From the NCBI GenBank assembly GCA_040954595.2, contig CM082592.2, forward strand, positions 9,783,677 through 9,847,676: a DNA stretch of 64,000 nt, in the 5' to 3' direction. Within the stretch, counting starts at the first letter, position 1; each line of letters begins with the position of its first letter. Below, one piece after another: positions 1 through 64,000 of the stretch. The notes beneath the pieces are model-generated. The model saw nothing but the letters and a program-made list of their open reading frames with translations. It was not told the origin of the DNA and ran no database searches. A program made the translations under genes and the position numbers. The DNA is from Balanoglossus misakiensis. Lineage: Eukaryota > Animalia > Hemichordata.

Positions 1-3000
1 ATTTTCAAAATTTGGTCATTTTTTGAAAAAACCATGGGTTATAGCTCAGGAAAATGTTGAAAAATCGGCCATTTTTCGACTTTGCGAATTTTCAAAATTT
101 GGTCATTTTTTTTTAAAATCCATGGGTTATAGCTCAGGAAAATGTTGAAAAATCGACCATTTTTCGACTTTGCGAATTTTCAAAATTTGGTCATTTTTTG
201 AAAAAACCATGGGTTATAGCTCAGGAAAATGTTGAAAAATCAACCATTTTTCGACTTTGCGAATTTTCAAAATTTGGTCATTTTTTGAAAAAACCATGGG
301 TTATAGCTCAGGAAAATGTTGAAAAATCGACCATTTTTCGACTTTGCGAATTTTCAAAATTTGGTCATTTTTTTGAAAAATCCATGGGTTATAGCTCAGG
401 AAATGTTGAAAAATCGACCATTTTTCGACTTTGCGAATTTTCAAAATTTGGTCATTTTTTGAAAAAACCATGGGTTATAGCTCAGGAAAATGTTGAAAAA
501 TCGACCATTTTTCGACTTTGCGAATTTTCAAAATTTGGTCATTTTTTGAAAAAACCATGGGTTATAGCTCAGGAAAATGTTGAAAAATCGACCATTTTTC
601 GACTTTGCGAATTTTCAAAATTTGGTCATTTTTTGAAAAAACCATGGGTTATAGCTAAGGAAAATGTTGAAAAATCGACCATTTTTCGACTTTGCGAATT
701 TTCAAAATTTGGTCATTTTTTTGAAAAATCCATGGGTTATAGCTCAGGAAAATGTTGAAAAATCGACCATTTTTCGACTTTGCGAATTTTCAAAATTTGG
801 TCATTTTTTGAAAAAACCATGGGTTATAGCTCAGGAAAATGTTGAAAAATCGACCATTTTTCGACTTTGCGAATTTTCAAAATTTGGTCATTTTTTGAAA
901 AAACCATGGGTTATAGGTCAGGAAAATGTTGAAAAATCGACCATTTTTCGACTTTGCGAATTTTCAAAATTTGGTCATTTTTTGAAAAACCATGGGTTAT
1001 AGCTCAGGAAAATGTTGAAAAATCGACCATTTTTCGACTTTGCGAATTTTCAAAATTTGGTCATTTTTTGAAAAAACCATGGGTTATAGGTCAGGAAAAT
1101 GTTGAAAAATCGACCATTTTTCGACTTTGCGAATTTTCAAAATTTGTCATTTTTTTGAAAAATCCATGGGTTATAGCTCAGGAAAATGTTGAAAAATCGA
1201 CCATTTTTCGACTTTGCGAATTTTCAAAATTTGGTCATTTTTTGAAAAATCCATGGGTTATAGACTCAGGAAAATGTTGAAAAATCGACCATTTTTCGAC
1301 TTTGCGAATTTTCAAAATTTGGTCATTTTTTGAAAAATCCATGGGTTATAGCTCAGGAAAATGTTGAAAAATCGACCATTTTTCGACTTTGCGAATTTTC
1401 AAAATTTGGTCATTTTTTGAAAAAACCATGGGTTATAGCTCAGGAAAATGTTGAAAAATCGACCATTTTTCGACTTTGCGAATTTTCAAATTTGGTCATT
1501 TTTTGAAAAAACCATGGTTATAGCTCAGGAAAATGTTGAAAAATCGACCATTTTTCGACTTTGCGAATTTTCAAAATTTGGTCATTTTTTGAAAAAACCA
1601 TGGGTTATAGCTCAGGAAAATGTTGAAAAATCGACCATTTTTCGACTTTGCGAATTTTCAAAATTTGGTCATTTTTTGAAAAAACCATGGGTTATAGCTC
1701 AGGAAAATGTTGAAAAATCGACCATTTTTCGACTTTGCGAATTTTCAAAATTTGGTCATTTTTTTGAAAAATCCATGGGTTATAGCTCAGGAAAATGTTG
1801 AAAAATCGACCATTTTTCGACTTTGCGAATTTTCAAAATTTGGTCATTTTTTGAAAAAACCATGGGTTATAGCTCAGGAAAATGTTGAAAAATCGACCAT
1901 TTTTCGACTTTGCGAATTTTCAAAATTTGGTCATTTTTTGAAAAAACCATGGGTTATAGCTCAGGAAAATGTTGAAAAATCGACCATTTTTCGACTTTGC
2001 GAATTTTCAAAATTTGGTCATTTTTTTTAAAATCCATGGGTTATAGCTCAGGAAAATGTTGAAAAATCGACCATTTTTCGACTTTGCGAATTTTCAAAAT
2101 TTGGTCATTTTTTGAAAAAACCATGGGTTATAGCTCAGGAAAATGTTGAAAAATCAACCATTTTTCGACTTTGCGAATTTTCAAAATTTGGTCATTTTTT
2201 GAAAAAACCATGGGTTATAGCTCAGGAAAATGTTGAAAAATCGACCATTTTTCGACTTTGCGAATTTTCAAAATTTGGTCATTTTTTTGAAAAATCCATG
2301 GGTATAGCTCAGGAAAATGTTGAAAAATCGACCATTTTTTCGACTTTGCGAATTTTCAAAATTTGGTCATTTTTTGAAAAAACCATGGGTTATAGCTCAG
2401 GAAAATGTTGAAAAATCGACCATTTTTCGACTTTGCGAATTTTCAAAATTTGGTCATTTTTTGAAAAAACCATGGGTTATAGCTAAGGAAAATGTTGAAA
2501 AATCGACCATTTTTCGACTTTGCGAATTTTCAAAATTTGGTCATTTTTTTTGAAAAATCCATGGGTTATAGCTCAGGAAAATGTTGAAAAATCGACCATT
2601 TTTCGACTTTTTCGAATTTTCAAAATTTGGTCATTTTTTGAAAAAACCATGGGTTATAGCTCAGGAAAATGTTGAAAAATCGACCATTTTTCGACTTTGC
2701 GAATTTTCAAAATTTGGTCATTTTTTGAAAAAACCATGGGTTATAGGTCAGGAAAATGTTGAAAAATCGACCATTTTTCGACTTTGCGAATTTTCAAAAT
2801 TTGGTCATTTTTTGAAAAAACCATGGGTTATAGCTCAGGAAAATGTTGAAAAATCGACCATTTTTCGACTTTGCGAATTTTCAAAATTTGGTCATTTTTT
2901 TGAAAAATCCATGGGTTATAGCTCAGGAAAATGTTGAAAATCGACCATTTTTCGACTTTGCGAATTTTCAAAATTTGGTCATTTTTTGAAAAATCCATGG

Positions 3001-6000
3001 GTTATAGCTCAGGAAAATGTTGAAAAATCGACCATTTTTCGACTTTGCGAATTTTCAAATTTGGTCATTTTTTGAAAAATCCATGGGTTATAGCTCAGGA
3101 AAATGTTGAAAAATCGACCATTTTTCGACTTTGCGAATTTTCAAAATTTGGTCATTTTTTGAAAAACCATGGGTTATAGCTCAGGAAAATGTTGAAAAAT
3201 CGACCATTTTCGACTTTGCGAATTTTCAAAATTTGGTCATTTTTTGAAAAAACCATGGGTTATAGCTCAGGAAAATGTTGAAAAATCGACCATTTTTCGA
3301 CTTTGCGAATTTTCAAAATTTGGTCATTTTTTGAAAAAACCATGGGTTATAGCTCAGGAAAATGTTGAAAAATCGACCATTTTTCGACTTTGCGAATTTT
3401 CAAAATTTGGTCATTTTTTGAAAAAACCATGGGTTATAGCTCAGGAAAATGTTGAAAAATCGACCATTTTTCGACTTTGCGAATTTTCAAAATTTGGTCA
3501 TTTTTTTGAAAAATCCATGGGTTATAGCTCAGGAAAATGTTGAAAAATCGACCATTTTTCGACTTTGCGAATTTTCAAAATTTGGTCATTTTTTGAAAAA
3601 ACCATGGGTTATAGCTCAGGAAAATGTTGAAAAATCGACCATTTTTCGACTTTGCGAATTTTCAAAATTTGGTCATTTTTTGAAAAAAACCATGGGTTAT
3701 AGCTCAGGAAAATGTTGAAAAATCGACCATTTTTCGACTTTGCGAATTTTCAAAATTTGGTCATTTTTTTTTAAAATCCATGGGTTATAGCTCAGGAAAA
3801 TGTTGAAAAATCGACCATTTTTCGACTTTGCGAATTTTCAAAATTTGGTCATTTTTTGAAAAAACCATGGGTTATAGCTCAGGAAAATGTTGAAAAATCA
3901 ACCATTTTTCGACTTTGCGAATTTTCAAAATTTGGTCATTTTTTGAAAAAACCATGGGTTATAGCTCAGGAAAATGTTGAAAAATCGACCATTTTTCGAC
4001 TTTGCGAATTTTCAAAATTTGGTCATTTTTGAAAAAACCATGGGTTATAGCTCAGGAAAATGTTGAAAAATCGACCATTTTTCGACTTTGCGAATTTTCA
4101 AAATTTGGTCATTTTTTGAAAAAACCATGGGTTATAGGTCAGGAAAATGTTGAAAAATCGACCATTTTTCGACTTTGCGAATTTCAAAATTTGGTCATTT
4201 TTTTGAAAAATCCATGGGTTATAGCTCAGGAAAATGTTGAAAAATCGACCATTTTTCGACTTTGCGAATTTTCAAAATTTGGTCATTTTTTGAAAAACCA
4301 TGGGTTATAGCTCAGGAAAATGTTGAAAAATCGACCATTTTTCGACTTTGCGAATTTTCAAAATTTGGTCATTTTTTGAAAAAACCATGGGTTATAGCTA
4401 AGGAAAATGTTGAAAAATCGACCATTTTTCGACTTTGCGAATTTTCAAAATTTGGTCATTTTTTTGAAAAATCCATGGGTTATAGCTCAGGAAAATGTTG
4501 AAAAATCGACCATTTTTCGACTTTGCGAATTTTCAAAATTTGGTCATTTTTTGAAAAATCCATGGGTTATAGCTCAGGAAAATGTTGAAAAATCGACCAT
4601 TTTTCGACTTTGCGAATTTTCAAATTTGGTCATTTTTTGAAAAAACCATGGGTTATAGCTCAGGAAAATGTTGAAAAATCGACCATTTTTCGACTTTGCG
4701 AATTTTCAAAATTTGGTCATTTTTTGAAAAAACCATGGGTTATAGCTCAGGAAAATGTTGAAAAATCGACCATTTTTCGACTTTGCGAATTTTCAAAATT
4801 TGGTCATTTTTTGAAAAAACCATGGGTTATAGCTCAGGAAAATGTTGAAAAATCGACCATTTTTCGACTTTGCGAATTTTCAAAATTTGGTCATTTTTTG
4901 AAAAAACCATGGGTTATAGCTCAGGAAAATGTTGAAAAATCGACCATTTTTCGACTTTGCGAATTTTCAAAATTTGGTCATTTTTTGAAAAAACCATGGG
5001 TTATAGCTCAGGAAAATGTTGAAAAATCGACCATTTTTCGACTATGCGAATTTTCAAAATTTGGTCATTTTTTTGAAAAATCCATGGGTTATAGCTCAGG
5101 AAAATGTTGAAAAATCGACCATTTTTCGACTTTGCGAATTTTCAAAATTTGGTCATTTTTTGAAAAAACCATGGGTTATAGCTCAGGAAAATGTTGAAAA
5201 ATCGACCATTTTTCGACTTTGCGAATTTTCAAAATTTGGTCATTTTTTGAAAAAACCATGGGTTATAGCTCAGGAAAATGTTGAAAAATCGACCATTTTT
5301 CGACTTTGCGAATTTTCAAATTTGGTCATTTTTTTGAAAAATCCATGGGTTATAGCTCAGGAAAATGTTGAAAAATCGACCATTTTTCGACTTTGCGAAT
5401 TTTCAAAATTTGGTCATTTTTTGAAAAAACCATGGGTTATAGCTCAGGAAAATGTTGAAAAATCGACCATTTTTCGACTTTGCGAATTTTCAAAATTTGG
5501 TCATTTTTTGAAAAAACCATGGGTTATAGGTCAGGAAAATGTTGAAAAATCGACCATTTTTCGACTTTTGCGATTTTCAAAATTTGGTCATTTTTTGAAA
5601 AAACCATGGGTTATAGCTCAGGAAAATGTTGAAAAATCGACCATTTTTCGACTTTGCGAATTTTCAAAATTTGGTCATTTTTTGAAAAAACCATGGGTTA
5701 TAGGTCAGGAAAATGTTGAAAAATCGACCATTTTTCGACTTTGCGAATTTTCAAAATTTGGTCATTTTTTGAAAAACCATGGGTTATAGGTCAGGAAAAT
5801 GTTGAAAAATCGACCATTTTTCGACTTTGCGAATTTTCAAAATTTGGTCATTTTTTGAAAAAACCATGGGTTATAGCTCAGGAAAATGTTGAAAAATCGA
5901 CCATTTTTCGACTTTGCGAATTTTCAAAATTTGGTCATTTTTTGAAAAAACCATGGGTTATAGGTCAGGAAAATGTTGAAAATTCGACCATTTTTCGACT

Positions 6001-9000
6001 TTGCGAATTTTCAAAATTTGGTCATTTTTTTGAAAAATCCATGGGTTATAGCTCAGGAAAATGTTGAAAAATCGACCATTTTTCGACTTTGCGAATTTTC
6101 AAAATTTGGTCATTTTTTGAAAAATCCATGGGTTATAGCTCAGGAAAATGTTGAAAAATCGACCATTTTTCGACTTTGCGAATTTTCAAAATTTGGTCAT
6201 TTTTTGAAAAATCCATGGGTTATAGCTCAGGAAAATGTTGAAAAATCGACCATTTTTCGACTTTGCGAATTTTCAAAATTTGGTCATTTTTTGAAAAAAC
6301 CATGGGTTATAGCTCAGGAAAATGTTGAAAAATCGACCATTTTTCGACTTTGCGAATTTTCAAAATTTGGTCATTTTTTTGAAAAATCCATGGGTTATAG
6401 CTCAGGAAAATGTTGAAAAATCGACCATTTTTCGACTTTGCGAATTTTCAAAATTTGGTCATTTTTTGAAAAAACCATGGGTTATAGCTCAGGAAAATGT
6501 TGAAAAATCGACCATTTTTCGACTTTGCGAATTTCAAAATTTGGTCATTTTTTGAAAAAACCATGGGTTATAGCTCAGGAAAATGTTGAAAAATCGACCA
6601 TTTTTCGACTTTGCGAATTTTCAAAATTTGGTCATTTTTTGAACAAACCATGGGTTATAGCTCAGGAAAATGTTTAAAAATCGACCATTTTTCGACTTTG
6701 CGAATTTTCAAAATTTGGTCATTTTTTGAAAAAACCATGGGTTATAGCTCAGGAAAATGTTGAAAAATCGACCATTTTTCGACTTTGCGAATTTTCAAAA
6801 TTTGGTCATTTTTTGAAAAAACCATGGGTTATAGCTCAGGAAAATGTTTAAAAATCGACCATTTTTCGACTTTGCGAATTTTCAAAATTTGGTCATTTTT
6901 TGAAAAAACCATGGGTTATAGCTCAGGAAAATGTTGAAAAATCGACCATTTTTCGACTTTGCGAATTTTCAAAATTTGGTCATTTTTTGAAAAAACCATG
7001 GGTTATAGCTCAGGAAAATGTTGAAAAATCGACCATTTTTCGACTTTGCGAATTTTCAAAATTTGGTCATTTTTTGAAAAAACCATGGGTTATAGCTCAG
7101 GAAAATGTTGAAAAATCGACCATTTTTCGACTTTGCGAATTTTCAAAATTTGGTCATTTTTTGAAAAATCCATGGGTTATAGCTCAGGAAAATGTTGAAA
7201 AATCGACCATTTTTCGACTTTGCGAATTTTCAAAATTTGGTCATTTTTTGAAAAAACCATGGGTTATAGCTCAGGAAAATGTTGAAAAATCGACCATTTT
7301 TCGACTTTGCGAATTTTCAAAATTTGGTCATTTTTTGAAAAAACCATGGGTTATAGCTCAGGAAAATGTTGAAAAATCGACCATTTTTCGACTTTGCGAA
7401 TTTTCAAAATTTGGTCATTTTTTTGAAAAATCCATGGGTTATAGCTCAGGAAAATGTTGAAAAATCGACCATTTTTCGACTTTGCGAATTTTCAAAATTT
7501 GGTCATTTTTTGAAAAAACCATGGGTTATAGCTCAGGAAAATGTTGAAAAATCGACCATTTTTCGACTTTGCGAATTTTCAAAATTTGGTCATTTTTTGA
7601 AAAAACCATGGGTTATAGCTCAGGAAAATGTTGAAAAATCGACGATTTTTCGACTTTGCGAATTTTCAAAATTTGGTCATTTTTTGAAAAAACCATGGGT
7701 TATAGCTCAGGAAAATGTTGAAAAATCGACCATTTTTCGACTTTGCGAATTTTCAAAATTTTGTCATTTTTTGAAAAAACCATGGGTTATAGCTCAGGAA
7801 AATGTTGAAAAATCGACCATTTTTCGACTTTGCGAATTTTCAAAATTTGGTCATTTTTTTGAAAAATCCATGGGTTATAGCTCTGGAAAATGTTGAAAAA
7901 TCGACCATTTTTCGACTTTGCGAATTTTCAAAATTTGGTCATTTTTTGAAAAAACCATGGGTTATAGCTCAGGAAAATGTTGAAAAATCGACCATTTTTC
8001 GACTTTGCGAATTTTCAAAATTTGGTCATTTTTTGAAAAAACCATGGGTTATAGCTCAGGAAAATGTTGAAAAATCGACCATTTTTCGACTTTGCGAATT
8101 TTCAAAATTTGGTCATTTTTTGAAAAAACCATGGGTTATAGCTCAGGAAAATGTTGAAAAATCGACCATTTTTCGACTTTGCGAATTTTCAAAATTTGGT
8201 CATTTTTTGAAAAAACCATGGGTTATAGCTAAGGAAAATGTTGAAAAATCGACCATTTTTCGACTTTGCGAATTTTCAAAATTTGGTCATTTTTTTGAAA
8301 AATCCATGGGTTATAGCTCAGGAAAATGTTGAAAAATCGACCATTTTTCGACTTTGCGAATTTTCAAAATTTGGTCATTTTTTGAAAAATCCATGGGTTA
8401 TAGCTCAGGAAAATGTTGAAAAATCGACCATTTTTCGACTTTGCGAATTTTCAAAATTTGGTCATTTTTTGAAAAAACCATGGGTTATAGCTCAGGAAAA
8501 TGTTGAAAAATCGACCATTTTTCGACTTTGCGAATTTTCAAAATTTGGTCATTTTTTGAAAAAACCATGGGTTATAGCTCAGGAAAATGTTTAAAAATCG
8601 ACCATTTTTCGACTTTGCGAATTTTCAAAATTTGGTCATTTTTTGAAAAAACCATGGGTTATAGCTCAGGAAAATGTTGAAAAATCGACCATTTTTCGAC
8701 TTTGCGAATTTTCAAAATTTGGTCATTTTTTGAAAAAACCATGGGTTATAGCTCAGGAAAATGTTGAAAAATCGACCATTTTTCGACTTTGCGAATTTTC
8801 AAAATTTGGTCATTTTTTGAAAAAACCATGGGTTATAGCTCAGGAAAATGTTGAAAAATCGACCATTTTTCGACTTTGCGAATTTTCAAAATTTGGTCAT
8901 TTTTTGAAAAAACCATGGGTTATAGCTCAGGAAAATGTTGAAAAATCGACCATTTTTCGACTTTGCGAATTTTCAAAATTTGGTCATTTTTTGAAAAAAC

Positions 9001-12000
9001 CATGGGTTATAGCTCAGGAAAATGTTGAAAAATCGACCATTTTTCGACTTTGCGAATTTTCAAAATTTGGTCATTTTTTGAAAAAACCATGGGTTATAGC
9101 TCAGGAAAATGTTGAAAAATCGACCATTTTTCGACTTTGCGAATTTTCAAAATTTGGTCATTTTTTGAAAAAACCATGGGTTATAGCTCAGGAAAATGTT
9201 GAAAAATCGACCATTTTTCGACTTTGCGAATTTTCAAAATTTGGTCATTTTTTGAAAAAACCATGGGTTATAGCTCAGGAAAATGTTGAAAAATCGACCA
9301 TTTTTCGACTTTGCGAATTTTCAAAATTTGGTCATTTTTTGAAAAAACCATGGGTTATAGCTCAGGAAAATGTTGAAAAATCGACCATTTTTCGACTTTG
9401 CGAATTTTCAAAATTTGGTCATTTTTTGAAAAAACCATGGGTTATAGCTCAGGAAAATGTTGAAAAATCGACCATTTTTCGACTTTGCGAATTTTCAAAA
9501 TTTGGTCATTTTTGGAAAAAACCATGGGTTATAGCTCAGGAAAATGTTTAAAAATCGACCATTTTTCGACTTTGCGAATTTTTAAAATTTGGTCATTTTT
9601 TGAAAAAAACATGGGTTATAGCTCAGGAAAATGTTGAAAAATCGACCATATTTCGACTTTGCGAATTTTCAAAATTTGGTCATTTTTTGAAAAAACCATG
9701 GGTTATAGCTCAGGAAAATGTTGAAAAATCGACCATTTTTCGACTTTGCGAATTTTCAAAATTTGGTCATTTTTTGAAAAAACCATGGGTTATAGCTCAG
9801 GAAAATGTTGAAAAATCGACCATTTTTCGACTTTGCGAATTTTCAAAATTTGGTCATTTTTTGAAAAAACCATGGGTTATAGCTCAGGAAAATGTTGAAA
9901 AATCGACCATTTTTCGACTTTGCGAATTTTCAAAATTTGGTCATTTTTTGAAAAAACCATGGGTTATAGCTCAGGAAAATGTTGAAAAATCGACCATTTT
10001 TCGACTTTGCGAATTTTCAAAATTTGGTCATTTTTTGAAAAAACCATGGGTTATAGCTCAGGAAAATGTTGAAAAATCGACCATTTTTCGACTTTGCGAA
10101 TTTTCAAAATTTGGTCATTTTTTGAAAAAACCATGGGTTATAGCTCAGGAAAATGTTGAAAAATCGACCATTTTTCGACTTTGCGAATTTTCAAAATTTG
10201 GTCATTTTTTGAAAAAAACATGGGTTATAGCTCAGGAAAATGTTGAAAAATCGACCATTTTTCGACTTTGCGAATTTTCAAAATTTGGTCATTTTTTGAA
10301 AAAACCATGGGTTATAGCTCAGGAAAATGTTGAAAAATCGACCATTTTTCGACTTTGCGAATTTTCAAAATTTGGTCATTTTTTGAAAAAACCATGGGTT
10401 ATAGCTCAGGAAAATGTTGAAAAATCGACCATTTTTCGACTTTGCGAATTTTCAAAATTTGGTCATTTTTTGAAAAAACCATGGGTTATAGCTCAGGAAA
10501 ATGTTGAAAAATCGACCATTTTTCGACTTTGCGAATTTTCAAAATTTGGTCATTTTTTGAAAAAACCATGGGTTATAGCTCAGGAAAATGTTTAAAAATC
10601 GACCATTTTTCGACTTTGCGAATTTTCAAAATTTGGTCATTTTTTGAAAAAAACATGGGTTATAGCTCAGGAAAATGTTGAAAAATCGACCATTTTTCGA
10701 CTTTGCGAATTTTCAAAATTTGGTCATTTTTTGAAAAAACCATGGGTTATAGCTCAGGAAAATGTTTAAAAATCGACCATTTTTCGACTTTGCGAATTTT
10801 CAAAATTTGGTCATTTTTTGAAAAAACCATGGGTTATAGCTCAGGAAAATGTTGAAAAATCGACCATTTTTCGACTTTGCGAATTTTCAAAATTTGGTCA
10901 TTTTTTGAAAAAACCATGGGTTATAGCTCAGGAAAATGTTGAAAAATCGACCATTTTTCGACTTTGCGAATTTTCAAAATTTGGTCATTTTTTGAAAAAA
11001 ACATGGGTTATAGCTCAGGAAAATGTTGAAAAATCGACCATTTTTCGACTTTGCGAATTTTCAAAATTTGGTCATTTTTTGAAAAAACCATGGGTTATAG
11101 CTCAGGAAAATGTTGAAAAATCGACCATTTTTCGACTTTGCGAATTTTCAAAATTTGGTCATTTTTTGAAAAAACCATGGGTTATAGCTCAGGAAAATGT
11201 TGAAAAATCGACCATTTTTCGACTTTGCGAATTTTCAAAATTTGGTCATTTTTTGAAAAAAACATGGGTTATAGCTCAGGAAAATGTTGAAAAATCGACC
11301 ATTTTTCGACTTTGCGAATTTTCAAAATTTGGTCATTTTTTGAAAAAACCATGGGTTATAGCTCAGGAAAATGTTGAAAAATCGACCATTTTTCGACTTT
11401 GCGAATTTTCAAAATTTGGTCATTTTTTGAAAAAACCATGGGTTATAGCTCAGGAAAATGTTGAAAAATCGACCATTTTTCGACTTTGCGAATTTTCAAA
11501 ATTTGGTCATTTTTTGAAAAAACCATGGGTTATAGCTCAGGAAAATGTTGAAAAATCGACCATTTTTCGACTTTGCGAATTTTCAAAATTTGGTCATTTT
11601 TTGAAAAAAACATGGGTTATAGCTCAGGAAAATGTTGAAAAATCGACCATTTTTCGACTTTGCGAATTTTCAAAATTTGGTCATTTTTTGAAAAAACCAT
11701 GGGTTATAGCTCAGGAAAATGTTGAAAAATCGACCATTTTTCGACTTTGCGAATTTTCAAAATTTGGTCATTTTTTGAAAAAACCATGGGTTATAGCTCA
11801 GGAAAATGTTGAAAAATCGACCATTTTTCGACTTTGCGAATTTTCAAAATTTGGTCATTTTTTGAAAAAAACATGGGTTATAGCTCAGGAAAATGTTGAA
11901 AAATCGACCATTTTTCGACTTTGCGAATTTTCAAAATTTGGTCATTTTTTTGAAAAATCCATGGGTTATAGCTCAGGAAAATGTTGAAAAATCGACCATT

Positions 12001-13835
12001 TTTCGACTTTGCGAATTTTCAAAATTTGGTCATTTTTTGAAAAAACCATGGGTTATAGCTCAGGAAAATGTTGAAAAATCGACCATTTTTCGACTTTGCG
12101 AATTTTCAAAATTTGGTCATTTTTTGAAAAAACCATGGGTTATAGCTCAGGAAAATGTTGAAAAATCGACCATTTTTCGACTTTGCGAATTTTCAAAATT
12201 TGGTCATTTTTTGAAAAAAACATGGGTTATAGCTCAGGAAAATGTTGAAAAATCGACCATTTTTCGACTTTGCGAATTTTCAAAATTTGGTCATTTTTTG
12301 AAAAAACCATGGGTTATAGCTCAGGAAAATGTTGAAAAATCGACCATTTTTCGACTTTGCGAATTTTCAAAATTTGGTCATTTTTTGAAAAAACCATGGG
12401 TTATAGCTCAGGAAAATGTTGAAAAATCGACCATTTTTCGACTTTGCGAATTTTCAAAATTTGGTCATTTTTTGAAAAAACCATGGGTTATAGCTCAGGA
12501 AAATGTTGAAAAATCGACCATTTTTCGACTTTGCGAATTTTCAAAATTTGGTCATTTTTTGAAAAAACCATGGGTTATAGCTCAGGAAAATGTTGAAAAA
12601 TCGACCATTTTTCGACTTTGCGAATTTTCAAAATTTGGTCATTTTTTGAAAAAACCATGGGTTATAGCTCAGGAAAATGTTGAAAAATCGACCATTTTTC
12701 GACTTTGCGAATTTTCAAAATTTGGTCATTTTTTGAAAAAACCATGGGTTATAGCTCAGGAAAATGTTGAAAAATCGACCATTTTTCGACTTTGCGAATT
12801 TTCAAAATTTGGTCATTTTTTGAAAAAACCATGGGTTATAGCTCAGGAAAATGTTGAAAAATCGACCATTTTTCGACTTTGCGAATTTTCAAAATTTGGT
12901 CATTTTTTGAAAAAACCATGGGTTATAGCTCAGGAAAATGTTGAAAAATCGACCATTTTTCGACTTTGCGAATTTTCAAAATTTGGTCATTTTTTGAAAA
13001 AACCATGGGTTATAGCTCAGGAAAATGTTGAAAAATCGACCATTTTTCGACTTTGCGAATTTTCAAAATTTGGTCATTTTTTGAAAAAACCATGGGTTAT
13101 AGCTCAGGAAAATGTTGAAAAATCGACCATTTTTCGACTTTGCGAATTTTCAAAATTTGGTCATTTTTTGAAAAAACCATGGGTTATAGCTCAGGAAAAT
13201 GTTGAAAAATCGACCATTTTTCGACTTTGCGAATTTTCAAAATTTGGTCATTTTTTGAAAAAACCATGGGTTATAGCTCAGGAAAATGTTGAAAAATCGA
13301 CCATTTTTCGACTTTGCGAATTTTCAAAATTTGGTCATTTTTTGAAAAAACCATGGGTTATAGCTCAGGAAAATGTTTAAAAATCGACCATTTTTCGACT
13401 TTGCGAATTTTCAAAATTTGGTCATTTTTTGAAAAAACCATGGGTTATAGCTCAGGAAAATGTTGAAAAATCGACGATTTTTCGACTTTGCGAATTTTCA
13501 AAATTTGGTCATTTTTTGAAAAAACCATGGGTTATAGCTCAGGAAAATGTTGAAAAATCGACGATTTTTCGACTTTGCGAATTGTCAAAATTTGGTCATT
13601 TTTTGAAAAAACCATGGGTTATAGCTCAGGAAAATGTTAAAAAATCGACGATTTTTCGACTTTGCGAATTTTTAAAATTTGGTCATTTTTTGAAAAAACC
13701 ATGGGTTATAGCTCAGGAAAATCATCCAGAAATGACAATTTTTCGACTCTCCGAAATTTCAAAATTTCTTTATTTTTTCGAAAAAATCATGGGTTATAGC
13801 TCATGAAAATCATCCAGAAATGACAAATTTTCATA
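1..13835. repeat. 87-bp tandem satellite DNA array (about 159 monomers in window; continues off the left edge)
   Basis: Monomer AAAAAACCATGGGTTATAGCTCAGGAAAATGTTGAAAAATCGACCATTTTTCGACTTTGCGAATTTTCAAAATTTGGTCATTTTTTG is repeated head-to-tail with few variants. The last ~1.3 monomers (from ~13720) are degenerate. Confidence 0.99.
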
Positions 13836-14925
13836 GACACACACCTGTATCGAAACCACAGGAAGGCCTTCCTTCCTTAAAAAAATAAGCGACAAGTTGC
13901 AAACTGAGCCGGAGTTCTCACGCAATGTCGGATTAATCAGCTATTTGTCCGCAATCTCTTCTTGATGAAAGATGAATGATGCCTGTTTGGAATGCACTGA
14001 TTGCGTTCTTTAAATACACACTTCTGAAGTACAGCGGCGAAATCGGGAACAAAAGCGACATTCAAAGCTTCGCACTGTCCCTGGAAAATCTACCAAATCT
14101 GTGAAATGAAATGGATTAAATTTCAATTTTTAGTTATTGCAATTCTCTCGAGCGCATTTCCCCAGAAATACTATTCTCCTCTTTGGTATTGAATCCAAAC
14201 ATTAGAGTATTGTATATTAATTAAATCATTCGTATGGCATTGGCAGCATCGCTGCGAAGTTTATAGAAAACATTCAAAAACTGTAATGTTAAATAAATAT
14301 GGCCTCGGGGAACTGGACTGTTTCAGGTTTTGGTTTCCATGGAGATTCAAAAGTCTACTTAAATGAAATTTTGTCAATCACGCACGGTTGTTCAATTTCA
14401 GCGTAGTTGTTGCTACTGACGTCAGTCATAGCAACGTGGAATTTTCCTTGGCAAACTAAATTACCCCGAAACACAGTTTATTTCGCACCAATTTGGACCA
14501 ATTTGCCAAAACGGGAACCGCAATTATTTTCCACGGAATGCCTGAAAATAGCAGGAAGGGCTTTCTGGCTGCAGTGGAGCATAATCAGAGTTGTTTCCTG
14601 TTTCGGATACGCTGAAAATGTCATCTCTATTTTTCTATTTCTTTCATATGGAATATTCTTGCCAATAATTTTCTCCGCCAGTTTAATTCCACGTCTGTCA
14701 TTTCTAGTAGATTCAAGTCAATCATCTCTGATGTAGACATATGCATGCCCCATTTCTGGGTCAAATTGTAAATAGCGTTTTGCGCACGCGTAACCTTTGC
14801 CCGTCAGGTTAAAAACCCTTCAATACAGTTAGCGGCACCATCATCATATTGCTAGATTGGGATCTTGATAGTCTGGTGCATGGTGGTGATGTACCGAAAC
14901 ATTTTTTTTAGATCAACCACAGGAG

Positions 14926-16810
14926 ATGTCTGGAAAGCTATCCGACGTTGAATCCCTCCTGAAGAGAGGGCTGGGCTGTAGCACGGTGAAGCATTTCGGT
15001 TCTGGAGGCGGTGGGTGTGTCAGCTGGGGAGAACCCTATGAAACGGACAATTACGGGAAAGTCTTCGCCAAGATGAATTCAAGAAGTGTTGTGAGTGGAT
15101 CCCGTGATTTTGTTTCCAACCCCACTGAGCTCCCCGTGTGCAGAGCATGCGCACAACATACAGGCAGTACCACCTTCAAATGTGGTTACGCAATATTCAA
15201 ACTTTCCATGTTTTCCACTTGACTCTTGGGGGTCCTGGTTCCAGCGATACAGTGTATATAGCAATGCGAGTCCTCTAAAAATGTCCTAATCTTACTTTAT
15301 GTCGTTTACACCAAAGGCCCGGGGTATGTTTGACGGCGAAATGACAGGCCTGCAAGCTATACTTGCAACGAATACAGTCAAAGTGCCAAAGCCGTATAAA
15401 GTCCTTGATCATGACGATGGTGGCGCTGTCCTGGTCGCCGAATACATACACATGCAACCGGGACGTCTTAGTTGCCATGGTGCAAAACTTGGTGAATTGG
15501 TGGCCAAGTGAGTATTTTTGATATAAGTGCTATCAATGAATATCAAGTTTAGACTCCATATGAAATTTGAAAGTGCAGAATGCTGAAATGTAAGGTTCAT
15601 GTATATGAAGTTTTCCAGGAAAAAAAACTAGACTTTTATCTCCGCTATATATACTAGTATGAATTTCGTCAATGTTACCGTTATTAGATTATTTAAGTCA
15701 GTATTTGGTAAAACAAACGTACATTGCAGAATGCATCTACACAATGAGGAGTTGCGAAGAAAGCAGCAAAAACAGACAAACCGAGTCGGCAGTGATGAGA
15801 CATCGTACGTTAGTAAATTTGGTTTTCATACAGAGACGTATATGGGTTATATACCACAGCCGGTCACGTGGGAAGACGATTGGGTGGTAGGTTAAAAGTA
15901 GTAAGCTGTCCGAGATATTTCTGGTGCAAATAAAATGAATTACATTGATGAACAATGATGTGATTTTTTCAACATTTTATACCCCGTATTTAGACTTGAC
16001 AAACGTACGCTTTTTGTTTTGTCTTATTTTAGAACTTCTTTGCTCGACACAGGTTGAAACTGATGTTTGATCTCTTTGAGAAGGAGATCGGAGACAGAGA
16101 AGTGATGGACTTGTGGTCCGAGCTCCAGCTAAAGGTGCCAGAATTTTTCATCGGTCTTGATGTCAAACCAGCCTTACTCCACGGCGACTTGTGTCGCGGC
16201 AATGTCCGTGAAACAGAACACGAACCAGGTAGGATTGTGGTGTGTGCACTAAAACGTTTGGTCAACGAATAATACATGTATTAGCAAATATGAATGAGAT
16301 GTGCAACATCGATCCATTTTTATTTTAAATGTGGCATTTTCAGCATTTAAGACCCGTGCCTGTTCATTACGTCTTTCTTTGTTTTGCAGTAAGTTTCGAC
16401 CCAGTCTGTTATTACGGTCACCACGAGTACGATCTAGCAACTGCCGACACGTTTGGAGGCGTTGGGAGTGATTTCCATGCAGGATATCACAATTGTATAC
16501 CGAAAGCACCTGGTTTTGAGAAGAGGTGCGGGCTGTATAAGGTCTTCTACTACGTCATGTCATGGTAAATATTATTTCATGTTTTCATATTATTGTGTTA
16601 AGAACCCACCCTCCATAACCAAGCGTGTCACTTACCGTAAATTCAGCATGGTCATTCAGTAACACAGAACTGCCAAATAGACTGGTTGCAATTTTCCATC
16701 TCTTTGTCAACTGACGTGAAGTGTCCAACTTTATTCTTGTTTCCAGGTATCATGGCATGGATGAATGTCGCGAAGATGCACTGGCCAATATGAGAGCACT
16801 GTTGACGTGA
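14926..16810 (+). CDS. Fructosamine-3-kinase / ketosamine-3-kinase family protein (6 exons, divergent)
   Basis: Exons at ~14926-15090, 15317-15507, 15730-15886, 16033-16228, 16390-16564 and 16748-16810, all GT-AG. Motifs: [77 protein letters not shown]. Confidence 0.9.
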
Positions 16811-17597
16811 AAATGTCACTTTTTAATGACTTCGCAAAAGGTCATTTAAAAGGGCATTTCAAATCACCGAATGACACAGACAGAAAACAGCAAGCATAGT
16901 TGATGTTTATGTTTTATTGTAACATACAACGTACTATTAAACGAAGTCCACAATATACAAATGCCATAGTCACTTTTTTTACAATACTAGTGAAGTTGTC
17001 TTATTGCAAAAAAGACTCCTGGCTATTAAATTCAAGCACCAACTTTGCTAGGGAAACTAGTGGGCATTGGATTTTCCAGACCCTGTGTAACTTCGTGCAC
17101 GACTACGTTATATCCCATGATTCAGTTCATGTCTTGATAATCACACACCCGGATCGCAAGGCAATCAAAATTCTAAACTTGTATACTGAAAACAAAAATG
17201 ATGAAGAAACGTTCACTTCATCTTTCCAAACAACTTTGGATTTTCAAAAACTTTAGATTTGACATATGACACATCTCCTGCCCATGACAATACATGCTCT
17301 TTGCACAGAAAAAAAACAACATTTCCTTATAAATAGGATATATATGTTCTTGGGTGGCATAACTAGCTACACACAATCTACATGGTACAAAACTGCACAA
17401 AAAAGAAAATAGAAATTAGGGGAAACTAAGCGCAGACGTTACTTTTATACAGTCCAGGTTAATATGTTTAACTATCTACCTATCTATCTACACTGCATCC
17501 CTTTTACGGAAGTCAAGGGTCTTTTTCCCATTGTTCTTCTTTGTTTCTACATATGCACAAATTTGACTGTTTCTTGCATCACCTTCTCCGAAAGTTC

Positions 17598-20500
17598 TTA
17601 GCTGTGGAGGATGGCATCGAATGACTGATGTACTCCTCCGGCAACATCCAACGCTCGCGATTTCAACGACAACTGGAATGCAAGAGAAGAAGAGGTCTGG
17701 ATTAACTTCTGAGGTCAAATATGCTTTTCTTTGAGGAGTGAAAACACATTATTTTGGTCATTTCCTGAGAAAAGCACATGCTTACCGTAATAGTAGGATT
17801 TCCAGGTTGAATTTTTAATTCTGCCAGCACCCAAATGCCATTGGTTAATTTTATTGACAGATACAACATATCCTGACCTTCTACGGTTCGTCTGGCTATC
17901 GTGAAAATGTTGTTGTACGTTAATTTTTGACTAATTGAATCTGAGGAAACAGAAGAAAAAAATATACGCATTAAGTTATAATCTTACTGCTACAAACCAT
18001 ATCAGCCCATTCTATCTATTTTCACAATTCAAGTACATTCGCTTCACTTTCTGTTTCTCTTACCTGTATCATAAGTAACATTTGGAATTTGGAAATTGAC
18101 TTCATTCTGGGTTGGGATATCTCTCCAGGTGGCCAGGAAAACTTTTTTGTCTGTATGGAAATACAGGATAGCTTAGATAGTCATGTGGTAAAACTGAAGT
18201 TTACAAACACAAAATCAAGGTACAAAAACAAAATGGTTTATTTTCTTTCTTTTGATGACAGACCCTAAATACGAAATGAACATTAATGGAAAACCACTCA
18301 CCCATCCTGCCATCTTCAGTGAAGAAAACGTGCATGGGAATAAGGGTACTGAAATAAAATATATCAATGTTGTTTTTGATTGCTACTTGGAGGTTTGTCA
18401 GAGGGTCCATACGTTGCACCGGACCCACGGTGTTCATGGGTAACGATGTGTCGTTCATTTGATTGGGGTTCAGCGGTGACACCACCTGGAGTTGTGCTGC
18501 CGGAATCACACCAAAACTGGAAAAGAAAGAAAAGGACATACTGTTTAGTCCAGTGTAAAAAAAAAACAAGTCTGAGAACAGTTGTTGATGTAGTACTCGC
18601 CACTATGCAAACAGAAACTTTTTTTTCACTCTTCCACCAACTGTGATATTAAGAACAATAGGGTGGATCTAACTCACCTATTTTTATTAAGCTGGATAGC
18701 AAAACCTGCCATTTGCTGCAAGGCCCTATTTGTAAATGTCATGTCCATGAAGATTTGACCCTGGCGACGGGTGAACGTACCAGTAATCTCTAAACCTTTC
18801 CCTTTGGTAGCTGCCACCCATATCTGCGAGGAAATGGAAACGTTTGTTACATTTTGCATTAAATCACTCTACAACACACTGAGCAACACAGTAATGCAAA
18901 GATATTTATCACTTGGAAATCCTAAGCACGACCACTCACCTGTTTTGGCGAGACATAACATCCACCTCCCAAGCCCGGTCCAGACACCAGGTCAAATATG
19001 TCCGTGAGCCCCTCTAGAGTACTGCCACCTCCTCCCACTGCGGGAGGGGGTGTTGGGGATGCACCAGGCACAGGCACAGGTCCGCCCAACTGAAAAACAG
19101 AAACGCGCCATACGGAAATGTCAACTGCAGCTTCACTTGCAAATCAGAAGGGTGCACTGACAGAAAAATCTGTGAACCAAGTTGACTCCATCGGCCAAGT
19201 CATCACTGTGGGATCTCTGCTCATTGGGGGGAAGGGGTGGTGGTGTGTGTGAGTGTGTGTGACAACAAGACTAGACTTACCAAACTGTCCAGCCCACCTC
19301 CCAGCAGATCAATGGAACCCGTGTCTTCAATCTGTGTTGTCGGAGGACCCGGCTGTGCAGGTGGTCCCAAGTCCATGCTCAACAGATCTCCAATGAGATC
19401 TCCCTGGGACTGTATGACAATTGGCTGAGCAGCCGCTGGTGGTGGCGCTGCTTCTGTTGTTGGAGCCGGGGCAGCCTCAACGCTTTCCGTTCCACCCCTG
19501 TGAATTGGCACAAAAGTGACATTTTTTTTAAATCTCTGCACCTATTCTAATTTCACACAAAGCTTGACTTGCAATACTTGGCTGGGTAGTTTGCATGCTG
19601 CTTGGATATTATTTTAACACAGCACTAAGAACCTGGATGTTTTATACATCAGGGTTAAAAACAGAACAAGACTTACGTCTGTGTTCGAACAGGAAGAGAA
19701 ACCTTCTTCAGACCGGTGCGTCCTTCTACGAATGCATTTGGAGGTTTGTGATACACCGAGGCAAGACTAGCTATATGGCAGATGAGCTCATCTAGTAGTG
19801 TTGGTTCAATCAGATCAGTCTCTTCCGAGATGAGAGGTTTCTCGGCCAACACAACTTCCTTTGCTGCTGCCGGATCAGTGGACAGCAACCTCCAGTATAT
19901 GTACCCTCTGTCGCGGAGGTCGGGATTGTCACTATCCTGTTGTAGTTACAGGGGATACAGACAGGACGTTATTCCAATGGATGGCGACAATGCATGATGT
20001 AACACAGAAAACTGCTGGAAACATTGCTACATGTCCCTTAACAAACATGGCATTGCATACAATATGAAAGTCTGAATTACCTGAGTGGCAAGGCTTAGAA
20101 CCTGTTGTACTAGTTCTTGTGTGTCTGTCGGTCTTTTCAGGAACAACTTGACGATGGCCGTCAACAGCTGTAATTGCACTTGTGTATTCTCGTCATGGAA
20201 ACCTTCCAGGAAACTCTCCAGAAGTTCATCAGCGTTGTCTATTCTCTCCGCGTATTCACCAATGATCCAGACCATGGAAGCTCTGTCAAGGAACAATGGA
20301 ACCATATCAGATCACATCCAAGGACTCATTTATTACTGTAAAATTTGTATTACTATCAGAAGCAACATAGCATTTTTGGATGCCCCTGTCAATTCCTTGC
20401 GTTTCTGTCTACAAAATGTAACACATCAAGTTCTACTGTCCCTCCACTCACCTGGCTTCTGGTTCATCCAGAGTGTCTAGATTTTCACACAATGTCGCGA

Positions 20501-22955
20501 TGATGCTCTCGTATTTATTTGGGTATTTACGGAAGATGTCTTTGATGACCACGATGGCTTCCTGCACAACGTAGTTGACCTTGGTCTGAATGAGGTCAAG
20601 CAGGGTGCTAACACACCTCTCAGCGGATTGCTGTGAACATCAAACAAATGTACATTTAAAATTTACTGAAACAAATTTTGAGGGAAAAACCTACCATACC
20701 AATGGCAACATATGTACAGAGGAACTCAGACTTTCAAAGAAAGAGAGTATGCATAAATACTTTACACATTCACCAATCCATGGCTACGACACAGAAAGTA
20801 GGTAATTTACCTCCACTTTGATTGCACATCTGCCGATAGCTCTGACAGACTTTCTGACAAAATCCACATCGACCTCTGTAGCGTATTCCTTCAGCTCTGC
20901 CAGCACCTGTGCGATGTTTCCCTGCGTGGCCAGGCGTATCATGATGTCCAGTTTCTCAAGTTTTACGTAGATGGGGTCATTGTACTTGACAAAGAACACC
21001 TTCATTTCATGTTTCAGGATGTCTGGTCTGCAAGAATTCATTAACAAAACATAGTCAGTCATATGACCGGTTCAGACAAGCGCTTTGACCAGTGACTGGC
21101 CATTATCTACATCACTTGGATCCAGACCATGCAAATATCCCCTTTCACCACCATCACTTGGTATAATCCTATTATTTCAAACGTCTGGTTGGACCTATAT
21201 ACAGCAAAATGGGGTAAGGGGATGAACATTCTGAAAGGATTAACTTCTCACCTCTTTTGAACAATCAAATTGATGTTTCTCAGCGCTACGTATTGAATCT
21301 CGGGTTCAGCTGACAGCATAGTTACAAGCGGAGGAGACAGCTTCTTGATGAGTGAGGAGACGTAGGCTGCTGCGGGCTCCAACATTTCCATGAATTTCAT
21401 CAAAACCTGTCAGACAAAGGAAAATTGAATTCTTAATTAATTACCAGTATTTTGTAATTTTGAATTCATGTAACGAACATTACAAGCCAGCAGCCTCAAA
21501 CAGGGATGAATGCCCCAATAGATCAGATCTTACCTTGACAGCAGAGAGTACTACAGCAGCGTTGGCGTGTGCAAGACGAGGTGTAACTCTCTCACAGATA
21601 TTCTGAGCTTCCCTTTCTTCTTTTGGAGTGAAGTTTGCCAGGGAATCCAGGATAAATATTTGGCCCCATCTACAGCAGCACACAGAGAGAAAAAAAGTCA
21701 GACCGAAGGAAATGAAATGGCGTGCTATCTAACAACCAGAAGTACTGTAATGTTTTCTTGACGAGTCAACAAGCGTGCGAGTAAATTTAATTCTGGAAAG
21801 CATGGTTTACTCACTCGGTACATTCGTTGAGGGCAGTCAGCAGTTTGTTTACTGTCTGTGAGTTCATGTCTATGAGAGCTGCAGCTGTTGGAGATGATTC
21901 ATTAATTTCTGCAAGTGCTGCTACTGCATTAGCTACCACCTGCAAAAAAATGACAGGAATAATCATCAGTGCCTTATAACGAAATTATGCTCAATATCAC
22001 TGTTGTCAAAGGAGGATATCATTCAGATGAGAATAGCTAACTGCATCTATCATATTTGAAAGGAATTGTATACATAAAATTTTAACTAGGGGAGGGGGAT
22101 AGTGAAATTGTGCGGGTATCCCTATGTTCTTACCATAGGATTGGAATCTGACAGCAGATCGCGGAGATGGTCCAGGAAGCCTTGGTCTTCAACCAGCATT
22201 GAATTGATGTCATGAAGCTTGGCAACACACACGGCTGCAGTCTTGCGGACGTAAGGGTCCTCATCCTTCAAGCATTTCCTCAACGGTTCACACAGGTACT
22301 CTGTGATCTTGTCCACCCTGATGCAGCCCATGGTTCTGACGGCCAACGCCCTGATCAGTGGGTTGGGATCTTCACAATCCTACAGACGGAATATTACAGT
22401 GCAGTTTGTATTACATCGTACACAAAAATTGGTTTAGGTGTACATGTAGTTGAATTGACAGGGAATTCCCAACTATGGTGCCCCTAACATAAGTATGGTG
22501 ACTGTAAAAAAAATACACTACTTACCCTAACGAAAGTATTGACAGCCATGATAGCCATGTCGGGCTGACTTTTTGCGTAGTTCATCAGATATAAGTAGAC
22601 CAACTTCTTCAGTTCTAAGTTATCTGTCTGCATGCAGTTGACAACATCAGGAAACAGGGCACTGAAGATTGGAAATAGAGTCATGGTTAATTCAGTTTTT
22701 TAATCCACTGTCATTTTCGTTGTCGTTGTCATCGTCATCATCGTCATCATCATCATCATCATCGTCATCGTCATCGTCATCAAAACAGTCTTGACTGTAA
22801 TCTAAAACCTACCTCACATCTTTACCAACAGTCATACTGGCAATTACTTTCTTGACAGCTTCCTTCTTTCTGTCTTTCTTGTCACTGTTCAGCTCCGCTT
22901 TCAACTCAAAGATTTCACCCTTTTTGGTGGTGGTGAAGTACTTGGAGTCTGTCAT
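17598..22955 (-). CDS. AP1B1: AP-1/AP-2 complex subunit beta (beta-adaptin), multi-exon
   Basis: Starts [19 protein letters not shown] and contains [70 protein letters not shown], a hinge with DLLSMD/DLLGGG and appendage exons. Ends ...DAILHS* at 17598. AP1B1 and AP2B1 cannot be separated; invertebrates usually have one shared gene. Confidence 0.96.
22720..22782. repeat. (TCA/TCG)n microsatellite in a beta-adaptin intron
   Basis: gtcatcgtcatcatcgtcatcatcatcatc... run. Confidence 0.85.
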
Positions 22956-23454
22956 CTTGGCAGTTTCTGATGATCCAACTCAATAAGTACTGTCCAGCAA
23001 ATGATAGGGGGCATACAAACGTAAAGGTGTTAATTACAGAAGTAATACGAACTGCAATATCGTGACACAGAAAGTGCAAGAATACACTCGCATCACCCCA
23101 GAGCCGGTCTCATACCGGAAGTATAATGAATAAAAATCTGAAAATTGTCTGATGCTTGTAGCCTACTGATTTTTTACAGGATCACGTCATACAGTGATAA
23201 ATATTATGCTTGTTATAAGATTCACTCTGCGATCTTAATTATGTAACCAATGTGACGCTAAGATATTTTGGTGATCACTTTCTTGTTATTTTACGTGGCC
23301 GGAGGGGCGGTTCCTGCGTTATACATTGATTGAATGGACGTTTTCCAACCATCGGTTATTGCCATCTTTATAACGTAACACTTACACGAACAAAAATATT
23401 AGAACAATCAAAGTAAACAAAATTATCGGAATGATTTCTGCAAAAGTCAAAACT

Positions 23455-23804
23455 TACCTACCTTCGAGTTAAAAGGTGGATGATAAGGGATAAAGTCGAA
23501 AGGTGCCCAGTAATAAAACACCGTAAGATGGCGGTGTCTTCCTGCTTCCCACAATGCTACGCTGTGTAAAACCAGGTTGACCTTTGAACTCAAGCAGTTC
23601 AAGGTTCACACATGTTTTAAGCATGTAACTGTGTTTCTCTGCTTTTTGTCGATAATCTATGTTAAAAAAGGGGTTTATAACTGTAAAAACCTCTTTATTT
23701 TGATCAAGTAGAAGGGGCAAGTGACCTGATTCAAGAAATCCACCAGCTAGAGTCATAGCACTCTCATAAACAACAGAGGCAGTGAGGCATATATATAATA
23801 CAGA
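23455..23804. promoter_or_regulatory. Divergent promoter region between beta-adaptin and PEX12
   Basis: Head-to-head genes. A minus-strand GTAAGT donor near 23455 marks a non-coding first exon. YY1-type motif AAGATGGCGG at 23525-23534. Confidence 0.5.
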
Positions 23805-25992
23805 ATGGCAGAGTTTGGTGCACACTTAACATCAGCAACTGTGGAGGAAGAGAGACCAACATACTTTGAAGTGCTGGCACAAGAAGGACTAATGTCTGCT
23901 ATCAGACCGGCTATGAACTATACATCCAGAGTAAGATCGCGTAAAAAATAGCTCTCATTATAATAAATATTTCATTTCTGAAACACACCATGTTTATAGA
24001 GTTATAATAATACACAACATACTCAATGTTTTGTTTGATACCAGGTTTTAGCTGAACAGAATCCATCTAGGTATGGTTGGTTGTCATGGTACAGCAATGA
24101 AATATATCTGGCAATAGATCTGGTTTTACAACAACACTTTCTCACAGCGACAAGTGAGTATATTAAAGTTGCTGCTACATCACGAGTGTGCTTGTTTGCC
24201 CAATCATGTGTAAAATGAAACTTTTAAACATCAGGAATCAAGGTTTAATCACTACTCCATTGACTTTTCTCATATATTTTAGGGGCCTCATTTTCTGAAA
24301 ACTTCTATGGACTGAAACGTGTACCACATGTTTGTAGCAACACGCCAACTGCCAACAAACATTCTGGCTTACCAAGAAAGGAACATCTTAAATCTCTCAT
24401 CTTACTGGTAAGCTGATTTCTTGCACTGAAGAGAAAAGATGATGACAACAATGACGAGATGATGATGTCACTTTCCACAGGGCACCATGGGAAATCTGGA
24501 TCATAACTGACCTCTCACCTTTTTTTCAGGTCGTCGTTCCATATGTGAAAATCAAGCTGGACGCTTTGTTTGAGAGATGGAAACAAGAATGGGTGGATAG
24601 TGTGGGAATTTCCCAGTCAGACAGGAACACACTGAAAAAAATCAGCCAAGTTTATTTGACTCTTTATCCGTACTTGCACATGGGATGGGAGGTAAAGAAT
24701 GATTATCTCCCCTGTATCCTCAAGACTGCTGGATGTCTTTGTTTTGCCCACTCAAGCAACAACAAAAATTATGGAGCTATTTCCATGTCCTACCTCAATC
24801 ATCAGCCTTGTTTTCATTTTTATCTACAGGGAGCTCATTTGTCATACCAATTATCGTATCTGTTCAACAAATCAAGATTCCATTCACCGTTAATTCAATT
24901 AGCAGGTAATGTCATCAACCCTGAAGTTTTATATGGCCATAGGGGTCACCATGGACTCTTTGTGTAGTATTTCAAAATCCACAAGTCTCAACACAGATTA
25001 GTGTCATGTTTTATTTTATTCTGACAGGAGTAAAACTTCAGCACCTTACAAGAGACGACATGCTGGACCAGATGAAACCACTTCAAAGTCCTTTCACTCA
25101 GCAATCCAGGTTGGTTCCATTTTTCACTAAAGCTATGTTCCTATCACAACATAACACAACATAGTACATGTATATAAGCAAGATTCCATTCTGTTGCAGT
25201 TTCAGAGAGAAAGGGAAGGTTTTTGCCAAGTGGTTACTGGGAGCAGCGGCAATTGGTGTTTCCAACGGTCTCTCTGTAGCCGTCTTCTTTCTGCAGTTCA
25301 TAGAATGGTGGTATGCAAATGAAAGTTACAGAAGTACTGCATCGTTGACGGCATTACCAGTGCCAGATCCTCCAAAGGTAAAGTGCAGACTGTAATCATG
25401 TATCTTGGTGGTAGTCTGCCCCACTGACCATGTAACAGTGCCCTCAGTGACATTAAAACTAAAGAGAGAGAACATAGATGGACTTACGCCATCTTTGAAA
25501 AGCGTGTACTCAGAACCACACATTTTCTCACTTTGCCTGATAGTGATTTCTCATTTATTTTTCAGAAATCCAAAGCAGAATCATTACCAGCTGATGCATC
25601 AGTATGTCCACTTTGTTTTAGAAAAAGAACAAATGACACTGCCCTATCAACATCAGGGTGAGTTATGATTATTTTACTGTCATTAAAGTGAATGAATTTC
25701 TTCGCCAGGCTCTTCCATCTATCTGCTGTACTCCCAATGATTCTTACAGTCAATTGTACTCCCAGTGATCATACCTATATTTATGTCAGCCCAGTTGGAG
25801 ATAAAAAGGCTTGTGTGGAACAAACAGTGTCATGATTATCTTCCTGATGACTCTTACTTTTGTTTTCATCACAGGTATGTTTTCTGCTATCCATGTATCT
25901 ACACGTACGTCAAGTCGCACAAATGCTGTCCGATCACTCAGTATCCGTCAGAACCAGAACAGCTAGTCAAACTCTATCCACCTACTTCATAG
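23805..25992 (+). CDS. PEX12: Peroxisome assembly protein 12 (RING peroxin), multi-exon
   Basis: MAEFGAHLT...[53 protein letters not shown], and C-terminal RING CPLC...[10 protein letters not shown]...CCPIT. Confidence 0.96.
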
Positions 25993-26295
25993 TGGTTTTC
26001 ATGTGAATTTGCCAGTGAATTTGGTATTCAGCTATAATCTACTGACTTGGCTGGTCCTTGCATCATTGAGAAGACCAGTCTTATTGTTTTGTAAGATTTA
26101 AAAAAAATTCCTGCAGTGTATACTTAAGCAAGATGTACAATTGTTACGCAAACATTAAAAGTAAACTTTTCAGTTATTATGCATACACCTGTGTATTTAA
26201 ATGTATATACAAAAAGATGATGGTGCAATAATGAAATAAATGAAATACCAGTAATGGCAGTTCTGAAAAGGGGTAAATTCTTTCTCCTAATTAAA

Positions 26296-27849
26296 TTAGC
26301 TAATGAGAAAAGCTCCTATGCTAATGGTGAACTGTGTTTGGGGATCAATATTTCCGATTTCTATTGCCACTGCTTGTGTTGAAGGCAAAGTAACGGCACG
26401 GTGGTCATTCCTTAAGCTCTTGATGCCTCCATATGGGTACTGCTCATGTCTTGGCGGAGGCTCAGACTGGAGTATAGGTCTGGGGCTAAAGAACTGGGAC
26501 CCATCCCAATCTTCATCACACTGGGCCATCATCATGGCGGCACGAGCATGGAGCGGCACTCGCATGTGTCTCAGTGCTTCATGGCCCATGTACTCACCAG
26601 TGTGCCAAAGCTGTTGCCTGGGCCCTCGCTGGACAACCCCTGTGCTCCTGTAGACACCTAGGTTGCTGCCATCCCTGGCATTGGTGAGCACATACACCTT
26701 GTACTTTTTCTCGACGTGGTCTTCGCTGGGAAAGACTCTCAGTAAGAGACCCGAGCCGGTGACTTGACAGACTCCCGTCCAGTGGCTGCCGCGGGATTTG
26801 GACGGGCCGGAGAATGCATCCGTTGGCACGAAACGGATCTCCCAGAGAATGTTATTTCGGTCGGGTCGTCTGCAAGCGCTAGCCAGCACCACCGATCGCT
26901 GCTGGTGGCAGAAGTGCGGCGAGCTGTAGCAGCGAGGCAAGTGCTCTTCCCCTTTGAACTCGTTCCTCATGGTCTGAACCAAGGCGTGAAAGCGGTACGC
27001 CTCTGCGATGAGTGGTTTCACCAGCTCCGGGAACCTCTTCGCCAGGTCCGTCTCCTCGATTGCGTACAGCTTGTGCGGATCAATCTGGGAGAAGCGAATC
27101 CACTTCATGAGCTGTTTGGTATTCTCCTCGAGTTCGTCCCGCCTATCAGGCACCAGCAGCCACTTCTGGACGAGAATGAAGAGCGCAAATTCGTCTTCCA
27201 CGACAACATCCGAACTCTGCAATATTTCGCTCATAAAGTCAACATCAAGAGCAAGCCACTCCTCTGTCAGAACGACACTGTCCAACTGAGACAGGATGAC
27301 CTCCAGACACTTCTCACTCAGACCTTTGAGGTCAAACTTCCGTGCGTACGACAGCCACCGCATGGCACCCTTGATGTTTCGCTTATCCACTTTGTTAGTC
27401 ATGTACTCTGAGCAGATCCTGCGAAGATCTTTGACGTTATATTTATCCGCTAAAAACAACAGTGGCATGACAGACTGAACGCTGAAAGTGGTCGATCCCC
27501 TGTACAGGAATGTCAGAAATTCAGAAAAACACTTGGCACAGTCATCAGACTCCTCAAGCTTGACTTCACCTTGCTGTGATTCCCCCCAATTTGAGCTAGT
27601 CAGCATGATTTTGAAGACATCACTTGACTTGCACAGCATAAACTTGTGGGCATAAAACCTCTGGTCGCCGACTACGAGTGTGATGTCGCTCAATTCAGAA
27701 TTGTTGTAAAACGAACCAATCTCTGCAGCAAACCCTTCAAGCGAGCCATGAACTTCAACATCTGTTTCTGGGGGGTCTGGCTTAACACAGGCACTGCAAT
27801 GATGTGCTGCAGCGCTGCTACTGCTGCAGTCTTCATCGGATGAGGACAT
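26296..27849 (-). CDS. BTB/POZ-BACK domain protein (BTBD17-like), single coding exon
   Basis: 517-aa ORF with SDITLVVGDQRFYAHKFMLCKSSDVF (BTB), LFLADKYNVKDL, BACK-like EEWLALD...EDEFALFILVQKWL...WIRFSQI, and a PRCY motif. Confidence 0.9.
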   Translation of the reverse strand: MSSSDEDCSSSSAAAHHCSACVKPDPPETDVEVHGSLEGFAAEIGSFYNNSELSDITLVVGDQRFYAHKFMLCKSSDVFKIMLTSSNWGESQQGEVKLEESDDCAKCFSEFLTFLYRGSTTFSVQSVMPLLFLADKYNVKDLRRICSEYMTNKVDKRNIKGAMRWLSYARKFDLKGLSEKCLEVILSQLDSVVLTEEWLALDVDFMSEILQSSDVVVEDEFALFILVQKWLLVPDRRDELEENTKQLMKWIRFSQIDPHKLYAIEETDLAKRFPELVKPLIAEAYRFHALVQTMRNEFKGEEHLPRCYSSPHFCHQQRSVVLASACRRPDRNNILWEIRFVPTDAFSGPSKSRGSHWTGVCQVTGSGLLLRVFPSEDHVEKKYKVYVLTNARDGSNLGVYRSTGVVQRGPRQQLWHTGEYMGHEALRHMRVPLHARAAMMMAQCDEDWDGSQFFSPRPILQSEPPPRHEQYPYGGIKSLRNDHRAVTLPSTQAVAIEIGNIDPQTQFTISIGAFLIS

Positions 27850-27956
27850 TATTGTCTCTGCTTCAGCGAGATTCTTGCAAGATCTTTAAAACCTGCATAT
27901 TACATATGAAATTTAAAGACTATTAAATTCTGATGCACAACATAAAACATTGTTGT

Positions 27957-27989
<33 letters not shown>

Positions 27990-28008
27990 GGATGAGGATG
28001 AGGATGAT
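27957..28008. repeat. (GAT)n/(GATGAG)n microsatellite
   Basis: Direct observation. Confidence 0.9.
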
Positions 28009-28781
28009 ATTTTTGCCGACAACGTCGGAAAACATCATTTCTTTGTACCCTCCACCCATGAAATAATATAATCTCACTGTATGACTGTCGTGTCGAGTTT
28101 CCGGCTACACTAGTCTACTGAGTACATGTACTACCCTATGAACATGCGAAGTCATACTTGGTGTCCTGTGTTGTCAAAATCATTCTCATTTCCATAAAAA
28201 TTATCATAACACACCCACCATCCCATTAATGTACGTTTAGCCAAACTAACCTTTGACAACAGCCGATCACAAAAGCGAAAATTTCAGTCTGACAGCCGTT
28301 GGGACGTCGGAAAGCAGTGATCCCTAGTGTAGACGGGCATCTAAGTACGTAACCTTTGACCCCAATCTTGAGCAAGGACGCCATCACTCGGTCACGTTTA
28401 AATTTCACAGCCAAGTTGCCTGGGATTCTGTTCTTTCTTCCAGTTTCTTTTTCTGTGGCAACAAAAAATGATTTTTGAACTCTTACTGTAACCTCTGAGG
28501 AAAACATCTGTTTGTAGCCTCTTTCTTTTGGGACTAGAAAGATGGAAACGTTAGCTTTCTGTTTTATTTTAAAACCTTTCCCAATCTCTGGGGTCATTGT
28601 CGAGGAGGACTGCAGACTACTAACCAATCTCACTATTCAACAGTCAGTACACGCATCCAAAGACAAGCCATGGTCCAACACAAACAACTATTGCAAGCTG
28701 TACTGGTTTGTTTTATTAAAACCAGAAATGGTGAAAATAAATACAGCTGATATTTTCAGTTTGAAAATAAAATGTACACTT

Positions 28782-29574
28782 TTAGTCAAAGAGACCAAAG
28801 CCCATATCTTCATCTGACTCCTCTTCTGATTCTTCTTTCTTTTCTTCCTTTTTCTCTTCAGCGGCTGCAAATGAAAGAATGTTTTTGTGAGACATTTTGC
28901 AAGACGATTAAGTGCATAATCTGTGAGTTAGATTCTGATAAGAAGAATGAAAGAACAGTCCACGATACTGTGTGCATACAGCATTCTTGGTAGTTTCCAT
29001 ACTGAAGGATGTTTATGATGTACTACCACTGTCTCTATATTTAACAGAACCTACCTTCAGCAGCTCCACCAGCAGCAGCACCACCACCAGCTGCAACTGC
29101 ACCACCAGATGGTACTGAAGCCAACTTGGCACGTCCTGAAAAATGCAGAACACATCACATAGATTAGACTTGGGCAATATCACAAGCAGAATGGTTAAGA
29201 ATCACAGATATGTGACCATTTCATAAGATCAGTTCTCAGAGACTGTGTTTGATACATCACATATGATCAGCCGAAAGATGGTGATTAACAGTAACTCATC
29301 ACAGAACTTGTGCAGAACAGGGAGTCTGTTTTGCAAACTGACAGCGATGTTCGTTTCAATGAAATATCAACTGCCAGATGAGAAATATAAAGAACATCAT
29401 ACCTGCAGCCATCACTTCCTGCACATCTTTTCCGTTCAATTCACTGATGACCTTGTCTAGTTTTTCATCATCTGTTTCAATTCCTACACTGTCGAGGATC
29501 TTCTTAATGTCTTTAGCAGATGGGTTGCCGTTGCCCCCAAGTACAGCTAGAAGATATGCGGCCACGTAACGCAT
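28782..29574 (-). CDS. RPLP2: 60S acidic ribosomal protein P2 (3 coding exons)
   Basis: MRYVAAYLLAVLGGNGNPSAKDIKKILDSVG..., an Ala/Gly hinge exon, and C-terminal EESEEESDEDMGFGLFD*. Confidence 0.98.
29231..29308 (-). ncRNA. Intronic box C/D snoRNA, SNORD51/SNORD32/snR39-snR59-like (28S Am1511/Am807 guide)
   Basis: Minus strand reads AGTTCT-GTGATGA (box C)...TCACCATCTTTCGG-CTGA (D')...GTGATGT (C')...CTGA (D)-GAACT, with a terminal stem. The guide is complementary to the conserved LSU sequence CCGAAAGAUGGUGA. Confidence 0.85.
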
Positions 29575-29688
29575 TCTGTGAAACAGAAAGAGTCACAAGA
29601 TTATGACTCTGACAGCAACAGACCTACCAACAGTCTACACGTGTTATAGCCTTATATGATATGACTCGTCTTACTGGGGCATGGTTAT

Positions 29689-29870
29689 TACTGTTATGCA
29701 CATGATTGTGCAAAGGTGTGAATTGCCCTTTGACAAGATGGTCCTTGTGCATGAATGGGTTCATTATTATAAATGAAACGGCTGAGATGACTTTTTGCAT
29801 GCTTTATAACAGCGCGTCTTCAAGTTCACTCCCCCACATGATCACTCCAGCCAGCTCACAACTCTATTTC
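29689..29870 (-). ncRNA. Candidate box H/ACA RNA in the RPLP2 5'-UTR intron
   Basis: 3' hairpin ATGCACA...CAAAGG-loop-CCTTTG...TGTGCAT is followed by ACA+3 nt (29692-29694). H box ATAATA at 29765-29770. Upstream GGCTG...CAGCC hairpin. Confidence 0.4.
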
Positions 29871-30020
29871 ACGTGTTGTTGGGTGATGGCATTAGTGTTA
29901 TGGTTGAACTAATGCTAGTTGTACCAAACGATCAGATATTTTACTGAAACTTTGTCAAGATACAAATTAACTCTTTATGCAGTCATACTGTCATTTTGGG
30001 AGAACATTCTTCGTCGAAAC

Positions 30021-30334
30021 ACTTACTTTAAGTCTTTCTTAGACACGAAACGTGATCTCGCAGGACTATATGCGAATCAATATGGCGAAAGAGGTCTCCT
30101 AACGGGTTTCCCAGCCTGACCTGACTTTGTTGAAGCATTGAAATTTAAAGTGTTCGCATTTTTAAAGACAGCGATCTGTATGATAACCAGTGATAAATAT
30201 ACAAAATAATATAATAAAATCTACAGTTACAGGCAAATCTTAAAAATCGCACATGTTTTTTGTTTCTTTAATCCGGTGACCTACATACGCGAGACACGAA
30301 CATGACCCGCACGCAAACCAACAAACAAACAATC
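30021..30334. promoter_or_regulatory. RPLP2 TCT/5'TOP initiator and non-coding exon; bidirectional promoter with MED21
   Basis: Minus strand CCTCTTTC (30094-30087) is followed by GCCAT (YY1-like), with donor GTAAGT at 30026-30021. The MED21 ATG is ~240 bp away on the plus strand. Confidence 0.65.
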
Positions 30335-31280
30335 ATGGCGGACCGACTAACTCAGTTGCAAGATGCTGTCAATCAGGTTTGTTCCCTGTGTGCTGGTAAA
30401 GTTGTCACTTTAAAAATTGACAGTGTGTTTCAAAGGATGGTGAAATCCCGTATTGTTTGTACCAACATCAGACGTTTTGGAGCACATGGGTATAATATAA
30501 ACACATTCACAAATCACAATGCATGGCATCCATATGTGTTATTGTCCCAGTTCCCACAGTGCAGTTTGTATGCAAGTATCAATATGAAATTGTCTTATGG
30601 AAAACAGGAATTTTGGCTATCGCATACGGTATTAATTTTACCTCTCTTCATTTCAGCTGGCAGATCATTTTTGCAACAGCATTGGTGTCCTGCAAGAGGC
30701 ATCTGTTCCTGGTAAATTCTCTGGATTTGACAAGCAAGGCAAGGCCATCTAACTAATTTCTTTCGTGATATAAGGTTGTTAATAGCAGCCTGCTTAGTTT
30801 ATGCATGATTCTGTCAAATTAAAATGAATTCGAAGTTTCAAGATGTCACTTGTTATTGTTTCTTTGATTCCAGAATCATCAGATCAGCTTCAGTCGACAG
30901 AAGAAACATCACTGCTCTTTGCCCAGTTAATTTCCAGAACAGCCAAAGATATTGACGTACTCATAGATTCACTTCCAAGTGAAGACTCCACCACAGAATT
31001 ACAGGTATGTCAGCTTGACTTGAAATGTTTCAATGAACTTTCTATGATGAAACTGTCCAACCTTTATTAAACTGCTACATACTTACATGTATAATCACCT
31101 GCTTCCAATCTCTTTCAGAATGCAAGTTTACAAAGACTTGAGCGGGAGAATGAAGATGCTGCCAAAAAACTGAGTGATATTGTCAAAAAGGGAGAGGTAC
31201 TACTGGAGAGGATACAGGAAGCCCTGAAGGACATAGCAGAGGCACAACTACAATCACAGAGCGCACAAATGAACAGATAA
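30335..31280 (+). CDS. MED21: Mediator subunit 21 (4 exons)
   Basis: [14 protein letters not shown]|[13 protein letters not shown]...[26 protein letters not shown]...[12 protein letters not shown]. Confidence 0.97.
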
Positions 31281-31828
31281 CACTTGGAGTTTCAGTTTTC
31301 AAAGTGATTTTTTTATTTGCCGTGAATTGACTATGTGCAAGGGTAAACACACAGCCTGGTTTCCAGCTTACTGCAGAAACTATACTTGGACGTCAAGCCA
31401 GAGACATCAGAACCTTATAAAAGTAGTTCAAAAATCTTGCAAACCAATGATAAAGAGACAATTGTAGCTTTGATTCAGTGCAAAAATATCTTGAAATATT
31501 TTTTTCAATGCCTGTGTGGACAGCTCTGATGTATATAAATATATGTGTATATAATTTATGAAAAAATATATCAATATTTCCATTTTTTCAAAGTGTTTAC
31601 TTGTAAACAGCCAGCTCAGGCAAGACGGTATTTAGTGAATGATAGATTTATCTTTGTTTTGATTTAGTAAATGACAAACTGAAGAGTGTAAACTTGTCTA
31701 CATTTCCCATATTGGTAGCAACTTTTTAGACTTCAAATAAATGACTTTTTTTATCTCAACTGTCGTCACTTGTCATGTCTTGGGAAAACACAATGAGTAT
31801 CGTACCCCAACTCGGACAGATACTGATC

Positions 31829-33736
<1,908 letters not shown>

Positions 33737-34046
33737 TGTCACATACACATACCGTGCCAGACCAGAGAGACAGACATGAACACACACACACTGGTACCTC
33801 AAACAGTAAAGCGCCACCACTGTCTGCTACTTTTATACTGTTTTGCGGCATGTTGCAAACAAATAAACCATATGCACGTTACAGAAATTGCGATGTTTTT
33901 CAACCTAGCCTTATCGGCAATATTCACTTCGAAGACATAGAATCATATAAAGGCAAACATGAAAAGAAAACCCTTCGCAGTTATTGTTTACAGTGTAGTT
34001 TCGTTTTTACGACACCCGTAAAACAGTAAATCTATGTATATCCAAG

Positions 34047-37000
34047 ATGGCTGAAAACAGTGCTGGGGATTTCTTTGGCGACAGTTCTTTGTTTGATGAG
34101 TTTGGTGGTGGTCCTCGGTCAAGTAGTGAAGAATCGGATGAAGGCGAAGACGAAGTCATAAACGACAGGGGGAAATATGAGGAAGAAATAAGTCAACTTC
34201 GAAGAGAAAATATCCTTTGGATCTTCACGTTCGTCTGTCCATACAACGGACTGGTCGACGTGACCAAGTCAACGACAATGTGTCATGCGTATGATCGTGT
34301 ACGGTGTATATCGTAGTTAATGACGATGAGCTTGCTTTACAGTCCCTTAGCTCCCCTATGTATCCAGTTAGTCTGTGAACTGTCAAAACAGTCCGTAATT
34401 GTAGCCCCGGCCCTGATACCAACGACCATTGTGTGTAAACATGCCTGCAAAGGTCATTGCCCTAATAACAGGAAGTGTGGAACAACGAGTAATTCAGTGA
34501 CACTTTCATTTTACTAGATCCACGTCTTGTTTCATTACTACAGCTTTTTTCCATCATAAATCATGTTGTACATGTATTATTTCAAACAAAAATTATCCTT
34601 AACTCTTGGCACATTTGCAGTTAAAACAGAAACTGAGATTGCTGATCAGGAATAGGTAAAAACGAATTCTGTACATTTCTTGCCAACCAAAGTAAACTGC
34701 AGAATTTCTTTTTTGTTTGCTGGTACAACTTTGATGGTGATAAATCAGTGTTCATTTTGTTTGCCTACTACAGTGATGTGACCATTGAGAATCCAGGCAG
34801 TGATGGACCTGTAGCACAAGTCATCGTCATGAACAATGATGTTGCCAAGTAAGTGTCACATACCTGTAAGACTTTGGAAATGCCAAAGTCTGCAAACTTC
34901 ACAAAAGACTCATAATTTAGCTTTGGTGGGAGAACTATCACAAGATGTCCAGTTCATTGTACACAATTAATCTTGTCATTCATCTTTTACAGGAAATATC
35001 ACCAAGACCTTGAAGACTTCATGGTTAAACTGTCAAGTCAAGATCAATATAATTTACAAGAGACCGATTCAGAGAGAATGAAACCTCCTCCTCAGGTGAA
35101 AATGATTATTTTGTGTATCTAGTGAAACATAATTTTTCTGTTCCCAGATTAGAATGGTAAAGGCTGTTCATCTTAGTGTAATTTATTTAACCAGGTCACG
35201 TGTATCTGTATCTGTTTCCAGAACTCAGCTGTTGTGCTTGAAAAGGACCAAAAGACAACAGAATCTCCATTGGTGAAGATGCAGCAAGCATTCACAGCAA
35301 TCAGTAATGTGCAATACTACAGTGGTTTCTGCATTGATCAGCTTGGGAGACCTCTCATAGACCACAATCCACAACTCACCGGTTGGGAGACACCCCTGTA
35401 TCCTACACAGATTCTTTTTTGGCAGGTGAAAAAATGTTGGTGATGTCAGGGGTCAAATAGATTTTCCATGTCATGAGTTTCACTCTATGGCTTGAAGTTT
35501 TGTTATCCAGAATTTCATTGTATCCGTTAACCTGATACAGGGTGATACAGAACTTTTGATGTTTTAGGGATTGACTGTGAAACGGTATAACAAAAGTGAT
35601 ATTAATTTTCCTGAATGGGAGCTAGTTACCAGCAAGTGTTCATGGAATCTTTACCGTTGGAAGATGATGGTTCAAAGCCCAAGAAGAAAACGTAAGTATC
35701 GACAGTTCCAAGGTTACCTCAATACCAGATACCAAGACTAAGGTTCGTTGACTTTGAGTCACTCACTGGGATTTTTTTTTTGTACATTTGCAGAAAAATG
35801 AAACCATTATGTTTCAACTGTGGCAAGGAAGACCATTCACTGAGAGATTGTCCCATGGTAGGTCATCATATGAAACGTACTTAGTACTTACAGTACCCTA
35901 AGATTTCTATTTCAAATGAGCGAATAGAAAGTCCATCATCTTGTATTCTTGAGCAACTTCCATTGAAATCTTCACTTCTTTCAGCCTCGTGATCATGCCA
36001 AGATCAACCAGAATCGGCAACAATTCAAGAGTCATTTCGGCGCATCGCCACGATCAAATCGATATCACGTTGATGAGGAAGAACTAGCCAAAAGGTTCCC
36101 AAATGTTAAGCCTGGAATCATCAGGTAAAAAATTCTGTAAAGTACATGTAGGATAGTTCACGAGATGTCAACATCCACATGACCAATAGGCATTCATTTT
36201 ACATGACAGGAGCTTCAAAAATCTTCAGAGGAGCCATCTGATTGGTTTGTGTGTCAAAAACATTTTGGGTGTGTCACATGCATTCTGACATGTTCTCTCA
36301 TTGTCTCGTTCTATCTCCCTGACTTCCATCACACACACACACACACAACAGCGATGCACTGAAAGAAGCCCTAGGCATAGGACCACACCAGCTGCCACCG
36401 TTCATCTATCAAATGAGACTGCATGGCTACCCTCCTGGTCACATGAAAGAAGCTGAAATTGAAACATCTGGGATAACCATGTATAACAACAAAGGAAGAG
36501 GTTAGAAAGATTGACTAAAATTACAATAAAACCTCCAAGGTTTTTTCAAAAACACATAAAATTAAAAGAACACAAGTTTGGGTTAGAGAAAGTATTTGAA
36601 TTTCAAAGTACTCACCGATTGAAACTCTAACTGTGTATCTTGCACAGCATCAAAGATATCTTTGCTAGATCAACCAATGATTCTGACAATGTCTAATTTG
36701 AATATCTGTACTTCTGGGTTTCAGCCACTACAGACACGGGTGATGAACTAGAATATGGTGAGATCACGGAAGAGGAGAGACGACCCATGTATGATCAGTG
36801 CAAGATAATAGAGTACCCAGGATTCAATGTCCCCCTACTACCAGGATATGTTGATGTAAGAACTTTTGGACAATTTTAGAGTCATTCTGGCGTGCGAAAA
36901 TGCAGACAAGGTTCCAGAATAGACTGGGTTCAGTTTAGACAGCTTTTACTGTATTGTTTTATAGCTCACGGGAAACGACTACGGGAAGTGAAAGACTCAT

Positions 37001-38232
37001 TCTTGTCTAGAACGCTAACTTTAGACATACTGATTCTTTTCATATTGGGTGTATTTGTCCTACTTACATTGTAAGATGATTACTTACTACAAAACTGTTG
37101 GCCTTTTTTCTCATGGTACTGCAGGAGTTTGCACGTCTCAACATGCCACCAATGCAGTTACATCAAAGCAAAGAAGTGATGCAGCTGTATTTCAGTCCGG
37201 CCAGCAACGAGGCCAGGAAGAGACCCCGGTCGGACGAAGAAAGGGGAACACATCGGCCGTGGAAGAGGCAAAAATTGGCTGCAAGAATTGAACAAGACAT
37301 GGAAGTGGATAATGATACCAGTATGTAATATACAAGATTTCCTGCCATTGCATCTGATCTGTGTTTTTATTTCACCTGTATACCCAGAAGCTTGTTGCAG
37401 AGTTTGACATGGTACACACTTCACCAAATCTTCTAATTACTGTGATTTTGTTTTTGTTGATGAAGGTGATGGTTCAGCTGGTCTTCTCTTCAAGCCCCCG
37501 CTACCCCCAGAGATGTCAGCGGGCACCCCTCCTCCACCTCTCCCCTCCGACACGCCACCCAGCACTCCTGGCCGACAGACACCCACACACGTCGTGGAAA
37601 GTGACAGCGAGAAGGTGTTCACAATCAACAGTGCCAGCAATAGTGGGCAGAACTCCAGATGCACCACGCCGGAACTCGAGGAGCTGGAACAGAAACAGCA
37701 GATGTTGTTGGCCGCCCTGGAAGATGCGGGCGACAGCACCATGGGCATGGACTTGGCCGCCACCACCGATGACAGCCAGGGCACAGGAGACGGGGCCGAG
37801 AGCACGACCGAAGAAGAAAGAGCCAGCGTCCAGGAAGAAGTATCCACGGCAACCAGTGATGATGAACAGGGGGTTTCAAAAACTGACAGAACTTGTGAAA
37901 ACTTAACAGACAGGACAGAATTGACTGAAACATCAGAACAAATGTCCAATGGCAAATCGAACAATCAAATAACACCGGCTGTGTGTTCCACTGATGCCTC
38001 TGGAATTCCGGAGGAGGGTGTGAATGGAAATCGGGAAGTCTCCAGTTCGGGATCGTGTACCCCTTCCAGAATCTCGGATTTGACCCACAAGAAGAGTCTG
38101 AAAGGAATTCCAGACGCCAAGAATTTTGCTTCGGGTATATCTCCGTATAGGCCACACGAAAATGTCAAGCCAACCTCGGGAGTGTATCTCAAACTGCGAG
38201 GTATTATGAAGAAAATACAGAAAGACAAATAA
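34047..38232 (+). CDS. ZCCHC8: Zinc finger CCHC domain-containing protein 8 (NEXT complex scaffold), multi-exon
   Basis: Coiled coil ENLQLKQKLRLL, FCIDQLGRPL, zinc knuckle CFNCGKEDHSLRDCP, PSP domain KPGIISDALKEALG...PPFIYQMRLHGYPPG, YPGFNVP, PPPLP, and C-terminal FASGISPY..HEN...GVYLKLRG. Confidence 0.95.
34210..34612 (+). other. U12-type AT-AC intron in ZCCHC8
   Basis: 5'ss ATATCCTTT, branch point TATCCTTAAC ~10 nt upstream of the terminal AC. Splicing restores the frame (RREN-LQLKQK). Confidence 0.92.
35398..35625 (+). other. U12-type GT-AG intron in ZCCHC8
   Basis: 5'ss GTATCCT, branch-like TTTCCTGAAT close to the AG, no polypyrimidine tract. Splicing restores GWETPL-YQQVF. Confidence 0.8.
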
Positions 38233-39321
38233 CTGGTTGGGAATGCTTGAAAGTCAGCCATTTTTCCAGAGTACTGTTTTGCCAATGAAATGGGGAAAAT
38301 GGTTGAGGCAATTTTAGAAATTTATTTTTAAAAAAAGAACAGTTTCAGAGCTGGACAGTCTTGTATTATTTTAACTACTGTAGCCTATGATTGAGCAAAT
38401 GAGTTGCCTGAGCAAAAATGTAAACTAAAGGAAAACCCTTTCTTGGGCAAAAATTAACAAGTTCTTCATTTTAACATGTGCTGATCCTAAGTCATACTTT
38501 AAAACTACATGTATGTGAAGGAGGGACATTTGATTTTAGAAACAAATGACACTTGGGATGTTTTAAATGAACAAAAGAATTTTGTCTGTTAGGACTGAAG
38601 TAGCATGGCAACACAATAATTTGTTAATAGCAAAATACCCTTTTCACCACAGTTATTTGATCTTGGACTTGGTACACAATGAAATAAGGGGTGAAAGGGT
38701 CAGACATTTTTTTTTTTAATTTAGTGGGGGACAATGTTTGAATATTGAGTTGAGAACAACCCTGTGATGCAACTTTGTAAAACTGAATATTTTATCATTG
38801 TGAATTCTGTTTAAATTTTATAACTTTGTACATGTATACCACACAACCAATCTGGACATGTGGCAAAGTGGCAAGACATTGTCTTAGTACAACACAGTCA
38901 AATGCATTCTGATTGGTTGATCATAGACAGTAGCCATTTGTAATTTCCATAAATTTAAATAGCCACTTTTTAGAATTATCAATGTATTTTGTAATTAAAT
39001 GGATGGGGAAATTTCTCCTCCGTGATATGCCAAGTCTTGTACCATAAATATGATGTTTGCATCCAACTTATTTTGTGTATCGTTTCTACTTATTTGCTTC
39101 CATTGTCCGTTGTGTGTATATGGCAATAAATGTTCATGTAAAGGCTGGAAAAGTGTGTATGTGTGCGCGCGCAATGAATGTATGTGATTGTATGCTACAG
39201 AGAGGTCCCAAAGTAACTTCAATTACTTGAAATTAGCCAATATGAGACCGGACGGAAAGAAAGTAGTAGGCAACGAAATTGACGTACAGTATATCAGCCA
39301 CTGGTCGAAAGACACGTCCAT

Positions 39322-40445
39322 TCAGCCGTCATTTGACCATTGATCTTCCAGTAGTTTAGTTGACTTATTGCCGACGTAGAACATCTTGAAATAGAAGCTC
39401 GCAAAGGAGTATCTGAAAGAAGACACAATTAAAAACAGGTAAGCATTTTAAGTGAAATGGAACCTGTGAGCAGCAAGTTTTCCCCTCCTTGTTTCAACGT
39501 GACCTTTTTGTGGTGTCTGTTTGATGTTATAAAATGGGTACAGGAAGTAGTGGTTTTGTTGAGTGAATTATTTATGTCGGTGGACATACCAAATTCAAAA
39601 GAGATAAGATATCTTGGAAGTGGGTAATTCATCAAGCATACCTACCGCAAAGCAACTGTCAAGGTCATCCCAACACATTCCAAATATTTCCACAAAGTCG
39701 GTGAGCTTTGCACAGTTGTCAAAGTTAACGTCAGATAAATGGTATAGATCAGGAACTCGACTAAGTTGGTCATTCCAGCATAGACTAATATTGCTGAGTA
39801 CAATTTGCGAAAGCACCAGGCCTGACCTAGTAACTTTCTTCTATTACCATCGGATTGGTTGAGCGCGACAAGTAAAATGAACCACGAAGTCAATCCAAAT
39901 GGTAAAGTAAGGTAACGAAAAGCGCCCTGCAGAAGATTTCTTATGTTAATTGCGAAAACGGCAATGTGGTATATCACAGAGAAGCAGAGCATGATAAGAG
40001 TAGTTGAGAACCAATACATGTGGAGGAATAGGCGAATGTTTTCCAAATTCACACGACACGGGCAACAGCCATAGGCTCGAGTCATTACAAGTCCAACAAC
40101 CACAATGGACACAAGAGGCTCAACTGTTTCAGCAAACAAACGAAGTTCATCAGCAGCTGTGAAGGATTCCGACTCGACACTGCACAGAGCCGTTGTAAAT
40201 TCCTGATCGTGGAGACAGAACAAGGCGATGCTGAAATCGGTGACCATCAGAATTGAGCCGATGGTAATTAAACCGATGAGCACGACAATCCAGCATCGAT
40301 CTTTCATCTTCTCGCAGTGCCCTTGGTTTTGGTTACCTTCAGAGCGGGACTCATTTGCTTCAAGATCTAAGTAACATACAGGACAATGATTCACACTGGT
40401 TAAAATAGCGAGTCCAATCTTCACTGAACGTCCCCGAATGCGCAT
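39322..40445 (-). CDS. Uncharacterised multi-pass membrane protein (2 exons; start may be the Met at ~40307)
   Basis: 267-aa ORF with ~6 hydrophobic segments. Donor GTAGGT at ~39645 splices to an acceptor at 39412, giving RYSFASFYFKMFYVG...NDG*. Confidence 0.65.
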
Positions 40446-41775
40446 TCAAAATGCACGGGATATAATCCTTGGTGGAATAGCACACAGAAATGATTATTAG
40501 ATGAACAAGTTTGTTTACTTATCATCACCAACTATCAAACATACTGTTGTCTGAAAGAGACCTAAAAAGCAAACCGGAATGGATAATACTGAATATCTTA
40601 CCTTCCCTGGGACGCATAGCAATTTGTTCCGTAGACGCCATGTTCTTTATGTTGGCTTGCATTCCAGTTAGCACAGCAAATAAAATATGTGACAAATTAA
40701 CTCAACTTTGTTTTCGAAGTATACTTCATGTTGATTTATGAAGCGGTCCACACTTCTTGTTGATTTATGAAACCAGTTTCAGTAACCTTTACTCATTCTG
40801 TTTGATTGTATAAGACGTTGTCAAATGTTACCCATGCTGCTTGTAAGATTACATATTATCAAAAATTATGAAATTTTTCAGGCAAAATCTATATCTAATG
40901 GCCTCGAGAAATGTTTATGAAAAGTTTAGAGTATTCATATTGCTGAGAAAGAAAAATCACATAAACAAGTATGTTTCAACTCTATAGTAAAAAGTGTTCA
41001 GGCGGAACCAATTCTCCCCTAAATCTATGTTTGTCCAACTCTCGATGTAGTGTGCAAATAGTTAATGTATCATTCCGACCCGCGTTACCTGACCTGTCAG
41101 ACATGTTGACATAAAAATATAGTTCTAAACATTTTTGACAAACAAACAGTCGAATCATGCGGATGACGTAAAACTAAAAAAACAAGTTGAAGCAATTTAT
41201 TGATAAATTCCAAATACGGGTTCACGCCCAAAAATAGACATGTCATATATAGAAGTAGCACGAACATGAAGTTTCAAGAAGGGAGCTTTAAAAGCTAATT
41301 ATTATCTGTATATTAGAATGTTATCTCAATTAACTAAGCAGCCACAATGTTACATAGAACATTGCCATTAATTCCAGTGTTCAAATTCTCCATGGACGTT
41401 GCCTTCTCATTTACAGACATCTGAATATAGAACAGCCAAAACCAGCAAATGTAAAGATCCAGCCAACCCTACATCTGATTTTAATCAGACTGCAGCATGA
41501 TAAGACCCTGGATATGTAGGATGTACTCTTGATTACATTGTTCTTGCCCCCCCCCCTAAAAAATATATAATATAGAACTACAACTAGGTTCTGTCATCAT
41601 GTCTTACGTCTTACACTATACTGACAATTTCAGCTCCTTTCTTCCTGAATATGGGTATACACTATAAACATTTTACAGTCTTTTCTGGAAATGATCACTG
41701 CATTTTGTTCCGTATACAATGACGGCAACAGCTTGCCCGGTGGTAGTGTTGATTTTTCGACACGTCTGTCACATT

Positions 41776-44700
41776 CTAGTTACAGATGTTCAGTATTTGT
41801 TTGCCCCCGAACGAACTGGACTTTCCCAGGTTTTGTACTGCAATGGCGGCGTCTTCCAGGGAATACTGTCTGCCAACAACTGGAACCAGTAATCCAGCTT
41901 TGACTTTACTTTCGATGAATTCAAACCCTTCCTCTAGCTCTGTCTGGGATTAAATAGTATTTGTAAATGTTTCAGAACCTGTCGGAAACAGATGTCAACC
42001 CATGACATTGTGCCCATTATTATGATATACCGGTAACTTTATTTTAGAGGTTACATCACTTTTTAATACAGGAGAAAAAAGTGTTACTTCTCTTATCAAA
42101 GTTCTACATCCAAGCTGTAATGAATCACACTTACTTTTGTAGCTGTTATTAATCCCACTCCGAGCATGTTCAACTCTTTGGGCATGAGACCCTCTAGATT
42201 GGTTTGTAGCTGACCTGGACCTCTTCCAATAATCTTTTGGAAGACAATGATTGAGTTGTTATAAGAGATTTTAAGAGACCCCATGCCTGTGTTATATCTA
42301 CACGCATGAATCATACATGAATGAACTCTGCTTACCATAATCCTCCCCTTTGAAGCTGCCATCTTTATATCTCCTTCCAGATTTAATGAAGTTGTTGTTT
42401 CCACAATAAGATTAACACCTTTTCCACCAGTCGCTTCCTAAAATATCAAATCCATGCAAAAGCAATACAATTACAACATGCAATATGTTTTGTCCACCAC
42501 AACTCTTCCCACGACTAGTGACAATGGGTGCTTCTAGCGTTTGTGTCTCAATATAATATAATTTAGCTTTCGAGACATGTTAACTTTTCCCCTGTCTACT
42601 ACAAATGATTCTTCACTCACCAGGACCTGATTCACGTGATCTGGTGTTTTGTGATTAAAGACGAAATCAGCCCCATTTTGCTTCACAAGATTTTCTCCTT
42701 CAGCTGTGCTCGCTGTGCCAATTATTTTCAGACCCAACGCCCGTGCCACCTGACAGCAAGCTAATCCAACCTGCAAAAATAAGAATTCACCTATAGACTA
42801 TGTTCTTTTTCCACAAGGAAATTTTATTGAGTGATAGTCCCCTTGTTCGCCAAGCTACAATGCATGAAAAGACAACATTGCAGATAACTGCTGGATGAAA
42901 AATGTAACTGAGTTAATATTGCAAGAAAATTCAAGATGGTGTGAACTTACCGAACCACTAGCTCCGTGGATCAGAACAGTTTCCCCGCTTTGTGCCTTAC
43001 CTCTGAAAGTAAAATACAAAGTAAGCTTCTTGTTTCACTGATATCAGGTTTTGTAAGAACCTATCCGCCATGTCTGTTTGACATGTGACAGCCGTGTCAA
43101 CTGCGCATGTGCGACATGAATAAAGCAATACCGCCACCAACAACTTAGAAGTGTTGCATGGCAACACAACTGCAGTTTGAAGTACAGTGAGTCATCCATC
43201 ACTTTTCCATTGTATGGGTTGAACGTTCGTTTAATCATGTTGAAGAAGAGCTTTGTAAACTCGGATAACAGTAGTCACAGACCTGTAAACGATAGCTCTG
43301 TAGGCAGTTAGGTAGGGCGTCGCCAACACCGCGCCTTGTTGGAAGCTTATATTTTCTGGCAGAGGGCGCACTTCGTCTTCGTTCACCGAAACGTGTTCCG
43401 CATAGAACCCCATCTTTCTCGAAAACACGTAAACACGGTCTCCAGGCTAAAAACAAACAAGCACGGTATTCAAAACAGGTTGGCAAAGTTTTACCATACT
43501 TCGGACTGGATAGGAAGGAACATATAAGGAACCAACTTCATGATGATGTTGAGTTTTGGTTTAGGTCCCCTGGCATCCTTACAGGCATTTTGCTCACTCA
43601 AAAGCAATTGGAAATTTTGTTGAAATGAAAAAGATGCATCCGGAAACACACAAATCAACGTACCTTGAACTTGGTGACGTCATTACCAACGTCTCCCACT
43701 ATACCTGCTGCATCGAGTCCGGGTATGAAAGGAGGCCGCGCTTGAAGGCGTTTGAACTGGCCAGTAATGATCCCTTTGTCGATTGAGTTGACCCCTGCAG
43801 CGTGGATTCGGACAGATATCTGCGAAAATCGGACGGAGAATAATGGTAACGCTCATTATTACACAAATTTCACACAAAGTAGAAAAAAGAATCTTTAGAT
43901 GATACGTATAGCAAAAGTGTACACAAAATCACCATATTTTCATGATTGCCATTGAATAACACGACAGTACATATACTATTGGAGTTCAAAGGAATACTTC
44001 ACCATAGACCCTCTAGATGCAAAACAGCGGTAAATCACGAGGTATGTGATTTCAGTCTCTCACAGAAACCACATAAAAAATCATATTCCCGCAGCCTCAG
44101 CTTAAGACTATTTGAGTTTCATATCGGCAAATCCGCACAATAATTTGACTGCATTACTGTTTGTGCATTCCTCTCGATCGGGTAAAACTAATGAGGGCAT
44201 TACATATTAGTTAGTTTTAAATTTCGGTCTAATGTGCTGTAATTAAAAGTTTTGGTTCCCCCTGTAGTGTAAAGGTGGTTGTCACTGCCCCATCTGTGAA
44301 TTATTATAAGAATTATTTCCCCAGATGAGCCAACATTTTACAGTTGACCAGCAAAGAGAGCGGATATTCGGTGCGTAAACAAGGTGTTTACTGGTTAGAA
44401 TGGCAACCAATCTTTTAGATTGACCTCCTCTTATGTCGGAAACGGGGCCACAGATACCACGTATTCCAACGTGTTGCCTGACAACGCGTCATCATACATC
44501 TATATGCTAATACAGTTGAGTTTTTGAGTCACAGTTTTTGCGCTCCATGAAGTGACGACAGTGCTGAACTTACAATTCGAACTTGAATATTGGCCATTTC
44601 AACGTGCTCCAGACTGGGTCGATAATCAGAAGAATAGCAGTTCTCACAGTGAACTGAATAAGAAATAAACTGGGGGAAAATTAACTACTTTTCTGAATCC

Positions 44701-46257
44701 ATCAGAGGTCAACTTTGGCGATAATTTCGGTACTTTTGTTCTGTATCAACTTGTCTTTTAGCTCCCCCCCCCCCCCCACAACATGATAAGACGTCCAGAA
44801 TGTGTGTGCGCAGTCTTATTGCCAGACAGAGTTCCCGAACACCTGTGGAGTGGCATTGCGAGAATATTTTCATATTTTTCCGGACCTTCGGACAAGCTGA
44901 TAATTACCTAAAATCCCACTAGCTTAAGCTTATCGTTTGAACTGTCTGTGCACTTTCGTACCCGGCGTTGTTTGCTCTCTGTCGTATGAAAATAACAAAC
45001 TGCCTAGCCACGCAGTGCCTCACAAGGTCACGGTCTCGCGAGTGGAATTTGGCAAACGGGTTATTGACCGTGGATTACCTATAGGCATGACCTGTCAGTG
45101 ACCGTGTACACGTTACAGGTGGCACTAGACACCACCGCCACAACAAGGCTGATTTTGCAGTTACCCCCCCCCCTTCCCCACCAACACACACACCTTGTTC
45201 CAGCCAGTGCCTGGTAAACGTAATGGATTCCCCCCCCCCCCTCCCCTTTTCGTCTAACTTTTGTGTTTGTCAAAACAGAGTAATGAACACCTTTAGTTTT
45301 TACGAGCGTGTGTGTATTGTCCCAAGTAGTAGCGGACCAGGATATCAACACAAGGTTGCGCCGTATCCGTGTCGTGTCCTATTTTGCAGTTGTTTGTTGT
45401 TTGTCTTTATCTTATTACTTAATATCGGCCACTGTTTACTTACAAGTCAAAGTACGATTTTTAATAAACCTTCGCCATTCTTTTAATTAACAGGCCCATA
45501 AAAGAAGTTTTTTATTGGCCTAAATACTAGTATGGTTACGGAAAGAACGCGGAAAATCAAATTATGAATAGTGATTAATAATTTCGTTGCCCGTTACCAC
45601 AGAAACGAGGAGATAAATTTCACAGTTGTCACAAAATTCAGATCTAAGTAACAGCACGATTGAAAGCAATGACTCGAGTTGTAAAAAGGGATTTCGAGTA
45701 TGGTGGAACTGACAAGGTACTAGAGGCCCCGGCCCTGGTGCTCTTCCCGGCAAAAAACTGCCAATTGAAGAGAGATGCCCGCGATGTTGCGGGTTCAACA
45801 TAGATAATTCGCACCTGTTCCAGTCATCCTATCCTAAGTAGACATACTTTGAGTGTTTGCTGTGGATGAATTATATAAATAAATATAACGGAAACACTGC
45901 CACAGTACTTGTTTTTTTATACTTCAATTCAGATGTTTCCGCCAGAGAAAATTTGCAACTTGAAGAAAAATGCTGACTCGGCATTCATATTTTAAGACCC
46001 TCTAACTGAAACACTCGCGATTGGGACATCATCGTTTTCTGTTTATCTTTGTTGTCTTGTCGTGCTTGTTTTAAATATATTGACGTTAACACACACACAA
46101 AAACCAGGAAAATGAAAAAATTTTGGTTTTTAAATTTTGCTTGGTCGTCATGACGCCGTTGCCTTACCTTCCGAGCGCCAACTTCGGGTTTCGCCGCATC
46201 ATTGCGAACTTCAAGACAACAGGGCTCCTCAAAACTCGTCACATATACGGCTCTCAT
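41776..46257 (-). CDS. CRYZ: Quinone oxidoreductase / zeta-crystallin (MDR family), multi-exon
   Basis: MRAVYVTSF..., AAGVNSID, PFIPGLDAAGIVG.VG, GAVLATPYLTAYRA, GETVLIHGASGSVGLACCQ, GADFVFNH, GRIMIIGRG; ends ...GGKQILNICN*. Confidence 0.92.
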
Positions 46258-47186
46258 TTTTTGTAGCTTCAATTCAATTCAAACGACACACAGGACCACT
46301 TCTTTGCTTTTCTCGGGATCGGGGGACTGGTATGTAATCGGAGAAGTAAGTGTATCAACGTTTGCTTCGTAATCGGACACACAGGTGAGTGCCACGGACT
46401 TTTATGCGGATAACGTGTAAAGTGCGCACGCGTAAAATGGGTTAAAATCATAACGCACAGAAGAGAGATTACGGGGCGGGGTTAAATAAGTCACGTGTTC
46501 GGTAAACGCAATTTCTTACATTTGGGTGAGGGAATACCGTGCGCAAATTCTCACTGAGATTTGAAGGAGCATTTTCAATGCGAGAACTAGAATTCATAGC
46601 TCAATATCTCTATAACACTTCCACACTTTCAGGGGAGGGAGGGGGATTCAGATCAAACGCAATGAGATGCCTTTATCTTTTGCACATGTTTTATTACACC
46701 TTGACATATGCTGCTCTTATGTCACCGCGAGAGGTGAGCTGACATAATACAATTTCACCACCCCGGCGCTCGGCTGTCAGTAAAACCAACGAATATTTAT
46801 ACCTGTGTACCGCTCACCTATGACACCGCTTGGGTTGCATTGTAATAAGACACAGCACAAATACAGAATAGCAAAAATGACGTGGGTAGTTTGGGTTCAT
46901 TATTACATGCATTTTCAATACCTGTGTGTTTTACCCGGAATGAAAAATGTACATTTCAGATTATCATTTAAATTTTGTTGAAATTTGTCGAAATTTTATA
47001 TAGGTCTATCTCCACATTTCTTACTGGGAAACGTAAATCAATAAACAAATAGATAAAAAAAATGCCCTTTGATTCCTACAAGGGAAAAAGTTTGGGAATT
47101 TCGTTGACTGGTTTACGGAGAATACATTGTGTAGTTACTGAGAATGTGTTACGTAATGTGTACGCTGACCATGGATTGTGTGAAAC

Positions 47187-47219
47187 CATAGACAGTGGAG
47201 AAAAGACGGACGTGCTACT
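47187..47219 (+). repeat. Left terminal inverted repeat (33 bp)
   Basis: Exact reverse complement of 56470-56502; begins with CAT like P elements. Confidence 0.96.
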
Positions 47220-48863
47220 GCCGCAGACAACAAAGGAAAACGGCGATAATCCGGGAGCAACGTCTGTTGGGTAACGGCCCGGTAATACCCATGTTGCAAC
47301 ACCGTGTAAACAGTCAGTCGCCATCTTGGATTTGACCGTACCGCATCTACTACGCGTGTTCCCTTTTTGCCATTGTTTTTCGTTTTTCCCCTGGTTCCTT
47401 TACCCCGTGCCTGTTGTTCGACCAGTTATACATCTAGTAGGTAAGTGTGTTTAGTTTTTTTTGTGTAGATAGTTACCTTCGATGTAAAATACAATCGCTG
47501 GTCGTCATGTTTGACTACTCGTGTCCACATATGTAGCGATATGTGAGCATAGACAGTGGCTATGGTGTGAGTTTACCCCTTTTACGACAAATTTATGACA
47601 TGAAACAGAAAATCGTTTTTTTGTGATCAATCTTTAGAATGTCAGCATTTGCAATGGGGATTTTGTTTGTGGCTAAATGTGACAGAAACGTCGTTTTTAT
47701 GGGGGGAAATATTTGTTTGGGACGCCTATTTCCGACCAGTTTGTCTTTGCTGAGGTGCAGAAAAGTGCGATTACGTAGTCAGATTTCTTCATAATTTCGG
47801 GTTTGTGGCTATCTTTGTTTGTCGTTATGGTGTACATATTGTAATAATATAAAAAATACGACTTGTGTTTTTAAATTCGTGCGTTTTTATGTAGAATTAC
47901 CTCGTGAGGCCTCGTACGTTTGTCGGGTAGGGTGAGTGCGTCATTAGTGTTACGTTTCCCCCTTTTGAGATAAATTCGTAACAAAAAACAGAAAGTTGTA
48001 TATATGTAGTCGTCCTTTAGGATGTTGGGATTTGCAACATGAATGTTTCGTGTGCCTAGCTTGCCCAGAAATGGTTTTATCGGACGGGAAATATGGTGTT
48101 GTCGCGTCAGCGGGCGCCATCTTTCTTCCCGTAATTCCCTATTGAATACACTGCTCTTTGTTTAGAAAGAAACTTGGTACAGCAACTCCAGCTGTTGTGT
48201 ATCCGGTCATTTTTGCGTACTTATCACCGATCGGGGATTGTGTATAGTCATCGAAAAAAACATGTCACGAACGGACAATTAATCTGTTTGAAGTCAATAT
48301 TTTGCATGGTGATTTTTTTGTATATCAATGCCAGAAAGACAATTTGTACATTTTTTTTGAGTGATGACCTTTGGGTGCCAGGTCACATTTGATTTGGGTC
48401 ATCCATGAACTTAGCCTTGAGTTCTAAGATAGACAGTGGCTCAACTGTGTCTGTTCATGGACTTGAGATGTTTGATGATTCTAACAATTTAAAGCTGTGA
48501 AAAGACAGATTAGTTTTTAATGTACAGTGGAGCTTGTTTTGTTATTTCATAGGCTATTATAATGATTTATGTGGGACTGCAACAACAAAGCCTGTGGTTA
48601 TTGAGTTATTTGATCACAACTTCATGCATTATCAAAATTTCTGTTAATTAAAATCAATCAATATTCCGAGCTTTTTTTTACCAAGGCGCAATATCATTGT
48701 TGGCCTGCAATTCTGCTACCAGATCAAAAACATTTTTCCTAGTATCCATAAGGCCTTAAGTTTTGAAAACTATTTATTTAGGTAAGGTGCATGCATATAC
48801 AATATTATCTTCCGATATTTCAGTGAGCTTATTCTTTCTTTTCTATTCTAACAGAATACTGTC

Positions 48864-51800
48864 ATGCCCTACAAGTATGGTATCAGTCAGCACAGGAAGA
48901 ATTATAAAAAGAATAAAACTAGACGATCGAAAGAGAAAAAGAAGAAGCTGCTGGATAATGAGAATCAGGCTTTGGTTGATTCACCAGATTGTCATGAGTG
49001 TGAACCTGCACGTGTTGAAAACCTTAATGACTGTGTAGATGAACTGTCCTGCTCCAATGTGATCCCCAGTGTCGATGAACAGCTACTATGGCTTAACACT
49101 GTGGAAGCACTGAATGGTTTGTCACAGCAAGAAAACACTACAACCGTAACAACTGCTGAACATGGTATGTCAGACATATCCCAAAGCCAGGACATTCACA
49201 AGCCAGATTTTCAAGAAAGCAACGATGTGCCACCCATGGTTGTCCTGCAAGCAAACCCCCCTCCACTGTCGGCGTTCGGAAGATATAGACACCAAGAACA
49301 TGTTGACAAGCAATCGCAAGTCCATCCTGCTAGATCATCCAGTTTTCCGGGACTAAATGTTGGCTCTTACATGCCAATGAATTTTGAAGCGATCCGAGCT
49401 GTCCTGAAGACCTGTTGCCTACCAAAAGGATGGGTAGACCAGTCAGACAACTCTCAACTGAACTTCCTGTTTGTCCAGTCCCAAGTTGGTCAGGAGTCGG
49501 TGATCATGAAGTCACTTACAGTCCAGCAAGATGGCTCATGGCAAGTACGAGTCTTCGGCCAAGTCATGGATGTCAAGACAGTTTTTCCCCAATATCCTAC
49601 TCTGCTCCAAAGTCCTTCTGTTGTCCTGTCAGTAGTCCAAGAAATTCATGAAAGGCGCATCTGTTCGGGAAATCCTGATGAAAAGTTCTGGTCAGTTCCA
49701 GAGATCCAGAATGGTAGAGGACTTACTGGGCAAATGGTTCGTCAGCAGGTACTGCTTGAAGGCGAAGGAGGCAAATGGTATAACACAACCCTGCGAGCGG
49801 CCAACTGTGAATTGACCACCAGCAAAGTTCGATGCAGCCCGTGCGAGCAGCTAAGGAAAACAATGTTTGCTGTGCTTAGCAGACAGAAGAGGAGAAATGC
49901 AGGTAGCCATGAAGACGATCCAGCAGCCCATAGAGTACATGCCAGTAGCTCTGTCCCGCTATCAGCTTTAACAGCTGATGAACTTTACCAGAGAACACAC
50001 AATATAATAAAAGCAAAACGCCGAGTAGAAGCCAGTGAAGCCAGGCTGAGAGTAAAGCTGCAGGAGAGCATCAATCAAGAAGGGGAGTGTTTGGATAGTG
50101 AGACCTCATCAAGTATGAAGCAGATCATAAGTGAATATGATAGCGTCATACAGGAAGAAAATACAGAAGGGACATTTCGCAGGTTGTTTTGGGAACAGCA
50201 AAAAGAAGCCCTTCGATGTGCTGATAAACGAGGCCATCGCTGGCACCCAATGTTTATAAAATGGTGTTTGAATCTGCGTTTACGATCGAGTGCAGCATAC
50301 AACACATTACGGGACTCTGGTGTTCTTGAATTACCCCATGAAAGAACACTTATTGATTACACGCACTGGACTAAGGCAACCACTGGTTTCACAGAAGCAG
50401 CCTTTGATCAGCTACTGCGAGAAAGTAATTTCAGCCAGCTGGAAGAACACCAGAAGTATGTTGTCCTTCTTCATGATGAGTTGCGCATCTCCTCCGATCT
50501 GGTTTATGTCAAGAGTAGTGGCCAACTCATTGGCTTCGTCAACATTGGGGACTTCAGCAATTCGCTCATGTTGTATGAGAAGACCCTGAAGACTGATGGT
50601 CAGAAACCAACTCCTGAAGTTGCCCGCTACATCCTTACTTTCATGGTTAGAGGCATAACACTCAGGCTCCAGTATCCACTAGCCCATTTTCCCACAAACA
50701 CCATAACGGCAGACTATCTTTTCCCCTTGATATGGAGAGCAATTGAATTTCTAGAACTAATAGGGTTCAGAGTAATGGCTTCTACTTCTGATGGTGCGTC
50801 AGCTAACAGGCGATTTTATAAGCTGCATGCAATGGGACCAAGGGCTGCTGCAGACGTTGTCTACTGGACCGAAAACTACTGTACAGAAGAGGACCGGCGG
50901 ATATATTTCTTTTCAGACGTACCACACCTAATGAAAACCACTAGGAATTGTTGGTCAAATTCGGGATGCCATTCAAAGAAAAGAATGTTATGGGTAAAAG
51001 CCTATTATAATTCTGTACTTTTTACAGTGTGTATAGAAACAAATATTTAGCTTTTTTCTTATTATCTTATTATTGCCATTATGCTTATATGTAAATAATT
51101 TATGCAAAAATATATCAAGATCTTATAAAGTTTTAATAAAAACAATGGGTCATTTTTTATGTTAATTAATGATTGCATTTTCCTTTTTTTTCTCACTTAG
51201 AATGGTGAACCGATCAACTGGCAAACTGTCATTGATATGTACAAAGCAGATCTGGAAAGAGGAGGATTGTTTCTCTGCAACAAGCTGAGATATGAACATG
51301 TGCATCTAACATCTTTCTCCAGGATGAAAGTGAAGTATGCTGTTCAAGTAAGTAATTTATTTCCATTTGTTAAATATTTTCCCACAATACAGTTTATTAG
51401 CAAGGTCTTGAGATCTGTGTTTGACACCACATAGAAGAGATAATGTTAGGTCATATATCATGATAATAAGATATGTTGTGTGATGCAAGTGAATTGTCTG
51501 ATCATCCTGCTATTATAAAATTAATACAAGATGGCAATTGTGAAACAGAAAAGTGATATATTTTTATATCTACTTGCTCACAGGTGCTTAGTACACAAGT
51601 GGCAAATGCCATAGAGACATTCTATGGCAATGGTCACAGAGCCACCATTGAATTTATACGACATTTTGACAAGTTCTTTGATTGTATGAATGTTCGAAGT
51701 ACCAAAGAAGGCATACAAAAGAGGAAACCGAATCTGTTGCCCTACAGATCACCAGACGATGAAAGACTGACTGTAAGTATATGTATCTGTATATGTCTTT

Positions 51801-53121
51801 AATTTATGTTCAATAACCTATTGTCATGATGTAAAAAAATACCATCTCATATTTCCTGTTGTCTATAACATACATGCATTCCGGCATTATTCATTATATC
51901 AGTACATTTTTCATTTAAGACACAAGCCTCTCTGCCAATTAAGGACAAGAGATGCTGTGAACAGTGTAGCATATTTCACAAAGAATTTTAGTTCTGTTCA
52001 TTCGGTAGTAAAAATGAATTGTGAAGGGAGAGCTTTCCGCTGCCTTATATATGTATGCATATAACTTTGAACTTTGATAAGACATATTCAGAAATTGATA
52101 GGTATAATAGGATCAAGTTATGAGCTGCAATGTACATGTTAATGAAATAAAATATTGTGATTTCTTCACATTTCAACCCATCTAGTGGCTTGAGGGTGAG
52201 TTCCTGACATATCTTAGCGACTGGGATGCTAGAGTTGATGCCAGAGTTCATCTGTCAAAACGGGACAAAGGCCGCATGAAGCTAAGTCAACAAACCTTGG
52301 AAGGTATCCGCATGTCAGGTAAATAACATAAAATCATAGACAGTGGAAATCTTGTGCCACTGTCTGTAATAAAATATATCAATATTTTGTCTTTATAATT
52401 TACTTCATTCTCTAATTTTTTAATCACTCCCTGTGGAATGTTAATTCTCATTGTAACTGAGGAGGCACTGTTAATACAACCAAGTGTGTGTTAGTGGCAA
52501 CCCCTATAATGAGAATTTGTCTCTAGTAAGTTTTCACTTTGGTTGGCTATAATCTCTCTGTCCAAAAAGACCAATTTGAAACGGTGGCTTTACAGGCTGC
52601 TTGGCTGGTAAAAAATGCTGTGAGTGCAAAATATTTTTTAATTATCAAACCGTACTAAAATGCAAGCAAAAATTAATGAAGAGTTACTGAGTGCTAGTGT
52701 AACCTGCCAATTTAACAAATCCTGTACATGGTATTGTGATGTTGTTGTACACTATTTATTACGACCACTGAAATCCTTCCCTTACTAACCATCCTATACT
52801 GCATTCTTTTTATTCCATTCTACAGTGAAGTCATTTGTTGACTTGGCAAGGTACCTACTCAACCAACCGGGTGTGGAGTGTGTTCTCTCAGAGAAACTCA
52901 ACCAGGATCCTTTGGAGTCCTATTTCGGGAATCAACGCCAAATGAAGGGTGGGAATGAGGCACCCTCAGTGCAACAGTTCTGCCAAAATGCCAATGCTCT
53001 TCGGCTGAAGTCTTCACACGTTTTGTCTGTGAGAGGAGCCAATGTTACAACAATGGCTGATGCGCCGCTGGATAACACAGCACTGCCAAGACGTTCCCAT
53101 ACCAGACATTCACATCCGTAG
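48864..53121 (+). CDS. P-element/THAP9-family transposase (5 coding exons, ~964 aa, no THAP domain seen)
   Basis: Exons 48864-50993, 51201-51347, 51584-51772, 52186-52318 and 52826-53121 total 2895 nt with an open frame. Motifs: RWHP..IKWCLNLRLRSSAAYNTLR...LPHERTL, LLHDELRI (D), STSDGASAN (D), FSDVPHLMKTTRN (DxxH), RMKVKYAVQV, FDKFFDCMN, LNQDPLESYFGNQR (E). Confidence 0.95.
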
Positions 53122-53213
53122 GACTGTTTGAATTTATCTCAGTGGATATGTCACAGAAATTGTTATGTTGAGATGAATGAGTAATAGCAGATGACAGTGA
53201 GATTTATGTCACA

Positions 53214-53472
53214 CTCTGACATTAGCTGTAAGTTTCTGTTCTGGGTACCAAACATTTAAGATACACAGAACAGAAATAGTGAGCGAACAGTCGTTGTTGA
53301 TGTTTTTTTTTGGGGGGGGGGGGGAATTTCAGTGGGCAATGAATTTTCTTTACTTTCACTGGAATTCATTAGTGAACAAACAGTCCTTTTTTACCCTCTG
53401 ACATTAGCTGTAAGTTTCTGTCCTGGGTACCAAACATTTAAGATACACAGAACAGAAATAGGAGCGAACAGT
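53214..53472 (+). repeat. ~78-bp direct repeat (53214-53291 and 53396-53472) between the convergent transposon genes
   Basis: CTCTGACATTAGCTGTAAGTTTCTGT.CTGGGTACCAAACATTTAAGATACACAGAACAGAAATAG.GAGCGAACAGT occurs twice. Confidence 0.9.
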
Positions 53473-53901
53473 TTTTGTTGTTTTTTTTTTTCACTCGAAT
53501 CCATTGTTGCTGAAAACTGATGTTGTTGTTGCCGCCGGTGATGCCATCATCCATTCAATGAGTCATTGCTTTCAAAGTTTAGTTGGAGAACAACACTGTT
53601 TTATTTTTTCTGTAAAATATTTTAGGTGTGTATGCATACCTCTCAGAACAGTTTCTGTTGGTGGAGTAAAAAAATCTGAATCATTCATCATTGGAGGATT
53701 ATGCTCTGTGTACTGTTAGAGGATCACATTCACTGTTAAAAGCACACTCTTACGAAATACACTGTACTGCAATTTATTCTTTATTACTCAACACATGCTA
53801 GTACATTTTTCAATCTTAAACGTGTACATGTTCAAAGAAAATTTTCAACCTGACAGTTTACAATATATGGTGCAATAAATAATGGTCGGATTTGACAAAC
53901 T

Positions 53902-56235
53902 TTACTTGTTGTCATCTGTATTAAGCTGTTTAAGTTCTTTTCGAAGTGCTTTCTGACTACGATTCTTCATTCCCTCAGTATATTTAAGGCCCTCAACTAA
54001 TTTCCTAGCTGCAGAATGGCCTCTGATATTGATCCACATTTTACTACACATTAACATCAGCTTCAATGACTGACCCTCATCAAGGCCTACAGATAATTGT
54101 GACCAGTGCTGCACTGCAGCTGCATCACCTGTAACATCCTTGCTTACTAAATCGTGAATGTTTAAATCACCACTGGTAAAAAGGGCCTTGTTGTGTTTCC
54201 TTACAAAATACTCTACCCTCCTAAAAAACATATAAGTTGTGTCATTCACAGTGTACAGACCGCCCCGGTTCTCTTTGTTGACCCATTCTGTTGTGTAAGA
54301 CAAAAATGTTGATACAGGCTGAATTGTACTCATACCCTCCAAACACTTTACCATGCTTCTAAACCCTGATCCACGTTTCTGAAGTTGAGATATGAGAGCC
54401 ATAGGGATGTAACCACAGGCATACCTCAGAATGTTTTCTTCAACACGACTCATATCCCCGCTGAAGCTCTCATCAATTGTGGTGACCTTTTCCCTTTCTA
54501 AAACTAAACCTTCAAAAATGTGCCTGGCTAAAATCATGAGAACAGGTCCTGATACTGTCAACCCAACTTTTGAACAAAGCTTGTGTAGACATTTCCGTAA
54601 TTCTGGATCCAGGCGCAAAGAGTGGAATATGCGAAACATCTCTTCTCGGCGCCGCGAAGGAAGGAACTGTCTGTCTCCTCCAGTAACAGCAGGCCACAGC
54701 ACTTGTATCACTGCATCCAGTTCACTTTTTACACTTACTGGATCACTTGACAATGTATCACACAGTTTCTTTGCAACAACTTTAACTTTGGAAACACCAG
54801 GTAATCTAGGACTGTTGAAAATGCTGTCAACGGTGAGTGGTTTGATTGAGGCTAGAAGGATCCGTTGGGCTTCCTGCGTTGCATCATCCATTGTCATTTG
54901 TAGTTTCCTGGTGGGTCTGTTCTCTGTGGGGAAAAATATTGTTATAGTTGATTGGTCAGTGACACTGGTGCCCGACAACAAAAATGAAAAGAAAGTTTTA
55001 TCTTACATATTCAGAATAACGCCACAGTAACTGTAAATTGCCACCACTGTTTTGCCAATATTTATGATGGAAAGCAAAACAGTGAAATTTCCCCCAAAGT
55101 GGCAGCATAGACAGCTATGAAACTGTGAGTGTCCCTTTTAAGTATGGGAGTACTGTTTCTCTACTGTCTTTGTCTCACATTAGAAATGAAATCATATTTT
55201 GAAAGATAAATAATCACAGTTACTAAATATGTGTTCTTAGCTTACCTTTGTTGTTAATCTTCTTGGAAACCCCAGCTCCTTTCAAAACGTTTTTCTTTGG
55301 ATCACAGTCTGTTCTTTTCACCATGTCTGGTCCTGGAAAGGAAAAATGATCAATAATGAGTTGTGAGCACGACAGGGATAGAATAATAATAAAATGTTGA
55401 TAATGGAGGGAAAATACAGAGAAATGTTTCTGGCATCAACAGTAATAATCAATGGCTGCCTAGTGTCTATGGTATTTTGAAATATGTCTGAAGTGTTTTA
55501 CTCATAACACTTTTATTTCATTTTAACATAATATAGCATATCTTTCTTTACTTGTATTTCCAGTTTTTCATTTTAGTTAGTTGTTAGAAAACTTGTGGCA
55601 CAGTTGTATGTCTGATCCTGATCAGCTTAGACAATGTAAACTACCAAGGGAAATTGCTACCATTAACTTGAAGGGGACCCATTAGTCTGCTTTGCCCATA
55701 TTCATAACAATCTGTTTATCTGTGCAGCCCATATGTTGCTCATTTTTTTCGCATGACATTTTTGGCCTTGAAAAACATTCTTCATTCATATCCATGCTTG
55801 GCGACGATCATTATGATTATGGGATGTCTTTAAAAATCATAGACAGTAAAAATGTACAGGTACCAGGCGGTGTAGTTTCAGCTTGTGACCAACGCCTTGC
55901 TCCACATTTCGATCAACAAAATAGCAGTAAAACTTACCGACTAGCCCATGGCCATTTATCAAATGCTGCTTGCAACTCTGCTTTCTGTTGAAAGTTTTGT
56001 CACAAACGTCACATTTGATAGTTTTTGTATCACCACCGACGCAAACGATGTATCGATCAAGATAGCTCAAGTCTCGACGTTTAGGAGCTTGCTGCATGCC
56101 TTCTTGTAACTCGTCGTCGGTAAGTGGCGATGTATCATCGTCGTCGCTAGTCTCGCTCCCTGAATAATCGAAATCGCTGTATTCGGAATCAGTAAAAACG
56201 GCAACAAATTCGCTATCGGTTTGGACGGAAGCCAT
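53902..56235 (-). CDS. Transposon second gene: acidic N-terminus + C2H2 zinc finger + P-transposase-CTD-like domain (3 exons, ~468 aa)
   Basis: Exons 56235-55938, 55332-55246 and 54923-53902 (phase-1 GT-AG introns, 1407 nt, open frame). Motifs CDVCDKTFNRKQSCKQHLINGH and EENILRYACGYIP...EWVNKENRGGLYTV. Confidence 0.85.
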
Positions 56236-56469
56236 TGTGTATGTGCTGCGAGCCGCTTGTAAACAACTTATGACCTGTGACCCGAATCTCGCCAAATAAC
56301 GTCTCGCGTAGCACGAAATATTACGCTTTTTCTCGTGGTAACTCTCGCGTTTTGCGATATTATGCGAGGTTTTATCGCCAGACGGCGATAAAGAGGTGAT
56401 GATGAGTTTGTCTATTGTTTGGTGGATTAAAAGGGATTACAACAGACGTTACTACAAAAGAAATGCACT

Positions 56470-56502
56470 AGTAGCACGTCCGTCTTTTCTCCACTGTCTA
56501 TG
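56470..56502 (-). repeat. Right terminal inverted repeat (33 bp)
   Basis: AGTAGCACGTCCGTCTTTTCTCCACTGTCTATG followed by the TSD GTGAAAC. Confidence 0.96.
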
Positions 56503-57058
56503 GTGAAACCGAGCGTCGGTTCCCGGATGATACTTGTACTTTGTATAGGTGGGGTTCAGTCATGTTGTTATCTGGTGACTTCGACATTGGGACTCGGAGC
56601 GCCTGGTGAAAATAATGATATTGCTATCGGCGGACGTGAGTTTCCTCATTGACATCATTCAAGCCACCGTATGTTTGCATTGATGCGCCGATAATCAGTA
56701 AATCCGGGTAGATAGCGCGACTGACAAAACAAATCAAAGTACATGTATACGTATGGCCTATGTATGCAAATATCAGTCATACTCATGTAAATAAAATAAC
56801 TAATATTATGTCAAGTGACAAGCTCCTGTCTTTGTGGTGTGTTTCTAGTACCTCCATGGTTTCGCAGGGTGTTTTACTTTGGAAAATATATGTTTTCTAC
56901 TTTCTTCAAGTTTCAGCCCGATAGAAGACCTACATGGCAGGCTTCTCTTTTATATTTCGACATGCTTTACCACTGTAATCGTGGCCTTTTGGACAGCCGT
57001 AAGCTAGCATCATATCTAGCCCTAGATATTGATTGAAAGAACAAATAATAGACCAAGA

Positions 57059-57210
57059 ATCGCAGTTGGCGTTGTGTGAATCACGCTACTGGATTTGTGC
57101 GGTTCGCGACGTGCGCCACCAAGTGCGTCAGTACATCGCAGTTGGCGTTGTGTGAATCACGCTACTGGATTTGTGCGGTTCGCGACGTGCGCCACCAAGT
57201 GCGTCAGTAC
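57059..57210 (+). repeat. Perfect 76-bp tandem duplication
   Basis: ATCGCAGTTGGCGTTG...GTGCGTCAGTAC at 57059-57134 and 57135-57210. Confidence 0.93.
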
Positions 57211-58868
57211 ACGCAGTTCGAGAGTGGTGCATTGTGGGATCGAAACATCAGGTGATACGCAGAGTCACATGATTACTCATCAAGATGGCAATAGAATGAT
57301 CTGAAATGCACAACAAAATTCCTCAGCAGCTGCCGTAGTGTGATTTTATGTTTAATTAAGGTGAGTTTCAACGAATTTGACGTTTTTTTGCAATCAGTGA
57401 CACTGTGTCTTCTGGCAGTGCCAAGTTATGTTTCAGATGGGTTCCTACAAGCAACAATTGACGCCCATATCCATGTAGACAGTCAACCGGCAGCCGGTTT
57501 GACTACATGTAGTTCGACGATCTATGTGGACTTGTGTGGCAGCGGTTCTCGCTTGATTGATTGTACGCAATCAGATTAATGCCCCAGTTGTTCAATGTCG
57601 ACAACCCTTCCCCATTCTGTAATTCAAACACTGAATGAACCTGCTGCAGTTTGTAAGTCTTTCGTTTCGCCACCGTTGCCATCCACATTATGCGGGCGTA
57701 AACGATTTTATTGTGCGATCAATCACTTCAGTCTTTCACTTCAAAACATGTCCAAATTTCTTGGAATACTTGTAATAAATGCTCGTATAGCTGTTATCAA
57801 TTCGTATAGACTATAGTGTTGTCCGTAATGTTATGAATTTTTGAATGCCACAGACTACATGCAGATATTTGTCTGCAAAGTACATACACGAATGGCTGGC
57901 AACAGCCGGCTACCGCCCACAACTACTGCCCACATATATCCATGTACTGTGGACCAGTCTAGTCCACATAAAATCAGATGACGTTGACAGTCAAATTATT
58001 GCACAGCTCGGCTTTAGAATATTTCTACTGTCAGCATATGTATTTTTCTTGTAGATTTGAATATACAACAAATATTACAATTGTGAGGACTATTGAGATT
58101 TTGTGTAATTGTAGAATTTGGCCTTGCTTGTCAACCCAATATTCAAGGTTTTTGTTTTACATTGAAGGAAAGGTCCTTTGAATTATCATACCTTCACATG
58201 ACCTTGTTTCGGAGCAAGACCCCTGCATTGCATCCATGAACTTTGACCAGTGTCAGTGATGATGAAAATTTTGAGCCCAGTCCGATAAAGTTTTGACTAA
58301 AGTGTTATGTACCCTTTCCAAGTGATTGTCTCGTAAAAATGAGGAAATCCAGCAAAGCAGGAAGTAAAAGCAGGTGCTTTGTGTTTTTCATTCGAGACAA
58401 CGAAACTGAAACTATTCAGTCTTTGAATACCTGATTATGACTACAGTCGGAGAGTGTGGAAATCCCCAAAATGGAAACAGAAGCAGGAATTCCCCAATAT
58501 CTGTGAAACACATAGTTACCATATGAACAACGTTGCACTGACTTCAAAATTATGCAGGCTATTTCTGTCATGGTAAAGATAATTGCACACAAAATTTATT
58601 TGTTAATACAGCTGTTTCAGTGTGTATTTGCATAGAGGGGATTAGTGTTGCGGAGGTATAAATTTACATGCATGATGTCAGAATCGTGATGTATGATATT
58701 CCCTGGCATAAAATACTGGACAAAAAAGGATTTATGAAATAGTCCTCGCTGCACATTACATGTAATAAATGTGAAGTTCATTTTCACTTTATACTCATCC
58801 TCATAGCTGTAATGTGACCATTCTTTTCTGCGTTCCCCAGAAGTAATGATTTTCAATAAAAACACAAG

Positions 58869-60999
58869 ATGACAACCAACAAGAAGAAGAAGGGTTTCCA
58901 CGTCAACGAGTCAGAGCTCCTGTGCAAGAATGGCTGTGGTTTCTACGGCAACCAAGCCTGGCAAGGATTCTGCTCCAAGTGCTACAGGGATGTGTATCAG
59001 AAGGCGCGAGAGGCGCAGATAGAAAGCGATGCTCTCAAGGAAACAAGGTAAACTGGAAATTTTGAAATAAAAGTAGATTAGACATGCAGCAGAAGCATTG
59101 TCTGCATTGGCCATATGTGAAAAAAAGAACAAAATCTGAATAGATCATGATTCATGAAGCAGATGGGAGCTTTTTCCTGCGTTGTAATCTCAATATATAA
59201 TTCAGAAGCCTAGTTCATCTCCAGTCTGACTTAGACACCAGTGTCTCGACTCTTTCCAGACTTGCCGCAAGGCAACCAGTGCCAGGTGCCACCAACGGAG
59301 AATCCAACCTGGCATTCAACAAGTTTGAAGAGAAGAGGAAACAGCACCAGGCGCCCAAGACAAAAACCGTCAAGACGTTCTTCAAGAAAGGTGCCCAAGT
59401 GCCAAACAAAGATTCCGCTCACCCATGGACCGGGCAGAGACAGCCCAGCATGGAGAGCCAGCAGGCTGCCACCGACTTCACAGAGTTCCTCAAGGCTTTA
59501 AAGAAACCGGCAGCTCAGGACATTTCCAGGCAGTGCCGTGCCGTCATCGAAAAACTCCAGGAGCAGGAGGATCTGCCGATTGAAGACCAGTCAGAAATCA
59601 TCCAGGATTTTTATCTGAACATGAATGAGAGACTGCAGGCACATTCCTCGTTTAAAGGTACAGTGTAAATTTACCGGAAGTATTTTTTATGTTCACACTA
59701 AAATGAATCATTTTGCATGACTACATAGTGAGATCTTTTCTAAAATATGAATACCGGTAACATCGTCTTGTTTACTGAACCACAAATGTTTTGTTTCTTG
59801 TCAGGTTCCACTCCAGAGCAACACGAGAAAATGATGGACAACATGGAGAAGTTCATCATGACTCGTCTTTACAAGACTGTATATTGTCCACCATTCTGCG
59901 ACGACGAACAGAAGGACTTAGCCATTCAGAACAGAATACGTAGACTGCACTGGATATCAACCGAGATGATTGATGCTGATATCGATGATAAAAAGGCTGA
60001 AGTGATAGAGTACATAGAAAAAGCACAGACAGGTATGGAGAAAATGTCTTAGAGGTGAAATTTATCTTAATGTTTCCAAGGAGACTTTAGTTGATTTTTA
60101 GAACTATCCGCAAGACAAACTACCAACTAATGAAGGTTTAGTCACCAAAGGAATATACAATATAACCAAAACTCTTTTTTTTCACAGATATTATAGAAAT
60201 GAACTCGCGGCGTTCTCCAGCCGACAAGCTGAGCTGCATTGTCCGCTGCAGTAAGAACATCTTCACTGTGCTTCGGATATCCAAGGGACAACCAGCAAGT
60301 GCCGACGAGTTCCTGCCGGTGTTGATCTACATCATCCTGAAGGCCAATCCGCCTCAGCTACACTCTAACATCCAATACATCACCCGCTTCAGTCATCCCA
60401 GCAAGTTGATGCAAGGCGAGGCTGGCTACTACTTCACAAATCTGGTAGGTGGCACAATGTTTGGGACATTGTGGTCTGGTGGTGATAGTTTGGTGGACTG
60501 TCTGATTATAAGAGTGATCGATATGATCTAGAATGGTGCTGTAGCGTTTTGTGGCATATAATCAGTTATAAATGATACTTATTTCATCTTTTTGCTTGAT
60601 CTTCTGCAGTGCTGCGCGGTCACTTTCATCGAGAATCTCGATGCCCAGTCTCTGTCCCTGACCCAAGAAGAGTATGACCGCTACATGTCCGGAGAGGTCA
60701 CACCCCAAGGCACCGAGTACGGCGAACCCATATGCGAAGGACTCAGACTGATGTACGCCAACTTAGCCACGTTAGACGAACTTCGCTTGCGCCAAGACAG
60801 GCTTCGGGAAAACGCCCTGAGTCTTCAGAGAGAAATTCAAGACTTCAGAGACAGTGTGGTCAAGGCAGTGCAGGATGTTCTGACAAACAAACCACTTATT
60901 ATCAACAAGCCAAAGCAACCGGCAAATATAGACCAGGATAGTGGCAATGAAACAAACTTACTTCCACCTCCTCTTCAGCCAGAGGTTGTTGCCAAATGA
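58869..60999 (+). CDS. RABGEF1: Rab5 GDP/GTP exchange factor Rabex-5 (5 coding exons)
   Basis: A20 zinc finger [31 protein letters not shown], helical bundle, VPS9 domain PADKLSCIV...[12 protein letters not shown]...[14 protein letters not shown], coiled coil, and C-terminal [10 protein letters not shown]. Confidence 0.97.
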
Positions 61000-63900
61000 G
61001 ATCTTTCCTGATCGAAACTCCTTGATTAGTAGTATATGCAAATTTTACCTGTGTTATCAAAACACAACTCTGATTAAATAAGGCACAAAGCTTTCAAATA
61101 TTTTTCCACCTGCATTGCACTTTACTTGGTAAATTCTCATTATCGTGATGGCAAAAGGTGTGGCTGGTTTTCCCTAATGAGGAAAATTCCCAGGCATTTG
61201 ATTTTTTCGAGGCTCAGCTGTCTTTTCGAAGTATTTATATTGCCTGACTTTTCGCAAAGTATGGACATTCACAGTGCATTCTTTATGGCTTTTCAGACTC
61301 GGAATTAAAATTTCTATCTTTGGCGTAGAGCACTATTGTAGTGATTCACTTCACAAAGGGCTGATATATTATCACTTTTAGGCTGGTATCATTTACTATT
61401 TAATTCAAGCTTGCATTGAAAGGACTATAGACTGTCACCATGGTCATCATTCAGACTATATTCAGTTAGCGAGAGCGAGCAGTATTGCCATGTTAAATTT
61501 CAAACAGGTTATTTTTTGAAATATTTATTTCTTTAACTTTGAAGTGTGTTTAGCAATTTGACGCTCTGATGTGCTTTCGTGCCCAAGAACGGGCTTGTGC
61601 ATATATTTATTGAAATGTGCTAAACTGAAAACAATGAGATCGAGATATGAAAAACATGGTTGCACAGATGAGATAAGTGTACCATTATGATGGAACATTT
61701 TTCGTATTTCTTCTGCCTATTTGCTGTCAGCGTATTGGGAATTTTTTGTGGAAAACATTTTTTTCAAAAAAAGATTTCGATTGGACTGTAGTCTTCAAGA
61801 AAAATTTAGGTTATAAAGTCACACGAGATATTAAGTATTCAAATATATTGGTCAGTTATTTCATGCATGTCATCACATTACAATTGCACAATTTTTTTAA
61901 ATCACTATAAATGCTTAAAATAAACACATGGTCAGCAAATTTACAATTCACCATAGCATGTGTGGCACAAGAATACTTGAAAAAATCTGATGCATTAGTG
62001 CTTTGTGCAAGCATACGAACAGTGAAATAGTCCAGTGTTATGTTACTCTTACCGGTATCAGGTGTAATATTAGGTCATACTTTAAATGAATACATTCAAA
62101 ACTCAGGGATTATGGGTCAAATACAAGGACTAGCTGTCACATCGGTAATTGTCACAATCTTTGCTGATAAATAATGCCATGCTTTTTGAAGGACACGTAC
62201 ACCGCTATGAAATCTGGCTCCTTGAGGCATCAATGATTGGCAGTACACTGTGGGCATTTGCCGAGCTCATTGGCGAACAACTTATTGGCGTGTGGCCTGT
62301 ATCAGTCCTGAGGTTGAACATTCTGCCTGTATTGATATGAACTTGGATGTATTATCAATCCCTCAATTGCAAGTAATTTTACGCATTATAGTTTTCCGTC
62401 TCAGTTTCCCCCCTGTGTAGTTTTTGTTATGCACATTCTATTGTAAAAAAATCACAAGCTATCTATTTTTTAAAAGAAAACAGAATTCGTTTTCAGAAGC
62501 ATTCTTGTAAATACAGCTGCCTGTGTATGTGTTACTTTGTTGCATTTACATTATTTGAAATTGGTGCATATTCGAAATGTTAAGTTAATTTTGGGAAATA
62601 TGTGCAAAATTACGTGTACAACAATTTATCTTAACTCTTGCACAATTAAGAAATACTATGTCTTACAATGTATTTAGAAATCTCACTTAAATAAACTATC
62701 TTGTTATATACAGTGCACGAGTGTCGTGGTACGTTATTAGGATAGCGCACTCAACTTAATACTAATTTTAAAAACTATTGATACAAAACACCTGTTGAAG
62801 TGATCCTTTCAAACGAAAGAAGCTATAAAGTGTCACGTGGTGGCGTCATTTTTCAGTAACCTGTACGGCAAGTTTTAATAACGTACACACAGGGGAAATA
62901 ACTTTATTAATACCACTTTAAAATGAATACTGTACGTTGTCTATATCTCCCCTTTGACCTTAAAAAAATGGCAACTCCCTTAAGATCCCGGATATGAGAA
63001 AATCCCTATCAGTTACCATAGTTACCTTGCATTGATCACACCCAAGGTGACCCGTGAAGCAATGAAATCAAAGAAACTGCGCAAGATTACGTCGGCGATT
63101 AATTTAGAAATCGTTCAGAACCTTTATAGCAGATCCCGGGGGTATATCACTATCTTCGACGAAAATCTCCTGAATCCGTACAAGCATTTGATTTATCTTT
63201 ACGGGTCAAGCAGGTCGTCGCTTTTATCCATGGTTCATTTGCGAAGGGACAGTGAATTATCAAAACTTGACGCAAAGGGCATTTAACACAGACAAGGTGA
63301 CACTTGTCGATGGACAACTACGCGAAGAATAGACCGCGTTTCAGCCCATTCGTCGCGTGATTGTGGATTTTTCCTAGTCTAGACAGAACATCGTTTGAAA
63401 CACGATCGCATTGAAATATTGGCGCTTTTTTGCTGCCTACAGTACAAGCAAATGTCAACAAAACAAGTCACCGAGTGGCGTCGTTTCTTTGCAGTAATTA
63501 CATGTAATTCCTCGGTAAGAAGGAACGTGTCCTCGGGTGAAGTTCCGGTTGGACTACCTTCTCTTTGTGTTCTCTTGCATCCATGTATTCCGGGCAGATA
63601 TAATTACAAAATCACCCGTCTTCCACGATGGAAACCCCGGGCAAATATCATAAATGATTAAGTTACTCCTGTCATTAAAATCTCCTACTGTGTACTTTTA
63701 AGGTCGCGTGGTAGGTTTGTGACAACATGTTTATATTATAATCTCATATTGCTCAGCCAAGCTCAACATTGCCACTTTGCGTGCTATATGCCTACCTGCC
63801 TGATTTACATAGCTTTCTATAAATGCTATCTGCCTGGAAGAACAACTTTGGATAAGAATAAGCCCTTTACAATAAAAAAATATGACCATAGATAATTATT

Positions 63901-64000
63901 TTTGGATATTACTGTTATTTCCACAAACTTGATACCCGGAGGAGGTATCTATGTCAATGATGAATTAAAAAGGGAATCTTCCGCAAAAGTCTAATCAATT

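What the first reader, a model, noticed from the sequence alone, without database searches (positions are those of the whole stretch)
48864..56235. Two-gene P-like transposon: apparent split transposase, with the C-terminal domain encoded by a separate convergent C2H2 gene
Seen: inside one TIR/TSD-bounded element are two intact spliced genes facing each other. Gene 1 has the full P-type DDE core but stops ~65 aa after the catalytic NQDPLE motif. Gene 2 (minus strand, ~468 aa) has an acidic N-terminus, a C2H2 finger and EENILRYACGYI...W...NRGGL. Known (from recall): P/THAP9 transposases normally carry an N-terminal THAP domain and a C-terminal domain with a YIAGY...RGGL-type motif in the same polypeptide, and canonical P elements are single-gene. 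Inference: the C-terminal domain has become a separate subunit with its own zinc finger, giving a two-component transposase or a dedicated helper/regulator.
Basis: partly seen in the sequence, partly recalled or inferred. Interest (0 to 1): 0.88.

Follow-up and report, generated by a model that had tools for sequence, protein, structure and literature searches.

The report
Two-gene P transposon, detached tail domain
This is an intact, recently inserted P-type jumping gene whose cutting enzyme lacks the usual tail domain, while a second, facing gene inside the same element makes that tail domain as a separate protein that likely rejoins the enzyme as a partner subunit, a layout shared with related elements of other marine invertebrates.

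Summary
Observation confirmed. The element spans 47187-56502, with a 33-bp perfect TIR and a 7-bp TSD; the empty site and other flanks occur in sequencing runs. Gene 1 (964 aa) has a complete P-type RNase H/GTP-insertion core, no THAP domain, and ends 67 aa after the catalytic E. Of 17 homologues that reach that E, 14 end 60-72 aa later and none later, so the short end is a clade trait. Gene 2 (468 aa, convergent) contains the P-transposase C-terminal domain (CTD): its top fold match among 48,161 chains is the Drosophila CTD (Z 8.3, 113 of 118 residues), and 13 of 117 relatives weakly hit Tnp_P_element_C. It heads a stand-alone family of about 5,100 clusters. A convergent transposase end lies beside it in 3 of 6 other loci, and the Glandiceps homologues have consecutive gene numbers. 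Correction: the C2H2 finger is optional (4 of 153 relatives). Binding between the two proteins is untested, and a preprint reports that CTD-less fly transposase still works, so subunit (0.6) versus regulator (0.25) is open. Verdict: a new variant of P elements, not found in nine literature searches.

The parts
47180..47186 (+). left target-site duplication (7 bp, GTGAAAC)
   Evidence: identical to 56503-56509; empty site with one copy in X1 and X2
47187..47219 (+). left terminal inverted repeat, 33 bp
47346..47440 (+). non-coding 5' exon of gene 1 (start approximate); no ATG, two in-frame stops just before the spliced ATG
   Evidence: X3 joint 47438 to 48853, GT..AG at cut +2, and a contig end at 47346
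48864..50993 (+). gene 1 coding exon 1 (aa 1-710): N-terminal region, four-Cys module, coiled coil/HTH region (inferred), RNase H N-half with D538, D643 and D685xxH688
   Evidence: (PF21787 E 2.6e-24)
49392..49910 (+). N-terminal module in place of THAP: RWD/UBC-like alpha-beta fold (weak match) plus C267, C315, C324, C327, invariant in 97 of 97 aligned sequences
   Evidence: no Pfam hit
51201..51347 (+). gene 1 exon 2, GTP-binding insertion domain
   Evidence: PF21788 E 1.4e-4
51584..51772 (+). gene 1 exon 3, GTP-binding insertion domain
   Evidence: PF21788 E 4e-6; donor confirmed by X3 joint
52186..52318 (+). gene 1 exon 4
   Evidence: both junctions in X3
52826..53121 (+). gene 1 last exon: RNase H C-half, catalytic E897 in NQDPLE, 67-aa tail, stop
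   Evidence: (PF21789 E 5.9e-7)
53902..54923 (-). gene 2 exon 3: helical domain (aa 130-283), P-transposase CTD homologue (aa 284-440), basic terminal helix
53989..54459 (-). stretch that superposes on Drosophila P transposase CTD residues 617-734
   Evidence: Z 8.3, rmsd 3.1, 113 of 118 aligned
55246..55332 (-). gene 2 exon 2 (basic linker)
   Evidence: exon 2-3 joint in X3
55938..56235 (-). gene 2 exon 1: acidic N-terminus and C2H2 finger (aa 74-96)
   Evidence: matched by the N-termini of P0002 and P0003
56470..56502 (-). right terminal inverted repeat, 33 bp
56503..56509 (+). right target-site duplication

Best explanation
This is a recently inserted, expressed P-superfamily DNA transposon of a widespread clade in which the transposase gene ends after the catalytic core and a convergent second gene encodes the C-terminal domain as a separate protein, which likely works as a partner subunit of the transposition complex. 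Shown: ends, TSD, empty site, both reading frames, four splice joints, the CTD homology, the clade-wide short end of gene 1, and convergent pairing in other elements. Inferred: gene 1 binds and cuts the ends with its DDE core and GTP-binding insertion, using a four-cysteine module in place of THAP. The gene 2 protein would dock where the fly CTD sits, between one subunit's RNase H domain and the other's GTP-binding domain, hold the looped-out transferred strand, and reach target DNA with its basic terminal helix. Its added helical domain would replace the lost covalent linker as the docking surface. The acidic stretch and C2H2 finger are lineage-specific add-ons. The subunit may raise efficiency or targeting without being strictly required.
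For: Top fold match of 48,161 chains is 6p5a_B, the DmTNP CTD (Z 8.3, rmsd 3.1, 113 of 118 aligned; next Z 6.5). Tnp_P_element_C is the most frequent Pfam family among relatives (13 of 117, best E 6.8e-4; the next families match 3). The three published TNP-CTD conserved blocks have counterparts in order in gene 2, and these hold the most conserved columns (Y296, G299, W342, RGGL 348-351, F362, E366, R429). A basic terminal motif is conserved (R456 in 109 of 117), matching the basic CTD helix that reaches target DNA in the fly structure (passage). None of 9 full-length gene 1 homologues has a THAP or CTD Pfam hit. 14 of 17 end 60-72 aa after the E, against about 220 aa in DmTNP (E531, 751 aa). 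None of 153 gene 2 relatives carries a transposase core. Convergent gene 1 3' ends lie in L001, L003 and L004 of 6 loci; L003 has 34 of 34 matching TIR bases. Glandiceps homologues are consecutive: XP_077999383.1 and XP_077999384.1.
Against: A preprint reports that CTD-deleted DmTNP excises and integrates at wild-type level and that CTD-deleted human THAP9 integrates about 60% better (10.64898/2026.08.31.747927), so the domain may be regulatory. The window's own gene 2 does not hit PF12596, and the one relative shown in detail is under the curated cut-off (19.2 versus 22.6 bits). Foldseek and profile searches of the PDB did not find the CTD chain. Z 8.3 for a helical domain lies in the range the tool calls possibly a common arrangement, at 14% identity. 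Three of 6 loci (L002, L005, L006; 1.1-1.9 kb) show no gene 1. Linkage is unknown for nearly all of the 5,121 clusters.
Confidence: 0.6

Rival explanations
1. Gene 2 is a CTD-derived regulator: gene 1 transposes alone, and the gene 2 protein dampens or times transposition by binding the complex or the ends, in the way a repressor isoform does.
For: The CTD is reported dispensable in DmTNP and inhibitory in human THAP9. Separate promoters allow separate control. The X3 contig over gene 2's last exon has depth 37 against 3-9 for gene 1 pieces (contig depth is a poor measure of expression). The acidic N-terminus could mimic DNA (inference).
Against: A purely inhibitory gene would be expected to be lost easily from a selfish element, yet the family spans 5,121 clusters with a tightly conserved core. 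The deletion data come from one preprint, using plasmid assays in HEK293 cells.
Confidence: 0.25
2. Gene 2 is an end-recognition or target-selection factor that binds DNA or chromatin on its own and recruits the THAP-less transposase, like the second protein of Harbinger elements (recalled), with the CTD fold reused as its DNA-binding unit.
For: Gene 1 has no THAP. Hemichordate, amphioxus and anemone gene 2 proteins carry a C2H2 finger. The terminal 8-mer recurs 5 times inside the element.
Against: The finger is seen in only 4 of 153 relatives and cannot fit in L003. Gene 1 has its own invariant four-Cys module. In the fly structure the CTD makes mostly backbone and stacking contacts.
Confidence: 0.1
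3. Gene 2 is a passenger or captured host gene, or the apparent split is a defect or annotation artefact of this copy.
For: Linkage was seen directly in only 3 of 6 fetched loci plus one pair of consecutive accessions. Gene 1 introns 1-2 and gene 2 intron 1 were not among the listed splice joints.
Against: The best fold match is the very domain missing from gene 1. Homologues from several phyla end at the same place. A contig reads through gene 1's stop unspliced. No plus-strand CTD motif lies downstream of gene 1. TIR-like termini sit upstream of gene 2 in 4 of 6 loci.
Confidence: 0.05

Closest known systems
Drosophila melanogaster P element, 87-kDa transposase (PDB 6P5A/6PE2), and vertebrate THAP9
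   Same: RNase H core split by a GTP-binding insertion (only PDB sequence hit for P0154, E 7e-17); DDE and DxxH residues; TIR of about 30 bp with CA..TG ends; a CTD-fold domain is encoded by the element.
   Different: Two convergent genes instead of one; CTD on a separate 468-aa protein with an extra helical domain; no THAP, a four-Cys module instead; 7-bp rather than 8-bp TSD; 9.3 kb rather than 2.9 kb.
1360/Hoppel and Galileo (P superfamily)
   Same: 7-bp TSD (PMC3698922 passage).
   Different: Described there as intronless; this element has seven predicted introns and a second gene. Their proteins were not compared here.
RAGL/ProtoRAG transposons (RAG1L + RAG2L)
   Same: Two convergent genes between TIRs, one catalytic and one accessory, found in hemichordates, amphioxus, molluscs and cnidarians (PMC7204232 passages). 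This is the closest 'works like' model.
   Different: Different transposase superfamily (Transib-related), 5-bp TSD, RAG2L is a kelch propeller unrelated to RAG1. Here the second gene is homologous to a domain of the canonical transposase itself.
Kolobok (KolX and other accessory genes) and PIF/Harbinger two-gene transposons
   Same: A TIR element with an accessory protein besides the DDE transposase (PMC9587614 passages; Harbinger recalled).
   Different: Their accessory proteins are unrelated folds; transposase family and TSDs differ.

Membership tests
P superfamily | DDE RNase H core interrupted by the GTP-binding insertion domain | tested here: met
   PF21787, PF21788 and PF21789 in order; 6p5a_A is the best PDB sequence hit
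P superfamily | catalytic D, D, E and DxxH motif intact | tested here: met
   D538, D643, D685xxH688, E897; equivalents invariant in alignment A3 wherever present (15-16 of 16)
P superfamily | TIRs with CA..TG ends and a 7-8 bp TSD | tested here: met
   33-bp TIR, 7-bp TSD, empty site; 7- and 8-bp TSDs described
P superfamily | GTP dependence and 17-nt 3' overhangs | not testable with these tools
   needs biochemistry
P superfamily | phylogenetic placement among P, 1360, Galileo and THAP9 transposases | not tested
   no canonical full-length P or THAP9 sequence was among the proteins fetched
canonical P element / THAP9 architecture | N-terminal THAP domain | tested here: not met
   no THAP Pfam hit in gene 1 or in 9 of 9 full-length homologues; the spliced 5' exon puts in-frame stops before the ATG
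canonical P element / THAP9 architecture | CTD in the same polypeptide as the catalytic core | tested here: not met
   stop 67 aa after E; none of 17 homologues runs past 72 aa; CTD fold is in gene 2
canonical P element / THAP9 architecture | single gene | tested here: not met
   two convergent spliced genes
P-transposase CTD (PF12596; 6p5a_B) for gene 2 | CTD fold | tested here: met
   rank 1 of 48,161, Z 8.3, rmsd 3.1, 113 of 118 aligned; Foldseek did not list it
P-transposase CTD (PF12596; 6p5a_B) for gene 2 | Pfam score above the curated cut-off | tested here: inconclusive
   window protein has no hit; 13 of 117 relatives hit at E up to 0.1, best 6.8e-4; P0115 19.2 bits versus cut-off 22.6
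RAGL transposons | RAG1-like transposase, kelch RAG2L, 5-bp TSD | tested here: not met
   P-type core, nearly all-helical gene 2 model, 7-bp TSD; only the convergent layout is shared
PIF/Harbinger | Myb/SANT second protein and 3-bp TSD (recalled) | tested here: not met
   no Myb/SANT family among the 25 of 60 Pfam families shown for the gene 2 alignment; 7-bp TSD

The most novel reading that the evidence does not exclude
A large and ancient branch of the P superfamily builds its transpososome from two gene products: a THAP-less, CTD-less catalytic protein and a separate CTD subunit. This would be a second, independent case of a RAG1/RAG2-like convergent two-gene transposon in animals, but one whose partner is a domain of the enzyme itself. 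The one-chain fly/THAP9 form may even be the fused derivative. Thousands of 'uncharacterised' invertebrate proteins would be P-element subunits.
Probability: 0.5. Interest if true: 0.82.

Novelty: new variant of a known kind. Interest (0 to 1): 0.68.

Why it matters
The role of the P/THAP9 CTD is open: it contacts DNA in the structure, yet a 2026 preprint finds it dispensable or inhibitory. A natural element that makes this domain as its own protein, in an intact and recently inserted copy, makes the question directly testable by titrating one gene against the other. It assigns an origin to a large unannotated protein family (5,121 clusters), revises the single-gene picture of P elements, parallels the RAG transposon layout, and could give a two-part, separately controllable transposition tool.

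Tried and rejected
No whole genome is held, so copy number and paired-copy counts could not be made. Co-folding of the Glandiceps pair P0154 (aa 425-939) with P0003 (aa 125-460) gave no answer: score 0.00, alignments unused, partner fold uncertain; it is not used for or against binding. The search for longer, fused forms of gene 2 found none among 7,988 candidates of 806-2,300 aa, which is weak. PDB sequence and profile searches with gene 2 and Foldseek gave nothing significant. ESM Atlas gave only hits under 0.8 for gene 2 and none for the gene 1 N-terminal module. No gene 2 relative was found in viral contigs (0 of 88 pattern matches) or prokaryote genomes (0 of 26). No RNA holder was listed; X3 is treated as transcript-derived only because its contigs skip GT-AG introns exactly. 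The gene 1 N-terminal module had no Foldseek match, and THAP was not listed by the wide fold search (inconclusive). A further plus-strand CTD exon was rejected: no such motif downstream. L003 has no TSD. The direction of change (fission or fusion) could not be tested. Nine paper searches listed no description of a two-gene P element. Repbase entries could not be seen and a review sought by DOI was not held, so the clade may already be catalogued there. The preprint's supplements were not seen; its CTD alignments may include stand-alone members.
Full report
THE ELEMENT. A 33-bp perfect inverted repeat bounds 47187-56502 (9,316 bp) and is flanked by a 7-bp direct repeat. Runs X1 and X2 (one sample; X1 may be the source of the window) each hold a contig that skips 9,323 nt, the element plus one TSD, which is the empty site. 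Depth in X1 is 152-168 over most of the element and 50-62 in the flanking bins. Two contigs of 6,081 and 3,068 nt cover it with no differences, and loose ends at 47182 (X1) and 56502 (X3) show other flanks. The tool warns that depth is not copy number, but together these fit several near-identical, recent copies.

GENE 1. Five GT-AG coding exons give 964 aa with the three TNP-like Pfam domains in order and D538, D643, D685xxH688 and E897. The best PDB sequence match is Drosophila P transposase (E 1.6e-3 for exon 1; E 7e-17 for the Glandiceps homologue). X3 contigs skip the 5'UTR intron and introns 3 and 4 exactly, and one runs through the stop to 53270. The 5' exon has no ATG and puts two in-frame stops before the start, so no THAP exon is missing. 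In place of THAP is a module with four cysteines invariant in 97 of 97 aligned sequences. It folds confidently (pLDDT 93), and its first 88 residues weakly resemble RWD/UBC-like domains (Z up to 6.3), a lead only.

THE SHORT END IS A CLADE TRAIT. A search with aa 400-710 found 217 homologues, of which 120 were listed. Of 133 proteins examined (those 120 plus 13 cluster members), 17 reach the catalytic-E motif: 14 end 60-72 aa later, three end at 10, 20 and 50 aa, and none later. They include Glandiceps, Saccoglossus, Mytilus and Pecten proteins. The other 116 do not reach the motif; 80 of 119 end at the position of intron 1 and say nothing on the C-terminus. None of 9 full-length homologues hits THAP or a CTD family. 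DmTNP has about 220 aa after E531. L001 shares the positions of introns 3 and 4, which points to one old lineage.

GENE 2. Three exons give 468 aa; the exon 2-3 joint is in X3. The nearest relatives are from Ptychodera (60%), Saccoglossus (46%) and Glandiceps (38%). A profile finds 5,121 clusters at E up to 0.001. The 153 relatives held are 172-493 aa and none carries a transposase core. Named members also come from Branchiostoma, Exaiptasia and Paramuricea. Three lines tie the protein to the P CTD. First, the AlphaFold model of exon 3 (pLDDT 92) has the DmTNP CTD chain 6p5a_B as rank 1 of 48,161 (Z 8.3, rmsd 3.1, 113 of 118 residues, 14% identity; next Z 6.5). Second, Tnp_P_element_C is the commonest Pfam match among relatives (13 of 117). 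Third, the three conserved TNP-CTD blocks in bioRxiv 10.64898/2026.08.31.747927 have counterparts in order, at the family's most conserved columns. Each line is modest: Foldseek and PDB profile searches missed the match, the Z lies in the cautionary range for helical domains, and the window protein itself has no PF12596 hit. The match was predicted in advance and is exactly the domain that gene 1 lacks, so I take the homology as established. The C2H2 pattern occurs in 4 of 153 relatives. Many relatives may be single-exon calls, but in L003 the ATG is 103 nt from the TIR, so the finger is optional.

PAIRING. Of 6 metagenome loci fetched by gene 2, L001, L003 and L004 hold a gene 1 3' end on the opposite strand. 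The other three are 1.1-1.9 kb and show none. L003 is a degenerate 3.1-kb element with 34 of 34 matching TIR bases and no TSD. L001, L004 and L005 have a related terminal motif upstream of gene 2 (0 of 12,000 shuffled loci, with a pattern written from these loci).

MECHANISM. In the fly strand-transfer complex the CTD hangs on a disordered linker, sits between one RNase H domain and the other subunit's GTP-binding domain, contacts the looped-out donor strand, and points a basic helix at target DNA (PMC7776569 passages). A domain that hangs on a linker and packs across subunits can plausibly be supplied in trans (inference). Gene 2 keeps a conserved basic terminal helix and adds a helical domain that could provide docking. 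I put a partner subunit at 0.6. Against an obligate role, the preprint reports that CTD deletion leaves DmTNP activity unchanged and raises THAP9 integration by about 60%, which supports a regulator (0.25). An independent end or target binder (0.1) and a passenger or artefact (0.05) are less likely. Whether the two-gene form arose by fission or is the older state was not testable.

WHAT IS KNOWN. It meets the P-superfamily tests I could run (core, catalytic residues, ends, TSD) but fails the canonical P/THAP9 architecture (THAP, fused CTD, single gene). In layout it resembles RAGL transposons (PMC7204232) without being one. Papers seen: the preprint, parts 1-4 of 5 and passages (the terms 'standalone' and 'separate gene' do not occur); passages only of PMC7776569, PMC9587614, PMC3698922, PMC7204232, PMC6431247 and PMC10824691; the rest as search listings. 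Nine searches listed no two-gene P element; Repbase could not be checked. This scan has noted the same layout in other genomes (e1-7857117, e1-6728889, and a helicase-linked variant e1-9221218). These are unchecked AI notes, not support, but they show this window is not the scan's first sighting.

VERDICT. Real, intact, clade-wide, and a new variant of a known kind; function of the second protein untested. Interest 0.68.

Noticed in passing
window 47548, 52335, 55106, 55464-55471, 55838: The terminal 8-mer CATAGACA recurs 5 times inside the element (11 in the window against 1.6 expected; four lie outside the element). The copy at 47548 matches the first 12 TIR bases and closes as a tiny palindrome. 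Possible internal binding sites or a host-wide motif.
   Followed up: partly
window 50505: An X3 contig leaves the sequence here and continues with the last 15 bases of the right terminus and a new flank: a candidate internally deleted, KP-like derivative lacking gene 2. One contig only.
   Followed up: no
window 53211-53491: A duplication with 182-bp spacing between the two stop codons; X2 has a contig lacking one unit, so copies or assemblies differ here.
   Followed up: no
window 49392-49910: The gene 1 N-terminal module has no Pfam family, four invariant cysteines and a weak RWD/UBC-like fold match. Its role is unexplained.
   Followed up: partly
L004:1443-2319 and 2437-4199: A second, degenerate gene 2 copy lies back to back with the first, with terminal-like motifs meeting near 2437: two elements end to end.
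   Followed up: partly
window 1-13810: An 87-bp tandem satellite of about 157 units.
   Followed up: no
window 26296-27885 (-): Single long ORF with BTB and BACK domains; ordinary host gene.
   Followed up: partly
window 59201-59668 (+): Exon-like ORF with a DUF5601 match; host gene.
   Followed up: partly
window 57059-57218: An exact 76-bp tandem duplication in the right flank; an X1 loose end at 57135 suggests an allele with one unit.
   Followed up: no
P0292 (cluster of P0140): A Saccoglossus model named 'Mucin-5B-like' begins with a gene 2 homologue (E 9e-60) followed by a low-complexity tail: a mis-annotation or a fusion to a host gene.
   Followed up: partly
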